64,000 nucleotides of DNA from Candidatus Latescibacterota bacterium (GTDB lineage: Bacteria; Krumholzibacteriota; Krumholzibacteriia; WVZY01; JAKEHA01): positions 2,464,001 through 2,528,000 of the forward strand of contig OY970173.1 in NCBI GenBank assembly GCA_963707635.1. Direction: 5' to 3'. Shown one piece after another: positions 1 to 64,000 of this stretch. A program made the position numbers and the translations under genes. The notes beneath the pieces are model-generated. The model was not told the origin of the DNA. It searched no databases and worked only from the letters and a program-made list of their open reading frames with translations. How positions within the stretch are numbered: position 1 is the first letter of the stretch; each line of letters opens with the position of its first letter.

Positions 1-652
1 TGCGCCGCTCCACGGCCGGGTTGAGCGCGACGAAGTCGTTGATCACGGCCTCCACGCAGGTGCGCACGTCGATCGGCTCGCGCTGGACGTGGAGCACGCC
101 CGTCAGGTCGCGCGTGAGGTCGAGATAGCCGTCGACCATGCGCGCGAGCCGGAGCGTGGCGCGCTGGAGCGCGCTGACGAAGCGGCGTTGCGGGTCGGTG
201 AGCGGCCCGGGTGCGCCGGAGGCCAGCAGGTCGAGCGCGTTGCGCATCGAGGTGAGCGGGTTGCGCAGCTCGTGCGCCACCGCGGCGACGGTCTCGTCGG
301 TCCACAGTTCCCGCGCGAGGCGCTCCGCGGGAGCGTGAAAATGCAGAACCGAAAGCGTGCGCTCCCCCGGGCCCCGCACCGGCTCGACGTCCACCTGGAT
401 CCCGGTCGGTCGTCCGGCGCGGTCCGGCACGGCGATGGCGCGCGCACGCACGCTGCGCTGCACGAACCCCCGGAAGACGCCGGTATCGAGGACCAGGCGG
501 CCCATGACGGTCGTCATGCCCGCGTTCTCGGCGAGACCGAACAGCCGCACCGCCGCCGCGTTGGCGGCGTGGACATCGCCGGTCTCGTCGACCACGATCA
601 GCGGGTCGCGCACCGCGTCGAACACCATGCTCTGAAGACGGGTTGTTTCCAT
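1..652 (-). CDS. PAS-domain sensor histidine kinase (partial, runs off the left edge; not in ORF track)
   Basis: Manual translation from ATG 652 gives METTRLQSMVFDAVRDPLIVVDETGDVHAANAAAVRLFG (PAS start), then VAAVAHELRNPLTSMRNALDLL (HisKA H-box) and LARMVDGYLDL. Confidence 0.88.
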   Translation of the reverse strand, partial: METTRLQSMVFDAVRDPLIVVDETGDVHAANAAAVRLFGLAENAGMTTVMGRLVLDTGVFRGFVQRSVRARAIAVPDRAGRPTGIQVDVEPVRGPGERTLSVLHFHAPAERLARELWTDETVAAVAHELRNPLTSMRNALDLLASGAPGPLTDPQRRFVSALQRATLRLARMVDGYLDLTRDLTGVLHVQREPIDVRTCVEAVINDFVALNPAVERR

Positions 653-702
653 GGAGCGAATGCCTCGCGCCAGCCGGCGTCGAGGCGGTTCACCCGGTGA
701 GG

Positions 703-717
703 GCAAGGGGGGTGCCA
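703..717 (-). promoter_or_regulatory. sigma54 (-24/-12) promoter candidate
   Basis: Minus strand TGGCAC-CCCCC-TTGC matches the consensus TGGCAC-N5-TTGC, about 50 nt upstream of the kinase ATG. Confidence 0.6.
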
Positions 718-851
718 GAGTGGCGCTTTGAGCGCGCAATCGATGTTTTCATAGCTGTTTATGCGCCAGACTTCGGGTCAAGTCTTCAAGTGGGTGGCAG
801 CCGAAGTGGAAGAATCCTGCCCATGCCGCCCGGCTTCCGGCCGGCGGCGGT

Positions 852-2738
852 TCACGATCGGTCGCGCCGATCGCGGGGGCGGCGGCGGCGGTCGCTGCGC
901 GTGTTGCGCCGGTCCCGGTTGGCGGAGATCGGAAACGTAATGGCGAGAATCGTCTTCCAGGACGCCGACGACTTGACCGTGATCTCGCCGGCGTGCCGAT
1001 GCAGGATGTCCCCCGCCAGCGCCATCGTGTCGGCGGGTTCCTGGCCCTGTCCGCGGGGTGCGAACGGGAGGAAGAGACGCGACAACAGGGTGCCGTCCAC
1101 CTTGCCCGCCGTGTCCGCGAACAGCAGCACCGCCTTTTCCGCGGACGCCGTGCACTCGAAGAGAACGCGGTCCCCCTTGCCGACGTGCTCCGCCAGGACG
1201 CGCACCACGCCGTCGAGCGCGCCGCGCACGCTCGCGCGATGCATGAGGAGCGTGGGCCCGTCGTCGGGAATGCGGATCGTCACCTCGACGCCGGCGGCAC
1301 GGAGCTTCGTCGCCCACACCTCCACCGTTTCCTTCGTCAGCGTGAACACGTCGACCAGTTCCAGCTCCGTCGCCGCGACATCCGCTTCGAGACGATACGC
1401 TTCCGCTTCCGCCTCGACGCGGTCCATGATCTCGCGCACGCGCTCGACGCGCTTCTCGAACGCCGAGCGCGAGTCGACCGCCTGGCGGATCTCCTGCGCG
1501 CGGGTGATGAGCGCGTCGTACTGCTCGAGCGCTCGCGCGGCCGCGCGCGACGCCGCCTTCTCGCGGATCCAGTTCGACTGCGCCTCCTCCAGCATGCGCT
1601 CGGAGCGGCGGAGCCGGTCGGCCTTGTAGAGCGAATCGAGCCGTTCCGCCAGCATGCCCGCGCACAGCTCCAGGAAAAGCCGGTCGCGCGCGGTGAATTC
1701 GCGCGGGCCGGTGCCGGCGCCGTCGACCTCGGAATACACGGCGACCGCGCCCAGGCAGTCCCCCCCGGCCAGCAGTGGCAGCGCCACGAAGTGCTGGATC
1801 GCGCCCGCGGCGGCGTCGCTCAAGAGCGCGTGCCCGGAGTCTCCGCGCAGCGGGCGGGTCGAGCCCGCCACCCGGTCGAGAATCTCTTCGAAGGATTCGG
1901 TGATGGAGATGTCGGTGTCGCGATCGGTGTCGTCGACATCGTCGACCGACTTGACGTGGGTGGTCTTGTTGCGCACGAGGTCCTTGAGCAGCACCCCGGT
2001 GCCGCCGGCGGCGCGCGCCATCATCGACAGCATCGCCGATAGACTGTCGCCGAAGCGCCGCGAGTCTTCCGCCGACGCGAGCACGTCCTGGAGCTTGCGC
2101 AGCACCCGGAACTTCCGCGAGTTGTCGGTCGAGTCGAGCAGGCGTTCGATCGCGGTGGCCGCCTGCTGCGACATGCTGTACACGAGCGAGATGTCCTCGA
2201 GGCCGATCGACTCGCCGTCTTCGCCGTTGTCGGCGGCCAGGACCGCGCTGATCCGGCCGCGCACGCGCAACGGAACCGCGACATAGGCGGAGGTCTGAAA
2301 AAAGTCGAAGTAGGGGTCGCTCGCGAACTCGGTCAGGCGCCGGTCGGCCAGCGCGGGCATGCCGCTGTCGACGGCTTTCGCGATGCCGCAGCGCAACCAG
2401 TCCAGCGGGACGGTGAACGCGCGCGCCCGCAGCGTCAGGTCGTTGGTGTCGATCTGCTGGGTGGTGTCGACCACCCGGCGCGCCAGCGCCTCGAACGTGG
2501 CCGGCTCCGCGCCGGGCCCGTCGTCGGACGCGCGCTCGGCGGCGAGATGCCCGCGGACCGACCGGTTGCGCTCGTCGACCACGAAGAAGAACGCGCGCCG
2601 CACGCCGATGGTGCGCCACGCCGTGCAGAAGGCGAGCAGCACTTGCTGGATGCGGGCGACGTTGTCCGCGTCCGGAATGACCTGGATCATGCGGAGCAGC
2701 GAGGAGAGCTCCGCGACGGTGAGCTGGGTTTTTTCCAT
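852..2738 (-). CDS. GAF-GAF protein with degenerate histidine-kinase module (pseudo-kinase) and Arg/Asp-rich tail
   Basis: Two GAF-like segments (YVAVPLRVRGRISAVLAADN; FVALPLLAGGDCLGAVAVYS), HATPase-like remnants (FADTAG, RLFLPF, ILHRHAGEITVKS) and a tail RDRRNTRSDRRRRPRDRR. Confidence 0.75.
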   Translation of the reverse strand: MEKTQLTVAELSSLLRMIQVIPDADNVARIQQVLLAFCTAWRTIGVRRAFFFVVDERNRSVRGHLAAERASDDGPGAEPATFEALARRVVDTTQQIDTNDLTLRARAFTVPLDWLRCGIAKAVDSGMPALADRRLTEFASDPYFDFFQTSAYVAVPLRVRGRISAVLAADNGEDGESIGLEDISLVYSMSQQAATAIERLLDSTDNSRKFRVLRKLQDVLASAEDSRRFGDSLSAMLSMMARAAGGTGVLLKDLVRNKTTHVKSVDDVDDTDRDTDISITESFEEILDRVAGSTRPLRGDSGHALLSDAAAGAIQHFVALPLLAGGDCLGAVAVYSEVDGAGTGPREFTARDRLFLELCAGMLAERLDSLYKADRLRRSERMLEEAQSNWIREKAASRAAARALEQYDALITRAQEIRQAVDSRSAFEKRVERVREIMDRVEAEAEAYRLEADVAATELELVDVFTLTKETVEVWATKLRAAGVEVTIRIPDDGPTLLMHRASVRGALDGVVRVLAEHVGKGDRVLFECTASAEKAVLLFADTAGKVDGTLLSRLFLPFAPRGQGQEPADTMALAGDILHRHAGEITVKSSASWKTILAITFPISANRDRRNTRSDRRRRPRDRRDRS

Positions 2739-2780
2739 GGCAACGCGCGTGTCCGGGAGACGGGAACCGCCCCACGGATC

Positions 2781-2795
2781 GCAAGCTTCGTGCCA
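2781..2795 (-). promoter_or_regulatory. sigma54 (-24/-12) promoter candidate
   Basis: Minus strand TGGCACG-AAGC-TTGC is a near-perfect consensus, about 43 nt upstream of ATG 2738. Confidence 0.7.
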
Positions 2796-2805
2796 CGGAA
2801 GCTGA

Positions 2806-3699
2806 TCAGGCGCGGACGCGGCCGCGGCGGTGGCGCTCGTAGAGCAGGTGGACGATTCCGTCCGAGAGACCCACCTGGGGCACGAAAATGGTGTCGATCC
2901 GGCCCCACTTCATCACGGAGAGGTAAACCTCGGCCGCGTACACGATCACGTCCGCGCGGTCCGGCCGCAACCCCAGCGTCACCACGCGCTCTTCCAGCGA
3001 GTGCGAACGGACCAGCCGGTGGATGTCGCGAACGGTTTCGAACGACAACGGCCGGCCCTGCTTGACGCGCGCCAGCTTGAAAATAGTGTTGATGTTGCCG
3101 CCGCTCCCGATGGCGGTCATGGGTCCGTATTCCTCGCGGTGCTGCTTGATCCATTTCTTCAGCCCGTCCATCGCGCGCTTCACCGGCCGGCCGCGGAGCA
3201 TTCGCACCGTGCCCACCGAGAAGGAACCGTCGCCCACGCGCTTGCCGCGCGCGATCAGCGACACCTCGGTGCTGCCGCCGCCCACGTCCACGTACAGGTA
3301 ATTCTTCTTCGGGTCCAGCCGGTGCTCGATGTGATTCGCGTAGACGACTTCCGCCTCGCGCGAGCCCTCGATGATCTCGATCGTGATCCCCGTCGCCTTG
3401 CGCACGCGTGCGACCACCTCGCGCGAGTTCCTCGCCTCGCGCATGGCGCTGGTCGCGTAGGCGGCAAAGTCCATGGCCGGGTATGCCGCGATGAGGTGCT
3501 TGAAGCCGACCATGGTCTCGACCAGGCGCCCGGCCATCGCGTCCGAGATCGCGCCGGCCCGGAATGCGTCGTCGCCCAGGCGCAACGGCATGCGCACCAG
3601 CACTTCCTTCTTGAAGAGGGGCTCGTCTCCCTCCTCGATCACCCGCGCCAAGAGGAGCCGAACCGCGTTGCTGCCGATGTCGATGGCGGCGAATTTCAC
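2806..3699 (-). CDS. ppx: Ppx/GppA exopolyphosphatase (short form)
   Basis: AAIDIGSNAVRL, ATSAMREA, EGSREA, DVGGGSTE, GLRPDRADVI. Confidence 0.93.
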   Translation of the reverse strand: MKFAAIDIGSNAVRLLLARVIEEGDEPLFKKEVLVRMPLRLGDDAFRAGAISDAMAGRLVETMVGFKHLIAAYPAMDFAAYATSAMREARNSREVVARVRKATGITIEIIEGSREAEVVYANHIEHRLDPKKNYLYVDVGGGSTEVSLIARGKRVGDGSFSVGTVRMLRGRPVKRAMDGLKKWIKQHREEYGPMTAIGSGGNINTIFKLARVKQGRPLSFETVRDIHRLVRSHSLEERVVTLGLRPDRADVIVYAAEVYLSVMKWGRIDTIFVPQVGLSDGIVHLLYERHRRGRVRA

Positions 3700-4478
3700 G
3701 ACTTCCTCCCCGCTGTCCGCCGGCGCCCGCCGCTGGGCGCGCGCGGTTTCCTGGCGGCGGCCGGACCGGCGCCGCGCGACGAACGCGCGCCCCGGACGCG
3801 CGAGGGCTCCACGAACGGCCGCACCGCAGCGGCGACCCGCGCCCCGGCGCGCGCCACCGCCTTGACCACCTCGCGGTTCTCCGCGATTCCCAGCTCGCGG
3901 AGCGCGGCGAACACCGCCGTGCGCACCCGCCGCGCCAGCGCGTCGAGCAATTCCTCCTCGACCCGCTTCTGGTCCGCCGCCGCGGGCGGGCGCTCGAACG
4001 CGGCCAGTTTGCCGCCGCCGCGGCGCACGCCGCGCCAGGCCTTCCTCGGCACGTCGATCACGACGATTCCAGCCTTCGGGATCACGTCGGCGAAACCCGG
4101 AACCAGGAAGGCGGCGAATTCGCTGAAGGACGGGTCGTGACCGAACAGCATCACGCTCGCGCAGGCGTCGTCGAATCCGTTGACGATGCGCTGAAAGTCG
4201 TCCGGCAGCAGTCCGCCGTAGAGCTCTTCGCGCACGACGATGCGGTTGTGGGCGCGGCCGAACCGGTCGGCGAAGGCGCGCGCCGTCTCGATCGCGCGGT
4301 CGGCCGGACTCGAAACCATGAGGTCGGGCGCGCCGGCGAGCGACGCCGCGCGATCCGCCATGATCGCCGCCTCCCGGCGGCCGCGCTTCTTCAGCCGGCG
4401 GTGGAAGTCCGACCCCTTGAACCCGGTATCGACCGCGGTCGCGTGCCGCACCAGCACGATTCTCTTCATCGGTCTCAC
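3696..4478 (-). CDS. sixA: SixA-type histidine phosphatase with C-terminal extension
   Basis: LVRHATA, DFHRRL, SSPADRAIETA, LFGHDP; located in the polyphosphate cluster. Confidence 0.82.
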   Translation of the reverse strand: MRPMKRIVLVRHATAVDTGFKGSDFHRRLKKRGRREAAIMADRAASLAGAPDLMVSSPADRAIETARAFADRFGRAHNRIVVREELYGGLLPDDFQRIVNGFDDACASVMLFGHDPSFSEFAAFLVPGFADVIPKAGIVVIDVPRKAWRGVRRGGGKLAAFERPPAAADQKRVEEELLDALARRVRTAVFAALRELGIAENREVVKAVARAGARVAAAVRPFVEPSRVRGARSSRGAGPAAARKPRAPSGGRRRTAGRKS

Positions 4479-4482
4479 CCCT

Positions 4483-6026
4483 TCATTCGTTTGCGAGCAA
4501 ACCGTCGAACACGCGCCGCGACTTCCGGCCGTCGAGCAACGCCAGGCGGCGCTCGCAGCGCGAACGCAGCCGCACCAGGCGCGCGTCGAGCGCGCCGATG
4601 ATGGCGCCGACGGCGGCTGCCATCAGCGGCGAGTCCATCCCGGCGCCCGCGTCATCGCGCACCAGCGTCGACAGCTGGCGCACCTGCACCGCCGCGTCGT
4701 TGTACTCGCCGAGCGCGTTCTGCACCCGGGCGAGCGACGCGATCGCGTCGTCGACGCCCGGGCCGAGCACGCCGGCGAAGAACTCCAGCAGGTAGCGCAC
4801 CTTCTTGCACTCGATGCGCGCGCGGTGCAGCGCGGCATCGTCGAGCGCTCCCGTCCGCCGCGCGATTCGGCGCAGGCGCGCATAGCGCCGGCGCAGCAGC
4901 GCGCGTCCCGCGTCCGCGGAGCGGGATTCCGCCTCCACGCCGGCCTTCCTGCCGGCGGCGAGCCCGCGCACCTCGCGCTTCCAATCCCGCATCAGGCGCG
5001 CGTGCGAGGGGTGGTCCAGCACGTTCAGCAACGCCTCGCGCGCGTCCTCCCGTTCCCCTTCCACCCGCGCCGAGACCGGTTCGAATCCCCGGCGCAGCGA
5101 CGCCGGCAGCGCGTTCGCGTACTCGTCGTGGCGAGCGAGCTGGACGTCGAGGTCGCGAAGCCGCCCCGTCGCGGCCACCAGGCGCGCGAAACGCGCCCGG
5201 TACTCCCGGGCCACCTCGGGCGTAAACGCGCCGCGAAACTGCGACAGCCCGGTCCGCGTGCGCCGCAACGCCACCCGGTAGTCGTGGAGGAATTCCGGGT
5301 CAATATCGTCGCGCACCCCGGGTTCGTTGCGCCGCATCACCTCCAGCAGGTGGGTGAACACGGCGGCGGCCACGGCGCGCAGCGGCGCGTCCGGCGCGAG
5401 CGTCACGCGCGGCCGGCCGAAATACGGCGGCGAACTCACCGCGGCCACCGCGTACACGCGATCCACGAAACCGCGGCTCGAGCGCCGAAAACCGGCCGCC
5501 GCGAGTGCGTCCGCCGTGGAGCGCAGCGCGCGCCGCGCCCGTCCGGCGCCCGCGACCGGGACGACCGTCAGCGTGCGCACGGATCGCGTCGACCCGCGCC
5601 GCCGCACCCGCGCCGATTGCAGCCGAACCCTCGCCACCACCGCGCCCCGCCGGGACAGCTCCAGCTCCTGCTCCCGCACCGTCGCCCGCGCCACTTCGAG
5701 CAGCGCCCGCGCGCCGATCAATTCCGGCACGCGCGTCGCCAGGTCGCTCCCGGCAAAGTCCCGCGCCTTCGGGGGGCGTTTCCGCCGCGGCTCCGCGCGG
5801 ACCCCACCGCTTCGCCCGTGTTCCGGTCTTCGAGCACCAGCACGTTCGCGTGTGCCACCAGTGCGACGCCCGCCCGCTGCAACCGGCGGTCGAACGTGTC
5901 GAGGAACACCCAGCGCCCCGACCGCCCCGCGACCGACTCGACCGCGAATTCGCCCGCCAGCGCGCGCCGCACGTTCCGCGCGGTCGCGCCGCGCGGCACC
6001 GTGAAAAAGCGAGCGTCCTCACTCAT
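4483..6026 (-). CDS. CHAD-domain polyphosphate-binding protein with CYTH-like N-terminus (one apparent frameshift near 5771-5776)
   Basis: N-part FLDTFDRRL (ORF 5718..6155). C-part DIDPEFLHDYRVALRRTR, RLRDLDV, LHRARIECKKVRYLLEFF, QNALGEYND. Removing one base from the 6-nt homopolymer joins the frames. Confidence 0.88.
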
Positions 6027-8085
6027 CCGAGGCCCGGTGCGCCGCGGCGCGCGCCAGCCACCGGTAGATGTCCACCTGCGCGCGGTGATTGCGTGTTCCC
6101 CGCCGGTACGAGTTGTCCTGCGCGGCACCCAGCACCCGCGCCTTGCTGGTGTCACGCAACTGCAGGTTGAAGTAGTAGCGCAGCTCTTCCTTGATCGCGG
6201 GGTCCAGGATCGGAACCGCCACCTCCACCCGGTAGTCGAGGTTGCGCGTCATCCAGTCCGCCGAGCTCAAATAGCAGCGTTCGTTGCCGTCGTTGCAGAA
6301 GAAGAACACGCGCGAGTGCTCGAGGTAGCGGTCGACGATGCTGATCGCCTCGATGTTGTCGCTCTCCCCGGGCACGCCCGGCACGAGCGAACACACCCCG
6401 CGCACGATGAGCCGCACCTTCACCCCCGCGCGCCCCGCTTCGCACAGGAGTTCGATCATCTCGAGGTCCACCAGCGCGTTCACCTTGGCGTCGATGTACG
6501 CCGCCTTGCCGTTGCGCGCGTTCTTGATCTCGCGCCGCACCAGCTTGCGCAGCTGGCCGCGCATGGCGAACGGCGACACCAGCAGTCGCTCGTACGACTG
6601 CGCGCGGTAGTTCGTCTCCAGGAACTCGAATACCTTCCTGACTTCATCCGTGACGCGGCGGTCGCGCGTGAGCAGGATATGGTCGGTGTACACGCGCGCG
6701 GTGACTTCGTTGAAGTTCCCCGTCCCCACCACGGCGTAGTCGACTTGCTTGCCCTCTTCCTTGCGCGTGATCAGGGCGAGTTTCGCGTGCACCTTGAGTC
6801 CGGGCACGCCGCCGATCAGGCGCGCCCCTTCGTCCTCCAGCTTGCGCGTCCACAGAATGTTCGCCTCCTCGTCGAAGCGCGCCTGCATCTCGAGCAGCAC
6901 GGTGACCTTCTTGCCGTTCCGGGTCGCGTTGATCAGCGCATTCACCACCCGCGAGTCGTTCGCCACGCGGTAGAGCGTCATGCTGATCGAGCGCACCTTC
7001 GGGTCGATCGCCGCCTCGCGCAGCAGATCGATGACGTGGTGGAAGGACTGATAGGGCATGTGCAGCAGCACGTCCTGCTTGCGGACCACGGCCAGCACGC
7101 TGCGCGAACCTTCCAGCGCCGGGTGGTGCAGCGCCGGCTGCGGCTCGTACTCGAACTTCGAGCCGCCGACGTTGGGAAACGACACGAAGTCGCGCGCGTT
7201 GTGGTAGCGGCCGCCGGGGATCGAATTGCCCAGCTTGCCCAGGTCCGCACGCTTCATGATGTAGTCCAGCATGTCCCGGGGGATGTCGCGGTCGTAGACG
7301 AACCGGACCGGCAGCCCCTCTTTGCGCTTCTTGATCGATTTCGAGATCTTCTCCATCAGGCTCATGGTGACGTCGTCGTCGATCTCGACCTCGGCATCGC
7401 GCGTGAGCTTGATTGTGTAGGCGTCCGCGCGCGTGATGTCGAATATGGAGAAGATGTCCTTGAGCCCCCAGCGGATGACGTCGTCGAGCATGATCACGTA
7501 GCGCTTCGCGCCGATCGGGGGCAGCACCAGGAAGCGGGTCAACAGTTCGGTCGACACTTCGATGAGCGCGTGGCGCGGCCGATCACCGCCGCGCCCGGTC
7601 AGCAGCACGGCGAGATAGACCGCGCCGTTCTTGAGGTAGGGAAATGTGCCGAGCGAGTCGAGGATCACCGGCACCAGCGTCGGGCGGACCACCTCTTCGA
7701 AATAGGTCTGGACGAATTCGCTGTGCGCCGGCGTGAGGTTGCGCTCGTCGATGATGAAGATGTTCTCTTTTTCCAGCGCCGCGCGCACCTCGGCGAAAAC
7801 GCTGTCGAAGCGGGCGCGCTGGGCGAGGACGGCCTCGTGGATCTGCTTCAGCACCTTGTGGGGGTTGCCGCCGTACACCACCCGGTTCGACGAGATGCCG
7901 GCGTCGACCATGCGTTGCAGCGTGGCGACGCGGACGCGGAAGAACTCCTCGAGGTTGGCGGAGAAGATGCCGACGAACTTGAGCCGTTCGATCAGCGGCA
8001 CCGACGGGTCGGCCGCCTCCTGGAGCACGCGGTCGTTGAACGAGAGCCAGCTGATCTCGCGGTTGATGAGGTTCGGCCTGGACAT
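6019..8085 (-). CDS. ppk1: Polyphosphate kinase 1
   Basis: INREISWLSFNDRVLQEA, NLEEFFRVRVA, ARFDEEANI, KVHAK, GTGNFNE, SSADWMTRNLDYRVE. Confidence 0.97.
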   Translation of the reverse strand: MSRPNLINREISWLSFNDRVLQEAADPSVPLIERLKFVGIFSANLEEFFRVRVATLQRMVDAGISSNRVVYGGNPHKVLKQIHEAVLAQRARFDSVFAEVRAALEKENIFIIDERNLTPAHSEFVQTYFEEVVRPTLVPVILDSLGTFPYLKNGAVYLAVLLTGRGGDRPRHALIEVSTELLTRFLVLPPIGAKRYVIMLDDVIRWGLKDIFSIFDITRADAYTIKLTRDAEVEIDDDVTMSLMEKISKSIKKRKEGLPVRFVYDRDIPRDMLDYIMKRADLGKLGNSIPGGRYHNARDFVSFPNVGGSKFEYEPQPALHHPALEGSRSVLAVVRKQDVLLHMPYQSFHHVIDLLREAAIDPKVRSISMTLYRVANDSRVVNALINATRNGKKVTVLLEMQARFDEEANILWTRKLEDEGARLIGGVPGLKVHAKLALITRKEEGKQVDYAVVGTGNFNEVTARVYTDHILLTRDRRVTDEVRKVFEFLETNYRAQSYERLLVSPFAMRGQLRKLVRREIKNARNGKAAYIDAKVNALVDLEMIELLCEAGRAGVKVRLIVRGVCSLVPGVPGESDNIEAISIVDRYLEHSRVFFFCNDGNERCYLSSADWMTRNLDYRVEVAVPILDPAIKEELRYYFNLQLRDTSKARVLGAAQDNSYRRGTRNHRAQVDIYRWLARAAAHRASDE

Positions 8086-8192
8086 AGGATCGAACGGGCG
8101 TATCGAACGGGCGGGTGGGCGGGCGGACACGCTATGGCCGGCCCCCGTCTCGCGCGCCAGACGCGCCCACGGTTGCGACCGAACCGAGTTGG

Positions 8193-8221
8193 ACTCTACC
8201 CCAGAAGTGTCAGAGTGTCAA
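8193..8221 (-). promoter_or_regulatory. sigma70-type promoter candidate for the ppk1 operon
   Basis: TTGACA-N17-TAGAGT on the minus strand, overlapping a direct repeat TGACACT-c-TGACACT. Confidence 0.5.
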
Positions 8222-8231
8222 GCGGTTGTCT

Positions 8232-9209
8232 TCAGCGGGGGTATCCGCGCGGGTGCGCGAGGCGCCACTCCAGCGCCGACGCGATGATGGACTCCAGGGC
8301 ACTCGCGCGCGGCGTCCACCCGAGCACCTCCCGGGCGAGGCGCGAGGACGCGACCAGTGCCGGGGGGTCGCCGGGGCGCCGCGGGCCCACCTCCCGGCGG
8401 ACCGGTCGTCCCGTGACGCGCTCGGTCTCGTGAATGACTTCGAGCACGGTGAAGCCGGACTCGCTGCCGAGGTTCAAGGCCCCGCCGAATCCCCGCGCGA
8501 GCGCGTCGAGCGCACGCACGTGCGCGTCGGCCAGGTCGACGACGTGGACGTAGTCGCGCAGGCAGGTCCCGTCGCGGGTCGGGTAGTCGCCGCCGAACAC
8601 GGTGACGCTCGCGCGCGTCCCGAGAGCGGCGTCGAGGACGATCGGAATCAGGTGCGACTCGGGGCGGTGATCCTCGCCGAGCGTCCCGCTCGCCCCGCCC
8701 GCGTTGAAGTAGCGCAGCGCCACGTAGTCGAGCTTGCCCGCCGCGCGCGACGCCTCGAGCACGCGCTCGACCATCAGCTTCGAGCGGCCGTAGGGATTCT
8801 CCGGCTGGCAGGTGGCGGTTTCTTCGATGGGGAGCGCGGCCGGGGTCCCGTACACCGCCGCGGTCGACGAAAACACGAAGCGGCGCACGCCCGCGCGCCC
8901 CATCGCGCGCAGCACCTGCAGGGAACCCCCGACGTTGTTGTCGAAATACTCGAGCGGTCGCTGCACCGACTCGCCGACGACGCTGGAGGCGGCGAAATGC
9001 AGCACCGCGTCGACGGACGCGTCGATCGTGCCCGCGAGGGTCGCGTCGTCGCGCACGTCGCCTTCGACGAACCGGCACCCGGACGGGATCGCGTCCCGGT
9101 GTCCGGTGGAAAGGTTGTCGACGACGACGACCTCGTGGCCGTCCGCCACGAGCCGCTGCGCGACCACCGACCCCACGTATCCGGCGCCGCCGGTGACGCA
9201 CAGCTTCAC
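8232..9209 (-). CDS. galE: UDP-glucose 4-epimerase
   Basis: VTGGAGYVGS, FSSTAAVYG, PYGRSK, LRYFNAGGA, DGTCLRDYVHV. Confidence 0.95.
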   Translation of the reverse strand: MKLCVTGGAGYVGSVVAQRLVADGHEVVVVDNLSTGHRDAIPSGCRFVEGDVRDDATLAGTIDASVDAVLHFAASSVVGESVQRPLEYFDNNVGGSLQVLRAMGRAGVRRFVFSSTAAVYGTPAALPIEETATCQPENPYGRSKLMVERVLEASRAAGKLDYVALRYFNAGGASGTLGEDHRPESHLIPIVLDAALGTRASVTVFGGDYPTRDGTCLRDYVHVVDLADAHVRALDALARGFGGALNLGSESGFTVLEVIHETERVTGRPVRREVGPRRPGDPPALVASSRLAREVLGWTPRASALESIIASALEWRLAHPRGYPR

Positions 9210-11971
9210 GACGCGCTCCGGGCCTGCGCGCCCAGGATTTTGCGTAGGAATTGTCCGGTGTAAGAGCCTTCCACCTTCGCCACCTCCGCCGGCCGTCCGG
9301 CGGCCACCACGCGGCCGCCCTCGTCGCCCCCCTCGGGGCCCAGGTCGACCACCCAGTCCGACTGCGCGATCACCTGCAAATTGTGCTCCACCACGATCAC
9401 GGTGTTGCCGGCCGACTGGAGCTCGCGCAGCACCGCGATCAATGTCTCCACGTCGTCCACGTGCAGGCCGGTGGTCGGTTCGTCGAGGATGTAGACGAAA
9501 CCGCCTTCGAGGTTCTCGGCCAGCTCACGGGCGATCTTGATGCGTTGCGATTCGCCCCCGGAAAGCGTGGTCGACGGCTGGCCGAGCCGGAGGTAACCGA
9601 GCCCGACCTTCTTGAGCACGCCCAGGCGCGCGACCAGCTCGCGGTGGGCCGCAAAGTGCGCCATCGCGTCCTCCACCGTCAGGTCCAGCACCTCGGCCAG
9701 ATTCAAACCGCCGTGGGTGATTTCCAGGGTCTCGCGGTTGAAACGCGTGCCGTTGCACTCGCTGCAGCGCACGAACATGTCGGCCATGAAGTGCATCTCG
9801 ATCCGTTCGTAGCCCATGCCCTGGCAGCGGGCGCAGCGGCCGCCGGCCACGTTGAAGCTGAACCGTCCGGACGTGTACCCGCGGCGGCGAGCCTTCTTCT
9901 CCGCCGCGAAGGCCTCGCGGATGTGCGCGAATGCCTTGACGTACGTCACCGGGTTCGACCGCGGGGTCTTCCCGATCGGCGCCTGGTCGACCATGAGCAC
10001 GCCGCGCACCGACCCCGCGCCCTCGAGCGCGCGGAACGGGCCCTTGCGCCGCTCGCCGCGCGAGCGCAGCGCGTCGTGGAGCACGTCGCACACCAGCGTG
10101 CTCTTGCCGGAGCCCGACACCCCGGTCACGCTGGTGAACCCGAACAACGGAAACTCCACGTCGACATGCTTGAGGTTGTGCTCGTGTGCCCCGCGCAGCG
10201 CGAGCACGCCCCGTCCGTCGCCGGCCGTCGGCGCGGCCCCGGGTATGCGCACGGGCACACCCTCCAGCGCGTAGCGAACCGTCCGCGACGCGTGCGACGC
10301 GCCGGCCACCGGCCCCTGGTAGACCACGTGTCCGCCACCTTCGCCCGCACCCGGCCCCAAATCGACCACGTAGTCGGCCCGGCGAATGATGTCGAGGTCG
10401 TGTTCCACCACCACCACGGTATTGCCGCGCGCGCGCAACTCACCCAGCACGTCGATCAACTGATCCGTGTCGCGCGGGTGCAGCCCGATGCTCGGTTCGT
10501 CCAGCACGTACAGAACGTCGAGCAGGTTCGAACCCAGCGAGTTGGCGAGCGAGATGCGCTGCGCTTCGCCCCCCGAGAGCGTGCGCGCCAGACGGTCGAG
10601 GGTGAGATAGTGCAGTCCGACCGCAACCAGAAAGCCGAGGCGGGACTCTAGCTCGATCAGCACGTCGCGCGCCACGGTCGCGTCGCGCGCGGACAATTCC
10701 AGTCCGCGGAGGAACGCCAGCGCAGCGGCCGGCCGCATCGCCGCAACCTCGCGTATCGTTTGCCCCCCCAACCGCACGTAGTACGCTTCCGTCCGCAGGC
10801 GGCCGCCGTCGCACCCGCGGCACAGGCGAAACGCCAGGTAGCGGCGGGTGAAAAAGCGCGCGTATTTCTTATACGTTTTTTCGCGCATGTTCTCGAGAAA
10901 CGGAAGCACCCCGGTGTAGTCGCCGCTCCCGTCGAGGATCAGCCGCCGCGCGGCCGCTTCGAGCTCGCTCCACGGCCGCTCGGTGGAAATTTTGCGACGC
11001 CGGCAGAAGCGGACCAGCTGGTTGTAGAAGTACTCGAACTTCTCGCTCGCCCACGGGTCGATCGCGCGCTCGCGGATCGAGCGCCGCGGGTCGGACACGA
11101 TCAACGCCTCGTCGAACTCCATGCGGCTGCCAAACCCCCGGCACTGCGGACACGCGCCGAAGGGGGTGTTGAAGGAGAACAGGATCGGCCGCGGTTCCTC
11201 GAACGCGCGGCCACAGGTCGTGCACACCAGGTGTCCCGTGAACGAGAGCGATTCGCCCCCGTCGACGGCGTCGAAGCGAACGGTCCCGTCGGCCATCCGA
11301 TACGCGGTCTCGATCGCTTCCAGCAGGCGCGCGCGCCGGCTGTCGTCGGCTTCCACCCGGTCGAGCACCAGTTCGACGGCGGCCAGGCGTCCGAGCCGTT
11401 TCGGCGGCTCTTCCAGCCGGACCACTTCCCCCCGGATCACGAAGCGCGAGTAACCCTCGCGGATCAGCTCCTCGACCTGCTTCGCGGCGCTCCCCTTTTC
11501 CACCTTGCGGCTCGCGACCACGTGAAACACGCGCCCGCGCTGCGTCTCCAGCAGCGCGTCGATGACCTCGTCGGGCGTGTGGCGACGCACCTCCCGGTTG
11601 CAGGTCGGGCACACGGTGCGTCCCAGACGGGCAAACAACAGGCGCAGGTAGTCGTAGATTTCGGTCGCCGTGCCGACGGTGGATCGCGAGCTGCGGGTGG
11701 TGTTGCGCTGCTCGATCGCGATCGCGGGGGAGAGGCCCAGGACCTCGTCGACATCGGGGTGACCGATGCGCTCCAGGAACTGCTTGGCGTACGTGGACAG
11801 CGACTCGATGTAACGCCGCTGCCCCTCCGCGTAGAGGGTGTCGAACGCGAGCGAAGACTTCCCGGAGCCCGACACGCCGGTGATGACGGTCAGGCTGCCG
11901 CGCGGGATTTCCACGTCGATGTTCTTGAGATTGTGCTCGCGCGCGCCGCGCACGACGATCTTGTCGATCAT
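9206..11971 (-). CDS. uvrA: Excinuclease ABC subunit A
   Basis: [41 protein letters not shown], two ABC signatures ([18 protein letters not shown]) and Zn fingers. Confidence 0.96.
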
Positions 11972-12098
11972 GTTGGTGCGACCTTTCCCGGCGCCGCGGC
12001 GGCCCGGGGGAAACCGCATATTGTAGGCATCGAGGTCGCGCGCTCGCAAGCCCGAACTTGGGCTTGTGGCACGCGGGCGCCGCTCCTATGATCGCGGA

Positions 12099-12881
12099 AT
12101 GCGCGAACCCGAACCATCGCTCGACCGGCTTTTCGGCCTCATCGCCCGGCTGCGGGGTCCCGACGGGTGTCCGTGGGACCGGGCGCAACGCCTCGACGAC
12201 ATTCTCTCGGACCTGATCGAGGAAGCGTACGAGCTCGAGTGGGCCGGCACGCACTACGGCGACGCCGAACTGCTAGACGAAATGGGTGACGTGCTGTTCC
12301 TGGTCTGCTTCGCGATCTCGGTCAAGCGCGAGACGATGCGCGAATTCTCGCTCGACCGCGTCGCTGCCCACGCCCACGACAAGATCAAGGCCCGCCACCC
12401 GCACGTCTTCGGCGATGCGCGGGCGTCCACGCCGGAGGAGAGTGTGGTGCACTGGGAACGCGCCAAGGCGCGCGAGCGCTCGGAGGGGAACGCGGGTGCC
12501 CTCGAGGGAGTGGCCGGCAACCTGCCCCCGCTGCGCCACGCGGTGAAGATCCAGGAGCGCGCCGCGTCGGTGGGTTTCGACTGGCCCGAACTCTCCGGCG
12601 TGGTCGCAAAACTCCGGGAAGAAATCGAGGAACTCGAGCGCGCCGTCGCTGCCGGCGACCGCGCGCACGTCGAGCACGAAATGGGCGACGTCATTTTCTC
12701 CGCCGCCAACGTGTGCCGCTTCCTCAAGCTCGACGCCGACGAGGCCCTGCAGCGGTCGGTCTCGAAATTCATCCGCCGCTTCGAATGGATGGAGAAGACG
12801 ATCGCGGCCGACGGCAAGCGCTTCGACGCCATGACGCTCGACGAGATGAACGCCTACTGGGTGCGCGCGAAGGCGCAGTAG
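12099..12881 (+). CDS. mazG: Nucleoside triphosphate pyrophosphohydrolase MazG
   Basis: LRGPDGCPWD, EEAYE, EMGDVL, RHPHVFGD, VGFDWP, KLREEIEE. Confidence 0.94.
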   Translation: MREPEPSLDRLFGLIARLRGPDGCPWDRAQRLDDILSDLIEEAYELEWAGTHYGDAELLDEMGDVLFLVCFAISVKRETMREFSLDRVAAHAHDKIKARHPHVFGDARASTPEESVVHWERAKARERSEGNAGALEGVAGNLPPLRHAVKIQERAASVGFDWPELSGVVAKLREEIEELERAVAAGDRAHVEHEMGDVIFSAANVCRFLKLDADEALQRSVSKFIRRFEWMEKTIAADGKRFDAMTLDEMNAYWVRAKAQ

Positions 12882-13010
12882 CTTTGCCCAATCGCCGCGG
12901 GTCCTGTCATCTCGCCACCCCGCGGGCTTCGCCTCGCGGGGTCCCCGCCTCGATGCCACCCGCGGCGAGTTCGCGCTGCGCCCCGTTCCAAACGCACCGA
13001 CAAGAACAAG

Positions 13011-13040
13011 TCGGGGGCCCGTCCTGCGACGAGCCCCCGA
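13011..13040. terminator. Hairpin between convergent mazG and ompA, likely intrinsic terminator
   Basis: TCGGGGGCCCGTC-ctgc-GACGAGCCCCCGA forms a 13-bp stem with one wobble, followed by a T-rich tract (CTTGTTCTTG) on the minus strand. Confidence 0.6.
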
Positions 13041-13068
13041 TTTCATGTCCCGCGATGCGAGGTCGACG

Positions 13069-14952
13069 CTAGTTCAGCCGTCGGAACTCGATGCGGCGGT
13101 TTTGGGCGCGGCCCTCGGGCGTCGCGTTCGACGACGTGGGCTCTTCCTCTCCGATGCCGATCGCCGTCACGCGCGAGCGGTCGATGCCGGCGTTGACCAG
13201 GTACTGGCGAACCGCGTCCGCTCGCTTCTGCGAGAGCTGCAGGTTGAAGTTCGCCGGCCCCTGGCCATCGGTGTGGCCGCGAATCTCGAGCCGGGCTTCC
13301 GGATACTTGTTCATGGACGCGACCACCTGGTCGAGCACCGTGTACGAATCCGGCGTCAGGTTCGAGCTGCCGCTCTCGAAATTGATCCCGCGCAGCACGA
13401 ACTGCTTGCCGATCTCGCGCGCGTCCGGGCACCCGTCGTCGTCCTCGACGCCGTTGAAGGTCTCCGGCTGCGTCGGGCATTTGTCCGTCGCGTCCGGGAT
13501 GCCGTCGAGGTCGTTGTCCAGATCCGGGCACCCGTCGTCATCCTGGTAGCCGTCTACGTCTTCCGCCTGGAGCGGGCAACGGTCGAGATCGTCGGGCACC
13601 GCGTCGTTGTCGCTGTCCTTGACGAGATCCGGGCATCCGTCCTGATCCATTTCGCCGTCGAAATCCTCCGGCTCGTTCGGACACTTGTCCTGGGCATCGG
13701 CGATGCCGTCCTGATCGTTGTCCAGGTCCGGGCAACCGTCGCCGTCCTCGAAACTGTCCATGTCCTCGGCCAGATCCGGACACTGGTCGTCCGCGTCGGC
13801 CAGGCCATCGTGGTCGTTGTCCAGATCCGGGCAGCCATCGGCGTCCTCGAACCCGTCGAAATCTTCCGGGGTGTCGGGGCACCCGTCGACCTTGTCGGCG
13901 ACCTTGTCCCGGTCGGAGTCGCGGGCGACGATCTCCGCCATGTAATTGAACGCCATCCACACGCCCCAGTCGGGCGGGTTGATGCCGGACGGCGTGTCAC
14001 CCGAGTTCAGATTGATGTCCGCCGCGAGTTCGAGCGAGGAACCCTTCCCGCCCTTGAACTCGACGCCAGGGGTGAGCGTGTAGGTGCTCGTGCTCACCGT
14101 GGCATTCGGGGGCAGGTCCACGTCCATCAGGTCCTGCCAGTCGAATTCGACGAAGAAGGTCACCTGCGGCGCCGGAAACTCGATGCCGGCTCCGAACAGG
14201 AAGGCGTCGTTATAGGAATCGTTCTCGGTCGTCGGCGTGGCGGGATAACCGGGCGGGGCGAACCCGTTCGAATCGGGGAATTCCGGCAGGAAGGTCCCGT
14301 AGCCGAAGTCCTCCTGCTTGTTGAATCGGTAGCCGGCGTTGACGTGGAGTCGCGTCGGCACGAACGACTGCAGGTCGCTCAAGTCGATCGTCGCCAGGCC
14401 CAGCACCGTGATGTCGTTCGAGTCGGTGGTGAAGCCGCGGTCCTTGCTCCCGGTCGGAAACGTCACGTTCCCGTACGCGCCGAGCTTGAACGTCTCCGAA
14501 GGCAGAGGGAGGCACAGCTTCGCGGACACATCCGTATCGCCGATGCCGCCGCGCGTGTAGGTGTCCAGGTCGTACGCGCCCTTGTCCTGCGCGGTCCGCA
14601 CCCAGCTGCGCGCGTCCAGGTTAGCCCCGATTTCGAAGAAGTCGGAGAGCGCGTAGGTGGCGCTCACGCGCGCGATGAACGTGTGATAGTCGACGACGGC
14701 GTCCCCGTTCAGAGAATCGGAGAGGGGGAAGAAGCCGCCGGGGGTCAACAGCTCGTTGTCCTGCTTTCCATAGTTGGCGGAAAGCTGGAAGCTGAGCGTG
14801 CCCTTCTGAAACGTGTCGGCCGAGCGAACCCGAATCAGCCCGCGCGTGCCGTTGTAGGCGACGCCGGCCTGGGCCGCCGCCGGGAGGCACGCGAGGCATG
14901 CCGCCGCGACCAGCGTCCAGCCGAACCCGCGCGCACGAAGACTACCGTGCAT
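13069..14952 (-). CDS. OmpA-family outer membrane protein with thrombospondin type-3 repeats
   Basis: Signal peptide, barrel-like N-domain, D-rich repeats and an OmpA C-domain (GINFESGS, RGHTD, NLQLSQKRADAV, NRRIEF). Confidence 0.92.
   Translation of the reverse strand: MHGSLRARGFGWTLVAAACLACLPAAAQAGVAYNGTRGLIRVRSADTFQKGTLSFQLSANYGKQDNELLTPGGFFPLSDSLNGDAVVDYHTFIARVSATYALSDFFEIGANLDARSWVRTAQDKGAYDLDTYTRGGIGDTDVSAKLCLPLPSETFKLGAYGNVTFPTGSKDRGFTTDSNDITVLGLATIDLSDLQSFVPTRLHVNAGYRFNKQEDFGYGTFLPEFPDSNGFAPPGYPATPTTENDSYNDAFLFGAGIEFPAPQVTFFVEFDWQDLMDVDLPPNATVSTSTYTLTPGVEFKGGKGSSLELAADINLNSGDTPSGINPPDWGVWMAFNYMAEIVARDSDRDKVADKVDGCPDTPEDFDGFEDADGCPDLDNDHDGLADADDQCPDLAEDMDSFEDGDGCPDLDNDQDGIADAQDKCPNEPEDFDGEMDQDGCPDLVKDSDNDAVPDDLDRCPLQAEDVDGYQDDDGCPDLDNDLDGIPDATDKCPTQPETFNGVEDDDGCPDAREIGKQFVLRGINFESGSSNLTPDSYTVLDQVVASMNKYPEARLEIRGHTDGQGPANFNLQLSQKRADAVRQYLVNAGIDRSRVTAIGIGEEEPTSSNATPEGRAQNRRIEFRRLN
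13420..13925 (-). repeat. Five ~33-aa TSP3-like Ca-binding repeats within ompA
   Basis: Unit D(N/S)DxDxxxDxxDxCPxxxExxxGxxDxDGCPD repeated five times. Confidence 0.85.
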
Positions 14953-15072
14953 AATCGAACCGTCTCCTTTCCGGCCACTCGCCCGGGGAATCCCGCGGGT
15001 CAATGCAAGAACCTTTCCAACCATTCCGTGCCATCGCGGGAAATACCGGGTCCTCCCCGGCCATCCATCCCG

Positions 15073-15399
15073 CTACGGCGCCTCGCCCGGAGCCGAATCC
15101 GCCGGCCCGGGCGCCTCGCCGGAGCCCTCCTCCCCGGCGCGCTTGCACTCGTCGATGTAGTTCATACGCAACTCGAACAGCACCTTGTCCAGGATCTCCG
15201 CCTCCCCCGGCGTTCGGCCCGCCTGGGTGCGCGCCTGCAGCATTTCGATCATGTCGATCGACAGCCGCGCCTGTTCGAGGTCGCGCTCGATCTTCCCGGT
15301 GACGGGGTTGGCGATCTTCCCCATCTGCTGCATCGCGGCGAACTGAAACATCGCCACCAGCTGCACGAACAAGACTTCGTTCCGCGACGGTTCCGCCAT
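15073..15399 (-). CDS. DUF1844-family protein
   Basis: MAEPSRNEVLFVQLVAMFQFAAMQQMGKIANPVTGKIERDLEQARLSIDMIEML...LRMNY (C-terminal part of ORF 15073..16095). Confidence 0.82.
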   Translation of the reverse strand: MAEPSRNEVLFVQLVAMFQFAAMQQMGKIANPVTGKIERDLEQARLSIDMIEMLQARTQAGRTPGEAEILDKVLFELRMNYIDECKRAGEEGSGEAPGPADSAPGEAP

Positions 15400-15437
15400 G
15401 ACCACACTCCGTGTGCTCCACACCCGGAGCACGGGTG

Positions 15438-15467
15438 ATGATAGGAACGCGACAAAAAACGTGTCAA
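15438..15467 (-). promoter_or_regulatory. sigma70-type promoter candidate
   Basis: TTGACA-N18-TATCAT in an AT-rich gap upstream of the DUF1844 gene. Confidence 0.55.
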
Positions 15468-15479
15468 AGCAAAATCGGG

Positions 15480-16055
15480 CTATTCGACCTCGCGCCGCGT
15501 CGCGATCCACACCAGAATCGCTTCCACCTCGCGCGACGCGTTGGTGTACGCGTGCGCGAGCGTGGCGTCGTAGTGCGCCACATCGCCCTCGGCGAGCTCC
15601 ATCGACTGGCCGCCCGCGTCCACCCGCACGCGTCCGGAAATCGCGACCACGGCCTCGGCGCCGTCGTGTTCGTGGCGGGCGCCGCGGTGCGACCGCCCCG
15701 GGGCGAGCACCACGCGCGCAACCTGCAATCGCCCGCCCGGGATCGACGTGGTCAAGCGCTCGATGTGCGCGGCGCCCCCCGCGCGCGATTCGCGCACCCG
15801 GTTCTCCGCCGACACCAGCGACACCTCCGCCAGCTCGACTTCCTCCAGAAAGAACGCGGTGCGACGACCCAGCGCGCGCGCGATCCTCGCCAGCGCACCG
15901 ACCGTCGGCGTGGTCTCGCCGCGTTCGATCTCGGAGACGTGTGTCGCCGACACCCCGGAGGCTGCTTCCACCATCTTGAGCGTCAGGCGCCGCTCCTGAC
16001 GCGTGCGCTTGATCCGGGCGCCGAGCCCGGATTCGCTCCCCGGCCCCGGCGTCAT
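15480..16055 (-). CDS. XRE-family HTH regulator with cupin domain (copy 2)
   Basis: LGARIKRTRQERRLTLK...SATHVSEIERGETTPTVGALARIARALG; cupin HDGAE...EGDVAHYDATLAHAYTN. Confidence 0.88.
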   Translation of the reverse strand: MTPGPGSESGLGARIKRTRQERRLTLKMVEAASGVSATHVSEIERGETTPTVGALARIARALGRRTAFFLEEVELAEVSLVSAENRVRESRAGGAAHIERLTTSIPGGRLQVARVVLAPGRSHRGARHEHDGAEAVVAISGRVRVDAGGQSMELAEGDVAHYDATLAHAYTNASREVEAILVWIATRREVE

Positions 16056-16603
16056 GCCGGAACCCGCGGCGAGGTCGCGCACAAGAGGCGCGCACCGCCG
16101 GTTCCCACGCTGCGCAGCTCGCTCGCTTCGCCCGGGGCGAAGTGACAGGCGTCCCCTTCCTTGAGCGTCAGTCGCTGCGCGCCGGTTTCCAGCTCGACGG
16201 CCCCGCGCAACACCAGCACGAATGCCTCGCGCGCGCCGGCCGGCACGCGGCCGCCTTCGGTCCGGCCTCCCGGCAAGTCGATTTCGAACAGCGAGAGATC
16301 CTCGACGTCGATGGGGTGCGACAGGCGCTGGAAGGTGACGCCGCCCTCGACGAACGCGCCGCGATCGCTGCGGCGCACCAGACTCACGCGCGGCGACGCG
16401 TCGTCCTCCACCAGCCGCGCCGCGTCTTCGCCGAGCGCGCGCGCGATCCGGACCAGCGCCCCGACGGTCGGGGAGGTCTTGCCCCGCTCGATCTCGGAGA
16501 GATGGGTGGCCGAGACGTTCGACTTCGCCTCCACCTGTTTCAAGGTGAGGTTGCGCGCGAACCGCAGCCGCCTCAACCGCTCTCCCAACTCCGATGGAAC
16601 CAT
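16052..16603 (-). CDS. XRE-family HTH regulator with cupin domain (copy 1)
   Basis: LGERLRRLRFARNLTLK...SATHLSEIERGKTSPTVGALVRIARALG; cupin EAFVLVLRGAVEL...LKEGDACHF. Confidence 0.88.
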   Translation of the reverse strand: MVPSELGERLRRLRFARNLTLKQVEAKSNVSATHLSEIERGKTSPTVGALVRIARALGEDAARLVEDDASPRVSLVRRSDRGAFVEGGVTFQRLSHPIDVEDLSLFEIDLPGGRTEGGRVPAGAREAFVLVLRGAVELETGAQRLTLKEGDACHFAPGEASELRSVGTGGARLLCATSPRVPA

Positions 16604-16760
16604 GCGTCACCGCTCCCTCGAGCACGATGATACCGGCGAGATTCCGCAATCGCGAAGATCGCATCGATATCGTGGCCGATATCCGGTATAGTTGGCGCCA
16701 GTCTCGTCGGGTCCCGCGCGCGGTGTCAAGCGCGAACGACGAGCCCGCCGATTCCGATCG

Positions 16761-17771
16761 ATGGATGTCTTCGTCATCAGATTCAGTTCGCTGGGCGACT
16801 GCGTGCTCCTGTGCCCACTGCTGGAACGCCTCAAGCATGCGGGCGCGGGCGAAGTCGTCGTGCTCACCAAGCGGGCGTACGCCGATTTGTTCGCGGCGGC
16901 ACACGGCGTCGATCGCGTCGTCGCCATCGACGAAGGCACGACCCTGCGCGACCTCGTCGGCATCGCGAAGGAGTGGCGCTCCCGCGAGACGACGGTGATC
17001 GACGCGCACGCCAGCTGGCGCAGCCGGGTGGTGGCGGCCCGTATGGGCGGCGCGGCGGCCCGCATCGAGAAGCACACCGGCTCCCGTCTGAAACTGATCG
17101 TCTTTAAGCGAACCGTCGCCCTTCCCACCATGCTCGAGCGTTACGCGGCGCTGGGAGCCGCGGCCGGCGCCGGGACCGCGCCGCTCTCGCCGGGCGGCCT
17201 CGGGATCGACCCGGATCTGGACCAGCGCGCGGAACGCGCCATGCGCGGCGACACACCGTTTGTGGCGGTGGCCCCGGGGAGCCGCTGGCCGTCGAAGCGC
17301 TGGCCCGGCTACGCCGCGGTGTGCGCCTCGCTCGCGGAGTCGGCCGTTCGCATCCTGCTGGTCGGAGACGAGCGCGACCGCGCCGCCGCAGCGCCCATCG
17401 CCGCCGCGCTCGGGGACCGGTGCGTCGACCTGACGGGGCGGGCGCGGCTGATGGAGGCCGCGGCGCATATCGCGCGCTGCCGCGCGTTTCTCGGCAACGA
17501 TTCGGGGCTGATGCACCTGGCCGAGGCGGTGGGCGTGCCGGTGGTGGGGCTGTTCGGGCCGACGGTGCGCGAGTTCGGCTATTTCCCGTCCCTCCCCCGG
17601 AGCCGCACCATCGAACGCCGCCTCGCGTGCCGGCCGTGCTCGCGCAACGGTTCTACCCCGTGCCCGAAAGGCTCGGTCGAGTGCCTGCGGGACATCCCGC
17701 CGCACGCCGTGGTCGACGCGCTGGCCACGCTCTTCGACGAGTCGGCCCCGCGGCGCGTGGTGCTCGAGTGA
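16761..17771 (+). CDS. Glycosyltransferase family 9 (LPS heptosyltransferase, WaaF/WaaC-like)
   Basis: IRFSSLGDCVL, APGSRWPSKRWP, GNDSGLMHLAEAVGVPVVGLFGPT. Confidence 0.9.
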   Translation: MDVFVIRFSSLGDCVLLCPLLERLKHAGAGEVVVLTKRAYADLFAAAHGVDRVVAIDEGTTLRDLVGIAKEWRSRETTVIDAHASWRSRVVAARMGGAAARIEKHTGSRLKLIVFKRTVALPTMLERYAALGAAAGAGTAPLSPGGLGIDPDLDQRAERAMRGDTPFVAVAPGSRWPSKRWPGYAAVCASLAESAVRILLVGDERDRAAAAPIAAALGDRCVDLTGRARLMEAAAHIARCRAFLGNDSGLMHLAEAVGVPVVGLFGPTVREFGYFPSLPRSRTIERRLACRPCSRNGSTPCPKGSVECLRDIPPHAVVDALATLFDESAPRRVVLE

Positions 17772-17773
17772 CG

Positions 17774-19048
17774 ATGAGCCTCCCCCGCGGTGTCTATAAC
17801 ATGGTGTTTCCCGCGGCGGGCGCGCTGGCGCACGCGAGCGCGTGGTTTCTCCCGAAAATGCGGGAAGCGATGGCCGGCCGGCGCGGGTACCGCGCGCGCT
17901 GGGAGGCTCTCCGCCGCGACCTTCCCGCGCAACCGGTGTGGTTCCACGTCGCCAGCGTCGGCGAGTTCGAGCAGGCGAGACCGGTCATATCGGCGCTCGA
18001 GCGAGCGCGGCCCGACGTGCCGGTCGTGCTGACCTTCTCCTCGCCCTCCGGCTACCACTTCGCCCGCCGGAAGGAGACCGTCGGCGCGGGTTCGATTCGC
18101 TTCATCGACTATCTCCCCCTCGACTCTCCGCGCGCGATGCGCTTCTGTCTGGACTGCGTCAACCCGCGCGCGCTCGTGCTGGTCAAGTTCGACATCTGGC
18201 CCAACCTGGTCTGGGAAGCCAGCGATCGCCGCATTCCGATCCTCCTGATCGACGCCACCTTGAGCGCGTCGTCGCGCCGCCTCTCGGTCGCGGGCCGCTG
18301 GCTCTACCGCGACCTGTACCGGCGCATCGACCGCATTCTCGCCATCAGCGACGACGACGCGCGTCGGTTCGCCGCGTCGGTGCCCGGGCCCGATCGGATC
18401 GACGTGACCGGCGACACGCGCTTCGACCGCGTGATGGAACGCTGGCGCGCGCGCCAGGGAGTGAAGCTTGATTTTCTGAGCGACAGCTCGCCCACGCTGA
18501 TTGCCGGGAGCACGTGGCCGCCCGACGAAGTCCGGCTCCTGCCGGCGGTCGCGCGGCTGCTACGCGAACACGCCGCGCTGCGCTTCGTGGTGGTGCCGCA
18601 CGAACCCACGCCGGAGCACGTGGAGAAGCTGCGACGCTGGGCGGGCGCCGAAGGCTTCGCGGCGGGCGCCGCGAGCACGGGCGCGGCCGGGGCGCGCGTC
18701 GTGATCGTCGACGTGGTGGGGATCCTGGCGGAAGCGTACCGGGCAGCCCACGTCGCCTACGTCGGCGGCGGTTTCACCACCGGCGTGCACAGCGTAATCG
18801 AGCCGGCGATCGCCGGCATTCCCGTGCTCTTCGGCCCTCGCCACGACAACTCGTTCGAGGCGCTCCAGCTGGTCGCGCGCGGAGGTGCGGTGCCGATCCA
18901 GACCGCCGACGACGCCCACGCCGCGCTCGCGCGCTACTTCACCGACGAAGCCGCGCGCGCAGCGGCGGGCCGCGCGGCGCGCGCGTACGTCGAATCCCAG
19001 CTCGGGGCCACGGAGAAATGCATGGCGGCCCTCGCCGCCTACCTGTAA
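17774..19048 (+). CDS. waaA: 3-deoxy-D-manno-octulosonic acid transferase
   Basis: WFHVASVGEFEQ, YLPLDSP, IWPNL, TGDTRFD, AGSTWPPDE, HSVIEPA. Confidence 0.92.
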   Translation: MSLPRGVYNMVFPAAGALAHASAWFLPKMREAMAGRRGYRARWEALRRDLPAQPVWFHVASVGEFEQARPVISALERARPDVPVVLTFSSPSGYHFARRKETVGAGSIRFIDYLPLDSPRAMRFCLDCVNPRALVLVKFDIWPNLVWEASDRRIPILLIDATLSASSRRLSVAGRWLYRDLYRRIDRILAISDDDARRFAASVPGPDRIDVTGDTRFDRVMERWRARQGVKLDFLSDSSPTLIAGSTWPPDEVRLLPAVARLLREHAALRFVVVPHEPTPEHVEKLRRWAGAEGFAAGAASTGAAGARVVIVDVVGILAEAYRAAHVAYVGGGFTTGVHSVIEPAIAGIPVLFGPRHDNSFEALQLVARGGAVPIQTADDAHAALARYFTDEAARAAAGRAARAYVESQLGATEKCMAALAAYL

Positions 19049-19081
19049 TATTTCGAGCGGCGGCCCTTTCCCGCCGTTCCC

Positions 19082-19951
19082 ATGGTCCAACTCGCTCCCC
19101 CCAGGTTCATCCAGATCGAGACCACGCTCGCGTGCAACGCCGAGTGTCCGTTCTGCTCGCACGCCACCCTGACCCGCCGTCCGCGGCGCATGGAAGACTG
19201 GGTGTGGAAGAAGATCATCGACGAGACGCGGGGGCTCGACATCACCTACCGGCCGTTTCTCATCAACGAGCCGCTCGCCGACCATCGCCTGGGCGAGATC
19301 ATGCGCTACATCCGCCGGGACCCGACCGCGAAGATCGAGCTCAACTCCAACGGCGAGCTCATGAAGGAAGAGCGCGCGCTCGAGATCCTCGACGCCGGCA
19401 TCGACATCATTCGTTTTTCCATCGACGGTTTCAGCGAGGAGACGTTTTCGAAGTCGCGGGTCGGGCTGGACTACCAGCTCACCGTCGAGCGCACGCGCCG
19501 CTTCGTCGAGCTCGCGCGTGAGCGGGGCGGGGCCGGGCACGTGGAGGTCCGGATGATCTCCATGGACCACAACCGGCATGAGCAGGAGGCGTTCGTCGAT
19601 TTCTGGACGAAGGCCGGCGCCGTCGCCGTCACCACGGATCTCTACACGTGGCCGTGGGAGCCGGGGGTGAAGCCGGCGCGGGTGCCGTGCAAGAAGGTGC
19701 TCAAGGAAATGTTCTTCTTCGTCAACGGCAAGGCGACCTTGTGCTGCTGGGATTCCCACGAGCGCGGCGTGGTCGGGGACGTGACGCGGGAGCACGTGCT
19801 GGACATCTGGAACGGCGAGCTCAACCGCCGTTACCGCGACTTGCTGGCGAAGGGGCGCCGCGAAGCGATCCTGCTATGCTCCAACTGCGAGGCCTACCAG
19901 CACCACTACTTCGAGGGATTTCCGTCGCCGGCGCCCGCCGGCCAGGCATAG
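19082..19951 (+). CDS. Radical SAM protein with SPASM/twitch domain
   Basis: CNAECPFC (CxxxCxxC) and C-terminal PC...LCCWD...IWNG...CSNC. Confidence 0.88.
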   Translation: MVQLAPPRFIQIETTLACNAECPFCSHATLTRRPRRMEDWVWKKIIDETRGLDITYRPFLINEPLADHRLGEIMRYIRRDPTAKIELNSNGELMKEERALEILDAGIDIIRFSIDGFSEETFSKSRVGLDYQLTVERTRRFVELARERGGAGHVEVRMISMDHNRHEQEAFVDFWTKAGAVAVTTDLYTWPWEPGVKPARVPCKKVLKEMFFFVNGKATLCCWDSHERGVVGDVTREHVLDIWNGELNRRYRDLLAKGRREAILLCSNCEAYQHHYFEGFPSPAPAGQA

Positions 19952-20536
19952 CGCCCGCGCCGCACCACGCGCGGCGAGTTCCCGCACAGATCCACCAGCG
20001 TCGACGGAGCGCGGTCGTGCGTGTCGCCCAGCACGATCAGGTCCACTTCGGCGCCGAACTCGCGCCGGATCGCGTGCGCGTCGTCGAGCGGTTCCTCGCC
20101 CGCGCGATTGACGCTGGTGGAAACGATCGGCTCGCCCAGCTCCTCGATCAACGTCGCGCAGCGTCTCGAGCGCGGGAACCCGAATCGCGACCGTCGGCCC
20201 CACCCACGCCGGGCACGCGGGCCCGGCGGGAAGGATCACCGACAGGGGAGCCGGCCACATGGTCGAGAGCGTGTCGCGCGACGCACAGCCGAACGACCGC
20301 ACGAAACGCCCCGCCATCTCGACCGAGGAGGCGAGCAGGATATAGCGGCGGTCGTTGGGTGCGCGCTTGGCGGCGGAAATCCGGCGCACCGCGTCCTCGG
20401 CGGACAGCCGCGCGCTGAACCCGAAGAGCGTGTCGGTGGGGAGAACCACCACGCCGCCGCGTGCGAGGGTTTCGCGCGCCAGCTCCCGCGCGCGCACGTC
20501 GTCGATGGCGCCTGCGATCGAGGCGTCCCGGCTCAT
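19906..20536 (-). CDS. tsaC: L-threonylcarbamoyladenylate synthase TsaC/Sua5 (apparent frameshift near 20150)
   Basis: GGVVVLPTDTLFG, WPAPLSVIL and VAIRVP in one frame; PIVSTSVN and PSTLVDL in the next. Removing one T (GTTG to GTG) gives LRDVIEELGEPIVSTS. Confidence 0.85.
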
Positions 20537-21000
20537 CCGGCGCGCAGCTCCTCGCGGTACACCCGCAGCCGCTCGGCGATCTTCGCGTCCGCGAGGGCGA
20601 GGATCTGGGCGGCGAGGATGGCGGCGTTCTTCGACCCGTTGGAGCCGACACCCACGGTGGCGACCGGAATTCCGCCGGGCATCTGCACCATCGACAGGAG
20701 CGCGTCGATGCCGGACAGCGCGCCGCCGGGAATCGGCAGCCCGATCACCGGCCGCTGCGAGATGGATCCAATGACCCCGGGGAGCGCGGCGCTCAACCCG
20801 GCCGCGGCGATGAACACCTGCGTGCCGCCGGCGTCCGCCGCGCGCACGTACTCGTGCAGCGCCTCCGGCTGGCGGTGCGCCGAGATCACCTTCAACTCCC
20901 AGTCGATCCCGAACCGATCCAGGAGGTCGGTGGTCGCCTTGAGGTGACCTTCGTCGCTCGAGCTGCCCAGGAGAATCGCGACCCTCGGAGTCTTCGCCAT
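20533..21000 (-). CDS. purE: N5-CAIR mutase
   Basis: ILLGSSSD, ISAHRQP, AAGLSAALPGV, DALLSMVQMPGGIPVATV. Confidence 0.96.
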   Translation of the reverse strand: MAKTPRVAILLGSSSDEGHLKATTDLLDRFGIDWELKVISAHRQPEALHEYVRAADAGGTQVFIAAAGLSAALPGVIGSISQRPVIGLPIPGGALSGIDALLSMVQMPGGIPVATVGVGSNGSKNAAILAAQILALADAKIAERLRVYREELRAG

Positions 21001-21001
21001 A

Positions 21002-22288
21002 CTACCTCTTCGTCCTTTCCGTCGAAGCCGCCAGATGGCGCCTTCCAATATCCTTCCGGTAGAACGCGCCCGCGATGCGCACGCTCGCCACCGCGTCGTA
21101 CGCGGCCCCGACCGCCGACGGCAGTCCGTCCGCCCACGCCGTCACCGCGAGCACGCGCCCGCCGGCGGTGACCACGCGGCCGTCCTGCGCGCGCGTGCCG
21201 GCGTGGAACACCGCCACGTTTTCGCCGCGCACCTCGTCCAGCCCTTCGATGGGAACGCCGGTATCGTACTGATCCGGGTATCCGCGCGAGGCCACCACGA
21301 CCGCGGCCGCGCTGCGCGCGAAGGTGTCGACGCGGTCCGGAACCCGCCCGGCGGCCGCGGCGGCGAACAGCTCCGCCGCGTCGTCCTTGAGCAGCGGCAT
21401 CAGCGCCTCCGTCTCCGGATCACCGAAGCGCGTGTTGAATTCCAGCACCCTCGGCCCGGACGACGTCCACATCAGGCCGGCGTAGAGCGTGCCGGTGAAG
21501 GGACTGCGCTCCGCGATCATCCCCTCGAGGACCGGTTCGACGACGGCACGCCGCACGAGGTCCAGGTCGGCGGGCTTGATCCACGGCACCGGCGCGATCG
21601 CCCCCATGCCGCCGGTATTGGGTCCGGTATCGCCGTCGAACGCGCGCTTGTGATCCTGCGAAGCGGGCAGCACCACCGCGCGGTCGCCCGCGCAGATCGC
21701 GTGCACCGACACCTCTTCGCCGGAGAGAAACTCCTCGACCACCACCCGTCGGCCCGCGTCGCCGAAGCGCCGCTCCACCATCATCTGGTCGATGGCGCGC
21801 GCGGCGGCGGCGTGGTCCGGCGCGATCACCACACCCTTGCCGGCGGCGAGCCCGTCCGCCTTGACGACGACCGGAGCGGCGAGCGATCGCGCAAAGTCTT
21901 TCGCGCGTGCGGCGTCGTCGAAGACGGCGAAAGCCGCGGTCGGGATGCCGTGGCGGCGCATGAAATCCTTCGCGAACGCCTTGCTGCCTTCCAGGCGCGC
22001 GGCGGCGGCGGTGGGGCCGTAGCACGCGACCTTCGCCGCGCGAAATCGGTCGACCAGTCCCGCGGCGAGCGGTGCCTCGGGCCCGACCACGGTGAGGTCG
22101 ACTTCCCGTTCGCGCGCGAAGGCGAGCAGCCGCTCGACGTCGGTAGCCGGGATGTCGACGTTCTCTGCGATGGCGGAAGTCCCGGCGTTGCCCGGCGCCA
22201 CGAACAGCGCCGTGACGCGGGTGGAGGAACGGATCGCCCACGCGAGCGCGTGCTCGCGCCCGCCCGAGCCGACCACCAGAACTCTCAA
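21002..22288 (-). CDS. purD: Phosphoribosylamine-glycine ligase
   Basis: TTG start; LRVLVVGSGGREHAL, APGNAG, VGPEAPL, KADGLAAGKGV, QDHKR, GPNTGGMG, EFNTRFGDPE. Confidence 0.96.
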   Translation of the reverse strand: MRVLVVGSGGREHALAWAIRSSTRVTALFVAPGNAGTSAIAENVDIPATDVERLLAFAREREVDLTVVGPEAPLAAGLVDRFRAAKVACYGPTAAAARLEGSKAFAKDFMRRHGIPTAAFAVFDDAARAKDFARSLAAPVVVKADGLAAGKGVVIAPDHAAAARAIDQMMVERRFGDAGRRVVVEEFLSGEEVSVHAICAGDRAVVLPASQDHKRAFDGDTGPNTGGMGAIAPVPWIKPADLDLVRRAVVEPVLEGMIAERSPFTGTLYAGLMWTSSGPRVLEFNTRFGDPETEALMPLLKDDAAELFAAAAAGRVPDRVDTFARSAAAVVVASRGYPDQYDTGVPIEGLDEVRGENVAVFHAGTRAQDGRVVTAGGRVLAVTAWADGLPSAVGAAYDAVASVRIAGAFYRKDIGRRHLAASTERTKR

Positions 22289-23454
22289 GACGCCGTCCCC
22301 GGCATCGACGCGGCGATCTTCTCGATCGCGCGCCGGATGTTCGCCTGCGAATTCGCATACGAGAGGCGAATGAACCCCTCGCCGTGGGTGCCGAAGGCCG
22401 TCCCCGACAGCACCGCGACGCCGGCCTTGTCCATCAGGTGATTCTCCATCTCCTTGGAGGTTCGTCCCGTGCCGGTGATGTCGGGGAACACGTAGAACGC
22501 GCCCGCCGGGCGGTGGCAGCGGAAGCCCGGAATGCGGTTCAGCCCGTCCACGATGAGGTCGCGGCGCAGGCGGAATTCCTGCACCATCCGGGTCACACTC
22601 TCCTGCGGGCCGCGCAGCGCCTCGATCCCCGCGATCTGCGTGAAGCTGGCGGTGCAGCTGTTGCAATTCGTGTTGAGTTTCGCGACCTTCAGCGCCATCT
22701 CCTTCGGCATGACGCCGTAGCCCAGACGCCACCCGGTCATGGCATAGGCCTTGGAGTGACCGTCGAGGATGATGGTGCGCTCGGGCATGCCGGGATACGC
22801 GTACGGGGTCACGTGCTCGCCCTCGTACATGATCCGCGAATAGATCTCGTCGGAGAGCACGTAGAAATCGTGCTTCACCGCCAGCTCGGAGAGACGCGCG
22901 ACCGTTTCGCGCGAGAGGATGGTACCGGTCGGGTTGTGGGGCGAATTGATGATGACCAGTTTGGTCTTCGGCGTCACCAGTGAGGCCAGGCGCTCGGGGT
23001 CGATCGCGAACCCGTCCGCGGTTCGCAGCGGAATTGGCACCCGCGTCGCCCCCACGTAGTCGATCATGCTCTCGTAAATCGGGAACCCGGGGTTGGGATA
23101 GATCACTTCGTCGCCGGGGTTGAGCAGTGCGAGCGCGGTGAAGAAGATGATCGGCTTGGCACCCGGCGTAATGACGACCTGCTGCGGATCCACCGACACG
23201 CCGCGTTGCGCGCTCACGTATTGCGCGACCGCTTCCCGCGCCTCCGGCATGCCCGCCGACGGTCCGTAGTGCGTGAAGCCGGCCTCGATCGCGCGAATCC
23301 CGGCCCGCTTGATGTTCTCGGGTGTGTCGAAGTCGGGCTCGCCGATCTCCAGGTGGATGATCTCGCGCCCCTTCGCTTCCAGGGCCCGGGCCCGCGCGAG
23401 CACCTCGAAGGCGGTCTCGGTGCCCAGATGGTTCATGCGCTGTGCAAATTTCAT
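22285..23454 (-). CDS. PLP-dependent class I/II (aspartate-type) aminotransferase
   Basis: IGEPDFDTP, NSPHNPTG, SDEIY, SKAYAMTGWRLG. Confidence 0.93.
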   Translation of the reverse strand: MKFAQRMNHLGTETAFEVLARARALEAKGREIIHLEIGEPDFDTPENIKRAGIRAIEAGFTHYGPSAGMPEAREAVAQYVSAQRGVSVDPQQVVITPGAKPIIFFTALALLNPGDEVIYPNPGFPIYESMIDYVGATRVPIPLRTADGFAIDPERLASLVTPKTKLVIINSPHNPTGTILSRETVARLSELAVKHDFYVLSDEIYSRIMYEGEHVTPYAYPGMPERTIILDGHSKAYAMTGWRLGYGVMPKEMALKVAKLNTNCNSCTASFTQIAGIEALRGPQESVTRMVQEFRLRRDLIVDGLNRIPGFRCHRPAGAFYVFPDITGTGRTSKEMENHLMDKAGVAVLSGTAFGTHGEGFIRLSYANSQANIRRAIEKIAASMPGTAS

Positions 23455-23482
23455 GGTCGTCGCGTAAGCCGTTGAAAACATG

Positions 23483-23511
23483 ACGGTAGCAAGCGACGCC
23501 GTGCTTGTCAA
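23483..23511 (-). promoter_or_regulatory. sigma70-type promoter candidate for aminotransferase-purD-purE-tsaC
   Basis: TTGACA-N17-TACCGT with an extended -10 TG. Confidence 0.55.
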
Positions 23512-23538
23512 AAGGGATTTGTCGCCGCCGGGGCGCCG

Positions 23539-24982
23539 CTAGAACGCCAGCGACGCGAAGAAACGAAGCGACGCGTCGGAACGCCCGGAGCACGATCCCT
23601 GCGCGCCGAGCCCCGCGTGGGCCCCCAGCGCGACCCGCACCGACGCGATCACCCCGGTGCCGCTGGCGGAGGTGGCGGTGAACGCGCTCGAGCCCACGAG
23701 GCCCGCGTTCGAAACGTACGCCACCTGTCCGCCGCGCAGCGCGAGGGCGCTTGCCCGCACCCGCGCGTCGAACGCACCCGCGCGCAACCGTCCCGCCCAC
23801 GTCACCACCAGCCCGGCGGCGGCGCCCGCGTCCCGGATCACCTCCAGACGGTACTGGTTCTCGACCGCGAGCGTCGGCGACAACGCATCGCGCGTGGACA
23901 GCGATACCCGCGCCCGCAGCTCGTCGTCGCGCGTGATGGAAGCGGGAACCACGAACGGCCCGGGCGGCGCGGACGTCTCCTCGTCGCGCGTGAAGCGTAC
24001 CCCGAGCTCGAGTCCGACCCGTGTGCTCACCCGCCACGCGCCGGACCACTCGACGCGCCGCCGGTGCGCTTCCGCGCCGGATCGCCGGCGCGTGCTCACC
24101 AGGAAGACCGTCCGGCTGGTTGCGGCGGCCCACGCGTCGCGACGTTCGATGGCACCGCCCCAGCGCGCGCTGGGGGTGAGAATTTCGTCCGGCGGAGTCG
24201 CGCCGGCGGCCACCGCTGCCCGCCACTGGTGCCGTTCGCCGACCACGGCGCGCGCCAGCGCCCGGGCCGTGCCGTGCGCCAGTCCGGCCTCCGCCGACAC
24301 CCATCCGCTGTCGGCATGGTGGCCTGCGAATGCGGACACCGCCGTTTCGCGTCGCCGGTCCGCCGCGCGCCACGCGCCGGCGCCGACGCCGGCCGTCGTG
24401 CCTCGCGCGCTCCACTCGAGGCTGGTCCACAGCGCGCGCGTGGAGGGGTCGTCGCGAACGCTCCATCCGCCGACCGATATGACGAACGGCTCCATCGCCA
24501 TCGCCACGCCGGCTCCGACGCTCGTGCCCCATACCAGGGTCGAGGGCACGAGGCGCAAGCCCGCGACGGCCGGCGACGGGCGCGCGTGAAGCTGGGCGTC
24601 ATCACGACGGTCGGCAAGCAGCGCTCCTTCGCCCACCGTCGGGCGTACGACCCCGGCCACGGCGTGGCGGAGCGTTCCGGACCCCGTCCATTCCACGGCC
24701 CCCGACACGGCCGATTCGGTGGTGCGCACCCGCGCCGACGCCCCGCGATACACCGGCGCGCGCGGACGCCACGCGTGTCTCCCCCATCATTGCGTTTGCA
24801 ATGAACGAGGCGCGGCTGTCGTCATCGACCTGTTCGTCCAGGACCAGACCCGGGTGCTCGTCGCCCCACTCGGCGCGCGTCGTGTCGGACGCGTCCGCGA
24901 CGCTCCTCGAAATCGGGCGCGGACCGCCGCACGCAGGCACGACGGTGAGCGCCGCGATCCACGCCGCCGCGCGCAGCTTCAT
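23539..24982 (-). CDS. Putative outer-membrane beta-barrel protein (apparent frameshift near 24750)
   Basis: Lipoprotein-like signal MKLRAAAWIAALTVVPAC, amphipathic strands and terminal Phe (LRFFASLAF). Confidence 0.6.
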
Positions 24983-25752
24983 CGCGTCCACGTCACCGAG
25001 ACGCCATGGGAGAGACCCATCACCGCGTGGTGGGCCACCCCGGTCGCGACCTCCACACGATCCATCACGATGCGCGCCGCGACGCGCGAGGTATCGGTGC
25101 CGTCGTCGTAGCCTGCGATCAGCCCCAGCCGCGCGTCGGGACGCGCAACCACCGCCACGCCGGCGGCCACCACCCGTGACCCGTCGAAGCGCAGCGACCC
25201 CACGACGGTGGCCATCGCGCCCGCGCGTCCCAGAACCGCGACGGATACCGACGTCGACCGCACGAACGCGCCCGACATCGCTTCGACGTCGGCGACCAGG
25301 GAGACCGGGCCGAGGTCGGCGCGCGAGAACGCGCCGCCTAGCAGCGAGCGCTCGGAGAGGACGCCGCGCAGATCGACTTGCTCGACACCGGCCCGCATCC
25401 CACCCTGCCACACGCCGGCGTGGGCGTGCCCGGCTTCGACCACCACGCGCGTGTGGCCGCCGACCGGCGAATCGATCTGGGCCAGCTCGATCCGGAGCAT
25501 TGCTGGACCGAGCATTGCTGCGGATTGCACGCCGACGACGCGCAGACCGGCGATGCCGAACAGCTCCGCGTCGGCGACCTCGACGCTCCAGCGCCGGGGC
25601 TCGTTCCCTTCGACTGCACCCGGGTAGAGGGCCGTGCGCACCCCCACCGCGCGGTCGACGACACTCGGAAACGTCACCTGCGCGACGGCGGATCCCGCCA
25701 GAAACGCCGAGGCCACTGCGGCGAGCACTCCCCTACTGTCTCCGCGCCGCAC
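24979..25752 (-). CDS. PorV-like small beta-barrel protein (start uncertain)
   Basis: Signal peptide, ELFGIAGL and C-terminal AHHAVMGLSHGVSVTW, similar in style to the barrel at 58356. Confidence 0.55.
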   Translation of the reverse strand: MRRGDSRGVLAAVASAFLAGSAVAQVTFPSVVDRAVGVRTALYPGAVEGNEPRRWSVEVADAELFGIAGLRVVGVQSAAMLGPAMLRIELAQIDSPVGGHTRVVVEAGHAHAGVWQGGMRAGVEQVDLRGVLSERSLLGGAFSRADLGPVSLVADVEAMSGAFVRSTSVSVAVLGRAGAMATVVGSLRFDGSRVVAAGVAVVARPDARLGLIAGYDDGTDTSRVAARIVMDRVEVATGVAHHAVMGLSHGVSVTWTR

Positions 25753-27430
25753 ATCCCACCACCACCTTCTCCACGCCCGCGCGCGTGCCATCGGACAAGA
25801 GCGCCTCGCACGCCACCACGTAGATTCCGGGAGGCACGATCCGTCCCATCGCGTCGCGGCCGTCCCATACCATCAAAGTCGGAAACGCCGAGGCGGCGCC
25901 CAGCTCCGCCACGCGCCGCCCGTCGAGGTCGTAGACGCGCGCCACGACCCGCGCCACCGCTGACCCCGGGTGCATTGCCACCCGAAGCAGTTCGCCCTCG
26001 TGCGGGGCGAACGGGTTGGGCGACGCGTCCACGCCGCCGGCACGGGGCGCGTCGTAGAGCGACGCGGAATTGGCAATGGCCGGTGAGCAACCACTCGCCG
26101 ACGACGAGAGCCGCCACACGGCCGGGCCTTTTCCGACGAAGAGGTCGACGCGCTCGAGGCTGCGACCGGCGAGCGAACTGCCGATGGCGGGATATGCGAC
26201 GGCATCCACCGCGATCCCGAGCGGGTCGAGAACCACGACGCTGTCGGCGACCGCGCCGCCCGAGCGGTTGAACGTCGGCCATGTGCCGGCCACACCGACC
26301 ACGCGGGACGGCGGGGCGGACGGCGCACAGGCGAGCAGGCCCGCGGGATCCGGCGTCACCGCCACCACCGCACCCGGCTCCAGGACGAACACATCCACCG
26401 CGAGCCGCGCGGGCCGGGCGCGCGTATCACGGAGCGAGAAACCGGCGAGGTCGATGGGCACCTCGCCGGCGTTCATCAATTCGACGAACTGGGGGCACCC
26501 GTCGCGCGGCGAGCTCCACACTTCGCTCACCAGGAGCGGAATTCGCGCGGCGCGACGCACCAGCGCCACCGCGTCGTTGGCCGCGCGCTCGTCCGGCCCG
26601 TAGCGCGTGCGGATCGAGAGCCAGTGGTAACCCGGGCCCAGGGCGACGTGCGCGAGCGTCTCAATCGACGCGCCCGGCGCGATGGCGAACGCGTTCGGCG
26701 CGCCGTCGAATGTCGTCGCACCGGCCGACGACGAATCGCGGCCCGAGACCTCCACCGCGCCAGCGGGCACGGGCTCGATGCCGAGGTTCACGATCAGCAG
26801 TCCCAGCCGCTCACGCCCCGGGCCGTCGCGCCCCGCGCGCGACGGAGTTCCGCTCGCGAGTGCGAGCGCCACGTCGTGGCGGGCGACGTTGCGTCTGCCC
26901 GGGGTTGGAAACGCCGCCACGAAGTCCGCGTCGTTGTCGTCGGTATCGACGCCGTCGCCCGCGCGGGCCAGCGACTGCCCGGCCGTCACCGCCCGGGCGG
27001 CCCGGGTCTCGACGTAGGCGTCGTCGTCGAGGCCGCCGTAGCCGACGACATCGAGCGCGGCGCCCGCAGCGTCCACGATCCGAATCGCGTCCGGCCCGTT
27101 CTGTAGCGAGAACGAGCTGACCGCGTCGGGCGGCGGACTCACTAGATCGCCGCCGATCACGAACAGCCCGTCGGCCGCGATCACTCGCCCGGGATCCGCG
27201 CGCCAGATCACCGTCCAGCCGGTCCCGGCGCCGTTGTGGAATTCCAGCGTCAGTCCGGCGATGTCGACCGGCAGCGGCCCGCCGTTGATCAGCTCGACGA
27301 ACTCGTGGCCGGCATCGGCGCCGGGATGGTCATAGTAGAGTTCATTGACGAGGATGCGCGCGGATGCACTTCCCGCGGCGATGCCGTACAGCGCAAACAA
27401 GAGAACGTACCGGAGAGACGAGCAGACCAC
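25733..27430 (-). CDS. Secreted protein with two lamin-tail domains and a C-terminal FlgD-Ig/T9SS-like sorting domain
   Basis: ILVNELYYDHPGADAGHEFVELIN, LLVSEVW...QFVELMN; CTD SPNPFAP...VYDLDGRRV...WDGRDAMGRIVPPGIYVV. Confidence 0.82.
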   Translation of the reverse strand: MVCSSLRYVLLFALYGIAAGSASARILVNELYYDHPGADAGHEFVELINGGPLPVDIAGLTLEFHNGAGTGWTVIWRADPGRVIAADGLFVIGGDLVSPPPDAVSSFSLQNGPDAIRIVDAAGAALDVVGYGGLDDDAYVETRAARAVTAGQSLARAGDGVDTDDNDADFVAAFPTPGRRNVARHDVALALASGTPSRAGRDGPGRERLGLLIVNLGIEPVPAGAVEVSGRDSSSAGATTFDGAPNAFAIAPGASIETLAHVALGPGYHWLSIRTRYGPDERAANDAVALVRRAARIPLLVSEVWSSPRDGCPQFVELMNAGEVPIDLAGFSLRDTRARPARLAVDVFVLEPGAVVAVTPDPAGLLACAPSAPPSRVVGVAGTWPTFNRSGGAVADSVVVLDPLGIAVDAVAYPAIGSSLAGRSLERVDLFVGKGPAVWRLSSSASGCSPAIANSASLYDAPRAGGVDASPNPFAPHEGELLRVAMHPGSAVARVVARVYDLDGRRVAELGAASAFPTLMVWDGRDAMGRIVPPGIYVVACEALLSDGTRAGVEKVVVGCAARRQ

Positions 27431-27606
27431 CCCACCACCTCCACCACCCGAACACCACGCGCATGCTATGAGAACGACGCGCGCGAATCAATTTGCACGT
27501 GGTTCACACCCGGGGTGAACCTTGTGAACGGTGACAAGTCGTTCGCCTGACGACGGAAGGGCGATATATCGCCCGCAAAGGACAGCGACAGGACCCGCGT
27601 GGTTGA

Positions 27607-29793
27607 CTAGATCATGCCGGCGCGTTTGCGCAGGAGCCACTCGCAGGAGAGCAGGGCCAGCACCAGCACGAAAAGGAGCGCGCTGGAGCGCAGCACCGTT
27701 TCGGACGTCGTCGGCACGACGCGCGGCGAAACGTCGAGACGATCGGCCACGTCGGCGGCCTGTTCGAGGTTGAGGTAGGCGCCGCCGGTGCGGCGCGCGA
27801 TGCGCTCGAGCTGCGCCCGATCCTGCTGGGTGCGCTGGAATTCGACCGACGTCTCGGACACACGGATTTCGAGCGCCTTCGACTGGATCGCGCGGTCGGG
27901 CAGTTCCGCGCTTCCGCGCACCGTGTAGCGCCCCGGGGGGAGCGCGTCGAGCGCGACCGAGAGCCGGGTGTCGTCGGGACGCTCGCGGCGCATCGGCGTG
28001 CGGTCGAGCGGGGTTTCCGCTCCGTTCGCGCCGACGCGGGCCACTTCGACCCACACCGGCGCGCCGGTGACCGGCTGGAGTTTTTCGTTGAAGACCTCGG
28101 CGTAGAGCTCCGGCGCCTCGCCGGCGTCGAACACGTTCTTGCTCGCCACCAGCACGAAGCGACCCGATTCCTCCCCGCGCGTGAGCACGTCCAGGAGCCG
28201 GGTCATGAGTTCGTCGTACACACCGTTGCTCTCGGCGACGAACTTCCAGCGCCAGAGCGGCCCGGCCGCGATCGCCGCCACCCGTCCCTTGCCCACGGTC
28301 GCGTAGGCGAGCGCGGGAACGTTGCGCCCGCGGACCCCGACCAGCACCTCGGCGGCCGCCGTCGGCGCGACCCCGGCGTAGAAGCCGAGGAGCGGCGCGC
28401 GTTCCTGCCATTCCGATTGCGACAACAGCGGCACCAGGTCGGCGGTGACTGGGTTGGCAGCGGCCCGCGGGGCCGGACCCACGGACGTGTATTGGAGCGT
28501 GAACGAAAAGGGGGCGCTCCCTGCGACCGGCAACACGCCGGCCAGGCGGCCCCACGCCGCGGGAGTCTCGAACAGCGACGAGGGTCCCGGGAGAACCAGC
28601 AACCCGCCGCCGCGGTCGGAGACGAAGCGCCGGATGGCGTCCGTGACCGGTGCGGAGAGAAAGTCCTCGCTCACCGACGCGAGCACCACCGCGTCGGCGT
28701 CGGCGAGCGCCGCGACGAACTGGTCCGGGCGCCGGGCGCGGCCGATCGGGGCCGCAGGACGCCGGGAGGTGACGAACCACTCGTATTCGAGCGCGGGGTC
28801 ACGGGTGATCAACGAGGTGAGGAAGGAAAGCTCCCAGCCCGGAGTGAGGTCGACGATCAGGATCTTCGCGCGCGCCTTCTCGGCGTCGATCACGACCTCG
28901 CGGCGATTGTTGTCCGGCTCGGCGTCGGCTCCGGCCGCGGAGACGGTGAGCACGAACTCCCGGCGTCCCGCGGCCGCGACATGAACCGGGATGCGCACGG
29001 CGGCTTCGACGGCTCCGGCGGCGAGCGAGGTGTCCGCCTCGAACACGCTGCGTTCCCCTTCCGCGAGGCGCAGGTGGATCCGCTTGGCACGGGAACCGGT
29101 CGAGGCGACGGTTGCCGTAACGATGGCACGCGAGGGGGCCCTTACCACGGGGCTGTACGCGACGCCGGCGATACGCACGTCGTCCGGAGCCAGGGTATCA
29201 CCGACGCCGACGGTCCACACCGGCAAGTCGGGCAGCGGCGCGCGTACCAGCGACGGCTCCGTCTCGACCCCGTCTCCAATCGCGACCACGGCACTGACGT
29301 GTTCGCCTTCGTAGCGCGCGCCCAGTTCCCCCAGCGAGCCGACCAGATCGCTTCCCTGGCCGTCCGGGCGCAGGGTATCGCCCGCCTCGGGCTCGAGGTG
29401 GCCGGCGTAGTGAGCCACGTCGACGCGGGCTCCCCGCGCTTCCAGCCTTCGTCCCAGCTCGGCCGCGGTGCGCTCCGCGGCCGCGAACCGGCTCTCGCCC
29501 GCCTTGCCCCCGCCCGCCGGAAGCGACATGCTGGCGGAACGGTCGACCATCACCACCACACGCGCGGGTTCTTCGCGCTGCCCGGTCAGTATCGACCGGG
29601 GGTCCATCAATAGCATTGCCAGAATCACCAGAGCGAGCACCCGGAGGGTGAGCAGCAGGGACCGCATCCGGCCCGCGAGGACTGGGATCGTCCGCCAGTA
29701 CGCGAACAGGGAGACCGCCACGAGCAGCGCCGCCAGGGCGATTACCCAGGCGCGAACCGCGAGGCCGAGGCTGGCGTTGGTTTCGGAAAGCAT
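27607..29793 (-). CDS. Membrane-anchored VWA protein with Ig-like and GATase-like domains
   Basis: N-terminal TMs, MIDAS-like DRSASM, PDNN, FVSDRGGGLL, GKGRV...LWRW and a C-terminal TM with LSCEWLLRKRAG. Confidence 0.75.
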   Translation of the reverse strand: MLSETNASLGLAVRAWVIALAALLVAVSLFAYWRTIPVLAGRMRSLLLTLRVLALVILAMLLMDPRSILTGQREEPARVVVMVDRSASMSLPAGGGKAGESRFAAAERTAAELGRRLEARGARVDVAHYAGHLEPEAGDTLRPDGQGSDLVGSLGELGARYEGEHVSAVVAIGDGVETEPSLVRAPLPDLPVWTVGVGDTLAPDDVRIAGVAYSPVVRAPSRAIVTATVASTGSRAKRIHLRLAEGERSVFEADTSLAAGAVEAAVRIPVHVAAAGRREFVLTVSAAGADAEPDNNRREVVIDAEKARAKILIVDLTPGWELSFLTSLITRDPALEYEWFVTSRRPAAPIGRARRPDQFVAALADADAVVLASVSEDFLSAPVTDAIRRFVSDRGGGLLVLPGPSSLFETPAAWGRLAGVLPVAGSAPFSFTLQYTSVGPAPRAAANPVTADLVPLLSQSEWQERAPLLGFYAGVAPTAAAEVLVGVRGRNVPALAYATVGKGRVAAIAAGPLWRWKFVAESNGVYDELMTRLLDVLTRGEESGRFVLVASKNVFDAGEAPELYAEVFNEKLQPVTGAPVWVEVARVGANGAETPLDRTPMRRERPDDTRLSVALDALPPGRYTVRGSAELPDRAIQSKALEIRVSETSVEFQRTQQDRAQLERIARRTGGAYLNLEQAADVADRLDVSPRVVPTTSETVLRSSALLFVLVLALLSCEWLLRKRAGMI

Positions 29794-29900
29794 TCGGGTC
29801 GCGCGCCGGCCGGCCGCTACCGGCCCGGAGCCACGACAGTATATACACCCGGGAGCGCCCGGCTATGCCGAAAGCGCAAGAGGAAGGGGAATTGTGCCCG

Positions 29901-30278
29901 TCACGCGGACGTGTCCGCCACTTTGAACGCTCCGATCGCGTCCTGCGTGGTCGGATAGGCTTCCAGAATCGAGTGGAACTCGAGCAGCTGGAAGACCTCG
30001 TGGACGTCGCCGGTCATTCCCGAGAGCTTGAGATCCCCGCCGTGGTTGCGGATGCGCTTGATCTCCCCGATGAAGATGCCCCAGCCCGCGGAGCTGATGT
30101 AGTTCACGCCGGAGAGGTCGACGACAATCTTGAAGAGACTCCGGTCGAGCAGCCCGTAGAGGGCGTTCTCCAGCTCGCCGGCGGTCGTGGTGTCGAGGTA
30201 TCCGCTTACCTTGAGGATCGATACCCCGGCGCTGTTGTTGCCCGAGATGACGCTCACAACGATTCCGTCTACAGACAT
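29901..30278 (-). CDS. STAS anti-anti-sigma factor (RsbV/SpoIIAA-like)
   Basis: SGYLDTTTA, VVDLSGVNYISSAGWG, GGDLKL, VFQLLEF. Confidence 0.92.
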   Translation of the reverse strand: MSVDGIVVSVISGNNSAGVSILKVSGYLDTTTAGELENALYGLLDRSLFKIVVDLSGVNYISSAGWGIFIGEIKRIRNHGGDLKLSGMTGDVHEVFQLLEFHSILEAYPTTQDAIGAFKVADTSA

Positions 30279-30324
30279 CGCACCCTTCCTCATCCGGTTG
30301 TATACCCCGCCGGGGCCGCCGCGG

Positions 30325-30726
30325 CTAGTGCCGGCGACCCGACGGGCCTCCCTGCGGACTCGCGTCGCCTGCCACCGCGAAGTCGCGAATTGCGTCCTCG
30401 GTGCGCTCGAACGGCTTCAGAATATTACCGAACTCGAGCAGGTCGAACACCTCTCGCACCTCGGGCGACATGGCCGCGAGTTTGATGTCACCGCCGTTGC
30501 GCCTGATGCGCTTGATCTCGCTGATGAAGATACCCCAGCCCGCCGAGCTGATGTACGTCACCGCGCCCAGGTTCACGACGATCCGGTAGCAGCTCTCGTC
30601 GACGATCCGGGCCAATGTCTCCTCCAGGCCGGACGCATTGGTGGTCTCGATGGTGCCCCGGAGGGTCAGCACGGAAACCGGGTTCGTCGAGCCGGTACGC
30701 TCTTCAGTAATGACCAGTTTTTCCAT
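30325..30726 (-). CDS. STAS anti-anti-sigma factor (RsbV/SpoIIAA-like)
   Basis: RGTIETTNA, VVNLGAVTYISSAGWG, GGDIKL, VFDLLEF. Confidence 0.92.
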   Translation of the reverse strand: MEKLVITEERTGSTNPVSVLTLRGTIETTNASGLEETLARIVDESCYRIVVNLGAVTYISSAGWGIFISEIKRIRRNGGDIKLAAMSPEVREVFDLLEFGNILKPFERTEDAIRDFAVAGDASPQGGPSGRRH

Positions 30727-30761
30727 GAGATCAAGTCCCGAACTGCTTCTCGATGCAAGAG

Positions 30762-31880
30762 CTAGTCCAATAGGGCCTTCAATAGAAAATGTATGCCCTG
30801 CCTGTCGTTACCCGACAACTTGAGGTTCTTCTCGGCCTTCCTGAACCCCGGGTTGCGAACCAGAGCGTGCCGGAACGCTTCATGCGCCTTGTCGATGAAG
30901 AGTTTGCATTTTGCGGCATAGAGCACCCCCAGGTCGTTCTGTATGTCCGCATAACCGGGGTTCGATTCAAGCGCGACCTTGAGCCGTTCGATCAGGGCGT
31001 CGATTTCCTGCTCGGTGAGCTCGTCCGCGCGGAACTTGAGCACCAGGTATATCTCCAGCGACAGGTCCGTCCCGGCCGCCGTGTCCAGTTCCTGGCGAAT
31101 CTTGGCCAGGCGTTCGTGCACCACGTCGTATTGCTCGCTCTCGGTGGCACGCACCGCCTCGCGAAAGTCCTCGGTGTCCAGCTGGGGCTTGAGCTGCAGG
31201 TTGAGCTGCAGGACCCGGCTGAGCCGGGGCCGCAGGTCGCGCGAGAGCTCGTAATCCTGCTTGAGGACGACGTTCAGCGTGAGCGCGAGCGCGATGTTCA
31301 GCAGCGCCGACTGATAGTAACGGTTCAGCTCGAGCGCCCGTTCGAACTCGGCCACGGCCTCGCGGCAACGCTCGAGCCGCAGGTAGGCCGTGCCCAGGTC
31401 ATTATGTAGGTCGGCGTAGTCCGGCGCCAGCTCGATTCCTTTCTGAAACGATCGCAAGGCCTTGTCGTGGTCGCCCAGCGCCAGCAGGCAGTTGCCCAGG
31501 ATCGAATAGCCGCTCGCGTCCTCTAGCCCGAGCTTGATCGAGCGAATCACCTCCGCCATCGCCTCGCGGTAGAGCTTCTGGCGGAACAGCGCCTCGCCGA
31601 GCTTGAGGTGGGCGCGGCCGTCGACGTCCTTCTTCAGACGATCGCGCAGGTCGAGCAGGGACATGAGCCGGGACTTGTACTCGTCGTGCACGCGCCGCAC
31701 CAGCGGGCGCAGCGATTCCGGCGTGAGCGAGGGGTCGTAGGCGACCGCGTGGCGCGAGAGCATCGTGCCCTCGTGGAACAGGGACGTCACCACCGTCCGC
31801 TGCGACGCCACCAGGCTCGACTGGACGTAGTACTTCGTCCCGCTCGAAAGAATCTCGCTACGGTGATCGTAGCCTTCCAT
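30762..31880 (-). CDS. TPR-repeat protein with uncharacterised N-terminal domain
   Basis: PDYADLHNDLG, PGYADIQNDLG, ALELN; RBS GAGAGGT before MEGYDH. Confidence 0.85.
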   Translation of the reverse strand: MEGYDHRSEILSSGTKYYVQSSLVASQRTVVTSLFHEGTMLSRHAVAYDPSLTPESLRPLVRRVHDEYKSRLMSLLDLRDRLKKDVDGRAHLKLGEALFRQKLYREAMAEVIRSIKLGLEDASGYSILGNCLLALGDHDKALRSFQKGIELAPDYADLHNDLGTAYLRLERCREAVAEFERALELNRYYQSALLNIALALTLNVVLKQDYELSRDLRPRLSRVLQLNLQLKPQLDTEDFREAVRATESEQYDVVHERLAKIRQELDTAAGTDLSLEIYLVLKFRADELTEQEIDALIERLKVALESNPGYADIQNDLGVLYAAKCKLFIDKAHEAFRHALVRNPGFRKAEKNLKLSGNDRQGIHFLLKALLD

Positions 31881-31907
31881 CGTCGCTACCTCTCTCATCG
31901 CGGTTCC

Positions 31908-31936
31908 ACTATAGCTCGCCCCGCGCGCGCACACAA
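31908..31936 (-). promoter_or_regulatory. Internal sigma70-type promoter candidate
   Basis: TTGTGT-N17-TATAGT upstream of the TPR gene. Confidence 0.4.
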
Positions 31937-31959
31937 GCCGGCCCGGCACCCGCGCGTCT

Positions 31960-32232
31960 TCACGCCACGTCGTCCGGGGTCAGCAGCGTGATCGCGATTC
32001 GAATCAGCTCGTCGCGTGACACCTCGCGCCCGCGCTCGGCCAGCCGGGCCCGCACCGCGTCGATGTGCTTGAGCACGGCGGGTGTGAGCCGCACTACCAC
32101 CTCGACTTCCTTGGCGTCGGGTGAGAGCGGCGAGCGGCCGCGAATCAGCTTCGACACCGTGTCGGAGGCGGCTGCCTCCTTCGCGTCCTCGAACGGGTCG
32201 CGCCCCATCGATCGCTTGCGTCGTTCAGGCAC
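31960..32232 (-). CDS. Small ParA-partner protein, putative ribbon-helix-helix
   Basis: Overlaps the parA stop; basic N-terminus RRKRSMGRDPF; C-terminal VVVRLTPAVLKHID...VSRDELIRIAI. Confidence 0.65.
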   Translation of the reverse strand: MPERRKRSMGRDPFEDAKEAAASDTVSKLIRGRSPLSPDAKEVEVVVRLTPAVLKHIDAVRARLAERGREVSRDELIRIAITLLTPDDVA

Positions 32233-32962
32233 GGGACAACACTTCCTCCGTCAACTGGTAGTAGTCGAACGCCCCGCGCGACATGGGCGAATACTCGAAA
32301 ATGGTCTGGTTAAAGCTCGGTGCCTCGCGCAGCGACGTATTCACCCGGATCACGGTCTTGAAGACGAGATCCTTGAACCGGTCGCGGAGCGTGTCCAGCA
32401 CGTCGATCGACAGTCGGGTGCGCCCGTCGTAGAACGTGGGCAGGATGCCGAGGATCGAGGTCTGGCGCGTCGAATTGTCGTTGATCTCGTCGATGATCTG
32501 CATGGTCTGGCGCGCGCCCGCCTGCGCCAGGTAGTCCATGCTCACCGGGATGATCACCTGGTCGGCGTACACGATCGCGTTGATATTGATGAGATTCACC
32601 GTCGGCGAGCAGTCGCAGATCACGACGTCGCATCCGCGCAGGTTGCGAAGCGCCATGTCGAGACGCCGCTCGCGGCTGGTGCGCGACGCCAGCACCATCT
32701 CGATCTCGGCCAGGTCGCGCCCGCCGGAATCGATGACGAACAGGTTCTGCCGGGCCTCGATCACGTCGACCTCGCCGTACTGGAGCAGGTCGCACAGCGT
32801 GCGCTGCCCCTTCAGGTCGAACGCGATGGCCACGTTGCGCTGTGGGTCGCAGTCGACCACCAGCACCTTCATGCCGCACAGGGCCAGCCCATGGGCGAGG
32901 TTGATGGCGGTGGTCGTCTTCCCGGTTCCGCCCTTGGACGTGATGATGGCGATCTTCCTCAT
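32225..32962 (-). CDS. ParA/Soj-family ATPase (orphan)
   Basis: Deviant Walker A KGGTGKTTT, DCDPQ, ICDCSP, IRVNTSLREAPS. Confidence 0.93.
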   Translation of the reverse strand: MRKIAIITSKGGTGKTTTAINLAHGLALCGMKVLVVDCDPQRNVAIAFDLKGQRTLCDLLQYGEVDVIEARQNLFVIDSGGRDLAEIEMVLASRTSRERRLDMALRNLRGCDVVICDCSPTVNLININAIVYADQVIIPVSMDYLAQAGARQTMQIIDEINDNSTRQTSILGILPTFYDGRTRLSIDVLDTLRDRFKDLVFKTVIRVNTSLREAPSFNQTIFEYSPMSRGAFDYYQLTEEVLSRA

Positions 32963-35900
32963 GCCGCGTCGTCGTCCTCGTCGCCGTCGTCGGCTTGCTC
33001 CTGCTCTGAACCGCCGCGATCGCGCAGCTGCTTGCCGTACTTCTCCCACCCGAGCGCGCGGAGCTTGTGGTCGCGGTCCACGTTTCGGTCTGTCACGGCC
33101 GAGTCGATGTCGAGATCGCCGGGCGTCGCCTCGTCGCCGCCGGCGTCGGCGAACTTGCCGCGGCCGAAGACCGGGGGCTCGTGGGGGGCCTCCGGCGGCG
33201 GACTCCCGTCGCGTGGCGTGCGGATGCTCGGGGCGCTATCCGCCGGTTTCCGGGTCGGCCGGACGGCCGGCGCGTCGGCTGGCCGGCCCGGCAGGGTCGC
33301 CGCACCCGGTCGCTCGCCCAGCACGTCGTCCAGCCCGTCCGCGTGCGTCTCGGGAGCTGCCGGGGCCACCGGCCTGGGCGGCCTGGGCGGCGGGCTGGCG
33401 GCAGGTTCCCCGGGACGCTGCTCGCGCACCGCCGCCACCGCCTCCGCGCGGGTGGCGAAGGCCGAAATGAAGGTCCGAAATTCGAGGCACGCGAACACGT
33501 CGGCCAGGTCGGTCCCCATGCCCGCCAGCGCCACCGCGCCGGTGGCCTCGAACGCGCGCGCGAACTGCCCCCACCCGCTGCTCGAGATGTACTCGACGCG
33601 CGTCAGGTCGAACACGATCGCGCGCGGAGCGCGCGCGAGCTCGCGCGAAAGCTCGTCGGACAAGAGCGACACCGCGGTGGTCTCCACCACGCCCGCGAGC
33701 GTGGCCACGCGCACTCCCTCGTCGCCGTCGCTCCATTCGAGGTCCATCCCCGGCGTGCTCGCGAACGAACGCCCGCGGGCCGTCTCCTCGGCGGCGGCCG
33801 CCGCCGGGGGCTCGTCCGCGATGGGCGCCGCCACGCGCCGGAAATCGTCGATCGCGTCGGCGAACATGTCGAAGGACGCGAGCACGATGTTGAACCCGAG
33901 CATGGTGAACACGTAGTACACGTCGGGGTCCATGCCGAAGAGTTTGATGTCCCCGCCCGCGCGGCGCACCTCGCGCAGGCGCTCGGTGAACACGCCCCAG
34001 CCGCCGCTCGACACGTACTCCACGAACGTCATGTCGACGACGACCCGGTTGCGCCCGCCCGCGAGCACCTGGTCCAGCGCGGCCCGGAGCCGCTCGGCGC
34101 TCACCGTGTCGATGATGCCCTTGAGCTGGAGCACCGCGATCTCTCCGCGTTCGCCGACGGTGGTGGCTTCGATGCGCAGGCTCTGCCATTCCATCGACGC
34201 CCCCGCCGGGGTCCCGCCCGTGTCGATGCCGTGCGACGACGCCATCGTATCGGCGCCCAGGTCGCGCCGGACCGGAGGCGCGCTGACGCGCCGTTGCTCG
34301 GGCGGGAGTGCCAGGTACGCGCGCGCTTCCGCGAGGCCGGGAAACGCACGCAGCACGTCGGCGAACCCGAGCAGCTCGTACACGTCGAACACCTCGGTGG
34401 TCATCCCGCACAGCACGATGTCGCCGCCGTGGTCGCGGAGCCCGCGCACTTCGCCGACGAACAGCCCCCACCCGCCGCTCGACACGTAGGATGTCTCGCC
34501 GAGGTCGACGACGATGCGCAGTGCGCCGGCCACGATCAGGTCATGCAGCTTGCGCTCGAGCGCGGACGAAGACGACGAATCCAGGTGCCCGGCCAGCCGC
34601 ATCTCTGTGATGCCGTCGGACGACGAAACCGCGATGCCCACGCCCTCGACCCGCTCGGTGATCTCGGCCGGGAGCGGCGCGCCGTCCGGCGCGGACGCGG
34701 GGATCGCCGGGGGCGCGACCCCCGGGATCTCGCGCAGGAGGTCGTCGACCAGGTCGCGGCGCGGCGCGGGTATCGGCTCCGCGCCCGGCACCTCGGGCGC
34801 CTCACGCCGCAGGCGGTTGCGGCGCAGGTAGTCGAGGCGGAGGTCTTTGGTATTCAAATTGAGCCGCTTGAGCTCCTCGTACACCATGCGCTCGGAAATG
34901 TGCTGCGACGGGTCACGGTCGCGGTTGTACTCCTCGGTGATGCGCTTGGCACCGAAATCGGGGTTGGCGGCGATGGTGCGGATGATCGCCTTGCGCGCCT
35001 CCAGGCTCACGCGCTTCAAGCTGACGTCGTCGCGCAGGATGTCGTTGCGCAGGCCCCGCTCGCCCATGGTTTCCAGCCGCTTCTTGTACCGGTAGAAGGT
35101 CGCCGGGGAGACCCGCATCTGCTGGCAGGCATCCTTCACACTCATGCCCTGCAACTCGACCATGTCGATCAGCTTCTTGCGAATGTCGAAGAGCACGTCG
35201 TCCGCCGTCATCTTCTCCTTCACCGCCACGACGGTGATGTCGTCGCTCTGCGGGTAATCCAGCGTGAAGCGCTTGATGTCCAGATCCAGCTTGGCGATGA
35301 ATTCCTCGGGCGAGAGGTAGCCGTGGGTCTTCACCATGTCCAGCAGGCGCTCTTCGCCGTACTGCTCGCGGCGCTCGTTCATGGCCTCGGTCACGCCGTC
35401 GGTGTAGATGACGAGCATGTCGTCCTTCTTGAGGCGGACCTTCTCGACGCTGATCGAGCGGCGGAACAGCGATTCGTCCGGCAGGCTGATGCCCACCGGG
35501 AAGCCGCGCGGGTTCAGGAAGAACGTCTCCCGGGTCTCGTGGCGGTAGAGAATCATCGGGTTGTGGCCCGCGCTCGCGTAGCTGATCACGCGGTTCTTGG
35601 AATCCAGAATGACGTAGAACATCGTGACGAACATGCCCTTCTTCATGTCGTCGGTCACGAAGGCGTTCATCTTCGACATCACGTCGCTGGCGTTGCGGTT
35701 GCCGCGGGCCTCCATGCGCAGCGCGGTCCGGATCATGGTCATGACCAGCGAACCCGGCACGCCCTTGCCGGACACGTCGGCGACCACCACCCCGATGGTG
35801 TCGTCGTCGACCTGCACGAAGTCGTAGTAGTCCCCGCCCACCTCGGCCGCGGCCTGGTAGAGCGGCGCGATGTCGTAGCCGCTGATCTGCGGGCGGCGCC

Positions 35901-37215
35901 GCGGGAGCAACGACTGCTGGATCTGCTTCGCGACCTCGATCTCCTTCTGCATCTTCTCCTGCTCGAGAATCGACGTCTGCGCCTTGCGGAACTTCTCGGT
36001 GATCTCGTTGAACACACCGGCGATGGCGCCGATTTCGGCCGGACCCCGGATGTCGAGCTTGCCCTCCAGGTTGCCGTCGCCGATCGCGCGCACGCCGTCG
36101 GTGAGCACCTGGATCGGCCGCACGAAGACCTGCACCAGCCCGATGACGAGCACGAGGCCGACTGCGAAAGTCGCCAGCAGGAGCAGCGACGTCTGCAGCC
36201 GCGTGTCCCGGATGGCGGCGCTCACGGCGTCCTCGTACACGCCGAGGTGGAGCCGCCCGATTTCGAACGAGCGTCCAGCCTCCCCCTCCACCGTCACCGC
36301 CACCGCGACGTCGCGGACGTCCTGATCGCCCTGGCGGTGGCGCGACCACGAGATCGCGCCGTCTTCGAGCAGCAGCTTGCCGGCCGGGGCCTGGTAGGGC
36401 TGGAACACTTCGTCGATCTGTCCGGACGCGCGAATATTGCCGGTCGCGTCAACCAGCCGCACGTAGGCCACCTCGTTCGAGCGCGCGACGAGCTTCGAAA
36501 GCTCCGCGGTCAAGTTCGTCTGCTCGATCGAGAACTCGCTCGGGTCGGTCAGCACGGGGAGGCTTCGACTCCCGAGGCTCTCCGCCAGCCGCCGTTTCTC
36601 GACCCACTGGTTCGCGCGCTGGGCCCCGATGTCGCGCGTCTGCCGGAGGAACACGAATCCCCACAGCACCGCCATCAGCAGGAACAGGCCCCCGCTGGCG
36701 CGCACCATGAACTTGAAGCGGAGCGTGCCGCGCAGCGGCATCTTCTCGGGGAGCACCGCGGCCGAGAACGCCGCCTGGCTGCGCTTGGTCAGGATGAGCT
36801 CGTTGCCCGCGTCGGTGGTGCGGTACTCGACCCCGTCCATCAGGCGGTTGATGAGGAATACGCCGAGCCCGCCCTTGCGCCCGGTCTCGACGTACTGGTC
36901 GAGGTCGGGGTCCTTGACGCTCGAGAAGTCGAAGTTCCGGCCCCGGTCCTTCAGGTGGATGCGCACGCGGCCGGAATCGATCTCGGCCACAACGGTGATA
37001 TCGCCGCCGGCCGTCTCGTACGCGTGCTTGATGATGTTGGTGCAGGCCTCGTCGACGGCGAGCTTGGTGTTCGAGACCTCGCGCGGGCTGAAGCCCGCGT
37101 CCTCGCACACCTCCACCACGAAGTCGCGAACCCGCCCCAGCTGCCCTTCCTCCGCCGCGACCGTGAGGTCGCGGACGTTGGGCTTCCGCTCCAGCATCGC
37201 CGCCGCGCGCGCCAT
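32959..37215 (-). CDS. Multidomain partner-switching protein: RsbW-like kinase, 2TM with periplasmic sensor, HAMP, SpoIIE/PP2C, tandem HTH, three STAS
   Basis: LAVDEACTNIIKHAY, DRG and GGLG (kinase); TMs near 36650-36710 and 36130-36200; VGGDYYD, ADVSGKG, YTDGVTEA and DDIT (PP2C); SVKDACQQMRVSPATFYRY (HTH); three Y(V/I)SSxGWG STAS motifs. Confidence 0.9.
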   Translation of the reverse strand: MARAAAMLERKPNVRDLTVAAEEGQLGRVRDFVVEVCEDAGFSPREVSNTKLAVDEACTNIIKHAYETAGGDITVVAEIDSGRVRIHLKDRGRNFDFSSVKDPDLDQYVETGRKGGLGVFLINRLMDGVEYRTTDAGNELILTKRSQAAFSAAVLPEKMPLRGTLRFKFMVRASGGLFLLMAVLWGFVFLRQTRDIGAQRANQWVEKRRLAESLGSRSLPVLTDPSEFSIEQTNLTAELSKLVARSNEVAYVRLVDATGNIRASGQIDEVFQPYQAPAGKLLLEDGAISWSRHRQGDQDVRDVAVAVTVEGEAGRSFEIGRLHLGVYEDAVSAAIRDTRLQTSLLLLATFAVGLVLVIGLVQVFVRPIQVLTDGVRAIGDGNLEGKLDIRGPAEIGAIAGVFNEITEKFRKAQTSILEQEKMQKEIEVAKQIQQSLLPRRRPQISGYDIAPLYQAAAEVGGDYYDFVQVDDDTIGVVVADVSGKGVPGSLVMTMIRTALRMEARGNRNASDVMSKMNAFVTDDMKKGMFVTMFYVILDSKNRVISYASAGHNPMILYRHETRETFFLNPRGFPVGISLPDESLFRRSISVEKVRLKKDDMLVIYTDGVTEAMNERREQYGEERLLDMVKTHGYLSPEEFIAKLDLDIKRFTLDYPQSDDITVVAVKEKMTADDVLFDIRKKLIDMVELQGMSVKDACQQMRVSPATFYRYKKRLETMGERGLRNDILRDDVSLKRVSLEARKAIIRTIAANPDFGAKRITEEYNRDRDPSQHISERMVYEELKRLNLNTKDLRLDYLRRNRLRREAPEVPGAEPIPAPRRDLVDDLLREIPGVAPPAIPASAPDGAPLPAEITERVEGVGIAVSSSDGITEMRLAGHLDSSSSSALERKLHDLIVAGALRIVVDLGETSYVSSGGWGLFVGEVRGLRDHGGDIVLCGMTTEVFDVYELLGFADVLRAFPGLAEARAYLALPPEQRRVSAPPVRRDLGADTMASSHGIDTGGTPAGASMEWQSLRIEATTVGERGEIAVLQLKGIIDTVSAERLRAALDQVLAGGRNRVVVDMTFVEYVSSGGWGVFTERLREVRRAGGDIKLFGMDPDVYYVFTMLGFNIVLASFDMFADAIDDFRRVAAPIADEPPAAAAAEETARGRSFASTPGMDLEWSDGDEGVRVATLAGVVETTAVSLLSDELSRELARAPRAIVFDLTRVEYISSSGWGQFARAFEATGAVALAGMGTDLADVFACLEFRTFISAFATRAEAVAAVREQRPGEPAASPPPRPPRPVAPAAPETHADGLDDVLGERPGAATLPGRPADAPAVRPTRKPADSAPSIRTPRDGSPPPEAPHEPPVFGRGKFADAGGDEATPGDLDIDSAVTDRNVDRDHKLRALGWEKYGKQLRDRGGSEQEQADDGDEDDDAA

Positions 37216-37217
37216 GG

Positions 37218-39101
37218 CTAGCGCTGCCCCTCGACCTTGCGCACGCGCTCGCGCGCCTCCTCGATGGACCGCTGGACGCTTTCGTTGGTGGGATCGATCT
37301 CGAGGATCTTCTCCCATTCCGCGATCGCCTGCGCGTACTGGTCCCTGGAGAAGAACTGCATGCCGGCCAGGTAGAGCTCGCGCACCCGCGACTTCTCGGC
37401 GTCGGTGAGCGGCGTGGTGCGCCGCTTGGTCAACGCCATGAGTTTCTTGGCGTCGGCGTGGTCGGGCTGCAGAGTCAGGAGCTCGCGCAGGTCGGTCATG
37501 GCGCCCTGGTAGTTGCCAGCGTTGTACTTGGTGAGCGCGTCGTTATACAGCGTGACGATGCGGAGCTTGCGCTGCGAGGCCGCGTAGTCCTGGCTAACCG
37601 ACTCGATCTGCTTGCGGATGCGCGCGATCGACGTGCGGGCATTCGCGTTGTCCGGTTCGTATTGCTGCACGTTGTTCCACTCCGCGATCGCCTCGGTCAG
37701 GCGGCCGTCGCGTTCTAGCTGCTGCGCGCGTTCGGAGTGCGCACGGATCCGCTCGTTGATCTTCGCATTGGTTTGATCCAGGTAGTCGTGGGCGCCCACG
37801 TTGAGCGAATCGATCGCGAGGATCGCGTGCCACTCGGTGCGCGCGCCGATCATGTCGCCCTCGTTGAACAGGTCGAGCCCGCGGGCGAAGCGCGTGCGAA
37901 TCACGGCCTGGTTCCCCAGGTCCCGCACCGCCGCCGCCTGCTGGGCCAGCACCTGCTCGCGCGCCGCGTCGCGGGCCGCGGCCGCCTCCGCGTCGTCGGG
38001 CACGAATTCGAGGACGATCAGCCACTGGTTGAGGGCTCCGGCCCAGTCGTCGCTCGCCTCGAGCGCGCGCGCCTTCTCGCGGTGGGCGTTGATTCGCGTC
38101 TCGAAGGTGCGCTGGATGAGCAGCCGCTCGTCCTCGGCGCGCTGCGCCTCGATCGCCTCGCGCTTCTCGTCGAGGGTCTGGCCGAAGCGGCCGGTGAAGG
38201 TCACGGCCTGGTTCGAACCGCTCTCGTCACGCGAGTAGAATGCATAATCCACGCCGTAGTTGAACGCCCCCACGCCGAGCCCGAACGTGGGCGTGTCGTC
38301 GTCGAATCCGACCCGCAGCGCGACCAGCCGCGAGAACACGTACTCGGCGCCGGCGTGGAAGCGCCCGTCGGCACGCTCCGGGAGATCGTACTGCAGCATG
38401 AGCCGGAGCGCGGACCCGTTGTCGAACCTGCGCGTGTACCCGGCGCCGGCCAGGATGGTTCGATCAACCGTGTCGTCCTCGAGGTCGAGCTTGTACTGGG
38501 CGCCCACGATGTCCTGCAGGTTCACTCCCAGGGAAAGCGATCGCGCCCCGTCGGGTATGTAGCGGAAGCCGATGTCGACGCCGGGCGCCGTGCTGCTGAA
38601 CGGATCCACCTGCTGGCGGCTGATCTTGAAGGTCGCCCCCGCGGCCAGATTCCCGAACATCCACCCGAAATGGCGCTCGGCCGCGTAGGAGATGAGGAAC
38701 TGGCTCTCGCTGGCGTTACCTTCGCCGAGCGGGCGGCTGAACTCGTCGTACAGATCAAAGGTGGTGCCGACGTTCATGTAGCCCACGCCGAATGCGCCCG
38801 CCGAGAGGGTCGGGTAGACGAAGCCGAAGTAGGTATAGCCCGCCCCGGTGAACTCCCCGTAGAGCGGCATGTACATCGCCATGAACTGCATCGACTGCAC
38901 GTTGCGCAACGACGCCGGGTTCCAGTACACCGAGCTGGCGTCGTCGGCGAGGCTCACGAATGCCCCGCCGAGACCGATCCCACGCGACCCGGCGCCCAGC
39001 TTGAACGTGCTCGCGGTGCCGCCGTCCTGCGCGAAGGTGGGCGTCGTCAGCGCGACGAGCGCGGCGAGCAGCGCAACGATCACAACGCTCTGGTTTCTCA
39101 C
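37218..39101 (-). CDS. PorV-like beta-barrel fused to a C-terminal TPR/coiled region
   Basis: GTG start overlapping the upstream stop; signal peptide; GAGSRGIGLGGAFVSLADDASSVYWNPASL; FHAGAEY...LRVG...DYAF; TPRs (AIAEWEKILEIDPTN). Confidence 0.82.
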   Translation of the reverse strand: MRNQSVVIVALLAALVALTTPTFAQDGGTASTFKLGAGSRGIGLGGAFVSLADDASSVYWNPASLRNVQSMQFMAMYMPLYGEFTGAGYTYFGFVYPTLSAGAFGVGYMNVGTTFDLYDEFSRPLGEGNASESQFLISYAAERHFGWMFGNLAAGATFKISRQQVDPFSSTAPGVDIGFRYIPDGARSLSLGVNLQDIVGAQYKLDLEDDTVDRTILAGAGYTRRFDNGSALRLMLQYDLPERADGRFHAGAEYVFSRLVALRVGFDDDTPTFGLGVGAFNYGVDYAFYSRDESGSNQAVTFTGRFGQTLDEKREAIEAQRAEDERLLIQRTFETRINAHREKARALEASDDWAGALNQWLIVLEFVPDDAEAAAARDAAREQVLAQQAAAVRDLGNQAVIRTRFARGLDLFNEGDMIGARTEWHAILAIDSLNVGAHDYLDQTNAKINERIRAHSERAQQLERDGRLTEAIAEWNNVQQYEPDNANARTSIARIRKQIESVSQDYAASQRKLRIVTLYNDALTKYNAGNYQGAMTDLRELLTLQPDHADAKKLMALTKRRTTPLTDAEKSRVRELYLAGMQFFSRDQYAQAIAEWEKILEIDPTNESVQRSIEEARERVRKVEGQR

Positions 39102-42100
39102 TTCGCCACCGCGATTCGGAACTTGGCCGACTTCGAGCCCGCGTTCAGCACGCACACGTAGACGCCGTTGCGCACGACTTCGCCCTGACCGTTGCGGCCG
39201 TCCCAGGTCGTCTCCTGCGGCCCGGCCTGGGCGCGCGCGTCGCCCGAGGGAATCGTCTCTTCGTACACCAGGTCCCCGGTCAGCGCATAGATCTTGAGCG
39301 AGACGTCCGCCGGAGCGTCGAGGAAGTACGCGATTCGCGTCGCCTGCGATCCGGCGCGGAACGGATTCGGATAATTGTGCGTGTACTCCTGGAAGTTCCC
39401 GCTCAACACCACCAGCGATTGCGAGGTGACCTGCCCGTCGAGCGGCTGTCCCTGCGCATCGGTCACCCCGAGCGGGAGCGTCGAGGCCGGGTCTCGAACC
39501 ACCAGGCCACCCGATCGCACTCCCACACGAATCTCCGTCTCGCGCGGCTGCGCGTCCAGATCCAGCGCCACCACCGCGTTGACCGACGCGTTGGGCGCGA
39601 TCGTGCGATCCGCGCCCCCACCCAGGAGCGAGACCACGATCGGGTTGGTGGCGGGACTGGTGACCACGTAGGGCTGCGCACCGCCGAGGTCGATCTGGAG
39701 CCGCGCGAGCGTCGCCCCCACCGAAGCGGCCGAGAGCGGCTGGCCGTTCTTGCCGATCACGGTGATCGCAATGGTGTCGATCTGGGCATCGTTCACGCTG
39801 GGGTCGCTCGCGTTGTACGCGATCTCGACGCCCAGGAGGGTCACGTCGGCCGCGCCCGCGGGCACCACGCCGGTATTGATCCCGAGACTCTGCGACACGT
39901 TGCGCACCGCCACCGCGGCGCCTTCGGTCACCATGGCGATATTCGCGGTCCCGTTCGCCACCTGGGCGGGAAGACCGCTGTTTTCGTCGGCGGGGACGGC
40001 GGAGATCGTCACCGCGATCTGGTCGGGCCCGGACGGCTGCAGCGCGGCGTTGACATCCCACGCCACCGGTGTGCCCACCACGAACGGCTTCGCGACGGTT
40101 TCTCCACCCGCGAGCGTGTACCCGGGCGGGAGGCCGATCGAGAGCTGCCCGCCGGCCGCCACGCCCGCCGCGCCGGCTGCATTGGTCACGTTCGCCGTGA
40201 CCGTGAACGGAACCCCCACGCCGACCGCGTTGTCCGTGGCCTCCGGTGGCGCGGTCACACTCGCCGCCACCGAGAGCGAGGCGCGCGGCACCGTCGTGAC
40301 GGCGACCGTGTCCGCGACGGAAGGCACCGGGTTCTGCGAGTTCTCGTCGATACCCGCGAAGGTCACGACCGCGTCCGCCGCGCTCGCCGGCAGGCCGGGC
40401 GCAATCACGCTATACGTCACCGACAACACGCCGCCAGTTCCGTCGCCAAGGTCCCGCACCGGCCCCCCACTCGTCACGATATACCCCGCGGGCAGTGCCA
40501 GCGTGGCGGTAACGTTGTCCGTCGTCGAGGTCGCGGTCACTGCCGCCCGCAACGAGAAGGTCTGGCCCACGCTCACCGTGTCGTCCACCGCACCCGCCGG
40601 ACTGGTCGCCGACAGGCTCGGAGCCGAGAGCGCGCCGCCCGTCGCCACCGTGATCGACACCTGGTCGTCCGGCTGCGACGAGAATGCCGGCGCCGCCAGA
40701 TTGACGTCGTCAGGCGTGGTCGTGAGCGTGCATGTGAAAGCGACGGCCGCCTGCGGCGCCGCCGGCGCGGTCACCGTCCAGTCGATCGCAACGCCCGCGC
40801 TAAACGCCTGCACGGGCGATTCCAGCACCGAGAACCCGGACGGGCTCGTCAGCTTCACGTCAGCCGCACCGGCGAGGCTCGCCTGACCCGCGTTCGTCAC
40901 CAGGCCCGTCACCGTGAAGGTCTGATTCGGGCTCACCACCCCGCCTACGGCGGAGCTGGTCAGCGACAACACCAGGTCGGCGCGTCGCTGCGTCACCACC
41001 AGGTAGGTGTTGTCGACCGGGGGCTGCGGAATCACCGGCTGCCCGGAGTTGTGCGACACCACCCCGGATAGGATCGAGGAAGTGAACGTCTCGAGCGCCG
41101 CGGGCGCCGCCGGTGCGGTCACGCGGAACACGAAGGTGTGGCTCTCGTCCACGGCGATCGACTGGCGGCGCAGGCTCGCGGGCGCGACGCTCGACGCGCC
41201 GTCCTTGGCCAGCGACACCCGCACACTGTCCACGTCCTCGCCGCTGTTCTGGACGGTCACGTGGATCTCGTACGCGAAGCCGGTATTGACCGTGTCGCGA
41301 TTGGCGGTCGCGTGGTTGAAGGTCCCGAAGCCGGTAGTCGCGAGAATCGCGAGGCCGGCGACCTCCTGCACGCGCACGGTGGTGGCCCCGGCGTCGGAGA
41401 GTGCGATCGTCGGGTCGTTGCGGTCGTTGCCGCGCGCCCCCAGTGCGATGTCGACCAGCCCGGTGTCGCTCCCGGTCACGATCACGCTGTATACGAGCGA
41501 GTCCACCGCGCCTCCCGGCAGGCGCCAGGCCGGCGCGCCCGAGCCGAACGCCGTCGGCGGCTGAACCACGTAGTCGATCTTCGTGGCTCCCGCGATGGAG
41601 AAGGCGACGTCGGCCGCGACCGGCGGCGTCAGGTCCGCGCTCGCCTGTCCCGTATTCCGGAGCGCCACGACGATGTTCCACGGGTTCGACTGTCCCTGGG
41701 TCACGGACGCCTGCGACGGCCGCACGCTGGTGATGTCGAGCACCGCCGGCGACTGGATCGCGACGGGTGCAGTCGCATCGAGGGGAGGATTGTTCAGCGC
41801 CACGAGGTTGCTCTGCGCCGAGTTCTCGTCAACGGCGGATACGAGCGTGGTCGTGAAGGTCTCCAGCGTCGACGACGTCGCCGACGCCGTCACCGGCCAG
41901 GCGTACGCCACGGTCTGCCCGGCGGCGACCTCCGCGATCGGAGACACCGGCTGTATCGTGCTGAGCCCATCCGTCGCCATGCCGACCACGACGTCGCGCG
42001 CGTCCGCCTGACCGGTGTTCTGCACCTGCAGGATCACGTCGAAGGCCTGGCTTTCGTTCACGGCGACCGGATTCGGGGCCGCGACGGTCGTGGTGGTGAT

Positions 42101-45100
42101 GCGCAGCTGCGCCAGCGTCTCCACCACGATCTGACCGTAACCCGTCGACGCAACCGTCGTCGCCGAGCCCGCCGTCTGCGAATTCGCCTCGATCCAGGGC
42201 ACGGTCGCGTCGATACGACGCGTGCCGGCCGTAGTCCCGGTGGTGTCGACTATAAAGAGCAGGCTGTCGACCGACCCGCCCTCGAGCACGGTACCTCCGC
42301 CCAGCAGCGCGGACGAGGCCACGAACGCCCATCCCGCCGGCGGGCCCGCAAAGGCGATCCCGGCGCTCGCCGCGGCGACATCGACGTCCGCGCCCCCGGT
42401 GTTCGCGAGCACGACCCGCACCGACCAGTCGGCTACCTGGCCCGCGGTCACGTCCGGTCGCGACGTGTGCGTCGCGACCACCGCCACCGCCGCCGGCGAC
42501 TGCACAACGACGCTCCCGCGCCCGCCGTCGAAGGTATTGTCGTTCACGATCGTGAGATGGTTCAGGTCGCGCCCTTCGACGCGCCCGCTGATCACGATGT
42601 TGCCGGTCCTCGTCCCGGTCTGGGTCACGAGAAACTCGATGGTGCCGGTCTCGAGGGAGTCCAGAATGTCGCTGGCGCCGCCTCTCATCACGGGCGGGCT
42701 GACCGTGTACGTGAGATCCGGCTGCGCGTCCGGCGCGATGAACGTGAGGAACGTCTCCGCCGGCGAAAGGTCGAGGTCGATGGGAGCGGCGCCGGTATTC
42801 ACGACCGTCATGGTCGCGGTCCAGTCCGCGGTCTGTCCGGCGGTGACGCTCGGCTGCGACACGACGATCTGCTGGATCGACAGCTGCGGCGGCACCTGAA
42901 CGGTGACACCGTTGGGCACGACTTCCGACTCGGTCATGTCGATCTCATTGGCGTTGTAGCCGAAGTCCACGTTGAAGGCGTAGGGGCCGAGCGGAATCCC
43001 CGATTCAACGACCTTGGGCTCGAACAGGAGTCTGACCGTCTCGCCGCCGCGAATCGAATCGGGGCTGCCGAGAGCCAGGAACGCGCTGAATTGGTTGGCC
43101 GCAAAATGGACGCGCGTCAGGCCGTGGTCGAGCACCGCCGTTGCCGCGTTGGGGTTCGCGTTCGCCACGTCGACCTCGAAGGGGACGACCGAGCCGCTCG
43201 TGACCCCGGACGGGTCTATGTCGACGACGGTCAGGTTCGGCGACGCCTGCACACGGATCGAGCCCGCGCCCGGCGACGACAGCACGCGGGTGCTGTTCGT
43301 CTCCACTGCCGACACGGAAATGTTGAGCGCCTTCACGCCGTAACTCGAAAACGTCCCGGTGTTGTTGGCGTGCGCGATCAATGTGCCCGAGCTGCCCCCC
43401 GCGAGAATGAGTCCACCCTCCTCCAGATCCGTCGGCTTTACGAACACCGTGGGGCCGCCATCGTCCTGGATGCCGATCGTGAACCCGGCTGGCAGCGTGA
43501 GGCGCGCGTCCGATTGTCCGGAGTTGTGCACCGCGACGGTCACGTCCCAACCGAACGCCGTGCCCGCGGTCACGGTGCTCTGCGACGGCGTGACCGAGTC
43601 GACGACGATGTCCGCCGGGGTCTGGAGCGTGATCGAGCCCGTCCCGCCGCTGCCCGTGTCGTCGATGACGATGGTCCCGGTATTGATCTCGCTGCCGGTC
43701 ACGGTCCCGCCGATGGTCGCCACGCCGGCGCCGCCCCCCGTCGTCGTGACCAGGAAGCGCAGCGTGTCGGTCTCTCCGCCGGTGAGCGTCGCGCCCGACG
43801 GCATGGTGGCGGGGTTGACCGCCCAGCCCGTCGTGCCCGGGAACGTGAGGAACGAGTTCGCCTGAAGCAGCGACACACCGACCGCCGCACCGCCGGTGTT
43901 GCGCACCGCCATCTTCACCGCGTACGACTTCGCCGTCTGTCCCACCGTCGCCGTGGTCTGCGCGGTGGTGATGCTCTCGATGCTCAGCGCACCCGGAAGC
44001 TGGAGGGCAAAGCTGCCGGTGCCGCCATCGCTGGTGTCGTCGGTGAGAATGTCGCTCGAATTGAGATCGGTGCCGCGCACGAACCCGTTGACGATGATCG
44101 TCCCGACGGTATTCCCGGCCCCCTGCATACTAAAGACGAGCGAGTCGATGGCGCCGCCGTTGAGTATGGTGTTGCCCGCGTCCTCGAGTGCGGTCGGCGA
44201 CACGATCGTGTACTCCGAAGTGACGGGGGCGCCCGTGCCCAGCACGTTCAGCCCGAGTTTCGTCACCGCCGGGTCGAGGTCGAGGTCGACCGCCGCCCCA
44301 CCCGTGTTCTGCACCACCATCGTCACCGTCCAGGGCACGGCCTGCCCCTGCGTCACCGTCGCGCGGCTCGATCGCACGCCCACGATACTCAAGCTGGGCG
44401 CGTTCTCAACCGTGATCGCGCCCCCAATCGGGATGGTGCGCGTGCCGGTGACGCCGTTTTGCGTCCAGTGCAACTCGAGCACCGCGTCGGCCTGACCTCC
44501 CGTCAGAATCCCAGCCCCCACCACGGCGCCCGTGAAGAGCAGCGTAACCTGCGCGTCGGCGGCCACGTCCACCGGGCTCGTCTGGGTCAGCCCCACGTTG
44601 AACTGGTTCGAACCGAAGCGCAGGCGCGACGTCGTGCGGTCGAGGGTCAGCGTCGCCCCGCTGGGCGTCACCGGGTTGCTCACGGTCACCGCGAAGGCGA
44701 CGGACGTCCCCTTCGACACGCTCCCCGGCGCCAGCGACACGTAGGCGGCATCCGGCGCCTGCTGGACGGTCACGCTGCCCGTGTCGAAATCGTTTCGCGC
44801 CACCCCCGAGTTGAGCTCGGTGCCGTCGACGTCGATAGTGATTGTTTTCGACCCGAACGAGCTGTATGCGCCCGCGGTGGTGAGCGGGATCAGGAGCTGA
44901 TCGGTTTCGCCCCCGGAGAGCAGCGTGCCGCCACCGACGAGCGAGGCCGGCACAATGTACGCGGGCGGGGTAGTCGCATTCTGGAAGACGACGCTGACCG
45001 CCGCCCCGAGATCCAGGTCGACATCCGACTGGCCGGTGTTGGTGAGTGTCGCGACGACCGCCCACGGCACACTGGTCCCGCTCGTGATCGTCGTCCGCGA

Positions 45101-48100
45101 CGGCGTGATACCCGACACGGCGATCAAGCCCTGCGACTGCACGAGCACGCTTCCCAGCCCCGAAGACGAGACGGACAGCGCGCGCGCACTGTTGCTCTCC
45201 ACACCCGCGGTGGCCACGTCGACCATGGTCGGCCCGGTCACGCTGCCCGACTGCGTCACGTCGAACACCATCGTGTCCACTTCGCCTCCGGAGAGCACCG
45301 TCCCGCCGCCCACGAGCGCGGGCCGCACAGTGGATACCCAGCCGGCCGCCGGCGAGAACACGAGCCGCGACGTGGGTCCGGCGAGCGTGAGCACGACGTC
45401 GCTCCCGCCGGTGTTACGCACCGCGGCGCGCACCTGGAACGTCTTGCTCATCCCCTGCGTCACCTTCGGCTGCGACGGAATCACGGCGTTGAACGTGACC
45501 GCCGCCGGAGACTGGACCAGCAGGTTGCCCTTGCCGCCGAGGTTGGTGTCGGCGAACAGCGGCTGGCTGGTGTTGACGTCCTCGACCTCGAGCGCGCCCT
45601 CGATGGTCATGTTCCCGACCGTGGTCGCGTTGCCGGTGTTGTCCGAGACGTTGAACACCACCGTGTCGACGTCGCTGCCGGTGAGCAGCGTCCCTCCGGA
45701 AAAGGCCGCCGGGGTGGAGACCACGAATTGATTGGTACGGTCGACGCCGGCGTGGATGAAGCGCAGCGTCGCGGCCGTGAAGGTGACGTTCGCCCCGCCG
45801 TTGTTGGCCACCACCATGCGCACCTTGATGGGCTTGCCCTGGTCCTGGGTGAACAGCGGCTGCGACGGGATCATGGAGAGGATGGCGATGTTCGGCGCGT
45901 CCTGGACCAGCACGTTGTCCGCGACTGTGATCAGCTGGCCGAAGGGGAGGCCGTTTTCGAAGCCATTCAACTGGACCTGCGGGACATATGACGCGCTCGC
46001 GATGGATCCGCTGACGGACGTGCCCAGGAATTGCAGCGTGGTGGTACCGGGCGGCAGCGACGTCGGACCCGACGGGTTGAGCGCCGCGGTGAAGGCGCCG
46101 GCGGCGAACCGGATCGTGGTCGTCGCCGGGGAGAGGTTCACGGTGGCAAGGCCGGTGTTCACGAGCTGGACGGTGAACGCGACCGTCGCGGTCTTGCTCA
46201 CCTGGTCCGGGTCCAGCGCGTCGCCGGCCGCCGACGCCACACTCGCCGGCGTCACGACCGACACCGGGCTGCCGGTGAGCAATACGGGCGGCCAGGTGGA
46301 TGGCGCGCCGTTCTCGGTGCCGTGGGCGTCGAGCGTCACCGGATACGAACCGGGCGTGAACGTCCCCGGCACCGCCCGCGGCCGGAACGTCATGGTCTGC
46401 ATCGCGTTCCCGCCGGCGATCGCGTAGTTCTGCGTGGGCGACGCGCTGAACGTGCGCACGCCATCGGTGAAGGTAAGGCGCGTCGTCGTGGAATCCAGGA
46501 ACGCGAGCCCGCCGCCGGTGTTCCGTATCGTCGCCTGGAATGCGTAGATCTTGCCGCGAGAGGCGACCACCGGCGTCAACGTGGACGGCTCATAGGCCAG
46601 GATGGCCGCGGCCACGACTTCAACGGTCGCGCGCGGGTAAGGCGCCACCGCCAGGTCGACCACGGACTGTCCCCCCACGGTGCCGGTCGCAGCAGCATCG
46701 ATGCTGTAGAAACCCAGCGTCGCTCCGGTCTGTACGGTCACCGGGACGTTGAACACGCCGGATGCGCCCGGGCCGAGCGCGAGCCCCAGCTCGGGAGCAT
46801 TGCCGACGATGAACAGACCGGCGGGAATGAAGGTCAAGTCGATGTCGTTGATGGTCGTGCTCTGGGCCCCGTCGTTCTTGACCGTGACGGCGATGCTCGT
46901 CCCATAGCCCCGGCTCACCTGCCCCGACGCCGGCACGATGCCAGTGATTTCGATGTTGGTGACGAGCAGCGAGAGCGCGGGGAGGCTGCAGGCCACGTTG
47001 ACGGGCGCGGTATTCGCGTCCGCGCCGATGAGCGTCGCCGTCGGCGCGTACTGGGCGGTCAGGAAGGCCGGGTCGATGGCGGCCGACGCGAAGGCGAGGA
47101 TCGCGTTGCCGCTGCCCGGCACCAGCTGCTGCGCGGCCAGATTGGCCGAGTAGCTGTGGGTCCCGTCCGTGAACGAAAACGTGGTCGCGGTCGTCAGGTT
47201 GACCGACGTCGGCGACGAGTTATTGACCACCACGCTGAACGCGACCGAACTCCCCGGCACCACGATGGCCGGTGTGGGCGGGGTGTTGCACACCAGCACG
47301 GGCGGCGGCGCGAACGTGATATCGATGGTCCCGCTCGCCGTCCCGGTGGCGCTGGTCATCGTCACCGTCGACACGCCCACCGTGGTGGACGAACGCAGGT
47401 CGAACGTGATGGTGCCATTCGCCGCGATCGTCTTCGGGCTTCCACCCACGATGAAGCCGCCGAGGTTGGCCGACACGTTCACCGACAGCCCCGCCGTTAC
47501 CTGGTTGGCAAACGCGTCTCGAATGACGCCGCTGGTGATGGTCGTGGTCGAGGTGCCGTTGGCCGTGATCGTGGTGCGGGTCGCGGTCGCCGTGATTGCC
47601 CCGGCGGGTGCGGCGGGAACGACCGTCACCGCTTCACCCAGCCCCGTCACCGAGGGGTTGCCGACGGTGGCGGCGCGCACCTGGTAGGTCTGCACCTGGG
47701 TCGCGGTGACGGTCGTGACCGCGACGCCGTTGGACAGAGTCAGCGGGTTGGTGCCGAACACCAGACCGACGCCGGGATCCCCGGAGAGTGCGACCTGCGT
47801 CGCGTCGTCGTCGACGGGGTTGTTGTTGATGTCGTATGCCGTGATGGTGGCGTTCTTCGAAACCCCCGCCGTCGTCGACGACGCATTCATGACGACGGTG
47901 TAGTAGGCGATTCCGCCCGCGACCGTGGTGACGTTGAAGGTCACGCGCTCGCGTGCGGCCGGGGTGCCGTCCAGAATCGTCGCGGCCACCGTGCTAGGCC
48001 CCGCGGTGGTGGACGTGTGCAGACGCGCGACCGCGCGGCCGTTGGCCGCCGACGCGGCGATACCATCCGTCGAGTCGCCCACCGAATCGCGCAGGAACCC

Positions 48101-51100
48101 GCTCGGCGCCGGCGACGACTGGACGAGATACCTCACCGCCTGGCCCGCGACCGGGTTGCCCCACTGGTCGCGCACTTCCGTGCGCAGCGGTTGAGTCACC
48201 CCCACCGGTATCGACGGTGGGCTCGATCCGGCCACGTAGACCACGCGATACGCGGGGCCGTTGGTGACGGTCACTGTCGGGCTGATCCCGGTGGGACCGC
48301 CGCCCTGCGTCTGCGCCCCGACGGTGAACGTCTCCGCGACGGTGTCGCGCACGGTGGTCACGAACTGACCGGCGGCGAGCGTGCCCGAGACCGCGCCCAG
48401 GGTGGCATTCCCGGTGTGCAACACGTCGATAACGGTCGAGTTGTCCTGTGTCCGGTAGTTGTTGTTGGCGTCGCGCGCCTTGATGGTCACCGAGGTCACC
48501 TGGTTGGCGACGAGCGCCGTCGACCCGGTCGTTATCTCGTAGCTCGCGATCGGACCCGCGACCGTACTCACCGTGAAGTTCACCGTCTCCAGGGCCGGCG
48601 GCGCCCCGTCGAGAATGGTCGCGCGCACCAGGTTGGTCCCCGATCACGGTCCCGGTGGTCAGCGTCGTCGACACGTCTCCGGCCGCGTTGGTCGTCCCCG
48701 ACGGCGGTGCCGGCGACCCGCCGCCCTGGGTGACCGCGAACGACACCAGCTGGCCGACGACCGGATTGCCGAACGGATCGAGCACGCGCGCCGTCAAGAG
48801 CCGCGTCGCCCCCGCCACGATCCCGCTCCCATCGCCCGCCACGTTGGTCACGCGGTAGGCGGCGGCGGGTTTGATCTTTACAATGTTGGAGTAGCCTTCG
48901 AAGCTGCCGGCGTCCCGCGCCCGCACGCGCATCAGCTCGGCCACGGTGTACGATTCGTTGACCACCACCGCGCCCGCCACCAGCGTCGCCTGCGTGACCG
49001 ACAGCGGATTCCCGGTGGGGGTCGTCGTGACGTCGTCGACCGCGGTGAGCGTCACCGAGTTGCCCGCCGACGTCACCTTGTTGTTGAAGGCGTCGCGCGC
49101 CTCGATCGAGACGTTGAACGCCGCGCCCGCGATCGCGCTGTCGGCGGCGATCACCGCATAGCTCGCCACCACGCCGGTGTGGGTGACGGTCACGACTCGC
49201 TAGGTCGCCGGTGAGCCCCGCGGCTGCCGCCGCGATATCCCAGCCCCCAGCCGTCGGTCCGCGGCCGTAGACCGTCCGCGAGCCGCCGATCAGGTTGAAC
49301 GTGGTCGTGCCGACGCCGAAGTCGGTGAGGCTGAAGACCAGCGAGCTGCCCGCCTCCGGCGTCAGCGTCACCAGGCTGGTGTTGCCCGTGTCGAGGTTGT
49401 CGCTGCCGTCCAGCGCCTCCACCTTGAACGAAAACGGACTGCCCCGCCGGCGCCGTGCTGGCCGACAGGAACGTGATCTTCAGGTGGGTCGCGCCGCTCG
49501 AGACGGTGTTCACCGCGAACGTCACGCGTTCGCGCGCGAGCGGCGAGCCGTCGAGAATCTGCGCGTTCACCTGGTTCGTCCCCGCGGTCAGCGCGGTGTG
49601 GTAGGTCACGAGCCCGCGCCCGGAGCCGTTGGTGACGACGATGCCGTCGTTGGGATCGCCGTCGGTGTCGGTGAACGACGGTGTGCCGTCCGGCGCCGAC
49701 GCCACGGAGAAGGTGGCGAGCGCGCCGGGGACCGGGTTGCCGTAGAGGTCGCGGACCTCCACCTCCAGCGGGCGCGTCGTCCCCGCGGTGACCCCGCTTC
49801 CGTCGCCGCTGATCTTCACCACGCGGTAGGTGCCCGCGTTGGAAACCGAGACGACCGCGCTGGTGCCGCTCGGCGGTCCCCCGCCCGACTTCTCGGCGGT
49901 GATGGTGAACGTCTGCACGACCGTGTCCCGCACGGTGGTGGCGAACACGCCGTTGGTCAGCACCCCGGTCGCGGCCCCGAACTGCGCGCTGCCGGTCGAC
50001 GAGAGCGTGACCGACGTCGTATTGTCCAGCGTGACGACGTTGTTGCCCGCGTCGTAGGCGGTGATCGTGAGCGGCACCGTCTCGCCCGCGAGCAGCGAGG
50101 TCTGCTGCGGCACCACCGTGAAGTAGGCGATGCCGCCGGCCACGGTCTGTCACGCTGAACTCGACCAGCTCGTCGCTGGGAGGAACGCCGTCGAGGATGG
50201 TCGCGCGCACGCGGTTGTCGCCGGCGACGAGACCGGTGGTGAGCGTGGTGGCGGCGGTCCCGCTCCCGTTGCGTGGCGATCGACGCCGGCAGCACCGACC
50301 CGCCACCCTGGAACGCGACGAATGACACCTGCTCCCCCGCGACCGGGTTGTCGTAGGCGTCGAGCACCTGCGCGGTGAGCACGCGGGTCGCGCCGGCCGC
50401 GACGCCGATGGCGTCGCCGGACACCTTGGCGATGCGCTTGGCGGCCGCGGCGGAAACCGTGACGATGCCGCTCGTCCCTTCCTTGCTCCCCGCGTCGCTG
50501 ACCTTGACGCGGATCGCTTCGGCCTTGGTGTACGACTCACCGACCGTCGCCTGACCGCCAGCCAGGGTCGCACCGGTAACGAGCAGCGTCGACTGGGCGG
50601 GCCCGGGATTGATGTCGTCGATCGCGGCCAGCGTGATCCCGTTCGACGCTCCCACCACCCGGTTGTTGTACTCGTCGCGCGCTTCGATCGAGACGTTGAA
50701 GGTCGCCCCGGCCACGACACTCGCGACGGTAGACACGGCGTAGTCGTCGACGAGGCCGGTGTCGGTGACGATCAAGGGTTCGGTATCCGCGCCCAGTCCG
50801 CCGCCGCTGGTGGTGACATCCCAGTTCCCCGCCAGCGTGCCGAGCGTGTAGACCGTGCGCGCGCCGGAGGCGAGTGTGACCTGGGTGACGGTCGCGCCGA
50901 AATCGGTGAGGCTGAATTGCAGCCCGCTGCCCGCTTCCGGGGTCAGCGTGACGATGGCCGCGTTGCCGGTGTCGACGTTGCCGGTGCCGTCGACGGCCTC
51001 GACCAGAAACTGTACGCTCTGCCCCGCGGGCCGGGTCGAGGGTCCGACGAAGGTGATGCGCAGATTGGTGGCGCCGCTCGCGGTGGTGGTGTAGGTCACG

Positions 51101-53668
51101 TCGCCGACCGACACTTGCGCCACGTTGGCAGTGAACGCGTCGAGCACGTCCGCCAGACGCCGCGCCGGGCGGCGCCTGATAGCGCACCGTGATGCGGCCG
51201 TGGCGTCGGAGTTCCCGCAGCGCGCGGTGGGTTGAGGTGGTGGTCGGGTTGCGGGTCGACCGGGTCTCGGATACCAGCGACCCGTCGGCCGCGTTCTTGA
51301 TGAAAATGTCGACGCGCTCGCCGCTCTTGACGTTGCCGAACGCGTCGGTGAGCGTCGCCGTCACCACTTCGAACGAACTCACCGTGACGCTCTTGCTGCC
51401 CGGCGTGATCACGAGGTTGGCGCCCGGGCCTGCCGTGCCCGTGGCCGTGAAGTCGACGCTGGGCGTGCTTCCGCTCGCGATCAGCGCGCGCAGGCGGTTG
51501 AGCCCCACGATCGTGCCCAGGCGCCAGACATCGCAGTCGATGGTTCCGTCGGCGATGGTGACGCCGGTGCTGTCGACGCCGCCTCCGGCGACCACATCCA
51601 CGGTGCCTCCGCCACCGACGGCGCGAAACGTGACGGTGGCGCCGGAGACGAGGTTATCGAAGGCGTCGCGCACGCGCACCTTCGGCAACACCGCGACCGG
51701 CGTGTTGACCGCCGCCGACTGTCCTGCGCCGGCGACGAGTTCCACCTTGTCCGCGCCGCCGCTGGACACGGTGATGACTTGCGACTGGCCGCTGGCGGCG
51801 CCCTGCACCGCGTTCAACTGAAACAACTCGGCGCGCGTATCGGTGACGCGAAGCGGCGCGACACCGTTGTCACCGGGAGCGAACGTATACGTCGCGTCGT
51901 CGCCTGAGAGATTGACGAGTGTTCCCTGCGCGAGCGGTGCCGCCCACTCGACCACACCATTGCCCACGCCGCCGCTCGTCGTCGAGAGATTCACGGTGCC
52001 GGTGTAGCTGGTGACGACGTGGCCCTGTGCGTCGAGCGCGGTGAGCGTGACCGGCTTGATGGTCCCCGCGATTGCGTTCCCGTCGGGCATCGACCACTGG
52101 AAGCTCGCGATCCCGCCCGCGGTGAAGTTCACCACCGCGGAGTCGGTTACCGCGGTGGCGCCGATCACCGCCTTGACGGTGCGCGTGCCGACGATGGTGG
52201 TCGCCAGGGTTCCTGTCGCCTGACCGCTCCCGTTGGTGACCCCGCCCGGCTGGGTCAGCGTGGCGCCGGCGGCCGGGATGGCGGAGAGCGTCACCGACTG
52301 GCCGGAGACCGGGTTGTTGTTCGCGTCCCGGGCCGTGACCGTGATGGTGCTGGTGGAGGTGCCGTTCGCCGTCACCGGGGTGGTTGCCGCGACCAGGCTC
52401 GCGCCCCCGCTCACCGGTCCCGGCTGGAACGTGACCTGCGCCGTCGGCGTGAGCGCCTGTCCGTTGATGGTCGCCGAGACCGTCACCAGCTGCGCCGTCG
52501 TGTTCGTCACCGACCCGATCGCGCGCCCGTCGGCGCCGGTGGCGCTGCCCGGGTCGGCCTTGTTGGCGTTGCCGGTCACCGCCAGCACGACCGTGTCGCC
52601 CGCCCGCGGGTTGGCAAACGCGTCTCTCGAGGTCACGGTGACGGTGCTCTGGCTGGTGCCGTTGGCGATGACCGGGCCGGTCGCGGAAATGGTCGACACC
52701 GTCGTGCTCAACGGGCCGGGTAGCACGGAGACGGTGGCCACACCGCCGAGCACCGGCGATCCGGAGGTGGTGAGCATGGTGAGCGAATGAGGTGTCCCGG
52801 TCGTCGCGAGTGTCGCCCGGTAGTCGACGCGCACCGAACTCTGCCCGGTGGAGATCACGATGCTCGTAATCGGCGTCGAGTGATTCCCGGGCGAGTAGTA
52901 CGAGCCGTGGGTCGAAAACAAGCCGATGGTGCGATTCGCCGGCACCGCGGTGCGGTTGCCGAAGGCGTCGCGCACGACGATCCGGTACGCGGCGAAGTCG
53001 CCCGCGGTCATGGTGGTGTCGCCGGGAGCCGGATCCAGCGACGACGGGGCGCCCGCGACGACCGTCAGCTGCGGTGAGGTCGCGATGGAGACCGGGGACG
53101 CGCCCGCCGGGTCGGACGCCACCAGAAAGACGTGCACGCCGGTCGCCGTCGCGGCACTCGCCCGCGCGACGGCGCCGCCGGCGTCGTCGCCGTAAATGAG
53201 CGTGAGTGTGTTGCCGGCCGTCAACGTATCGACGTCAATCGTGACGACCTGGCCCCCCACCGTGAGCAGCGGGTTGCCCGTGGGCTCGTTGGTGCCAATG
53301 CTAACGAACGCCTCGGAGGTGGAAGACGAGGTCTGGGGCGCGCTCCATCCGGAGGGAATCGTCACGCGCACGGTGCCGTCGGTGATCGTCTCGGCCGCCG
53401 TGTAGACGATGGTCCACTTTCCGGCCGCACCTGCGGGAACCGATGCCGGCGGCGATATCGTCGCCGTCCCGCTGCCGGGGCCGGCCAGCGCAGGAACAGC
53501 GGCCGCGACCCACGCCATCGAGAGCCCCGCCGCGAGTCCCCGAGAGCACGCGCGGGTGGCGCTGCGACGGGGTCCCCGCCGCGCGGAGCCGGCGGGGTGG
53601 CGCGGCGACAGGACCCGCGCTAGCGGCGACAGGCCCCGCGAAGCTGCTGCGAAAACAGGCATGCTCAT
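39098..53668 (-). CDS. Giant (~4,800 aa) Ig-repeat surface protein with C-terminal FlgD-Ig/T9SS-like domain; split by at least 6 apparent indels
   Basis: Continuous T/V/G/S-rich beta protein across ORFs 50537..53773, 49957..51147, 49368..50720, 49190..50143, 48580..49422, 47994..49193 and 39098..48628. Invasin Big_1-like DxxxNP motifs; CTD HNYPNPF...IYALTGDLV...WDGRNGQGEVVRNGVY. Confidence 0.85.
47930..51100 (-). repeat. Approximately 1.58-kb (about 525 aa) diverged tandem duplication within the giant gene
   Basis: TNLRITF...PAGQS...VEAVDG (near 51060) recurs as THLKITF...PAGQS...VEALDG (near 49490). RATILDG occurs near 50200 and 48620; ILDG..ARERVTF near 49550 and 47970. Confidence 0.75.
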
Positions 53669-53740
53669 TTTTCGAACGGGCGTGCTCGACTTCCTGGGAC
53701 GGCGGCCGGCTGGACCGGGCGGAGAACCCATATCGACGCG

Positions 53741-53756
53741 TGCAACTCCCATGCCC
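53741..53756 (-). promoter_or_regulatory. sigma54 promoter candidate for the giant-protein locus
   Basis: Minus strand GGGCAT-GGGAG-TTGCA has the GG-N10-GC spacing, about 75 nt upstream of the likely ATG. Confidence 0.55.
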
Positions 53757-54022
53757 CACCAGCGGTTCCCCATTTCGGGGCATGACTACCCCGGGCTGGA
53801 GTCGGACTCAATCGGCGGGAACTCCAGCACCGACGCGAGCCGGGATTCCCGGGATGGTAGCAGCCGGAGGCGGAATAGGCAATCCCCGCAAGGGATTAGC
53901 CGGGACGACGGGGAACTGGCGGGAAGGGTGCCAGGGGGCGACCCGACACGGGTCGCTTGACCCAGGCGGCCGGGGCCAGGCCAACGGTTCGTGGCGGGGT
54001 GGACGGGCGGTTTGCCCCGTCG

Positions 54023-54403
54023 TCAGGGGGCAATGGCGAGCACTTTCACGATCGAGTTCCGGCTGTTGAACCCGTCGGGTTCCGACAGCGGGTTGGCGGG
54101 ATCCGGGACCCAGTTCTTCCCGTCCACCACGAACTTGTACGCGTACGTTCCCGGCGACAGCGGGTAGTAGAGCGTCCACTCGCCGTCGGAGTTGTCATCC
54201 GCCATCGGATCGGCCGTCGGCGACCAGTCGTTGAAGTCGCCGACGACACAGACCTTCTTCGCGTCGGGATTGCGATAACGAAACAGCACTCCGCCTTCGA
54301 CCAGTTGCGGGCCGGCCGCCGGGGTCGGCGGCGGCGGTCCCCCGCACCCCGTACACAGGACAGCAACGAGGACCGCGGTCCCAACCCGGCGACGTGTCAT
54401 CAT
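54023..54403 (-). CDS. Lipoprotein with CBM48/AMPK-beta-like glycogen-binding domain
   Basis: Lipobox-like LCTGC; VVGDFNDW, PGTYAYKFVVDGKNWVPDPANP...DGFNSRNS. Confidence 0.88.
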   Translation of the reverse strand: MMTRRRVGTAVLVAVLCTGCGGPPPPTPAAGPQLVEGGVLFRYRNPDAKKVCVVGDFNDWSPTADPMADDNSDGEWTLYYPLSPGTYAYKFVVDGKNWVPDPANPLSEPDGFNSRNSIVKVLAIAP

Positions 54404-54831
54404 CGAACCTCCAGTTCTCCGCCGCGACCCACCAGCAGAATCTCCGACGCCCGGCCCGCCGGGCCCGCGTCCACCTCGGCGGGATTGCCGGGGTCGAGAC
54501 GCCACACCGCCTCGTCGAGCCAGAAGAGGTACTGGTACCTTCCCGGAGAGAGCGTGACGACGATGTCCCACACGCCGTCTCCGTCGTCGTCGCTCATCAG
54601 ACCGATGTCGGCCTCGCCCGCGGGACCGTCCCCCTTCGCCCAGTTGTTGCCGGGCCAGCTGCCCGCGAGCTGCACGCGGTGCGCGGTCGGCGCGAAGAAG
54701 CGGAAGCGGACTCCGTCGTGGGTCACCGCCGGCATCGGCGCGCGCGAGCGCGGGGCCAGCGACGCGCACGACACCGCGCCCGCGACGGCGAGAGCCACGA
54801 TCGCAATCCGTGCGCATTTGAATCGCTCCAT
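54400..54831 (-). CDS. Lipoprotein with CBM48-like domain
   Basis: Lipobox-like AVSC; VRFRFFAP, DDDGDGVW, PGRYQYLFWLD...WRLDPGNP. Confidence 0.82.
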   Translation of the reverse strand: MERFKCARIAIVALAVAGAVSCASLAPRSRAPMPAVTHDGVRFRFFAPTAHRVQLAGSWPGNNWAKGDGPAGEADIGLMSDDDGDGVWDIVVTLSPGRYQYLFWLDEAVWRLDPGNPAEVDAGPAGRASEILLVGRGGELEVR

Positions 54832-54842
54832 CGCCTTCGCTT

Positions 54843-56900
54843 CTAATCCAACTGAATGACGCATTCAAGCTTGATCGTGCCGAGATCTTCCAGCGACGTC
54901 TCCAGCCCGCGCAAGCTCTCGAGGAGCGGCGCCGCGTCGCTGCGCCGCACGCCGCTCTCGATGGTCCCGCGCAGGTACCCGGTCCGGCCGATGTCGGCGT
55001 AGTCCCCGACCACCGGGTCGAACACCACCGGGTCGAATCCGAATCCCAGGTTGAGCGAGACCCCGTCCCACGCGTAGCCCGCTTCCAGATAACCGTCCCA
55101 GTAGGAGGCCGCCGCCTGTGCCGGCGTGTCATCGTACCACGCCATTCTCGCGTCGGCTCGCGCAACCCAGCGCTGGCGGAGCGTGGTCTGAACGAACGCC
55201 CGCGCGCTCGCGTGCCGGACTTCCCCCGCCCACCCGCGCATCTGCACGCGCAGCGTCACCCCGGCCTCGGTCCGCCCGGAGTCCTTCTCCGCGGCGAAGG
55301 TGACCACGTCGTGCGACTCGAGGCCGAGACCGACGATCGAGGGCTCGTCGACCTCGTCCCAGAGTTGAAGCCACGGGTTGCGTTCCGGCCAGTCCGCATA
55401 CAGCGCATCTGGCGTGTCGCCGTAGCTGGCGTCGGTGTAGGTGAGCGTGGCGCGCAACGACCACCCGTGCCACGGGAGCGTGCCTTCGGCCACCACTCGC
55501 TGCACGTCGGCCCGCGACGACCCCTCGATGCCGTCGAAGTCGAAGCGCGTCCCGTCCCAGCGCAGCCGCACGCTTCCCCCCGCCACCGGGGCGGCCAGCT
55601 CGAAGAGCGCGCGCTTCGTGTCCATGATCGGCATGCGCGCGACCGCCGGCACCGCGTCCGCGCCGGGAGCAATCGTCGGCGGCAGCGTGCCCGTCACGGA
55701 TTCCGACGCAAACGCGTGCGCGTCGCAGTCCCCCTGGCCGTACGCGCCCGTGATGCGCAGCCCGTACACGTCGCGGGCGCGCAGCCACGCATTCGTCACG
55801 CGGCGATCCTCGCGGGTCGCGTACTCCGTGGTGGTGAACCCGGACGCGCCGCGCAGCACCGAAGCAAACACGCCGGGGTTGACCCCCAGGTCCTCCCGGC
55901 GCGTGACGCCGAGGTCGAAGCCGCCCAACGACGCGGTCGCGTCCAGCGCGAGGACGTCGGAATCGTCGAACGTGTACGCGTAGGTGTAGACCGTCGTGTC
56001 GGCGGCGGCGCCGGCCGCGAAGGACGCGAGCGCGGACGCCGGGATGGTGACCGCGGGACGCGGCGTGCGGGTGGTCTCGTCGGCGTAGAAGACGCGCAGC
56101 GACGCGTGCGACGCCGACGCCACCGCCGCGACGCCGTGGCGGCGGAACCCGGCGTCGTAGCCGAACACGCCCGCGTCCCCCACCAGCGCCATCGGATCGC
56201 TCGACGCCCACGTGGAGTCGTTCTCGAGGCCGCGCACGTCGATGCGTCCGAAATCGAGGTCGACGCGGCCGCGGTCGAAATACGCGTCGAGCGAGGGCGG
56301 CGACCACGTCCACGACGAATCGTCGGTCGCGACCCGCGCGCGCGCATCGAGGCGGGCGTACGACCCGTTCACTTCCGCGTCGACCCGCTGGGTCCCGTCC
56401 GCGTCGCCGTCGTCGACGCGGAGTGCCCCGATGTAGCGCAACCAGCCGTGCACATGCCGCGCGGGAGCGCCGGTTTCGCGGCGCTCGGTGTCCAGAATCA
56501 GCCCGCCGCTTCGCTCGATGAGCTTGATCGGAGAGCCCTTCTCGGCCGACCCCGGGTTGTCCGGGTCCGCGATCCAGTTCCCGTCGACGACGAACTTGTA
56601 CCGGTATTCACCCGCGACCAGGAACAGGCGCACCTCGAACTCCTCCCCGTTCGCGCGCATGCGCTCGACGGTCGGGTTCCAGAGGTTGAAGTCGCCCACC
56701 AGGTACACCTCCTGCGCGCCGGGCGCGCGCAGGGTGAAAACGACCTCGTCCTGCTCGACGCGAACGGCGGCGTGCGCCGGGAACGCGACAGCGGCGACGA
56801 CGGCGGCGCACAGCACTGCTAACCACGTGTGGCGCGCGCGTCGGGTATCCCCGCGAGCGGGGGCCCCTCCCGACACGCGCCCGCAAGTTCGCCGAATCAC
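54843..56900 (-). CDS. Exported CBM48 domain fused to a putative large beta-barrel
   Basis: Signal peptide ending AHA; VYLVGDFNLWN...GEYRYKFVVDGNWIADPDNP; long amphipathic-strand region. Confidence 0.72.
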   Translation of the reverse strand: MIRRTCGRVSGGAPARGDTRRARHTWLAVLCAAVVAAVAFPAHAAVRVEQDEVVFTLRAPGAQEVYLVGDFNLWNPTVERMRANGEEFEVRLFLVAGEYRYKFVVDGNWIADPDNPGSAEKGSPIKLIERSGGLILDTERRETGAPARHVHGWLRYIGALRVDDGDADGTQRVDAEVNGSYARLDARARVATDDSSWTWSPPSLDAYFDRGRVDLDFGRIDVRGLENDSTWASSDPMALVGDAGVFGYDAGFRRHGVAAVASASHASLRVFYADETTRTPRPAVTIPASALASFAAGAAADTTVYTYAYTFDDSDVLALDATASLGGFDLGVTRREDLGVNPGVFASVLRGASGFTTTEYATREDRRVTNAWLRARDVYGLRITGAYGQGDCDAHAFASESVTGTLPPTIAPGADAVPAVARMPIMDTKRALFELAAPVAGGSVRLRWDGTRFDFDGIEGSSRADVQRVVAEGTLPWHGWSLRATLTYTDASYGDTPDALYADWPERNPWLQLWDEVDEPSIVGLGLESHDVVTFAAEKDSGRTEAGVTLRVQMRGWAGEVRHASARAFVQTTLRQRWVARADARMAWYDDTPAQAAASYWDGYLEAGYAWDGVSLNLGFGFDPVVFDPVVGDYADIGRTGYLRGTIESGVRRSDAAPLLESLRGLETSLEDLGTIKLECVIQLD

Positions 56901-58372
56901 AGGTCCCCCCGCACGGAAAACGTGAGCACGCCGTCGCTGTCGGGGGCGGGCGCCCAGTCGTTCTCCTCGAGGAAGTACGGGTCGTCGCCCACGACGGCGC
57001 GGCCGTAGCCGAGGGTGAGCCAGGTGCGCCGCGTCGGACGGAACTCGAGGCGCGCGAATACCGCCTGCGTCCATGGCGGTGCATCGCGCACGATCCAGCG
57101 CAGGTAGAGCGCGCTGGTCGCGCTCCAGTTGACGCGGCCTTCCACGCCGGCCGAAGCGACGCTCGCGACGCCGATGCGGTCTACCATGGCGTCGACGCGG
57201 CCCGAAAAGCGCTGCAGCCCGCGTCCGTACCCGACGTGCACGAGGCCCGCGTCCTCACCGCCATCGGCGTCGTCGCGCGCCACACCCGCGCGCACCAGCA
57301 CGCCCGAGTTGTCGCGGAGCAACGCGTGCGCGGAGAGCTCGAGCGACCGTCGCGTCGCGTCGAAGAACTCGAAGCGGGTTTGCTCGCGCAGCGCGAGCCG
57401 CGCGTCGACCGCGTAGCGCCGGTGCGACCAATCCAGCCACGCCGCGCGGTCGACCGTCCCGGGGCGTCGCGACGAGAGATCGTCCACGTAGTCGGCGCCC
57501 GCCAGGTCATAGTGAAGCGTCGCCGTGATCCACCCGCTGGCGCCGACGCCGACGCGGTTCGCGCGCACCTCCGCAAACGTCGCCGAATTCTCCGGCGCGG
57601 CCGCGCGATACCCGGAACCCAGGTCGTCCCACGACGCGCCCGGGAAGAACATCCCGCTCCCGAACCCGGATTGCTCGTACGAGACCACCGCGGTCGCCCA
57701 GCGCGCGCAGGCCGATGCTTCGGCCTTCGCGATCGCGTGGTCGTCGCCCTGCTCGGGCGCGTTGTGGAGGTAGGAAAGCGAGGCGAATGCGTGCGAACCG
57801 GCATAGCGGGCGGCGCCGAGCTGAAGCACGCGGGTCGAAGGGCCCTCGTCGAGCCCGGCCGCCAGATACATCGCGCCGAAGTCGCCGCGCGAGCCGTCGA
57901 CGCGGATGCCGAGGCGGTGCGTGAAGCGTTCCACGCGGTCGTCGTCGACGATCGGGGTCCCGAGCTCGCCGGTGAAGAAGCGGCGCTCGTCGCCGAACGC
58001 GCAGGCTTCGATCGCGGTCCGGGAGGTGTCGCGCCACGCGTAGCGATACTCGCCCTGTGCGAGCCGAAACGCCACCCGGCCGAGCGCGTCGTCGGTCTGG
58101 TTCCACGACGCGACCCCCTTGAGGTAGAACCGGCCGCTGCGCTCGCCGCCGACCGTGGCGTCCGCCATGAAGCGCGACGAATCGGCGGGCGATCGTGACG
58201 CGAGATTCCACGCCGGCACCGCAGACTCGTCGGCAACCAGGCGGATGTCCAGCCGGGCACGCAGCGCCACCGGGACCGGGGAGCGCACGCCGATCGCATG
58301 CGCGCCCGATGCGAGCGCGCCCGACGCGAGCAGGATCGCGCCCGCGAGTCCCGTGCTAGCGCGACGAACCAT
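56897..58372 (-). CDS. Putative outer-membrane beta-barrel protein
   Basis: Signal peptide ending AHA; aromatic, alternating beta-strands; C-terminal LTLGYG...DDPY...LTFSVRGDL. Confidence 0.6.
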   Translation of the reverse strand: MVRRASTGLAGAILLASGALASGAHAIGVRSPVPVALRARLDIRLVADESAVPAWNLASRSPADSSRFMADATVGGERSGRFYLKGVASWNQTDDALGRVAFRLAQGEYRYAWRDTSRTAIEACAFGDERRFFTGELGTPIVDDDRVERFTHRLGIRVDGSRGDFGAMYLAAGLDEGPSTRVLQLGAARYAGSHAFASLSYLHNAPEQGDDHAIAKAEASACARWATAVVSYEQSGFGSGMFFPGASWDDLGSGYRAAAPENSATFAEVRANRVGVGASGWITATLHYDLAGADYVDDLSSRRPGTVDRAAWLDWSHRRYAVDARLALREQTRFEFFDATRRSLELSAHALLRDNSGVLVRAGVARDDADGGEDAGLVHVGYGRGLQRFSGRVDAMVDRIGVASVASAGVEGRVNWSATSALYLRWIVRDAPPWTQAVFARLEFRPTRRTWLTLGYGRAVVGDDPYFLEENDWAPAPDSDGVLTFSVRGDL

Positions 58373-59246
58373 AGGGGGTCACTTTCTGTGGCCGCGAGTA
58401 GCGCAACGTCACGGCATAGCTCGCTCCGAGCGTTTCGTGGCCGGTCATGCCCGCGTCGAAGGCGAACCCCTGCCACAGAATGCCAACGCCGATCGTCGCG
58501 CGGTTGGAATCCAGGCCGCCGCGCAGCGCCAGGTGGCGCTCGAGACGCAGCTCCGCGCCGCCCCGATTCCTCCACGCGCCGGTGGCGTCCTGACGCGTCT
58601 CGACCGTGACCACCAGGCGATCCTGCCAGTAGTACGCCAGGCCCACCGCCTGGGCGGATTCCAGCGCGGTCGATCCGCCGCCCGGGACGAGGTCGATGTC
58701 GGGCTGGTTGAGATTGCGAATCGAGTAACCGACTCCGATGAACGCGAATGGACGCAGCAGCACGCCGGCGCCGAAGGCGACCGCGGTGGCGGGGTCGGCC
58801 GCTTCGTCCCCGGCGGCGACACGCGCGAGGTCCACGGACGCGCCGACTGAGAGCGACGCGTCTTCGGACGTGCGCTTCACGTCGCAAGCCACCGCGACCG
58901 TCAGCAGGTCTTCGGAGTACGCGCCGGCGAGGCCGCGGTGAAACCACGACGCGCCCAGGTTCACGCCTGGCACCGGCACCGCCACGGCGAGGTAGCCGTC
59001 GTCGAGGCCGGTGACGCCGTACGGGCGCTGGTAGGTGGCGAGGAGAGAGAGCGTGGGCAGGCTGCACAGGCCGGCCGGGTTGTCGACGACCGCGGAGGCG
59101 TCGTCCGCGATGGCAACGAACGCCCCGCCGAGCGCTGCTGCCCGCGTGGACAGGAGCGGGCGTTCGAAGTGCGCCGACGCCGCCGGAGCCAGTCCCGCGG
59201 CGAACAGCGCGACCACCGCACCGATGCGACCACCCGCCGGTGTCAT
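58356..59246 (-). CDS. PorV-like beta-barrel protein
   Basis: RAAALGGAFVAIADDASAVVDNPAGL, RPYGVTGL, GAE...LRGG, HETLGASYAVTLRY. Confidence 0.78.
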   Translation of the reverse strand: MTPAGGRIGAVVALFAAGLAPAASAHFERPLLSTRAAALGGAFVAIADDASAVVDNPAGLCSLPTLSLLATYQRPYGVTGLDDGYLAVAVPVPGVNLGASWFHRGLAGAYSEDLLTVAVACDVKRTSEDASLSVGASVDLARVAAGDEAADPATAVAFGAGVLLRPFAFIGVGYSIRNLNQPDIDLVPGGGSTALESAQAVGLAYYWQDRLVVTVETRQDATGAWRNRGGAELRLERHLALRGGLDSNRATIGVGILWQGFAFDAGMTGHETLGASYAVTLRYSRPQKVTPYGSSR

Positions 59247-60352
59247 CGGACGACCGCGACTCCGATGCTCGCGCGCGCGCGGCTGCGCTCGGCGCCGCCG
59301 GTGAACTCCAGGTCGAACGTGGCCACGAATACGCCGCCGGGGACGATGCGCCCCTGCGCGTCGCGCCCGTCCCAGGTGATCGAGGCCTGCGGGGCGGGGC
59401 CGGCCAGTGCAACCGCAAACTCGCGGACTTCGCGGCCGTCCACCGAGAAGATCGTGCACGACCCCGAGACATCCTCGAACTCACCGGTGTGCGGGGCGAC
59501 GGTGAACGTCGCCGCCTCCGCGCGATCCGGCGCGAAGGCGCGCGTGTCCACGCGAACCCCGAGCGACTCTTTTCCCTGCGCGAGCGTCGCCTCCGTGCTG
59601 GTCTCGATGGCCGCCACCGCGCGCGGGGAGACGCCCGCGTCCGGACGACCGTCGGCGTCGGCGTCGGCGACGACCGCCAGCACGCGGTCGAGCCGCGCGC
59701 GCGCGAAGCGATCCGCTTCGGGCACGACGCGCGGATCCGGCGCCGCATCGCCGCTGCCGGTGCCCACGCCGCCGGTGATCGCACTCACCAGCCGCACCGG
59801 GCTCTCGAGGGAGAGGCGCGCCCACGGGATCGCCAACTCGAAACCGGCGCGGCCGTCGATGCTGGATTGCACCGCCGCCGGGAGCGTCGCCCGGTCCACC
59901 AGCGCGAACGGGTGGGACGCGTCGACCATCGCGACGCTGGGCGCCGCGTGGGGAGCGGCGAGCGCGATCAGGTTGGGTCGAATGCCGGGAAGGTCGATCG
60001 CCCGCCGAAACGAACCGGCGCCGTCGAGCTCGCTCAACCCGCCCGCCGTGGCGGCGAGGAACACGGCGGCGTATTCGCCGCGCGAACGAAAGTCGACGGC
60101 GAGATACAGGAACTCCGCGTCCCAGGTGAGTGCCACGCGGGCCAGATCGCGGTCGCTGCCCCAGCGTGAATCGGTGTCGCTCTCCGGAAACGTGCTGGTG
60201 GAGTCGAGCACCCACTCGTCCGCCGCGTACTCGTCGAGGACACCGTCGATGGAAATGCGGTCGCGAAGCGAGGTCGCGGTGGTGGGGTGGACCGCGGTGG
60301 GGGCGAGCGAGGCGAGGAGAGCGAGGCAGCCCGCGCGGCGCCGCAGCTTCAC
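59243..60352 (-). CDS. Secreted CBM9/DOMON-like protein with C-terminal FlgD-Ig/T9SS-like domain
   Basis: ISIDGVLDEY, TWDAEFLYLAV, FELAIPW; CTD FAPD...IFSVDGREV...WDGRDAQGRIVPGGVFV. Confidence 0.75.
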   Translation of the reverse strand: MKLRRRAGCLALLASLAPTAVHPTTATSLRDRISIDGVLDEYAADEWVLDSTSTFPESDTDSRWGSDRDLARVALTWDAEFLYLAVDFRSRGEYAAVFLAATAGGLSELDGAGSFRRAIDLPGIRPNLIALAAPHAAPSVAMVDASHPFALVDRATLPAAVQSSIDGRAGFELAIPWARLSLESPVRLVSAITGGVGTGSGDAAPDPRVVPEADRFARARLDRVLAVVADADADGRPDAGVSPRAVAAIETSTEATLAQGKESLGVRVDTRAFAPDRAEAATFTVAPHTGEFEDVSGSCTIFSVDGREVREFAVALAGPAPQASITWDGRDAQGRIVPGGVFVATFDLEFTGGAERSRARASIGVAVVR

Positions 60353-60834
60353 CGGGTCGCTCCCTCTTCGTCCAGTCGCTTGAGGCCCTCGAGGATCAGG
60401 TGGTCGAGCGGGATGTCGATGAACACGTCCTGCGTCTTCGGCTTGCGCCCGTAGGTGAAGCGAAACTTACCCGTGCGCCAGCGGACGACTTCGTACACGA
60501 CTTCCTTGATCTGCTCTTCGATCGCCCGCCGCAGCGTGAGCGCGTCGATGGCCCCCATCTCCACGAGCACCGTCCCCAGCCGCGTCCGCTCTTCCTTCAT
60601 CTCCAGCGCGCGTTCCAGGTGCTCGCGGGTGATGAACCGCTGCGCCACCAGATACTCGCCCAGCTTGACCCGCCGGTTGGTGATCTCCGCGTAGGTCACG
60701 CTCCCCTCGTCGAAAAACACGCGGGCAGTGCTGGGGCCGTGTTCGAGCGCCAGCTCGCCGGTGCTCTGCGCGAGATTGATCAGTTGCAGGACCGAAATGG
60801 GTCCGAAGATCGCGAGATTACCGCGCAAGTCCAC
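60349..60834 (-). CDS. DUF4388 (PatA_N-like) protein with MshEN-like c-di-GMP-binding motifs
   Basis: LRGNL...LQLI...TGEL; KLGEYLVAQRFITREHLERAL and RLGTVLVEMGAI...LRRAIEEQ; W..GKFRF. Confidence 0.82.
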   Translation of the reverse strand: MDLRGNLAIFGPISVLQLINLAQSTGELALEHGPSTARVFFDEGSVTYAEITNRRVKLGEYLVAQRFITREHLERALEMKEERTRLGTVLVEMGAIDALTLRRAIEEQIKEVVYEVVRWRTGKFRFTYGRKPKTQDVFIDIPLDHLILEGLKRLDEEGATR

Positions 60835-60843
60835 TTCGCTACC

Positions 60844-61722
60844 TCACATCGCGCGCCGGGCGCGCCGCCGGTGCATCCACCCCAGACGGGCCTGGGAAAC
60901 GACTATAGACGCAAATCCGAGGCCGAGAAAAGCGAATAGAGCCTCTCGGACCGCGGGCGAGAGACGCGCGCCGCCCGCGCTCGCCATGAGCACGGCAACT
61001 CCTGCCGCCTGCACCACCCCGACCACCTTGCCCGGTATCGTCGCTCGAAACTCGATGCCGCCGGTCGCGAGGAACAGACCCAGCGAGCCCGCCAGCAGCA
61101 TGGCGTAGCGCACGGTCAGGAGGAGGTATAGCCACCCGGGGACGAGATTGTCGACTACAAACACGGTGAAGACGGCGTAGGTGGAAACGACGTCCGCCAC
61201 CGGGTCCATGACGACGCCGAACTCGCTCGGTTCGCGCCGCGCGCGGGCGACGACGCCGTCGGCCACGTCGGTGATCGCGAGCAGCGCGTAGACGGCCAGC
61301 GCCGCCTGGTAGTCGTGCCGGGCGAGCAGCACGACCACCGGGCCGATCAGGACCAATCGAAGCACGGTCAGGGCGTTGGCGGCTCCGAACCGGGAGAGCG
61401 GGTGCGCGTCGCCTCCGGCCGACGGCGAAACGACCAGCGTGATCGCGCTGCACCAGACGAGCGCGGCCGCGAACAGCCCCCCCGCGAGGGTCGCGCCCAC
61501 CATCGTGAGCGCGTCGCGAAGCGGGCCGGGGAAACCCATGCACGACCCGGCGGCGGCAACCGCCGCGAGCGCCAGCGACGCGCGCATGCCGGCGCGAACC
61601 ACGGGGCCGTGCGCCCGGCGCGCCTCGGCCGCGTCGCGCCCGCTCTCGCGGACGAACACGGCGAACGACGCGATCCCCCCGCGTCGGAGCATCGCGGCGC
61701 GGGCGCGGGCTGAGAACATCAT
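60844..61722 (-). CDS. CDP-alcohol phosphatidyltransferase family protein
   Basis: ANALTVLRL, TDVADGVVAR...SEFGVVMDPVAD; multiple TMs. Confidence 0.88.
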   Translation of the reverse strand: MMFSARARAAMLRRGGIASFAVFVRESGRDAAEARRAHGPVVRAGMRASLALAAVAAAGSCMGFPGPLRDALTMVGATLAGGLFAAALVWCSAITLVVSPSAGGDAHPLSRFGAANALTVLRLVLIGPVVVLLARHDYQAALAVYALLAITDVADGVVARARREPSEFGVVMDPVADVVSTYAVFTVFVVDNLVPGWLYLLLTVRYAMLLAGSLGLFLATGGIEFRATIPGKVVGVVQAAGVAVLMASAGGARLSPAVREALFAFLGLGFASIVVSQARLGWMHRRRARRAM

Positions 61723-61758
61723 GCGTGCGTCGCGGGCCGGGCGGGCCGCCGGAGGGTC

Positions 61759-64000
61759 CTAGAGCGCGGCGTGCGCGGCCGCGAGCCTCGCCACCGGCAC
61801 CCGAAAGGGCGAACAACTGACGTAGTCGAGTCCGATCTCGTGCATCAAACGCACGGACGCCGGGTCGCCGCCGTGCTCGCCGCACACCCCCACCTTGAGA
61901 GACGGCTTCGCGCGGCGGCCCTCCTCGGTAGCCAGCCGGACCAGCCGGCCGACGCCATCCACGTCGATGGTCTCGAACGGATCCCGGGACAGGATCCCGG
62001 CGTCGATGTACGCACGAATGAACTTCGGCGAGTCGTCGCGACTGAAGCCGAACGTCATCTGCGTGAGGTCGTTGGTTCCGAAGCTGAAGAAGTCCGACAC
62101 GTCGGCGATCTCCGCCGCCGTGAGCGCCGCCCGTGGCACTTCGATCATGGTGCCCACCGTGTAGTCGATCCGCTCGTGCAGCCCCGCGAGCACCCGCTCC
62201 GCCTCGCGCACGATCAGCGAGCGCAGCCACACGAGCTCCGCGCGCAACCCCACCAGCGGCACCATGATCTCGGGGTGTACAACGGTGCCGCCGGCCCGCA
62301 CCGTACACGCGGCCTCGATGATGGCCCGAACCTGGATTTCGTAGATCTCGGGAAAGGTGATGCCGAGGCGGCACCCGCGGTGGCCGAGCATCGGGTTGAA
62401 CTCGTGGAGCGACTGGATCTTGAGCGTCAGGGCGTGCGCGTCGACACCGATTCGCCGCGCGAGCGCGTCGATTTCCGCCGCCTGGGTGGGGACGAATTCG
62501 TGCAGCGGCGGGTCGAGCAGCCGGATCGTGACCGGAAACCCGTCCATCGCTCGAAAAACGCCGGCGAAGTCCTCGCGCTGCATGGGAAGAATTCGCTCGA
62601 GCGCCTCCAGACGAGCCTCCCGCGTGTCGGCGAGGATCATGCGACGCACCCAGTCGATGCGATCTTCCTGAAAGAACATGTGCTCGGTGCGGCACAGCCC
62701 GATGCCCTCCGCGCCGAAACGGCGCGCCTGCACGGCGTCCGTGGGCGTGTCCGCATTCGCGCGCACCTTGAGCGTGCGGAAGCGATCGACCCAGGTCATG
62801 AAGCGGTCGAAGGTGCGGTCGAGCGTCGCTGCCACGGTCGGAACCTCGCCTGCGTACACCTTGCCGGTGCTACCCTCGACCGTGATGGTGTCTCCCTCGC
62901 GAAACACGCGGCCGTTTGCGCGAAACTCCTCCGCCGCGTAGTCGACGGTGATGCCGGTGCACCCGACCACACAGCACTTCCCCATCCCCCGCGCCACCAC
63001 CGCGGCGTGCGACGTCATGCCGCCGGTGCTGGTGAGGATGGCCCGCGCCACCTTCATGCCGTCGATGTCCTCCGGGGAGGTTTCCGAGCGCACCAGCACC
63101 ACGCGCTCGCCGGCCCCCGCGCGCTCTACCGCGCGCGCTACCGTGAACACCACGCGCCCCGACGCGGCGCCGGGGGACGCGGGCAGCCCCTGCGCCACGG
63201 CGGCGGGGGCGTCCGCGGGGTCGATGGTGGGGTGGAGGAGCTGCTCCAGCTGCTCCGGCGCCACTCGCTGGACGGCGGTGCGCTCGTCGATCAGTCCCTC
63301 GTCCACCATGTCCACCGCGATGCGCACCGCGGCGTGCCCGGTCCGCTTCCCTCCCCGCGTCTGCAACATCCACAGGCGCCCCGACTCGATCGTGAACTCG
63401 ATGTCCTGCATGTCGCGGTAATGGTGTTCCAGGCGCTCGTAGACGTCGACCAGTTGGCCATACAGCGCCGGCATGCGGGCCTCGAGACTCTCCGCCGTGC
63501 CGTTGATCGCCATTGGCGTGCGGGTACCAGCGACCACATCCTCCCCCTGCGCGTTGACGAGATACTCGCCGAAAAAGCGTTTGGCTCCGGTGGACGGATC
63601 GCGTGTGAAGGCGACTCCGGTCGCGCAGTCGTCACCCATGTTGCCGAACACCATTGCCTGGACGGTGACGGCCGTGCCCCAGTGGTCGGGGTAGCCGTGC
63701 ATGGCGCGGTAGGAGACGGCGCGGGGGGAATTCCAGGAGCGGAACACCGCTGCGATCGCGCCCCAGAGCTGCTGATGGGGATCCTGCGGGAAGTCCGCGC
63801 CGGTGGCGGCGCGGACGATCTCGCGCTGCTCGCGCACCAGATCCTCCAGCACGTCGGCGCGCAGCTCGTGGTCCGCGTCCGCGCGGGCCGCGACGCGACG
63901 CGACGTCAGCGCGTGCTCGAATCGCTCGGAGGGGATCCCGAGGACGACGTCGCCGTACATCTGGATGAGGCGGCGATAACTGTCGAGCGCGAAGCGGGGG
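61759..64000 (-). CDS. ppdK: Pyruvate, phosphate dikinase (5' part outside window)
   Basis: QAMVFGNMG, GEDVVAG, GGMTSHAAVVAR, GLCRTEHMF, NPMLGHRGCRL, FSFGTNDLTQ, CGEHGGDP. Confidence 0.97.
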   Translation of the reverse strand, partial: PRFALDSYRRLIQMYGDVVLGIPSERFEHALTSRRVAARADADHELRADVLEDLVREQREIVRAATGADFPQDPHQQLWGAIAAVFRSWNSPRAVSYRAMHGYPDHWGTAVTVQAMVFGNMGDDCATGVAFTRDPSTGAKRFFGEYLVNAQGEDVVAGTRTPMAINGTAESLEARMPALYGQLVDVYERLEHHYRDMQDIEFTIESGRLWMLQTRGGKRTGHAAVRIAVDMVDEGLIDERTAVQRVAPEQLEQLLHPTIDPADAPAAVAQGLPASPGAASGRVVFTVARAVERAGAGERVVLVRSETSPEDIDGMKVARAILTSTGGMTSHAAVVARGMGKCCVVGCTGITVDYAAEEFRANGRVFREGDTITVEGSTGKVYAGEVPTVAATLDRTFDRFMTWVDRFRTLKVRANADTPTDAVQARRFGAEGIGLCRTEHMFFQEDRIDWVRRMILADTREARLEALERILPMQREDFAGVFRAMDGFPVTIRLLDPPLHEFVPTQAAEIDALARRIGVDAHALTLKIQSLHEFNPMLGHRGCRLGITFPEIYEIQVRAIIEAACTVRAGGTVVHPEIMVPLVGLRAELVWLRSLIVREAERVLAGLHERIDYTVGTMIEVPRAALTAAEIADVSDFFSFGTNDLTQMTFGFSRDDSPKFIRAYIDAGILSRDPFETIDVDGVGRLVRLATEEGRRAKPSLKVGVCGEHGGDPASVRLMHEIGLDYVSCSPFRVPVARLAAAHAAL

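Follow-up and report, generated by a model that had tools for sequence, protein, structure and literature searches.

A frameshift-hidden giant Ig-repeat protein, probably a type IX cargo anchored to a PorV-TPR barrel, and its possible link to a membrane sensor

Seven open reading frames on the minus strand of the window (the whole 64,000-nucleotide stretch of DNA that was analysed) belong, with near certainty, to a single gene encoding a giant protein of tandem Ig-like domains. This protein is probably a barrel-anchored cargo of the T9SS (type IX secretion system) kind, and we slightly favour a signalling link from the stalk or its barrel to the membrane sensor encoded behind them. To the reading as a whole, a barrel-anchored giant Ig stalk whose state is likely signalled inward, we give a probability of about 0.5. 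The features are as follows.

39098..53668, minus: giant gene, ~4,856 aa, 483 kDa, ~40 Ig-like domains, putative T9SS-type cargo
53483..53668, minus: signal-peptide-like N-terminus (by inspection; start uncertain)
52680..53482, minus: two conserved domains at the N-terminus, assigned to no named family and predicted to form the distal tip
47579..52681, minus: seven Big_1/Invasin_D3-like domains (custom profile) in alternation with a further two types of repeat, ~95-115 aa long and present in 6 and 2 copies
49489..51069, minus: internal duplication, copy 1, 527 aa, 51% identical to copy 2
47905..49486, minus: internal duplication, copy 2
48635..51262, minus: patch with all of the ~8 indels, of which six are net +1 shifts and the others a compensating pair
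~51157, 50271, 50150, 49438, 49197 and 48635, minus: the six +1 shifts on the codon-usage Viterbi path
41066..47356, minus: second repeat type, 16-17 tandem ~125-aa modules in ~500-aa super-repeats of four
40004..41068, minus: group of three related ~120-aa modules; most orthologues also have three
39401..39916, minus: penultimate ~170-aa beta-sandwich (predicted structure)
39101..39400, minus: FlgD_ig-type T9SS C-terminal domain (CTD), PorZ/PorU-like, ending FRIAVAK
37218..39101, minus: PorV-family barrel with fused ~310-aa TPR tail (PorV_fam 91.8, cut-off 90)
32959..37215, minus: membrane sensor fusion, starting 2 nt past the barrel stop
29901..32956, minus: co-oriented tail of the cluster, with a ParA/MinD-like ATPase, a small ORF, a TPR protein and two stand-alone STAS proteins

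The assignment to type IX secretion begins with the C-terminus, where the initial annotation had seen a sorting-type CTD. Pfam FlgD_ig matched there with 30.8 bits against a cut-off of 27, and the modelled fold matched the CTDs of PorZ (5m11; Z 10.5, rmsd 2.5, 88 aligned, 32% identity) and mirolase (Z 10.0, rmsd 1.9, 77 aligned), as well as those of PorU and NucA, which bears the annotation out. The type A CTD profile TIGR04183 reached 19.3 bits, under its cut-off of 23, and the tail is unlike the RKMVLLK-type CTDs that are common in this genome. SprA, PorU and PorV were found above cut-off (TIGR04189, NF033709 and NF033707). GldK matched only below cut-off, GldM, GldN and GldL gave no match with profiles that were also silent in five other genomes, none a known positive, and the profiles used detected no gliding motor genes. 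The genome encodes 118 CTD-like tails, six of which, including that of the giant, lie directly before a PorV-family gene.

The GTG of the barrel gene overlaps the TGA of the giant gene by 4 nt. The sensor that follows contains, in order, an RsbW-like kinase, a transmembrane segment, an sCache_3_2-like domain, a second transmembrane segment, HAMP, SpoIIE/PP2C, HTH and three STAS domains. PP2C, the HATPase_c_2 kinase and STAS all matched Pfam above cut-off, and the motifs that we take to mark the PP2C, kinase and STAS serine are intact (DVSGKG, TDG, SDD, DEACTN and three YxSSxG). The TPR tail lies at about residues 300-623 of the barrel protein and the Cache domain at about residues 190-340 of the sensor. 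A scan of the neighbours identified neither a sigma factor nor a diguanylate cyclase. The initial annotation mentions neither the overlapping PorV-TPR barrel nor the downstream sensor.

The trio recurs in other genomes. When loci were chosen by their barrel-TPR gene, SpoIIE lay 2.5-3.2 kb downstream on the same strand in 40 of 40 and a CTD ORF directly upstream in 37 of 40, although related genomes are not independent and gene order reports linkage, not the direction or physical route of signalling. The barrel directly follows the CTD in 45 of 53 related loci, and barrel-TPR and sensor follow almost the same pattern by family across 141 genomes (barrel-TPR in 67, sensor in 65). All 20 paralogous loci encode a large CTD protein, a barrel-TPR and a HAMP sensor in that order; their output domain is PP2C in 14 and HD_5 in 6, and Cache was detected in many. 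Every locus examined has a barrel with the conserved ~310-aa TPR tail, and cargo repeats are also exchanged between loci (DUF11, CBM96/Big_2). In one genome (G027) the giant is far away from the barrel and sensor, in another case (L128) the large CTD gene has the opposite orientation to the barrel, and in eight Spirochaetota-titled loci no barrel was detected behind a similar CTD.

On this basis we propose the following route. The giant would be exported by Sec and then translocated by SprA through the type IX translocon, and its uncleaved CTD would be retained on the cognate PorV-family barrel, by analogy with PorZ-PorQ and SprB-SprF. Ig-like domains are 4-5 nm long each, and a stalk of ~40 of them might thus reach about 150-200 nm (40 x 4-5 nm). 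Its contact or load state could be passed via the periplasmic TPR arm of the barrel to the Cache domain, with HAMP controlling the PP2C phosphatase; PP2C and the fused RsbW-like kinase would then set STAS phosphorylation, as in partner switching. Cache domains usually bind small molecules, and this one may sense something unrelated to the stalk. Modelling barrel-TPR, CTD and Cache domain together as a complex gave an ipSAE of 0.35, with 0.00 for the best of 3 controls, and returned no interface; the runs share at least 97% of contacts and the partner pLDDT is at least 77. Of 157 solved pairs, 116 attained the mark that this model reached, and of 215 mismatched pairs, 2 did; only 18 of the 157, and both mismatches, did so at an ipSAE of 0.60 or less. 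According to the tool, a model in the range of 0.35 is wrong more often than not unless the contact was a probable guess from the outset. The model thus lends weak support to a predicted contact between barrel-TPR and sensor.

Put more broadly, and with slightly less than even odds, the trio may be a trans-envelope receptor built on type IX secretion, in which an exchangeable Ig stalk, a PorV-TPR barrel and a Cache-HAMP sensor feed interchangeable outputs (PP2C/kinase/STAS or HD). Such a receptor would detect contact with a surface or a cell at over 100 nm from the membrane in uncultured Krumholzibacteriota and in lineages labelled Eisenbacteria, Bacteroidota and Omnitrophota, using a T9SS possibly without the canonical GldLM motor. 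The HD output of such a receptor would be of the c-di-GMP phosphodiesterase type.

The leading competitor, which we hold to be unlikely but consider seriously, regards the giant simply as an adhesin or tether anchored to its barrel. The barrel would be fixed to the envelope by its TPR tail, much as PorP is by PorE, and the sensor would read a small molecule and only regulate the operon or adhesin, by inside-out control or co-regulation as in SiaABC. Known cognate cargo-barrel-PorE trios are indeed static anchors (available text of PMC12618676 and PMC9143113). Moreover, the sensor scored 68 bits with the SiaA profile NF038263, far below cut-off, with the likeness in its HAMP-PP2C part, and SiaABC controls biofilm formation, as the accessible part of PMC7647112 describes; the complex model's weak support for a TPR/sensor contact also fits a tether. 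However, the TPR tail has no OmpA-like peptidoglycan-binding domain by Pfam, and the Cache-HAMP input is constant behind barrel-TPR while cargo repeats and cytoplasmic output change, which suggests selection on a periplasmic partnership and not on one regulatory output.

A second alternative, which we consider improbable, is that the sensor monitors secretion, its Cache domain binding the cargo CTD or the empty barrel in the periplasm and reporting export status, much as PorY is activated by the PorA CTD in P. gingivalis. In that precedent an inner-membrane sensor has a CTD as its ligand (PMC12152298, available portion), and the CTD subtype is strongly conserved in related loci (mean column identity 65%), but such monitoring leaves the conserved TPR tail of the barrel unexplained.

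The anatomy of the giant itself is that of a modular surface protein. The N-terminal segment has an n-region of ~40 aa and a hydrophobic stretch and ends ...VAAAVPALA/GPGSG; judged by eye, the orthologues have ordinary signal-like N-termini that end at the same GPGSG/PGSG, in agreement with the signal-like segment first noted. For the two N-terminal domains, sequence searches of the PDB gave nothing better than E 0.14 and the Atlas only unnamed clusters. The invasin Big_1-like domains and the duplicated block of the initial annotation were both recovered, the former by Pfam Big_1 and Invasin_D3 matches (Big_1 92.4 bits in the first segment and 125.7 bits in L016, an orthologue of the same genus). 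Its second repeat is real as well, but the count of roughly ten or more modules was too low: a custom profile gave 16 matches and a sister profile one further module, against 0 matches in 20 shuffles and the reversed protein and 0 in the other frames of the genome.

This second repeat is predicted to fold as an Ig-like beta-sandwich and most copies have no Pfam family, as had been suspected; no PDB sequence matched it better than E 0.06. CARDB reached 28.6 bits as a sum across one piece of 1,000 aa, in which no stretch passed by itself, and Pfam found no CARDB match in the neighbouring piece or in L016. The Atlas lead was also CARDB (0.94, low recognition), and the CARDB structure 3idu aligned with the repeat model (Z 8.0, rmsd 3.4, 101 aligned) behind several other Ig folds. 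Judged from these models, the repeat is an unnamed family near CARDB/DUF11 and not a new fold. The structure predictions for single parts of the giant covered the second repeat, the penultimate domain and the CTD, and Foldseek searches with multi-domain models returned generic Ig chains at low TM-scores, which were not used for function.

Could the giant instead form a coat on the cell or a scaffold that captures substrate, S-layer-like or serving alpha-glucan uptake with the upstream CBM48 genes? CBM48 genes do lie directly upstream, here and in many relatives, Ig sandwiches also form S-layers (7ptp and 8s80 are among the fold matches), and the top structural match of the penultimate domain is a microbial sialidase N-terminal domain (6mnj; Z 10.1, rmsd 2.8, 125 aligned). 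Nevertheless, a gap of 355 bp separates the CBM48 genes from the giant, and Pfam found no catalytic, toxin, CBM or enzyme family in it or in L016, in line with the initial annotation, nor did NCBIfam match its body. Furthermore, a dedicated one-to-one barrel and a length that varies from ~2,900 to 5,900 aa among related loci suit a stalk better than a lattice. We therefore regard a coat or scaffold as slightly less probable still than secretion monitoring; of the functions first suggested, adhesin or surface filament fits the modular anatomy, and the S-layer-like one is not favoured.

That all of this is one gene hidden by frameshifts, as initially claimed for seven joined ORFs, is shown by two approaches that agree. 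A codon-usage Viterbi path on the minus strand passes through seven coding segments and six +1 shifts to a first stop at 39100, and a frameshift-aware alignment to L016 recovered the same six shifts plus a compensating pair at ~51262/51200. The claimed span coincides with an ATG at 53668 and a stop codon at 39100-39098; one orthologue alignment hints at a further indel at ~53534, and the start of the giant is uncertain. The frame of L016 is an unbroken, collinear 4,902 aa with 58.6% identity across 4,862 columns, and the search for intact orthologues that had been advised found unbroken frames in three same-genus genomes (4,902, 4,864 and 4,311 aa), with frames reaching 5,918 aa in other families. 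The nearest named relatives are Krumholzibacteriia, and the records are MAGs. Long plus-strand ORFs over the giant (41138-45991 and 46031-48733) failed the codon-score filter and were taken as antisense shadows.

The indels are very likely assembly errors, because the Sua5/YrdC gene at 20150 in the same window is split mid-profile in the same manner. Sua5/YrdC is an essential gene. All 8 indels are confined to 18% of the giant gene (P ~4e-5 under even spread), and 63 of 70 frameshift candidates genome-wide have the same one-extra-base offset, the patch in the giant being the densest. Two contigs of ~90% relatives, with depth below 5 and, in one, 20 letters on one flank, cover 2 of the 8 sites and have one base fewer at 49435 and 50150. 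A search for sequencing runs with this DNA turned up none of RNA, and its best DNA run shared 0.11 of the words. A soil run contained exact 150-180-nt pieces, none spanning a break, and four runs mapped at 80% likeness gave mostly unrelated high-GC sequence. Programmed frameshifting and phase variation were rejected, the sites having no long simple repeats and the relatives being intact or broken elsewhere. That the breaks are real, from a recent pseudogene, a phase-variable gene or several separate genes, is very improbable: same-organism reads cover none of them and copies in three relatives are broken too, but those breaks lie at other positions, the read-through has no in-frame stop, identity to L016 is 62% before the patch, 63% inside and 66% after, GC3 is 0.90-0.97 with no dip, the clustered breaks interrupt domains, and the independent signal peptides that the initial annotation named as a sign of several genes are, by inspection, not apparent after the first segment.

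Giant Ig-repeat surface proteins are a familiar kind and frameshifts are ordinary, and in Bacteroidota T9SS cargo-barrel pairs are anchors or gliding adhesins. If true, the coupling of a cargo-barrel pair to an inner-membrane sensor, in which cargo and output can each be exchanged, would be a new outside-in signalling route across two membranes. The link is directly testable, since the TPR tail and Cache domain are both soluble and expressible. A 2016 survey placed T9SS in Bacteroidetes only (PMC4793230, available portion); SprA/PorU/PorV-type secretion with more than 100 CTD-like proteins in one 3.2-Mb genome lies in a phylum beyond the range of that survey. Long-read indels conceal such giant genes from annotation. 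In the literature searched, mostly non-subscription papers without their supplements, we found nothing on this gene or on the trio of cargo, PorV-TPR and Cache sensor, and the accessible text of PMC11495043 and PMC12419801 does not mention the trio.

Of the systems already described, the PorZ-PorQ and PorU-PorV pairs in the T9SS of Porphyromonas gingivalis share with the giant and its barrel an FlgD-like CTD, for which PorZ/PorU is the best structural match, and a PorV/PorQ-family partner barrel. The CTDs of PorZ and PorU are not cleaved (PMC10947112, available portion). Here, however, a non-enzymatic repeat protein of ~4,850 aa takes the place of a T9SS component as cargo, and the barrel gene, which also encodes the fused TPR tail, precedes that of a membrane sensor. 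SprB-SprF and PG1035-PorP-PorE also combine a large adhesin-like cargo, its own barrel gene directly downstream (PMC12618676 and PMC9143113, accessible sections) and a periplasmic TPR element, PorE having a TPR domain according to the available text of PMC12773672. Unlike in those systems, no type B (gliding-motility-associated) CTD and no PorP/SprF family match was found at E up to 0.01 with Pfam and NCBIfam, TPR and barrel form one fused protein, and in place of a peptidoglycan-binding lipoprotein the third gene encodes a Cache-HAMP-PP2C/kinase/STAS sensor.

The sensor resembles RsbU/RsbV/RsbW and Pseudomonas SiaABC in having a HAMP-PP2C phosphatase, an RsbW-like kinase and STAS domains with a conserved serine (PMC7647112, in its accessible part), whereas here a single membrane polypeptide, linked to a giant cargo and its outer-membrane barrel, joins kinase, phosphatase and three STAS domains. 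With its Big_1 domains in tandem and its long stalk of Ig domains, the giant recalls Ig-repeat adhesins such as invasin/FdeC and the Marinomonas ice-binding adhesin, and a three-module model matched FdeC 4e9l (Z 9.9, rmsd 9.0, 282 aligned) as well as 5irb (Z 9.9, rmsd 4.6, 288 aligned). Unlike invasin and intimin, the giant has no N-terminal beta-barrel translocator by Pfam, in its pieces or in the intact orthologue, and unlike giant fibrillar adhesins, it matched no autotransporter barrel or RTX family and would instead be anchored by a T9SS-type domain at its C-terminus, its predicted tip domain belonging to no named family.

The initial annotation had joined seven open reading frames into one protein. 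A six-frame list contains an unbroken 3,181-aa frame at 39098-48643 of the minus strand, with overlapping shorter frames reaching 53785. A genome-trained codon model traced a single stop-free coding path from ~53450 to 39100 that yields the same seven segments, with six one-base skips at ~51157, 50271, 50150, 49438, 49197 and 48635. The resulting protein of ~4,856 aa (hereafter, the giant) begins at ATG 53668 with the signal-like segment proposed earlier, which ends ALA|GPGSG. When the last 1,000 aa of the giant were used as query against 61 genomes, the intact orthologues that had been proposed as a check were found, both in the same genus (4,902 aa, L016; 4,864 aa, L017; 4,311 aa, L020; all loci from other genomes) and in other families (4,540, 5,918 and 4,386 aa). 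All six are unbroken and carry a signal-like N-terminus. The 5,918-aa length (L024, G025:C9) stems from a near-exact duplication that covers ~1,080 aa of its N-terminal repeats. Through every break the giant runs collinear with L016; read through with X at the breaks, it aligns to L016 at 58.6% identity over 4,862 columns. Frameshift-aware alignment to L016 added a compensating indel pair at ~51262/51200.

All eight indels lie inside 18% of the giant (P ~4e-5 under an even spread, or 8e-4 if six are counted), in a patch at 48635-51262. Identity to L016 is 62% before this patch, 63% within it and 66% after it, and GC3 stays steady at 0.90-0.97. A rough genome-wide scan, which recovered four of the giant's six shifts, returned 70 frameshift candidates, 63 of them with a one-extra-base offset, and the patch is their densest 3-kb cluster. 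In two contigs of ~90% relatives, one base is absent at 49435 and 50150 (depth <5; two of eight sites covered), one of these contigs reaching just 20 letters on one side of the break. Broken copies of the giant occur in three relatives, at positions other than the window's. An independent sign of assembly indels is the Sua5/YrdC gene (19909-20527, minus), which a frameshift at ~20150 splits between profile positions 108 and 113. Judged from sequence, by far the best reading is that the giant is a real single gene whose breaks are assembly errors.

In the giant's N-terminal third, Pfam recognizes Big_1 and Invasin_D3, in agreement with the invasin-like domains first recognized; it also gives a weak CARDB signal, and FlgD_ig at the C-terminus. 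It detected no enzyme or toxin family, as the lack of such motifs had indicated. Iterated profiles built from 14 orthologous frames gave ~40 domains by our count, from N- to C-terminus:

two unnamed N-terminal domains
seven Big_1-like domains alternating with two other repeats (6 and 2 copies)
16-17 modules of the second repeat type (~125 aa), where ten or more had been proposed
three modules related to the second type
a penultimate domain, then the C-terminal sorting domain (CTD)

The duplicated block seen initially measures 527 aa, lies inside the Big_1-like region and has copies 51% identical. Neither 20 shuffles nor the reversed protein matched the second-type profile, and the genome's other frames gave no match to it. 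A model of three such modules (alignment of 59 of 74 matches) consists of three all-beta sandwiches (pLDDT 97, pTM 0.85). It is closest in structure to generic Ig-like domains (9fyo, Z 10.8, rmsd 2.2, 102 aligned), with FdeC and repeats of the ice-binding adhesin (both Z 9.9) and CARDB (Z 8.0) also among the best matches. The Atlas gives a weak lead to CARDB/DUF11/DUF7507 clusters. We conclude that the second-type repeat is, as suspected, an unnamed family with a known, Ig-like fold.

The C-terminal model (pLDDT 88; alignment of 43 of 44 matches) matched PorZ (Z 10.5, rmsd 2.5, 88 aligned, 32% identity), mirolase, NucA and PorU, the CTDs of PorU and PorZ being closest. This likeness and the FlgD_ig match confirm the sorting-type CTD, which scores below the type A cut-off. 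Over the C-terminal region, the named records closest to the giant (59-63% identity) bear the titles Candidatus Krumholzibacteriia, Latescibacteria/Latescibacterota or uncultured bacterium. In the giant's genome, a single contig with 96% completeness, SprA and PorU score above cut-off, PorU adjoins a PorV, and there are nine PorV-family places, seven above cut-off. GldL, GldM and GldN gave no profile match in this genome and GldK fell below cut-off, in a search whose controls were silent (no positive control); from sequence, the T9SS motor is possibly divergent or absent. An iterated profile found ~118 CTD-like tails, a few spurious, and most end in a common RKMVLLK-type motif. Only six of the 118 directly precede a PorV-family gene; these tails are atypical, and the giant's is one of them. 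A second cargo-barrel pair (own-genome locus L154, 4501-11947; G000:C1:234500-241946, minus) comprises a 1,020-aa cargo with the CTD most similar to the giant's, a PorV-family barrel that ends in a FlgD-like domain, and a 1,029-aa, apparently TPR-rich protein.

A PorV-family barrel (91.8 bits; cut-off 90) carrying a fused TPR tail (barrel-TPR) is encoded next, its GTG overlapping the TGA of the giant. Two bases past its stop starts a ~1,420-aa sensor, ordered as RsbW-like kinase, TM, periplasmic domain, TM, HAMP, SpoIIE, HTH and three STAS, with catalytic and acceptor motifs intact. The periplasmic domain is sCache_3_2-like in 37 of 42 orthologues (E up to 0.05). The genes that follow (29901-32956, minus) encode an orphan ParA/MinD-like ATPase, a TPR protein, syntenic in many relatives, and two STAS proteins, possibly for positioning or downstream signalling. 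A lamin-tail-domain protein with a weak FlgD_ig CTD (25736-27430, minus) is syntenic with the giant's cluster in close relatives. Upstream, a cluster kept beside the giant in many relatives may serve alpha-glucan binding:

59246-60364, minus: CTD-ending protein, directly before the next gene
58359-59219, minus: second, divergent PorV-like gene
within 54023-60364, minus: unannotated 491-aa protein
within 54023-60364, minus: three CBM48 proteins (one ~660 aa, two small)

Among 53 loci found through the giant's C-terminus, the barrel comes next in 45, and SpoIIE is visible in 38 of these, the other seven ending before it. The eight loci without a barrel are all Spirochaetota-titled. In Spirochaetota-titled L081-L083, L085, L088, L090, L092 and L093, the CTD is closely similar and the downstream sequence showed no barrel; SprA is matched only weakly in one of these genomes. 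In a giant-independent test, barrel-TPR as query was found in 67 of 141 phylum genomes (79 places). Forty places were fetched, with preference for new ones with contig room: SpoIIE lies downstream on the same strand in all 40, and a CTD-ending ORF directly upstream in 37 (27 of them >2,500 aa), the exceptions being a contig end, an inverted neighbour and genome G027, whose giant is elsewhere. Of the same 141 genomes, 65 have the sensor, and its family pattern is nearly equal to that of barrel-TPR. Under the thresholds applied, this barrel-TPR/sensor version is absent from two families (0/57 and 0/10 genomes); in a sample of their large-CTD loci, 20 of 20 had a barrel-TPR and then a HAMP sensor, with PP2C output in 14 and HD_5 in six (L135, L140, L141, L145, L147, L149; paralogous modules), five of which carry sCache_3_2. 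In distant loci, cargo of other repeats (DUF11; CBM96 with Big_2) precedes the same barrel and a sensor, and Pfam confirmed sCache_3_2-HAMP-SpoIIE in two of them. These counts are not independent, because the sets draw on related genomes and overlap in some loci.

Known T9SS cargo followed directly by its cognate barrel depends on that barrel and can be anchored by it (PMC12618676, PMC9143113), and the PorU and PorZ CTDs remain uncleaved (PMC10947112). On these grounds, we infer that the giant would be exported through SprA and retained on its cognate barrel, its N-terminus forming the distal tip, while the barrel's TPR tail would be periplasmic and face the sensor's Cache domain. Because cargo and output are swapped around a constant barrel-TPR/Cache-HAMP core, its organization suggests a relay. 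In a three-chain model of barrel-TPR, CTD and Cache domain (contact agreement at least 97%, partner pLDDT at least 77), the Cache domain scored 0.35, while the highest-scoring of three controls gave 0.00. Among solved pairs 116 of 157 attained the mark, as did 2 of 215 mismatched ones, but with a score of at most 0.60 it was just 18 of the 157 solved pairs and both mismatches, so that this score lends weak support. The main alternative, analogous to SiaABC (PMC7647112), would be that the giant is a plain tether and that the sensor, co-regulated with it, responds to a small molecule; a secretion monitor like PorA-PorY (PMC12152298) would come second.

Literature searches covering main texts, largely open-access, found no publication on the trio of cargo, barrel-TPR and sensor. 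By strict tests, the giant belongs neither to type A cargo nor to type B/SprF systems nor to the invasins. We conclude that the fibrillar Ig-repeat surface proteins have a new member in the giant, which together with its barrel constitutes a variant of the T9SS cargo-barrel system, with a likely signalling arm.

Follow-up and report, generated by a model that had tools for sequence, protein, structure and literature searches.

Does a set of six envelope genes with three CBM48 domains import alpha-glucans as food, or has it been put to another use? The known outer-membrane routes for sugar chains are porins such as LamB and TonB-dependent SusC/SusD pairs. The cassette described here fits neither the porin nor the SusC/SusD route, and it is carried by most of the sampled genomes of an uncultured phylum. 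It lies in a window of 64,000 nucleotides, which is the whole stretch of DNA analysed, and the genome of origin (G000), which the names of homologues assign to Krumholzibacteriota, is a single contig of 3.2 Mb that is 96% complete. A preliminary description of the window had read the six genes as a non-Sus apparatus for alpha-glucan capture and uptake.

Organization of the cassette

ORF and codon analysis revealed six minus-strand genes, A to F, with coding-type codon use at positions 54023..60352. Gene A (60352-59243) encodes a protein of 369 aa with a putative signal peptide, an uncharacterised N-domain and an FlgD-like, putative T9SS tail ending in AVVR, and is followed by B (59246-58356; 296 aa), a putative PorV/PorP-like barrel. 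C (58372-56897; 491 aa) is a predicted 24-strand outer-membrane barrel that has no plug domain and belongs to no recognised family. D (56900-54843) carries a CBM48 domain fused to a predicted 22-strand barrel, and measures 685 aa when read from an overlapping GTG, as compared to 657 aa from the later start called in the database. The two remaining genes encode CBM48 lipoproteins: E (54831-54400; 143 aa) has a conserved inserted loop and a degenerate site, and F (54403-54023; 126 aa) has all four sugar residues of the AMPK-beta type. The signal peptides of A to D are putative, as judged by eye.

Start and stop codons overlap at A/B, B/C, C/D and E/F, and the gap between D and E is 11 nt. From the gene overlaps only, A to F would constitute one operon; the promoter scan of the region returned 0 sites, and the terminator count stayed at the level of the shuffled control. 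Locus comparison revealed the same gene order throughout the class, which argues that the cassette is not a chance arrangement. The overlaps, the codon use and the class-wide gene order confirm the tight coupling of six envelope genes proposed earlier. Contigs of two DNA runs match parts of the cassette region, only as relatives.

Upstream of the cassette, on the same minus strand, are a gene for a DUF4388 protein with an MshE-type c-di-GMP motif (60349..60834), which also overlaps the start of A, a CDP-alcohol phosphatidyltransferase gene (60844-61722) and a pyruvate phosphate dikinase (PPDK) gene running from 61759 to the window end (64000). The DUF4388 gene is a marker, and the other two are conserved upstream context, of the type II loci defined below. 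The region 37218..53662, also on the minus strand, holds a giant Ig-repeat protein with a T9SS tail, in several frames here, together with its own PorV-TPR gene; it is regarded as context only, and such a giant protein is the downstream neighbour of many type II loci.

Two paralogous types of the locus

C was detected in 119 of 151 genomes of the phylum. From these matches 53 C loci were chosen for examination so as to span all families and the two-copy genomes; 22 of them are of type I, 30 are of type II and one is cut too short to be assigned. Type I loci occur with GH13 (bearing three CBM48 domains), GH133, GH57 or sugar ABC genes, or with a long form of A, while type II loci follow PPDK and/or DUF4388 and often precede the giant Ig-repeat protein. 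Co-located glycoside hydrolases are present at type I loci, and none was seen at the window or at the other type II loci examined. The window copy is of type II. A quick, unrooted tree places the two types on opposite sides of one branch (SH-aLRT 93), with long type II branches. Both types coexist in six genomes (G043, G091, G093, G092, G067 and G097); in G067 and G097 a contig end truncates the type I copy, after C in the case of G097.

The distribution of full GH13 enzymes, defined as matches with an E value of 1e-30 or better in the same 151 genomes, was compared to that of C. Such an enzyme is present in 48 of the 49 C-positive genomes of families f3, f6 and f7, and in 10 of 12 two-copy genomes of families f5, f8 and f9 as compared to one of 28 one-copy genomes. 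It is also found in one of five f4 genomes. The order to which the window belongs has C in 24 of 25 genomes and full GH13 in 0 of 25. Since kin are not independent, these co-occurrence counts were not subjected to a statistical test. The cassette exists as two paralogous types, of which type I tracks GH13 across genomes and the type II of the window does not. The GH13, GH133, GH57 and sugar ABC neighbours of type I, its tracking of GH13 and its intact sugar sites provide good indirect evidence, at the level of sequence, for a role of type I in non-Sus maltodextrin capture and uptake. The synteny with GH13/GH57 and sugar ABC genes that had been proposed as a check holds for type I and fails for the type II loci examined, the window included.

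Predicted barrels C and D

The modelling of the two barrels bore out their earlier designation. The AlphaFold2 model of C (pLDDT 93.5) is a beta-barrel of 24 strands with no extra domain, and that of D (pLDDT 92.6) displays the CBM48 domain followed by a beta-barrel of 22 strands, the strand counts being taken from DSSP lists of the predicted models. C and the barrel part of D are homologous (hhalign probability 94, E 1e-7). There is no TonB-type plug in either predicted model, the CBM48 domain occupying the plug place in D, and neither protein matched a TonB-dependent transporter (TBDT) family in Pfam or NCBIfam. PF00593 matches, as well as TonB/ExbB/ExbD-like genes identified by eye, are present in G000 at places other than the cassette. 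Type II D carries at its start a DEV motif that resembles a TonB box; the motif forms part of the CBM48 fold and was discounted as TonB evidence.

No Pfam match was obtained among 34 homologues of C, apart from one at E 0.05, and the C profile recovered nothing up to E 10 from the sequences of solved structures. The same profile recovered 242 representatives among 1.8 billion proteins. The Atlas clusters nearest to C are unnamed and derive mostly from Cloacimonadota and Eisenbacteria, one member being named Cloacimonadota. Foldseek returned the 24-strand FimD/PapC ushers as the top matches of C (TM ~0.5, at most 0.54; rmsd ~12 Å; 8-9% identity), a generic barrel likeness, and for D again only a generic barrel likeness with TM values of 0.42 or less. 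In VIA-align a SusC-like chain and FptA came top for D (Z 15.8, rmsd ~5 Å, 6-10% identity), tied with porins; TonB-dependent barrels and porins all scored Z 15-16 at rmsd ~5 Å and 6-12% identity.

CBM48 domains and their sugar sites

CBM48/AMPK1_CBM profiles matched D, E and F over the curated cut-off. A strict lipobox pattern was matched by E, by F and by 41 of 51 homologues, and most of the others have a cysteine after a hydrophobic run. The CBM48-barrel fusion and the two CBM48 lipoproteins named in the preliminary description are thereby upheld, as is its statement that the six genes encode no SusC plug, SusD or glycoside hydrolase domain, none having been found by profile search.

A study of AMPK-beta (PMC4032982) gives W100, K126, W133 and N150 as the critical sugar residues, and these were mapped onto the CBM48 domains through PDB alignment. 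The site of F in the window is complete (W/K/W/N); that of E is degenerate (W/L/W/A), and that of D has lost the asparagine (W/K/W/G). The complete set of sugar-binding residues was confirmed for F and not for E and D. Among type I loci, 47 of 48 CBM48 domains are intact (W/K/W/N), the remaining one being truncated where its contig ends. Within type II the intact sites amount to 23/24 for F, 0/29 for E and 5/31 for D, where E and F were sorted by a length rule and five f4 proteins were assigned to E by hand. The five intact D sites are all from family f4, in which no F was seen. At least one intact site is found in 28 of 31 type II loci; of the other three, one is without F, one is without E and F, and one has a drifted F. 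F is also intact in all six copies examined from genomes without GH13, GH57, GH133 and GT5. This pattern of residues suggests that F likely retains one alpha-glucan site in the window copy. A search of the literature found no paper on an arabinoxylan-binding CBM48.

Putative surface protein A and its likely partner B

A has no Pfam match of its own, and the CBM9/DOMON-like label given earlier to its N-domain was supported by no profile library. The protein aligns to the N-terminal 220 residues of a protein of 1650-2090 aa encoded in type I loci (hhalign probability 99.6), a long form of A that adds Ig domains and Glucodextran_C. Judging from this alignment, A is a shortened version of the long surface protein of type I. 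Its tail matched FlgD_ig in 12 of 20 homologues, gave a weak match to the tail of PorU, and stayed below the cut-off for the type A and type B models; CHU_C was matched by one of 20 homologues, weakly.

The designation of B as a PorV-like barrel was borne out in part, by a match to NF033709 (PorV/PorQ; E 8e-9) that covers 40 aa and lies below the cut-off. PorV is also its top PDB match (E 0.007), and B scores nearer to PorV/FadL than to PorP, PF11751 being matched by two of 33 homologues. G000 encodes SprA (TIGR04189 over the cut-off), and five of its ten PorV-like genes follow a gene with a similar tail, the tails being judged by eye. Gene pairs of a tail-bearing cargo and its cognate PorP/SprF shuttle are documented for Bacteroidota in two reports (PMC12618676; PMC9143113). 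The cassette resembles the type B cargo and shuttle pairs of these sources in that gene A, with its putative sorting tail, is followed by the putative small barrel gene B and SprA is present in the genome, but differs in that B is closer to PorV/FadL, CHU_C is nearly absent among A homologues and the host lies outside Bacteroidota. By this analogy B is likely a dedicated shuttle and anchor of A; the match to a T9SS cargo and shuttle is limited to A and B. A is dispensable, being either missing or reduced in every one of the 11 type II loci of f5, f8 and f9 and in locus L024.

Alpha-glucan metabolism of the host genome

No match to GH13, GH15, GH31, GH57, GH65, GH77, GH97, GH133, phosphorylase or glycogen synthase (GT5) was found in G000, the search covering these ten families. 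Positive controls gave matches in every one of these searches. SusD (PF07980) likewise had no match in G000. Among the 31 genomes of the same order that have D, 17 gave no match to GH13, GH57, GH133 or GT5, and nine of these 17 are at least 90% complete. The single G000 permease match to the sugar ABC of type I sits in a different context, beside genes which, by eye, we take to be MurQ, AnmK and GH3, i.e. peptidoglycan recycling. A ROK sugar kinase is also encoded.

Outside the cassette, CBM48 was found in G000 solely in a putatively exported, six-hairpin-like protein of 912 aa (G000:C1:1760349-1763087) with a weak MGH1-like domain; MGH1-like_GH was weakly matched by 19 of 25 homologues. With one query, this protein was found in 35 of 35 relatives from the same order as compared to 0/5 in f3 and 0/5 in f6; family f7, in which no type but I was seen, has it too. 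Its gene shows no linkage to the cassette and is surrounded by genes of fatty-acid degradation. As a candidate for the missing starch enzyme it was rejected: no acidic residue is invariant in the N-domain, profile comparison with five GH133 proteins gave no match, and the second tryptophan of the CBM48 is absent in 25 of 25.

As no source or fate of alpha-glucan was found in G000, the retained site of F could serve something else. The import of glucans proposed in the preliminary description stands in one respect, namely an undescribed non-Sus apparatus whose descent from alpha-glucan uptake is supported by the GH13, GH133, GH57 and sugar ABC genes and the intact sites of type I. Feeding import by the window copy is undercut by the lack of a match to the ten enzyme families, by the sugar ABC amid apparent peptidoglycan-recycling genes and by the loss of binding residues in E and the CBM48 of D. 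The glucan scaffolding that the same description offered as an alternative may apply to the window cassette.

Comparison with known systems

The Sus system of Bacteroidota comprises SusC/SusD with SusE/F/G, i.e. an outer-membrane barrel, glucan-binding lipoproteins and a surface protein. The cassette likewise has a barrel, lipoproteins of a glucan-binding type and a surface protein, and type I adjoins GH13 and debranching genes. However, it has neither SusD nor a plug, and its two paralogous barrels are unrelated to SusC. Its surface protein would be anchored through T9SS, unlike the surface lipoprotein lids of Sus; type I has a sugar ABC importer, and for the window copy the families searched yielded no starch enzyme, either linked or elsewhere in the genome. 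D approaches TonB-dependent transporters in its 22 predicted strands and in VIA-align, where these tie with porins, but it differs from them in having CBM48 at the plug place; C has 24 strands and no N-domain, and no TBDT profile was matched.

LptD/LptE and the FimD/PapC ushers are large plugged barrels. Like them, the cassette encodes a large barrel that would need closure, with lipoproteins encoded alongside, and C equals the ushers in its 24 predicted strands. The similarity to C is nevertheless that of barrels in general (TM 0.54 or less, rmsd above 10 Å). The model of C is a barrel only, without the plug or the periplasmic N and C domains of ushers, and the cassette contains no chaperone or pilin genes. 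The LamB maltoporin, a barrel of 18 strands, shares with the cassette the proposed passage of alpha-glucans through the outer membrane, but the cassette barrels are predicted to have 22 and 24 strands, are accompanied by CBM48 partners and do not match it in sequence. The absence of Sus, maltoporin and usher features suggests from sequences and models that the cassette is probably a new class of outer-membrane transporter. A literature search by titles and abstract openings, with few subscription papers covered, found no description of it.

Proposed mechanism and alternative explanations

The best explanation, about as likely as not, would be that the six genes build one gated outer-membrane channel which stems from a maltodextrin-uptake ancestor and has here been repurposed away from starch feeding. 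C and D are inferred to pair up in one pore. Closing or bracing of the wide lumens from the periplasmic side would fall to the CBM48 of D and the lipoprotein E, both retained in spite of their lost sugar contacts; in LptD a comparable role is played by LptE. F, the only one of the three whose site is intact, would gate the pore or report the ligand by binding a short chain of alpha-1,4-glucan, and A would reach the surface through T9SS, where B would retain it as a reduced cap. The same layout in type I, where every site is intact and A has its long form for binding glucan, would trap maltodextrins and hand them on to the GH13 enzyme and the sugar ABC importer.

A use of the type II channel for solutes other than glucans, such as peptides or cell-wall fragments, with the CBM48 domains serving as structural plugs only, is unlikely. 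The 17 of 31 genomes without the four enzyme families and the long type II branches are consistent with such a complete repurposing, as are the lumen aromatics of C, which number 23 in type I and drop to 15, 13 and 9 in the groups of type II. However, this is a rough count with guessed strand parity, D shows no such drop by the same count, and in F the four sugar residues survive in 23 of 24 copies, whereas E and D have drifted at these positions. Continued feeding on alpha-glucans through the window copy, by way of an unrecognised enzyme, is quite unlikely. The 912-aa protein is the candidate for such an enzyme, and its presence throughout the order and absence from the f3 and f6 genomes, the weak MGH1-like_GH matches of its homologues, the ROK kinase and the intact F would favour this. 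The same protein lacks an invariant acid in the N-domain, the GH133 match and the second tryptophan, is unlinked to the cassette and extends to f7, and the sole permease match is in a different context.

Instead of importing, type II might serve as a platform that exports or anchors either a polymer or the giant Ig-repeat surface protein encoded next to it. The usher matches of C, the giant protein after many type II loci and the automatic name of EPS-associated barrel on one Atlas neighbour cluster point this way. Yet the usher match is generic, and neither the plug nor the periplasmic domains of ushers appear in the model. The giant protein comes with a separate PorV-like partner in the window and was not seen beside f4 loci, and no glycosyltransferase or flippase is linked, making such a platform very doubtful. 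A decaying relic of starch use, to which the loss of residues for binding, the shortening of A and the long branches could be ascribed, is scarcely credible in view of the intact frames here, the retention of D in 31 of 36 genomes of the order and of C in all 33 f5 genomes, and the many positions invariant within type II.

The gated channel derived from a maltodextrin-uptake ancestor can be specified further, as a tentative proposal that is possible rather than probable. It would be a hetero-paired channel of 22 and 24 strands, gated by CBM48 plugs and capped by a T9SS protein, without TonB plug or SusD, serving maltodextrin import in type I. After duplication it would have become a core envelope machine of the type II lineages, in which one alpha-glucan site opens the channel or signals for another purpose, perhaps in connection with the neighbouring c-di-GMP-motif protein and the giant surface protein.

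Significance

C-like proteins are also named from Cloacimonadota and Eisenbacteria, and all parts of the cassette are small enough for expression and testing. The two paralogues within the same genomes constitute a natural experiment, one copy having all sugar sites and starch enzymes as compared to a single site and no such enzymes in the other. Annotation of CBM48 alone would wrongly label these organisms as starch degraders.

Genes adjoining the cassette

The giant Ig/invasin-repeat gene with a T9SS tail, the downstream neighbour of the cassette (window 39098-53662, minus strand), is read in at least four frames. The matching place in a same-genus genome holds one open frame of 5062 codons, and single bases at window 49435 and 50150 are absent from the contigs of a relative; the frame breaks are therefore likely to be assembly indels, as judged from these sequence comparisons. 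Downstream of the giant protein lies a partner-switching cluster (window 29901-39101, minus strand), comprising a PorV-TPR gene, an RsbW-HAMP-SpoIIE-HTH-3xSTAS fusion of 1419 aa, a ParA gene, a TPR protein whose N-domain is weakly RomY-like, and two STAS genes. A lamin-tail and FlgD-tail protein with a 728-aa neighbour is encoded at window 25733-29793 (minus strand), and both likewise follow the cassette in genomes of f4, a family of relatives within the phylum. A DUF362 gene adjoining one f4 cassette (L032:5686-8388) contains an intein with a LAGLIDADG domain.

Other CBM48 proteins and sugar-related loci

A GH57/GH13 cluster is patchy in the window's order, occurring in a minority of genomes (loci L127-L129) and not linked to the cassette; at L127 a stand-alone CBM48 sits within it. 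ParA-like ATPases of about 355 aa overlap CBM48 matches in many relatives (L117-L127; for example L121:5122-6195 and L118:4656-5732), the fusion being visible in P0083, and the genome search gave no match for them in G000, the genome holding the window. They are candidate glycogen-granule positioning proteins, yet some of the genomes that carry them gave no glycogen synthase match.

G000 also encodes a putatively exported 912-aa protein (L041:10350-13088 = G000:C1:1760349-1763087) that has a weakly matching six-hairpin-like domain and ends in a CBM48 that is partly degenerate; it is kept in 35 of 35 relatives from the order, amid fatty-acid degradation genes. A sugar ABC transporter of G000 (L061:5328-13419 = G000:C1:2717327-2725418) is surrounded by genes that we take, by eye, to be MurQ, AnmK, SpoIID-like and GH3, which suggests that the locus serves peptidoglycan scavenging.
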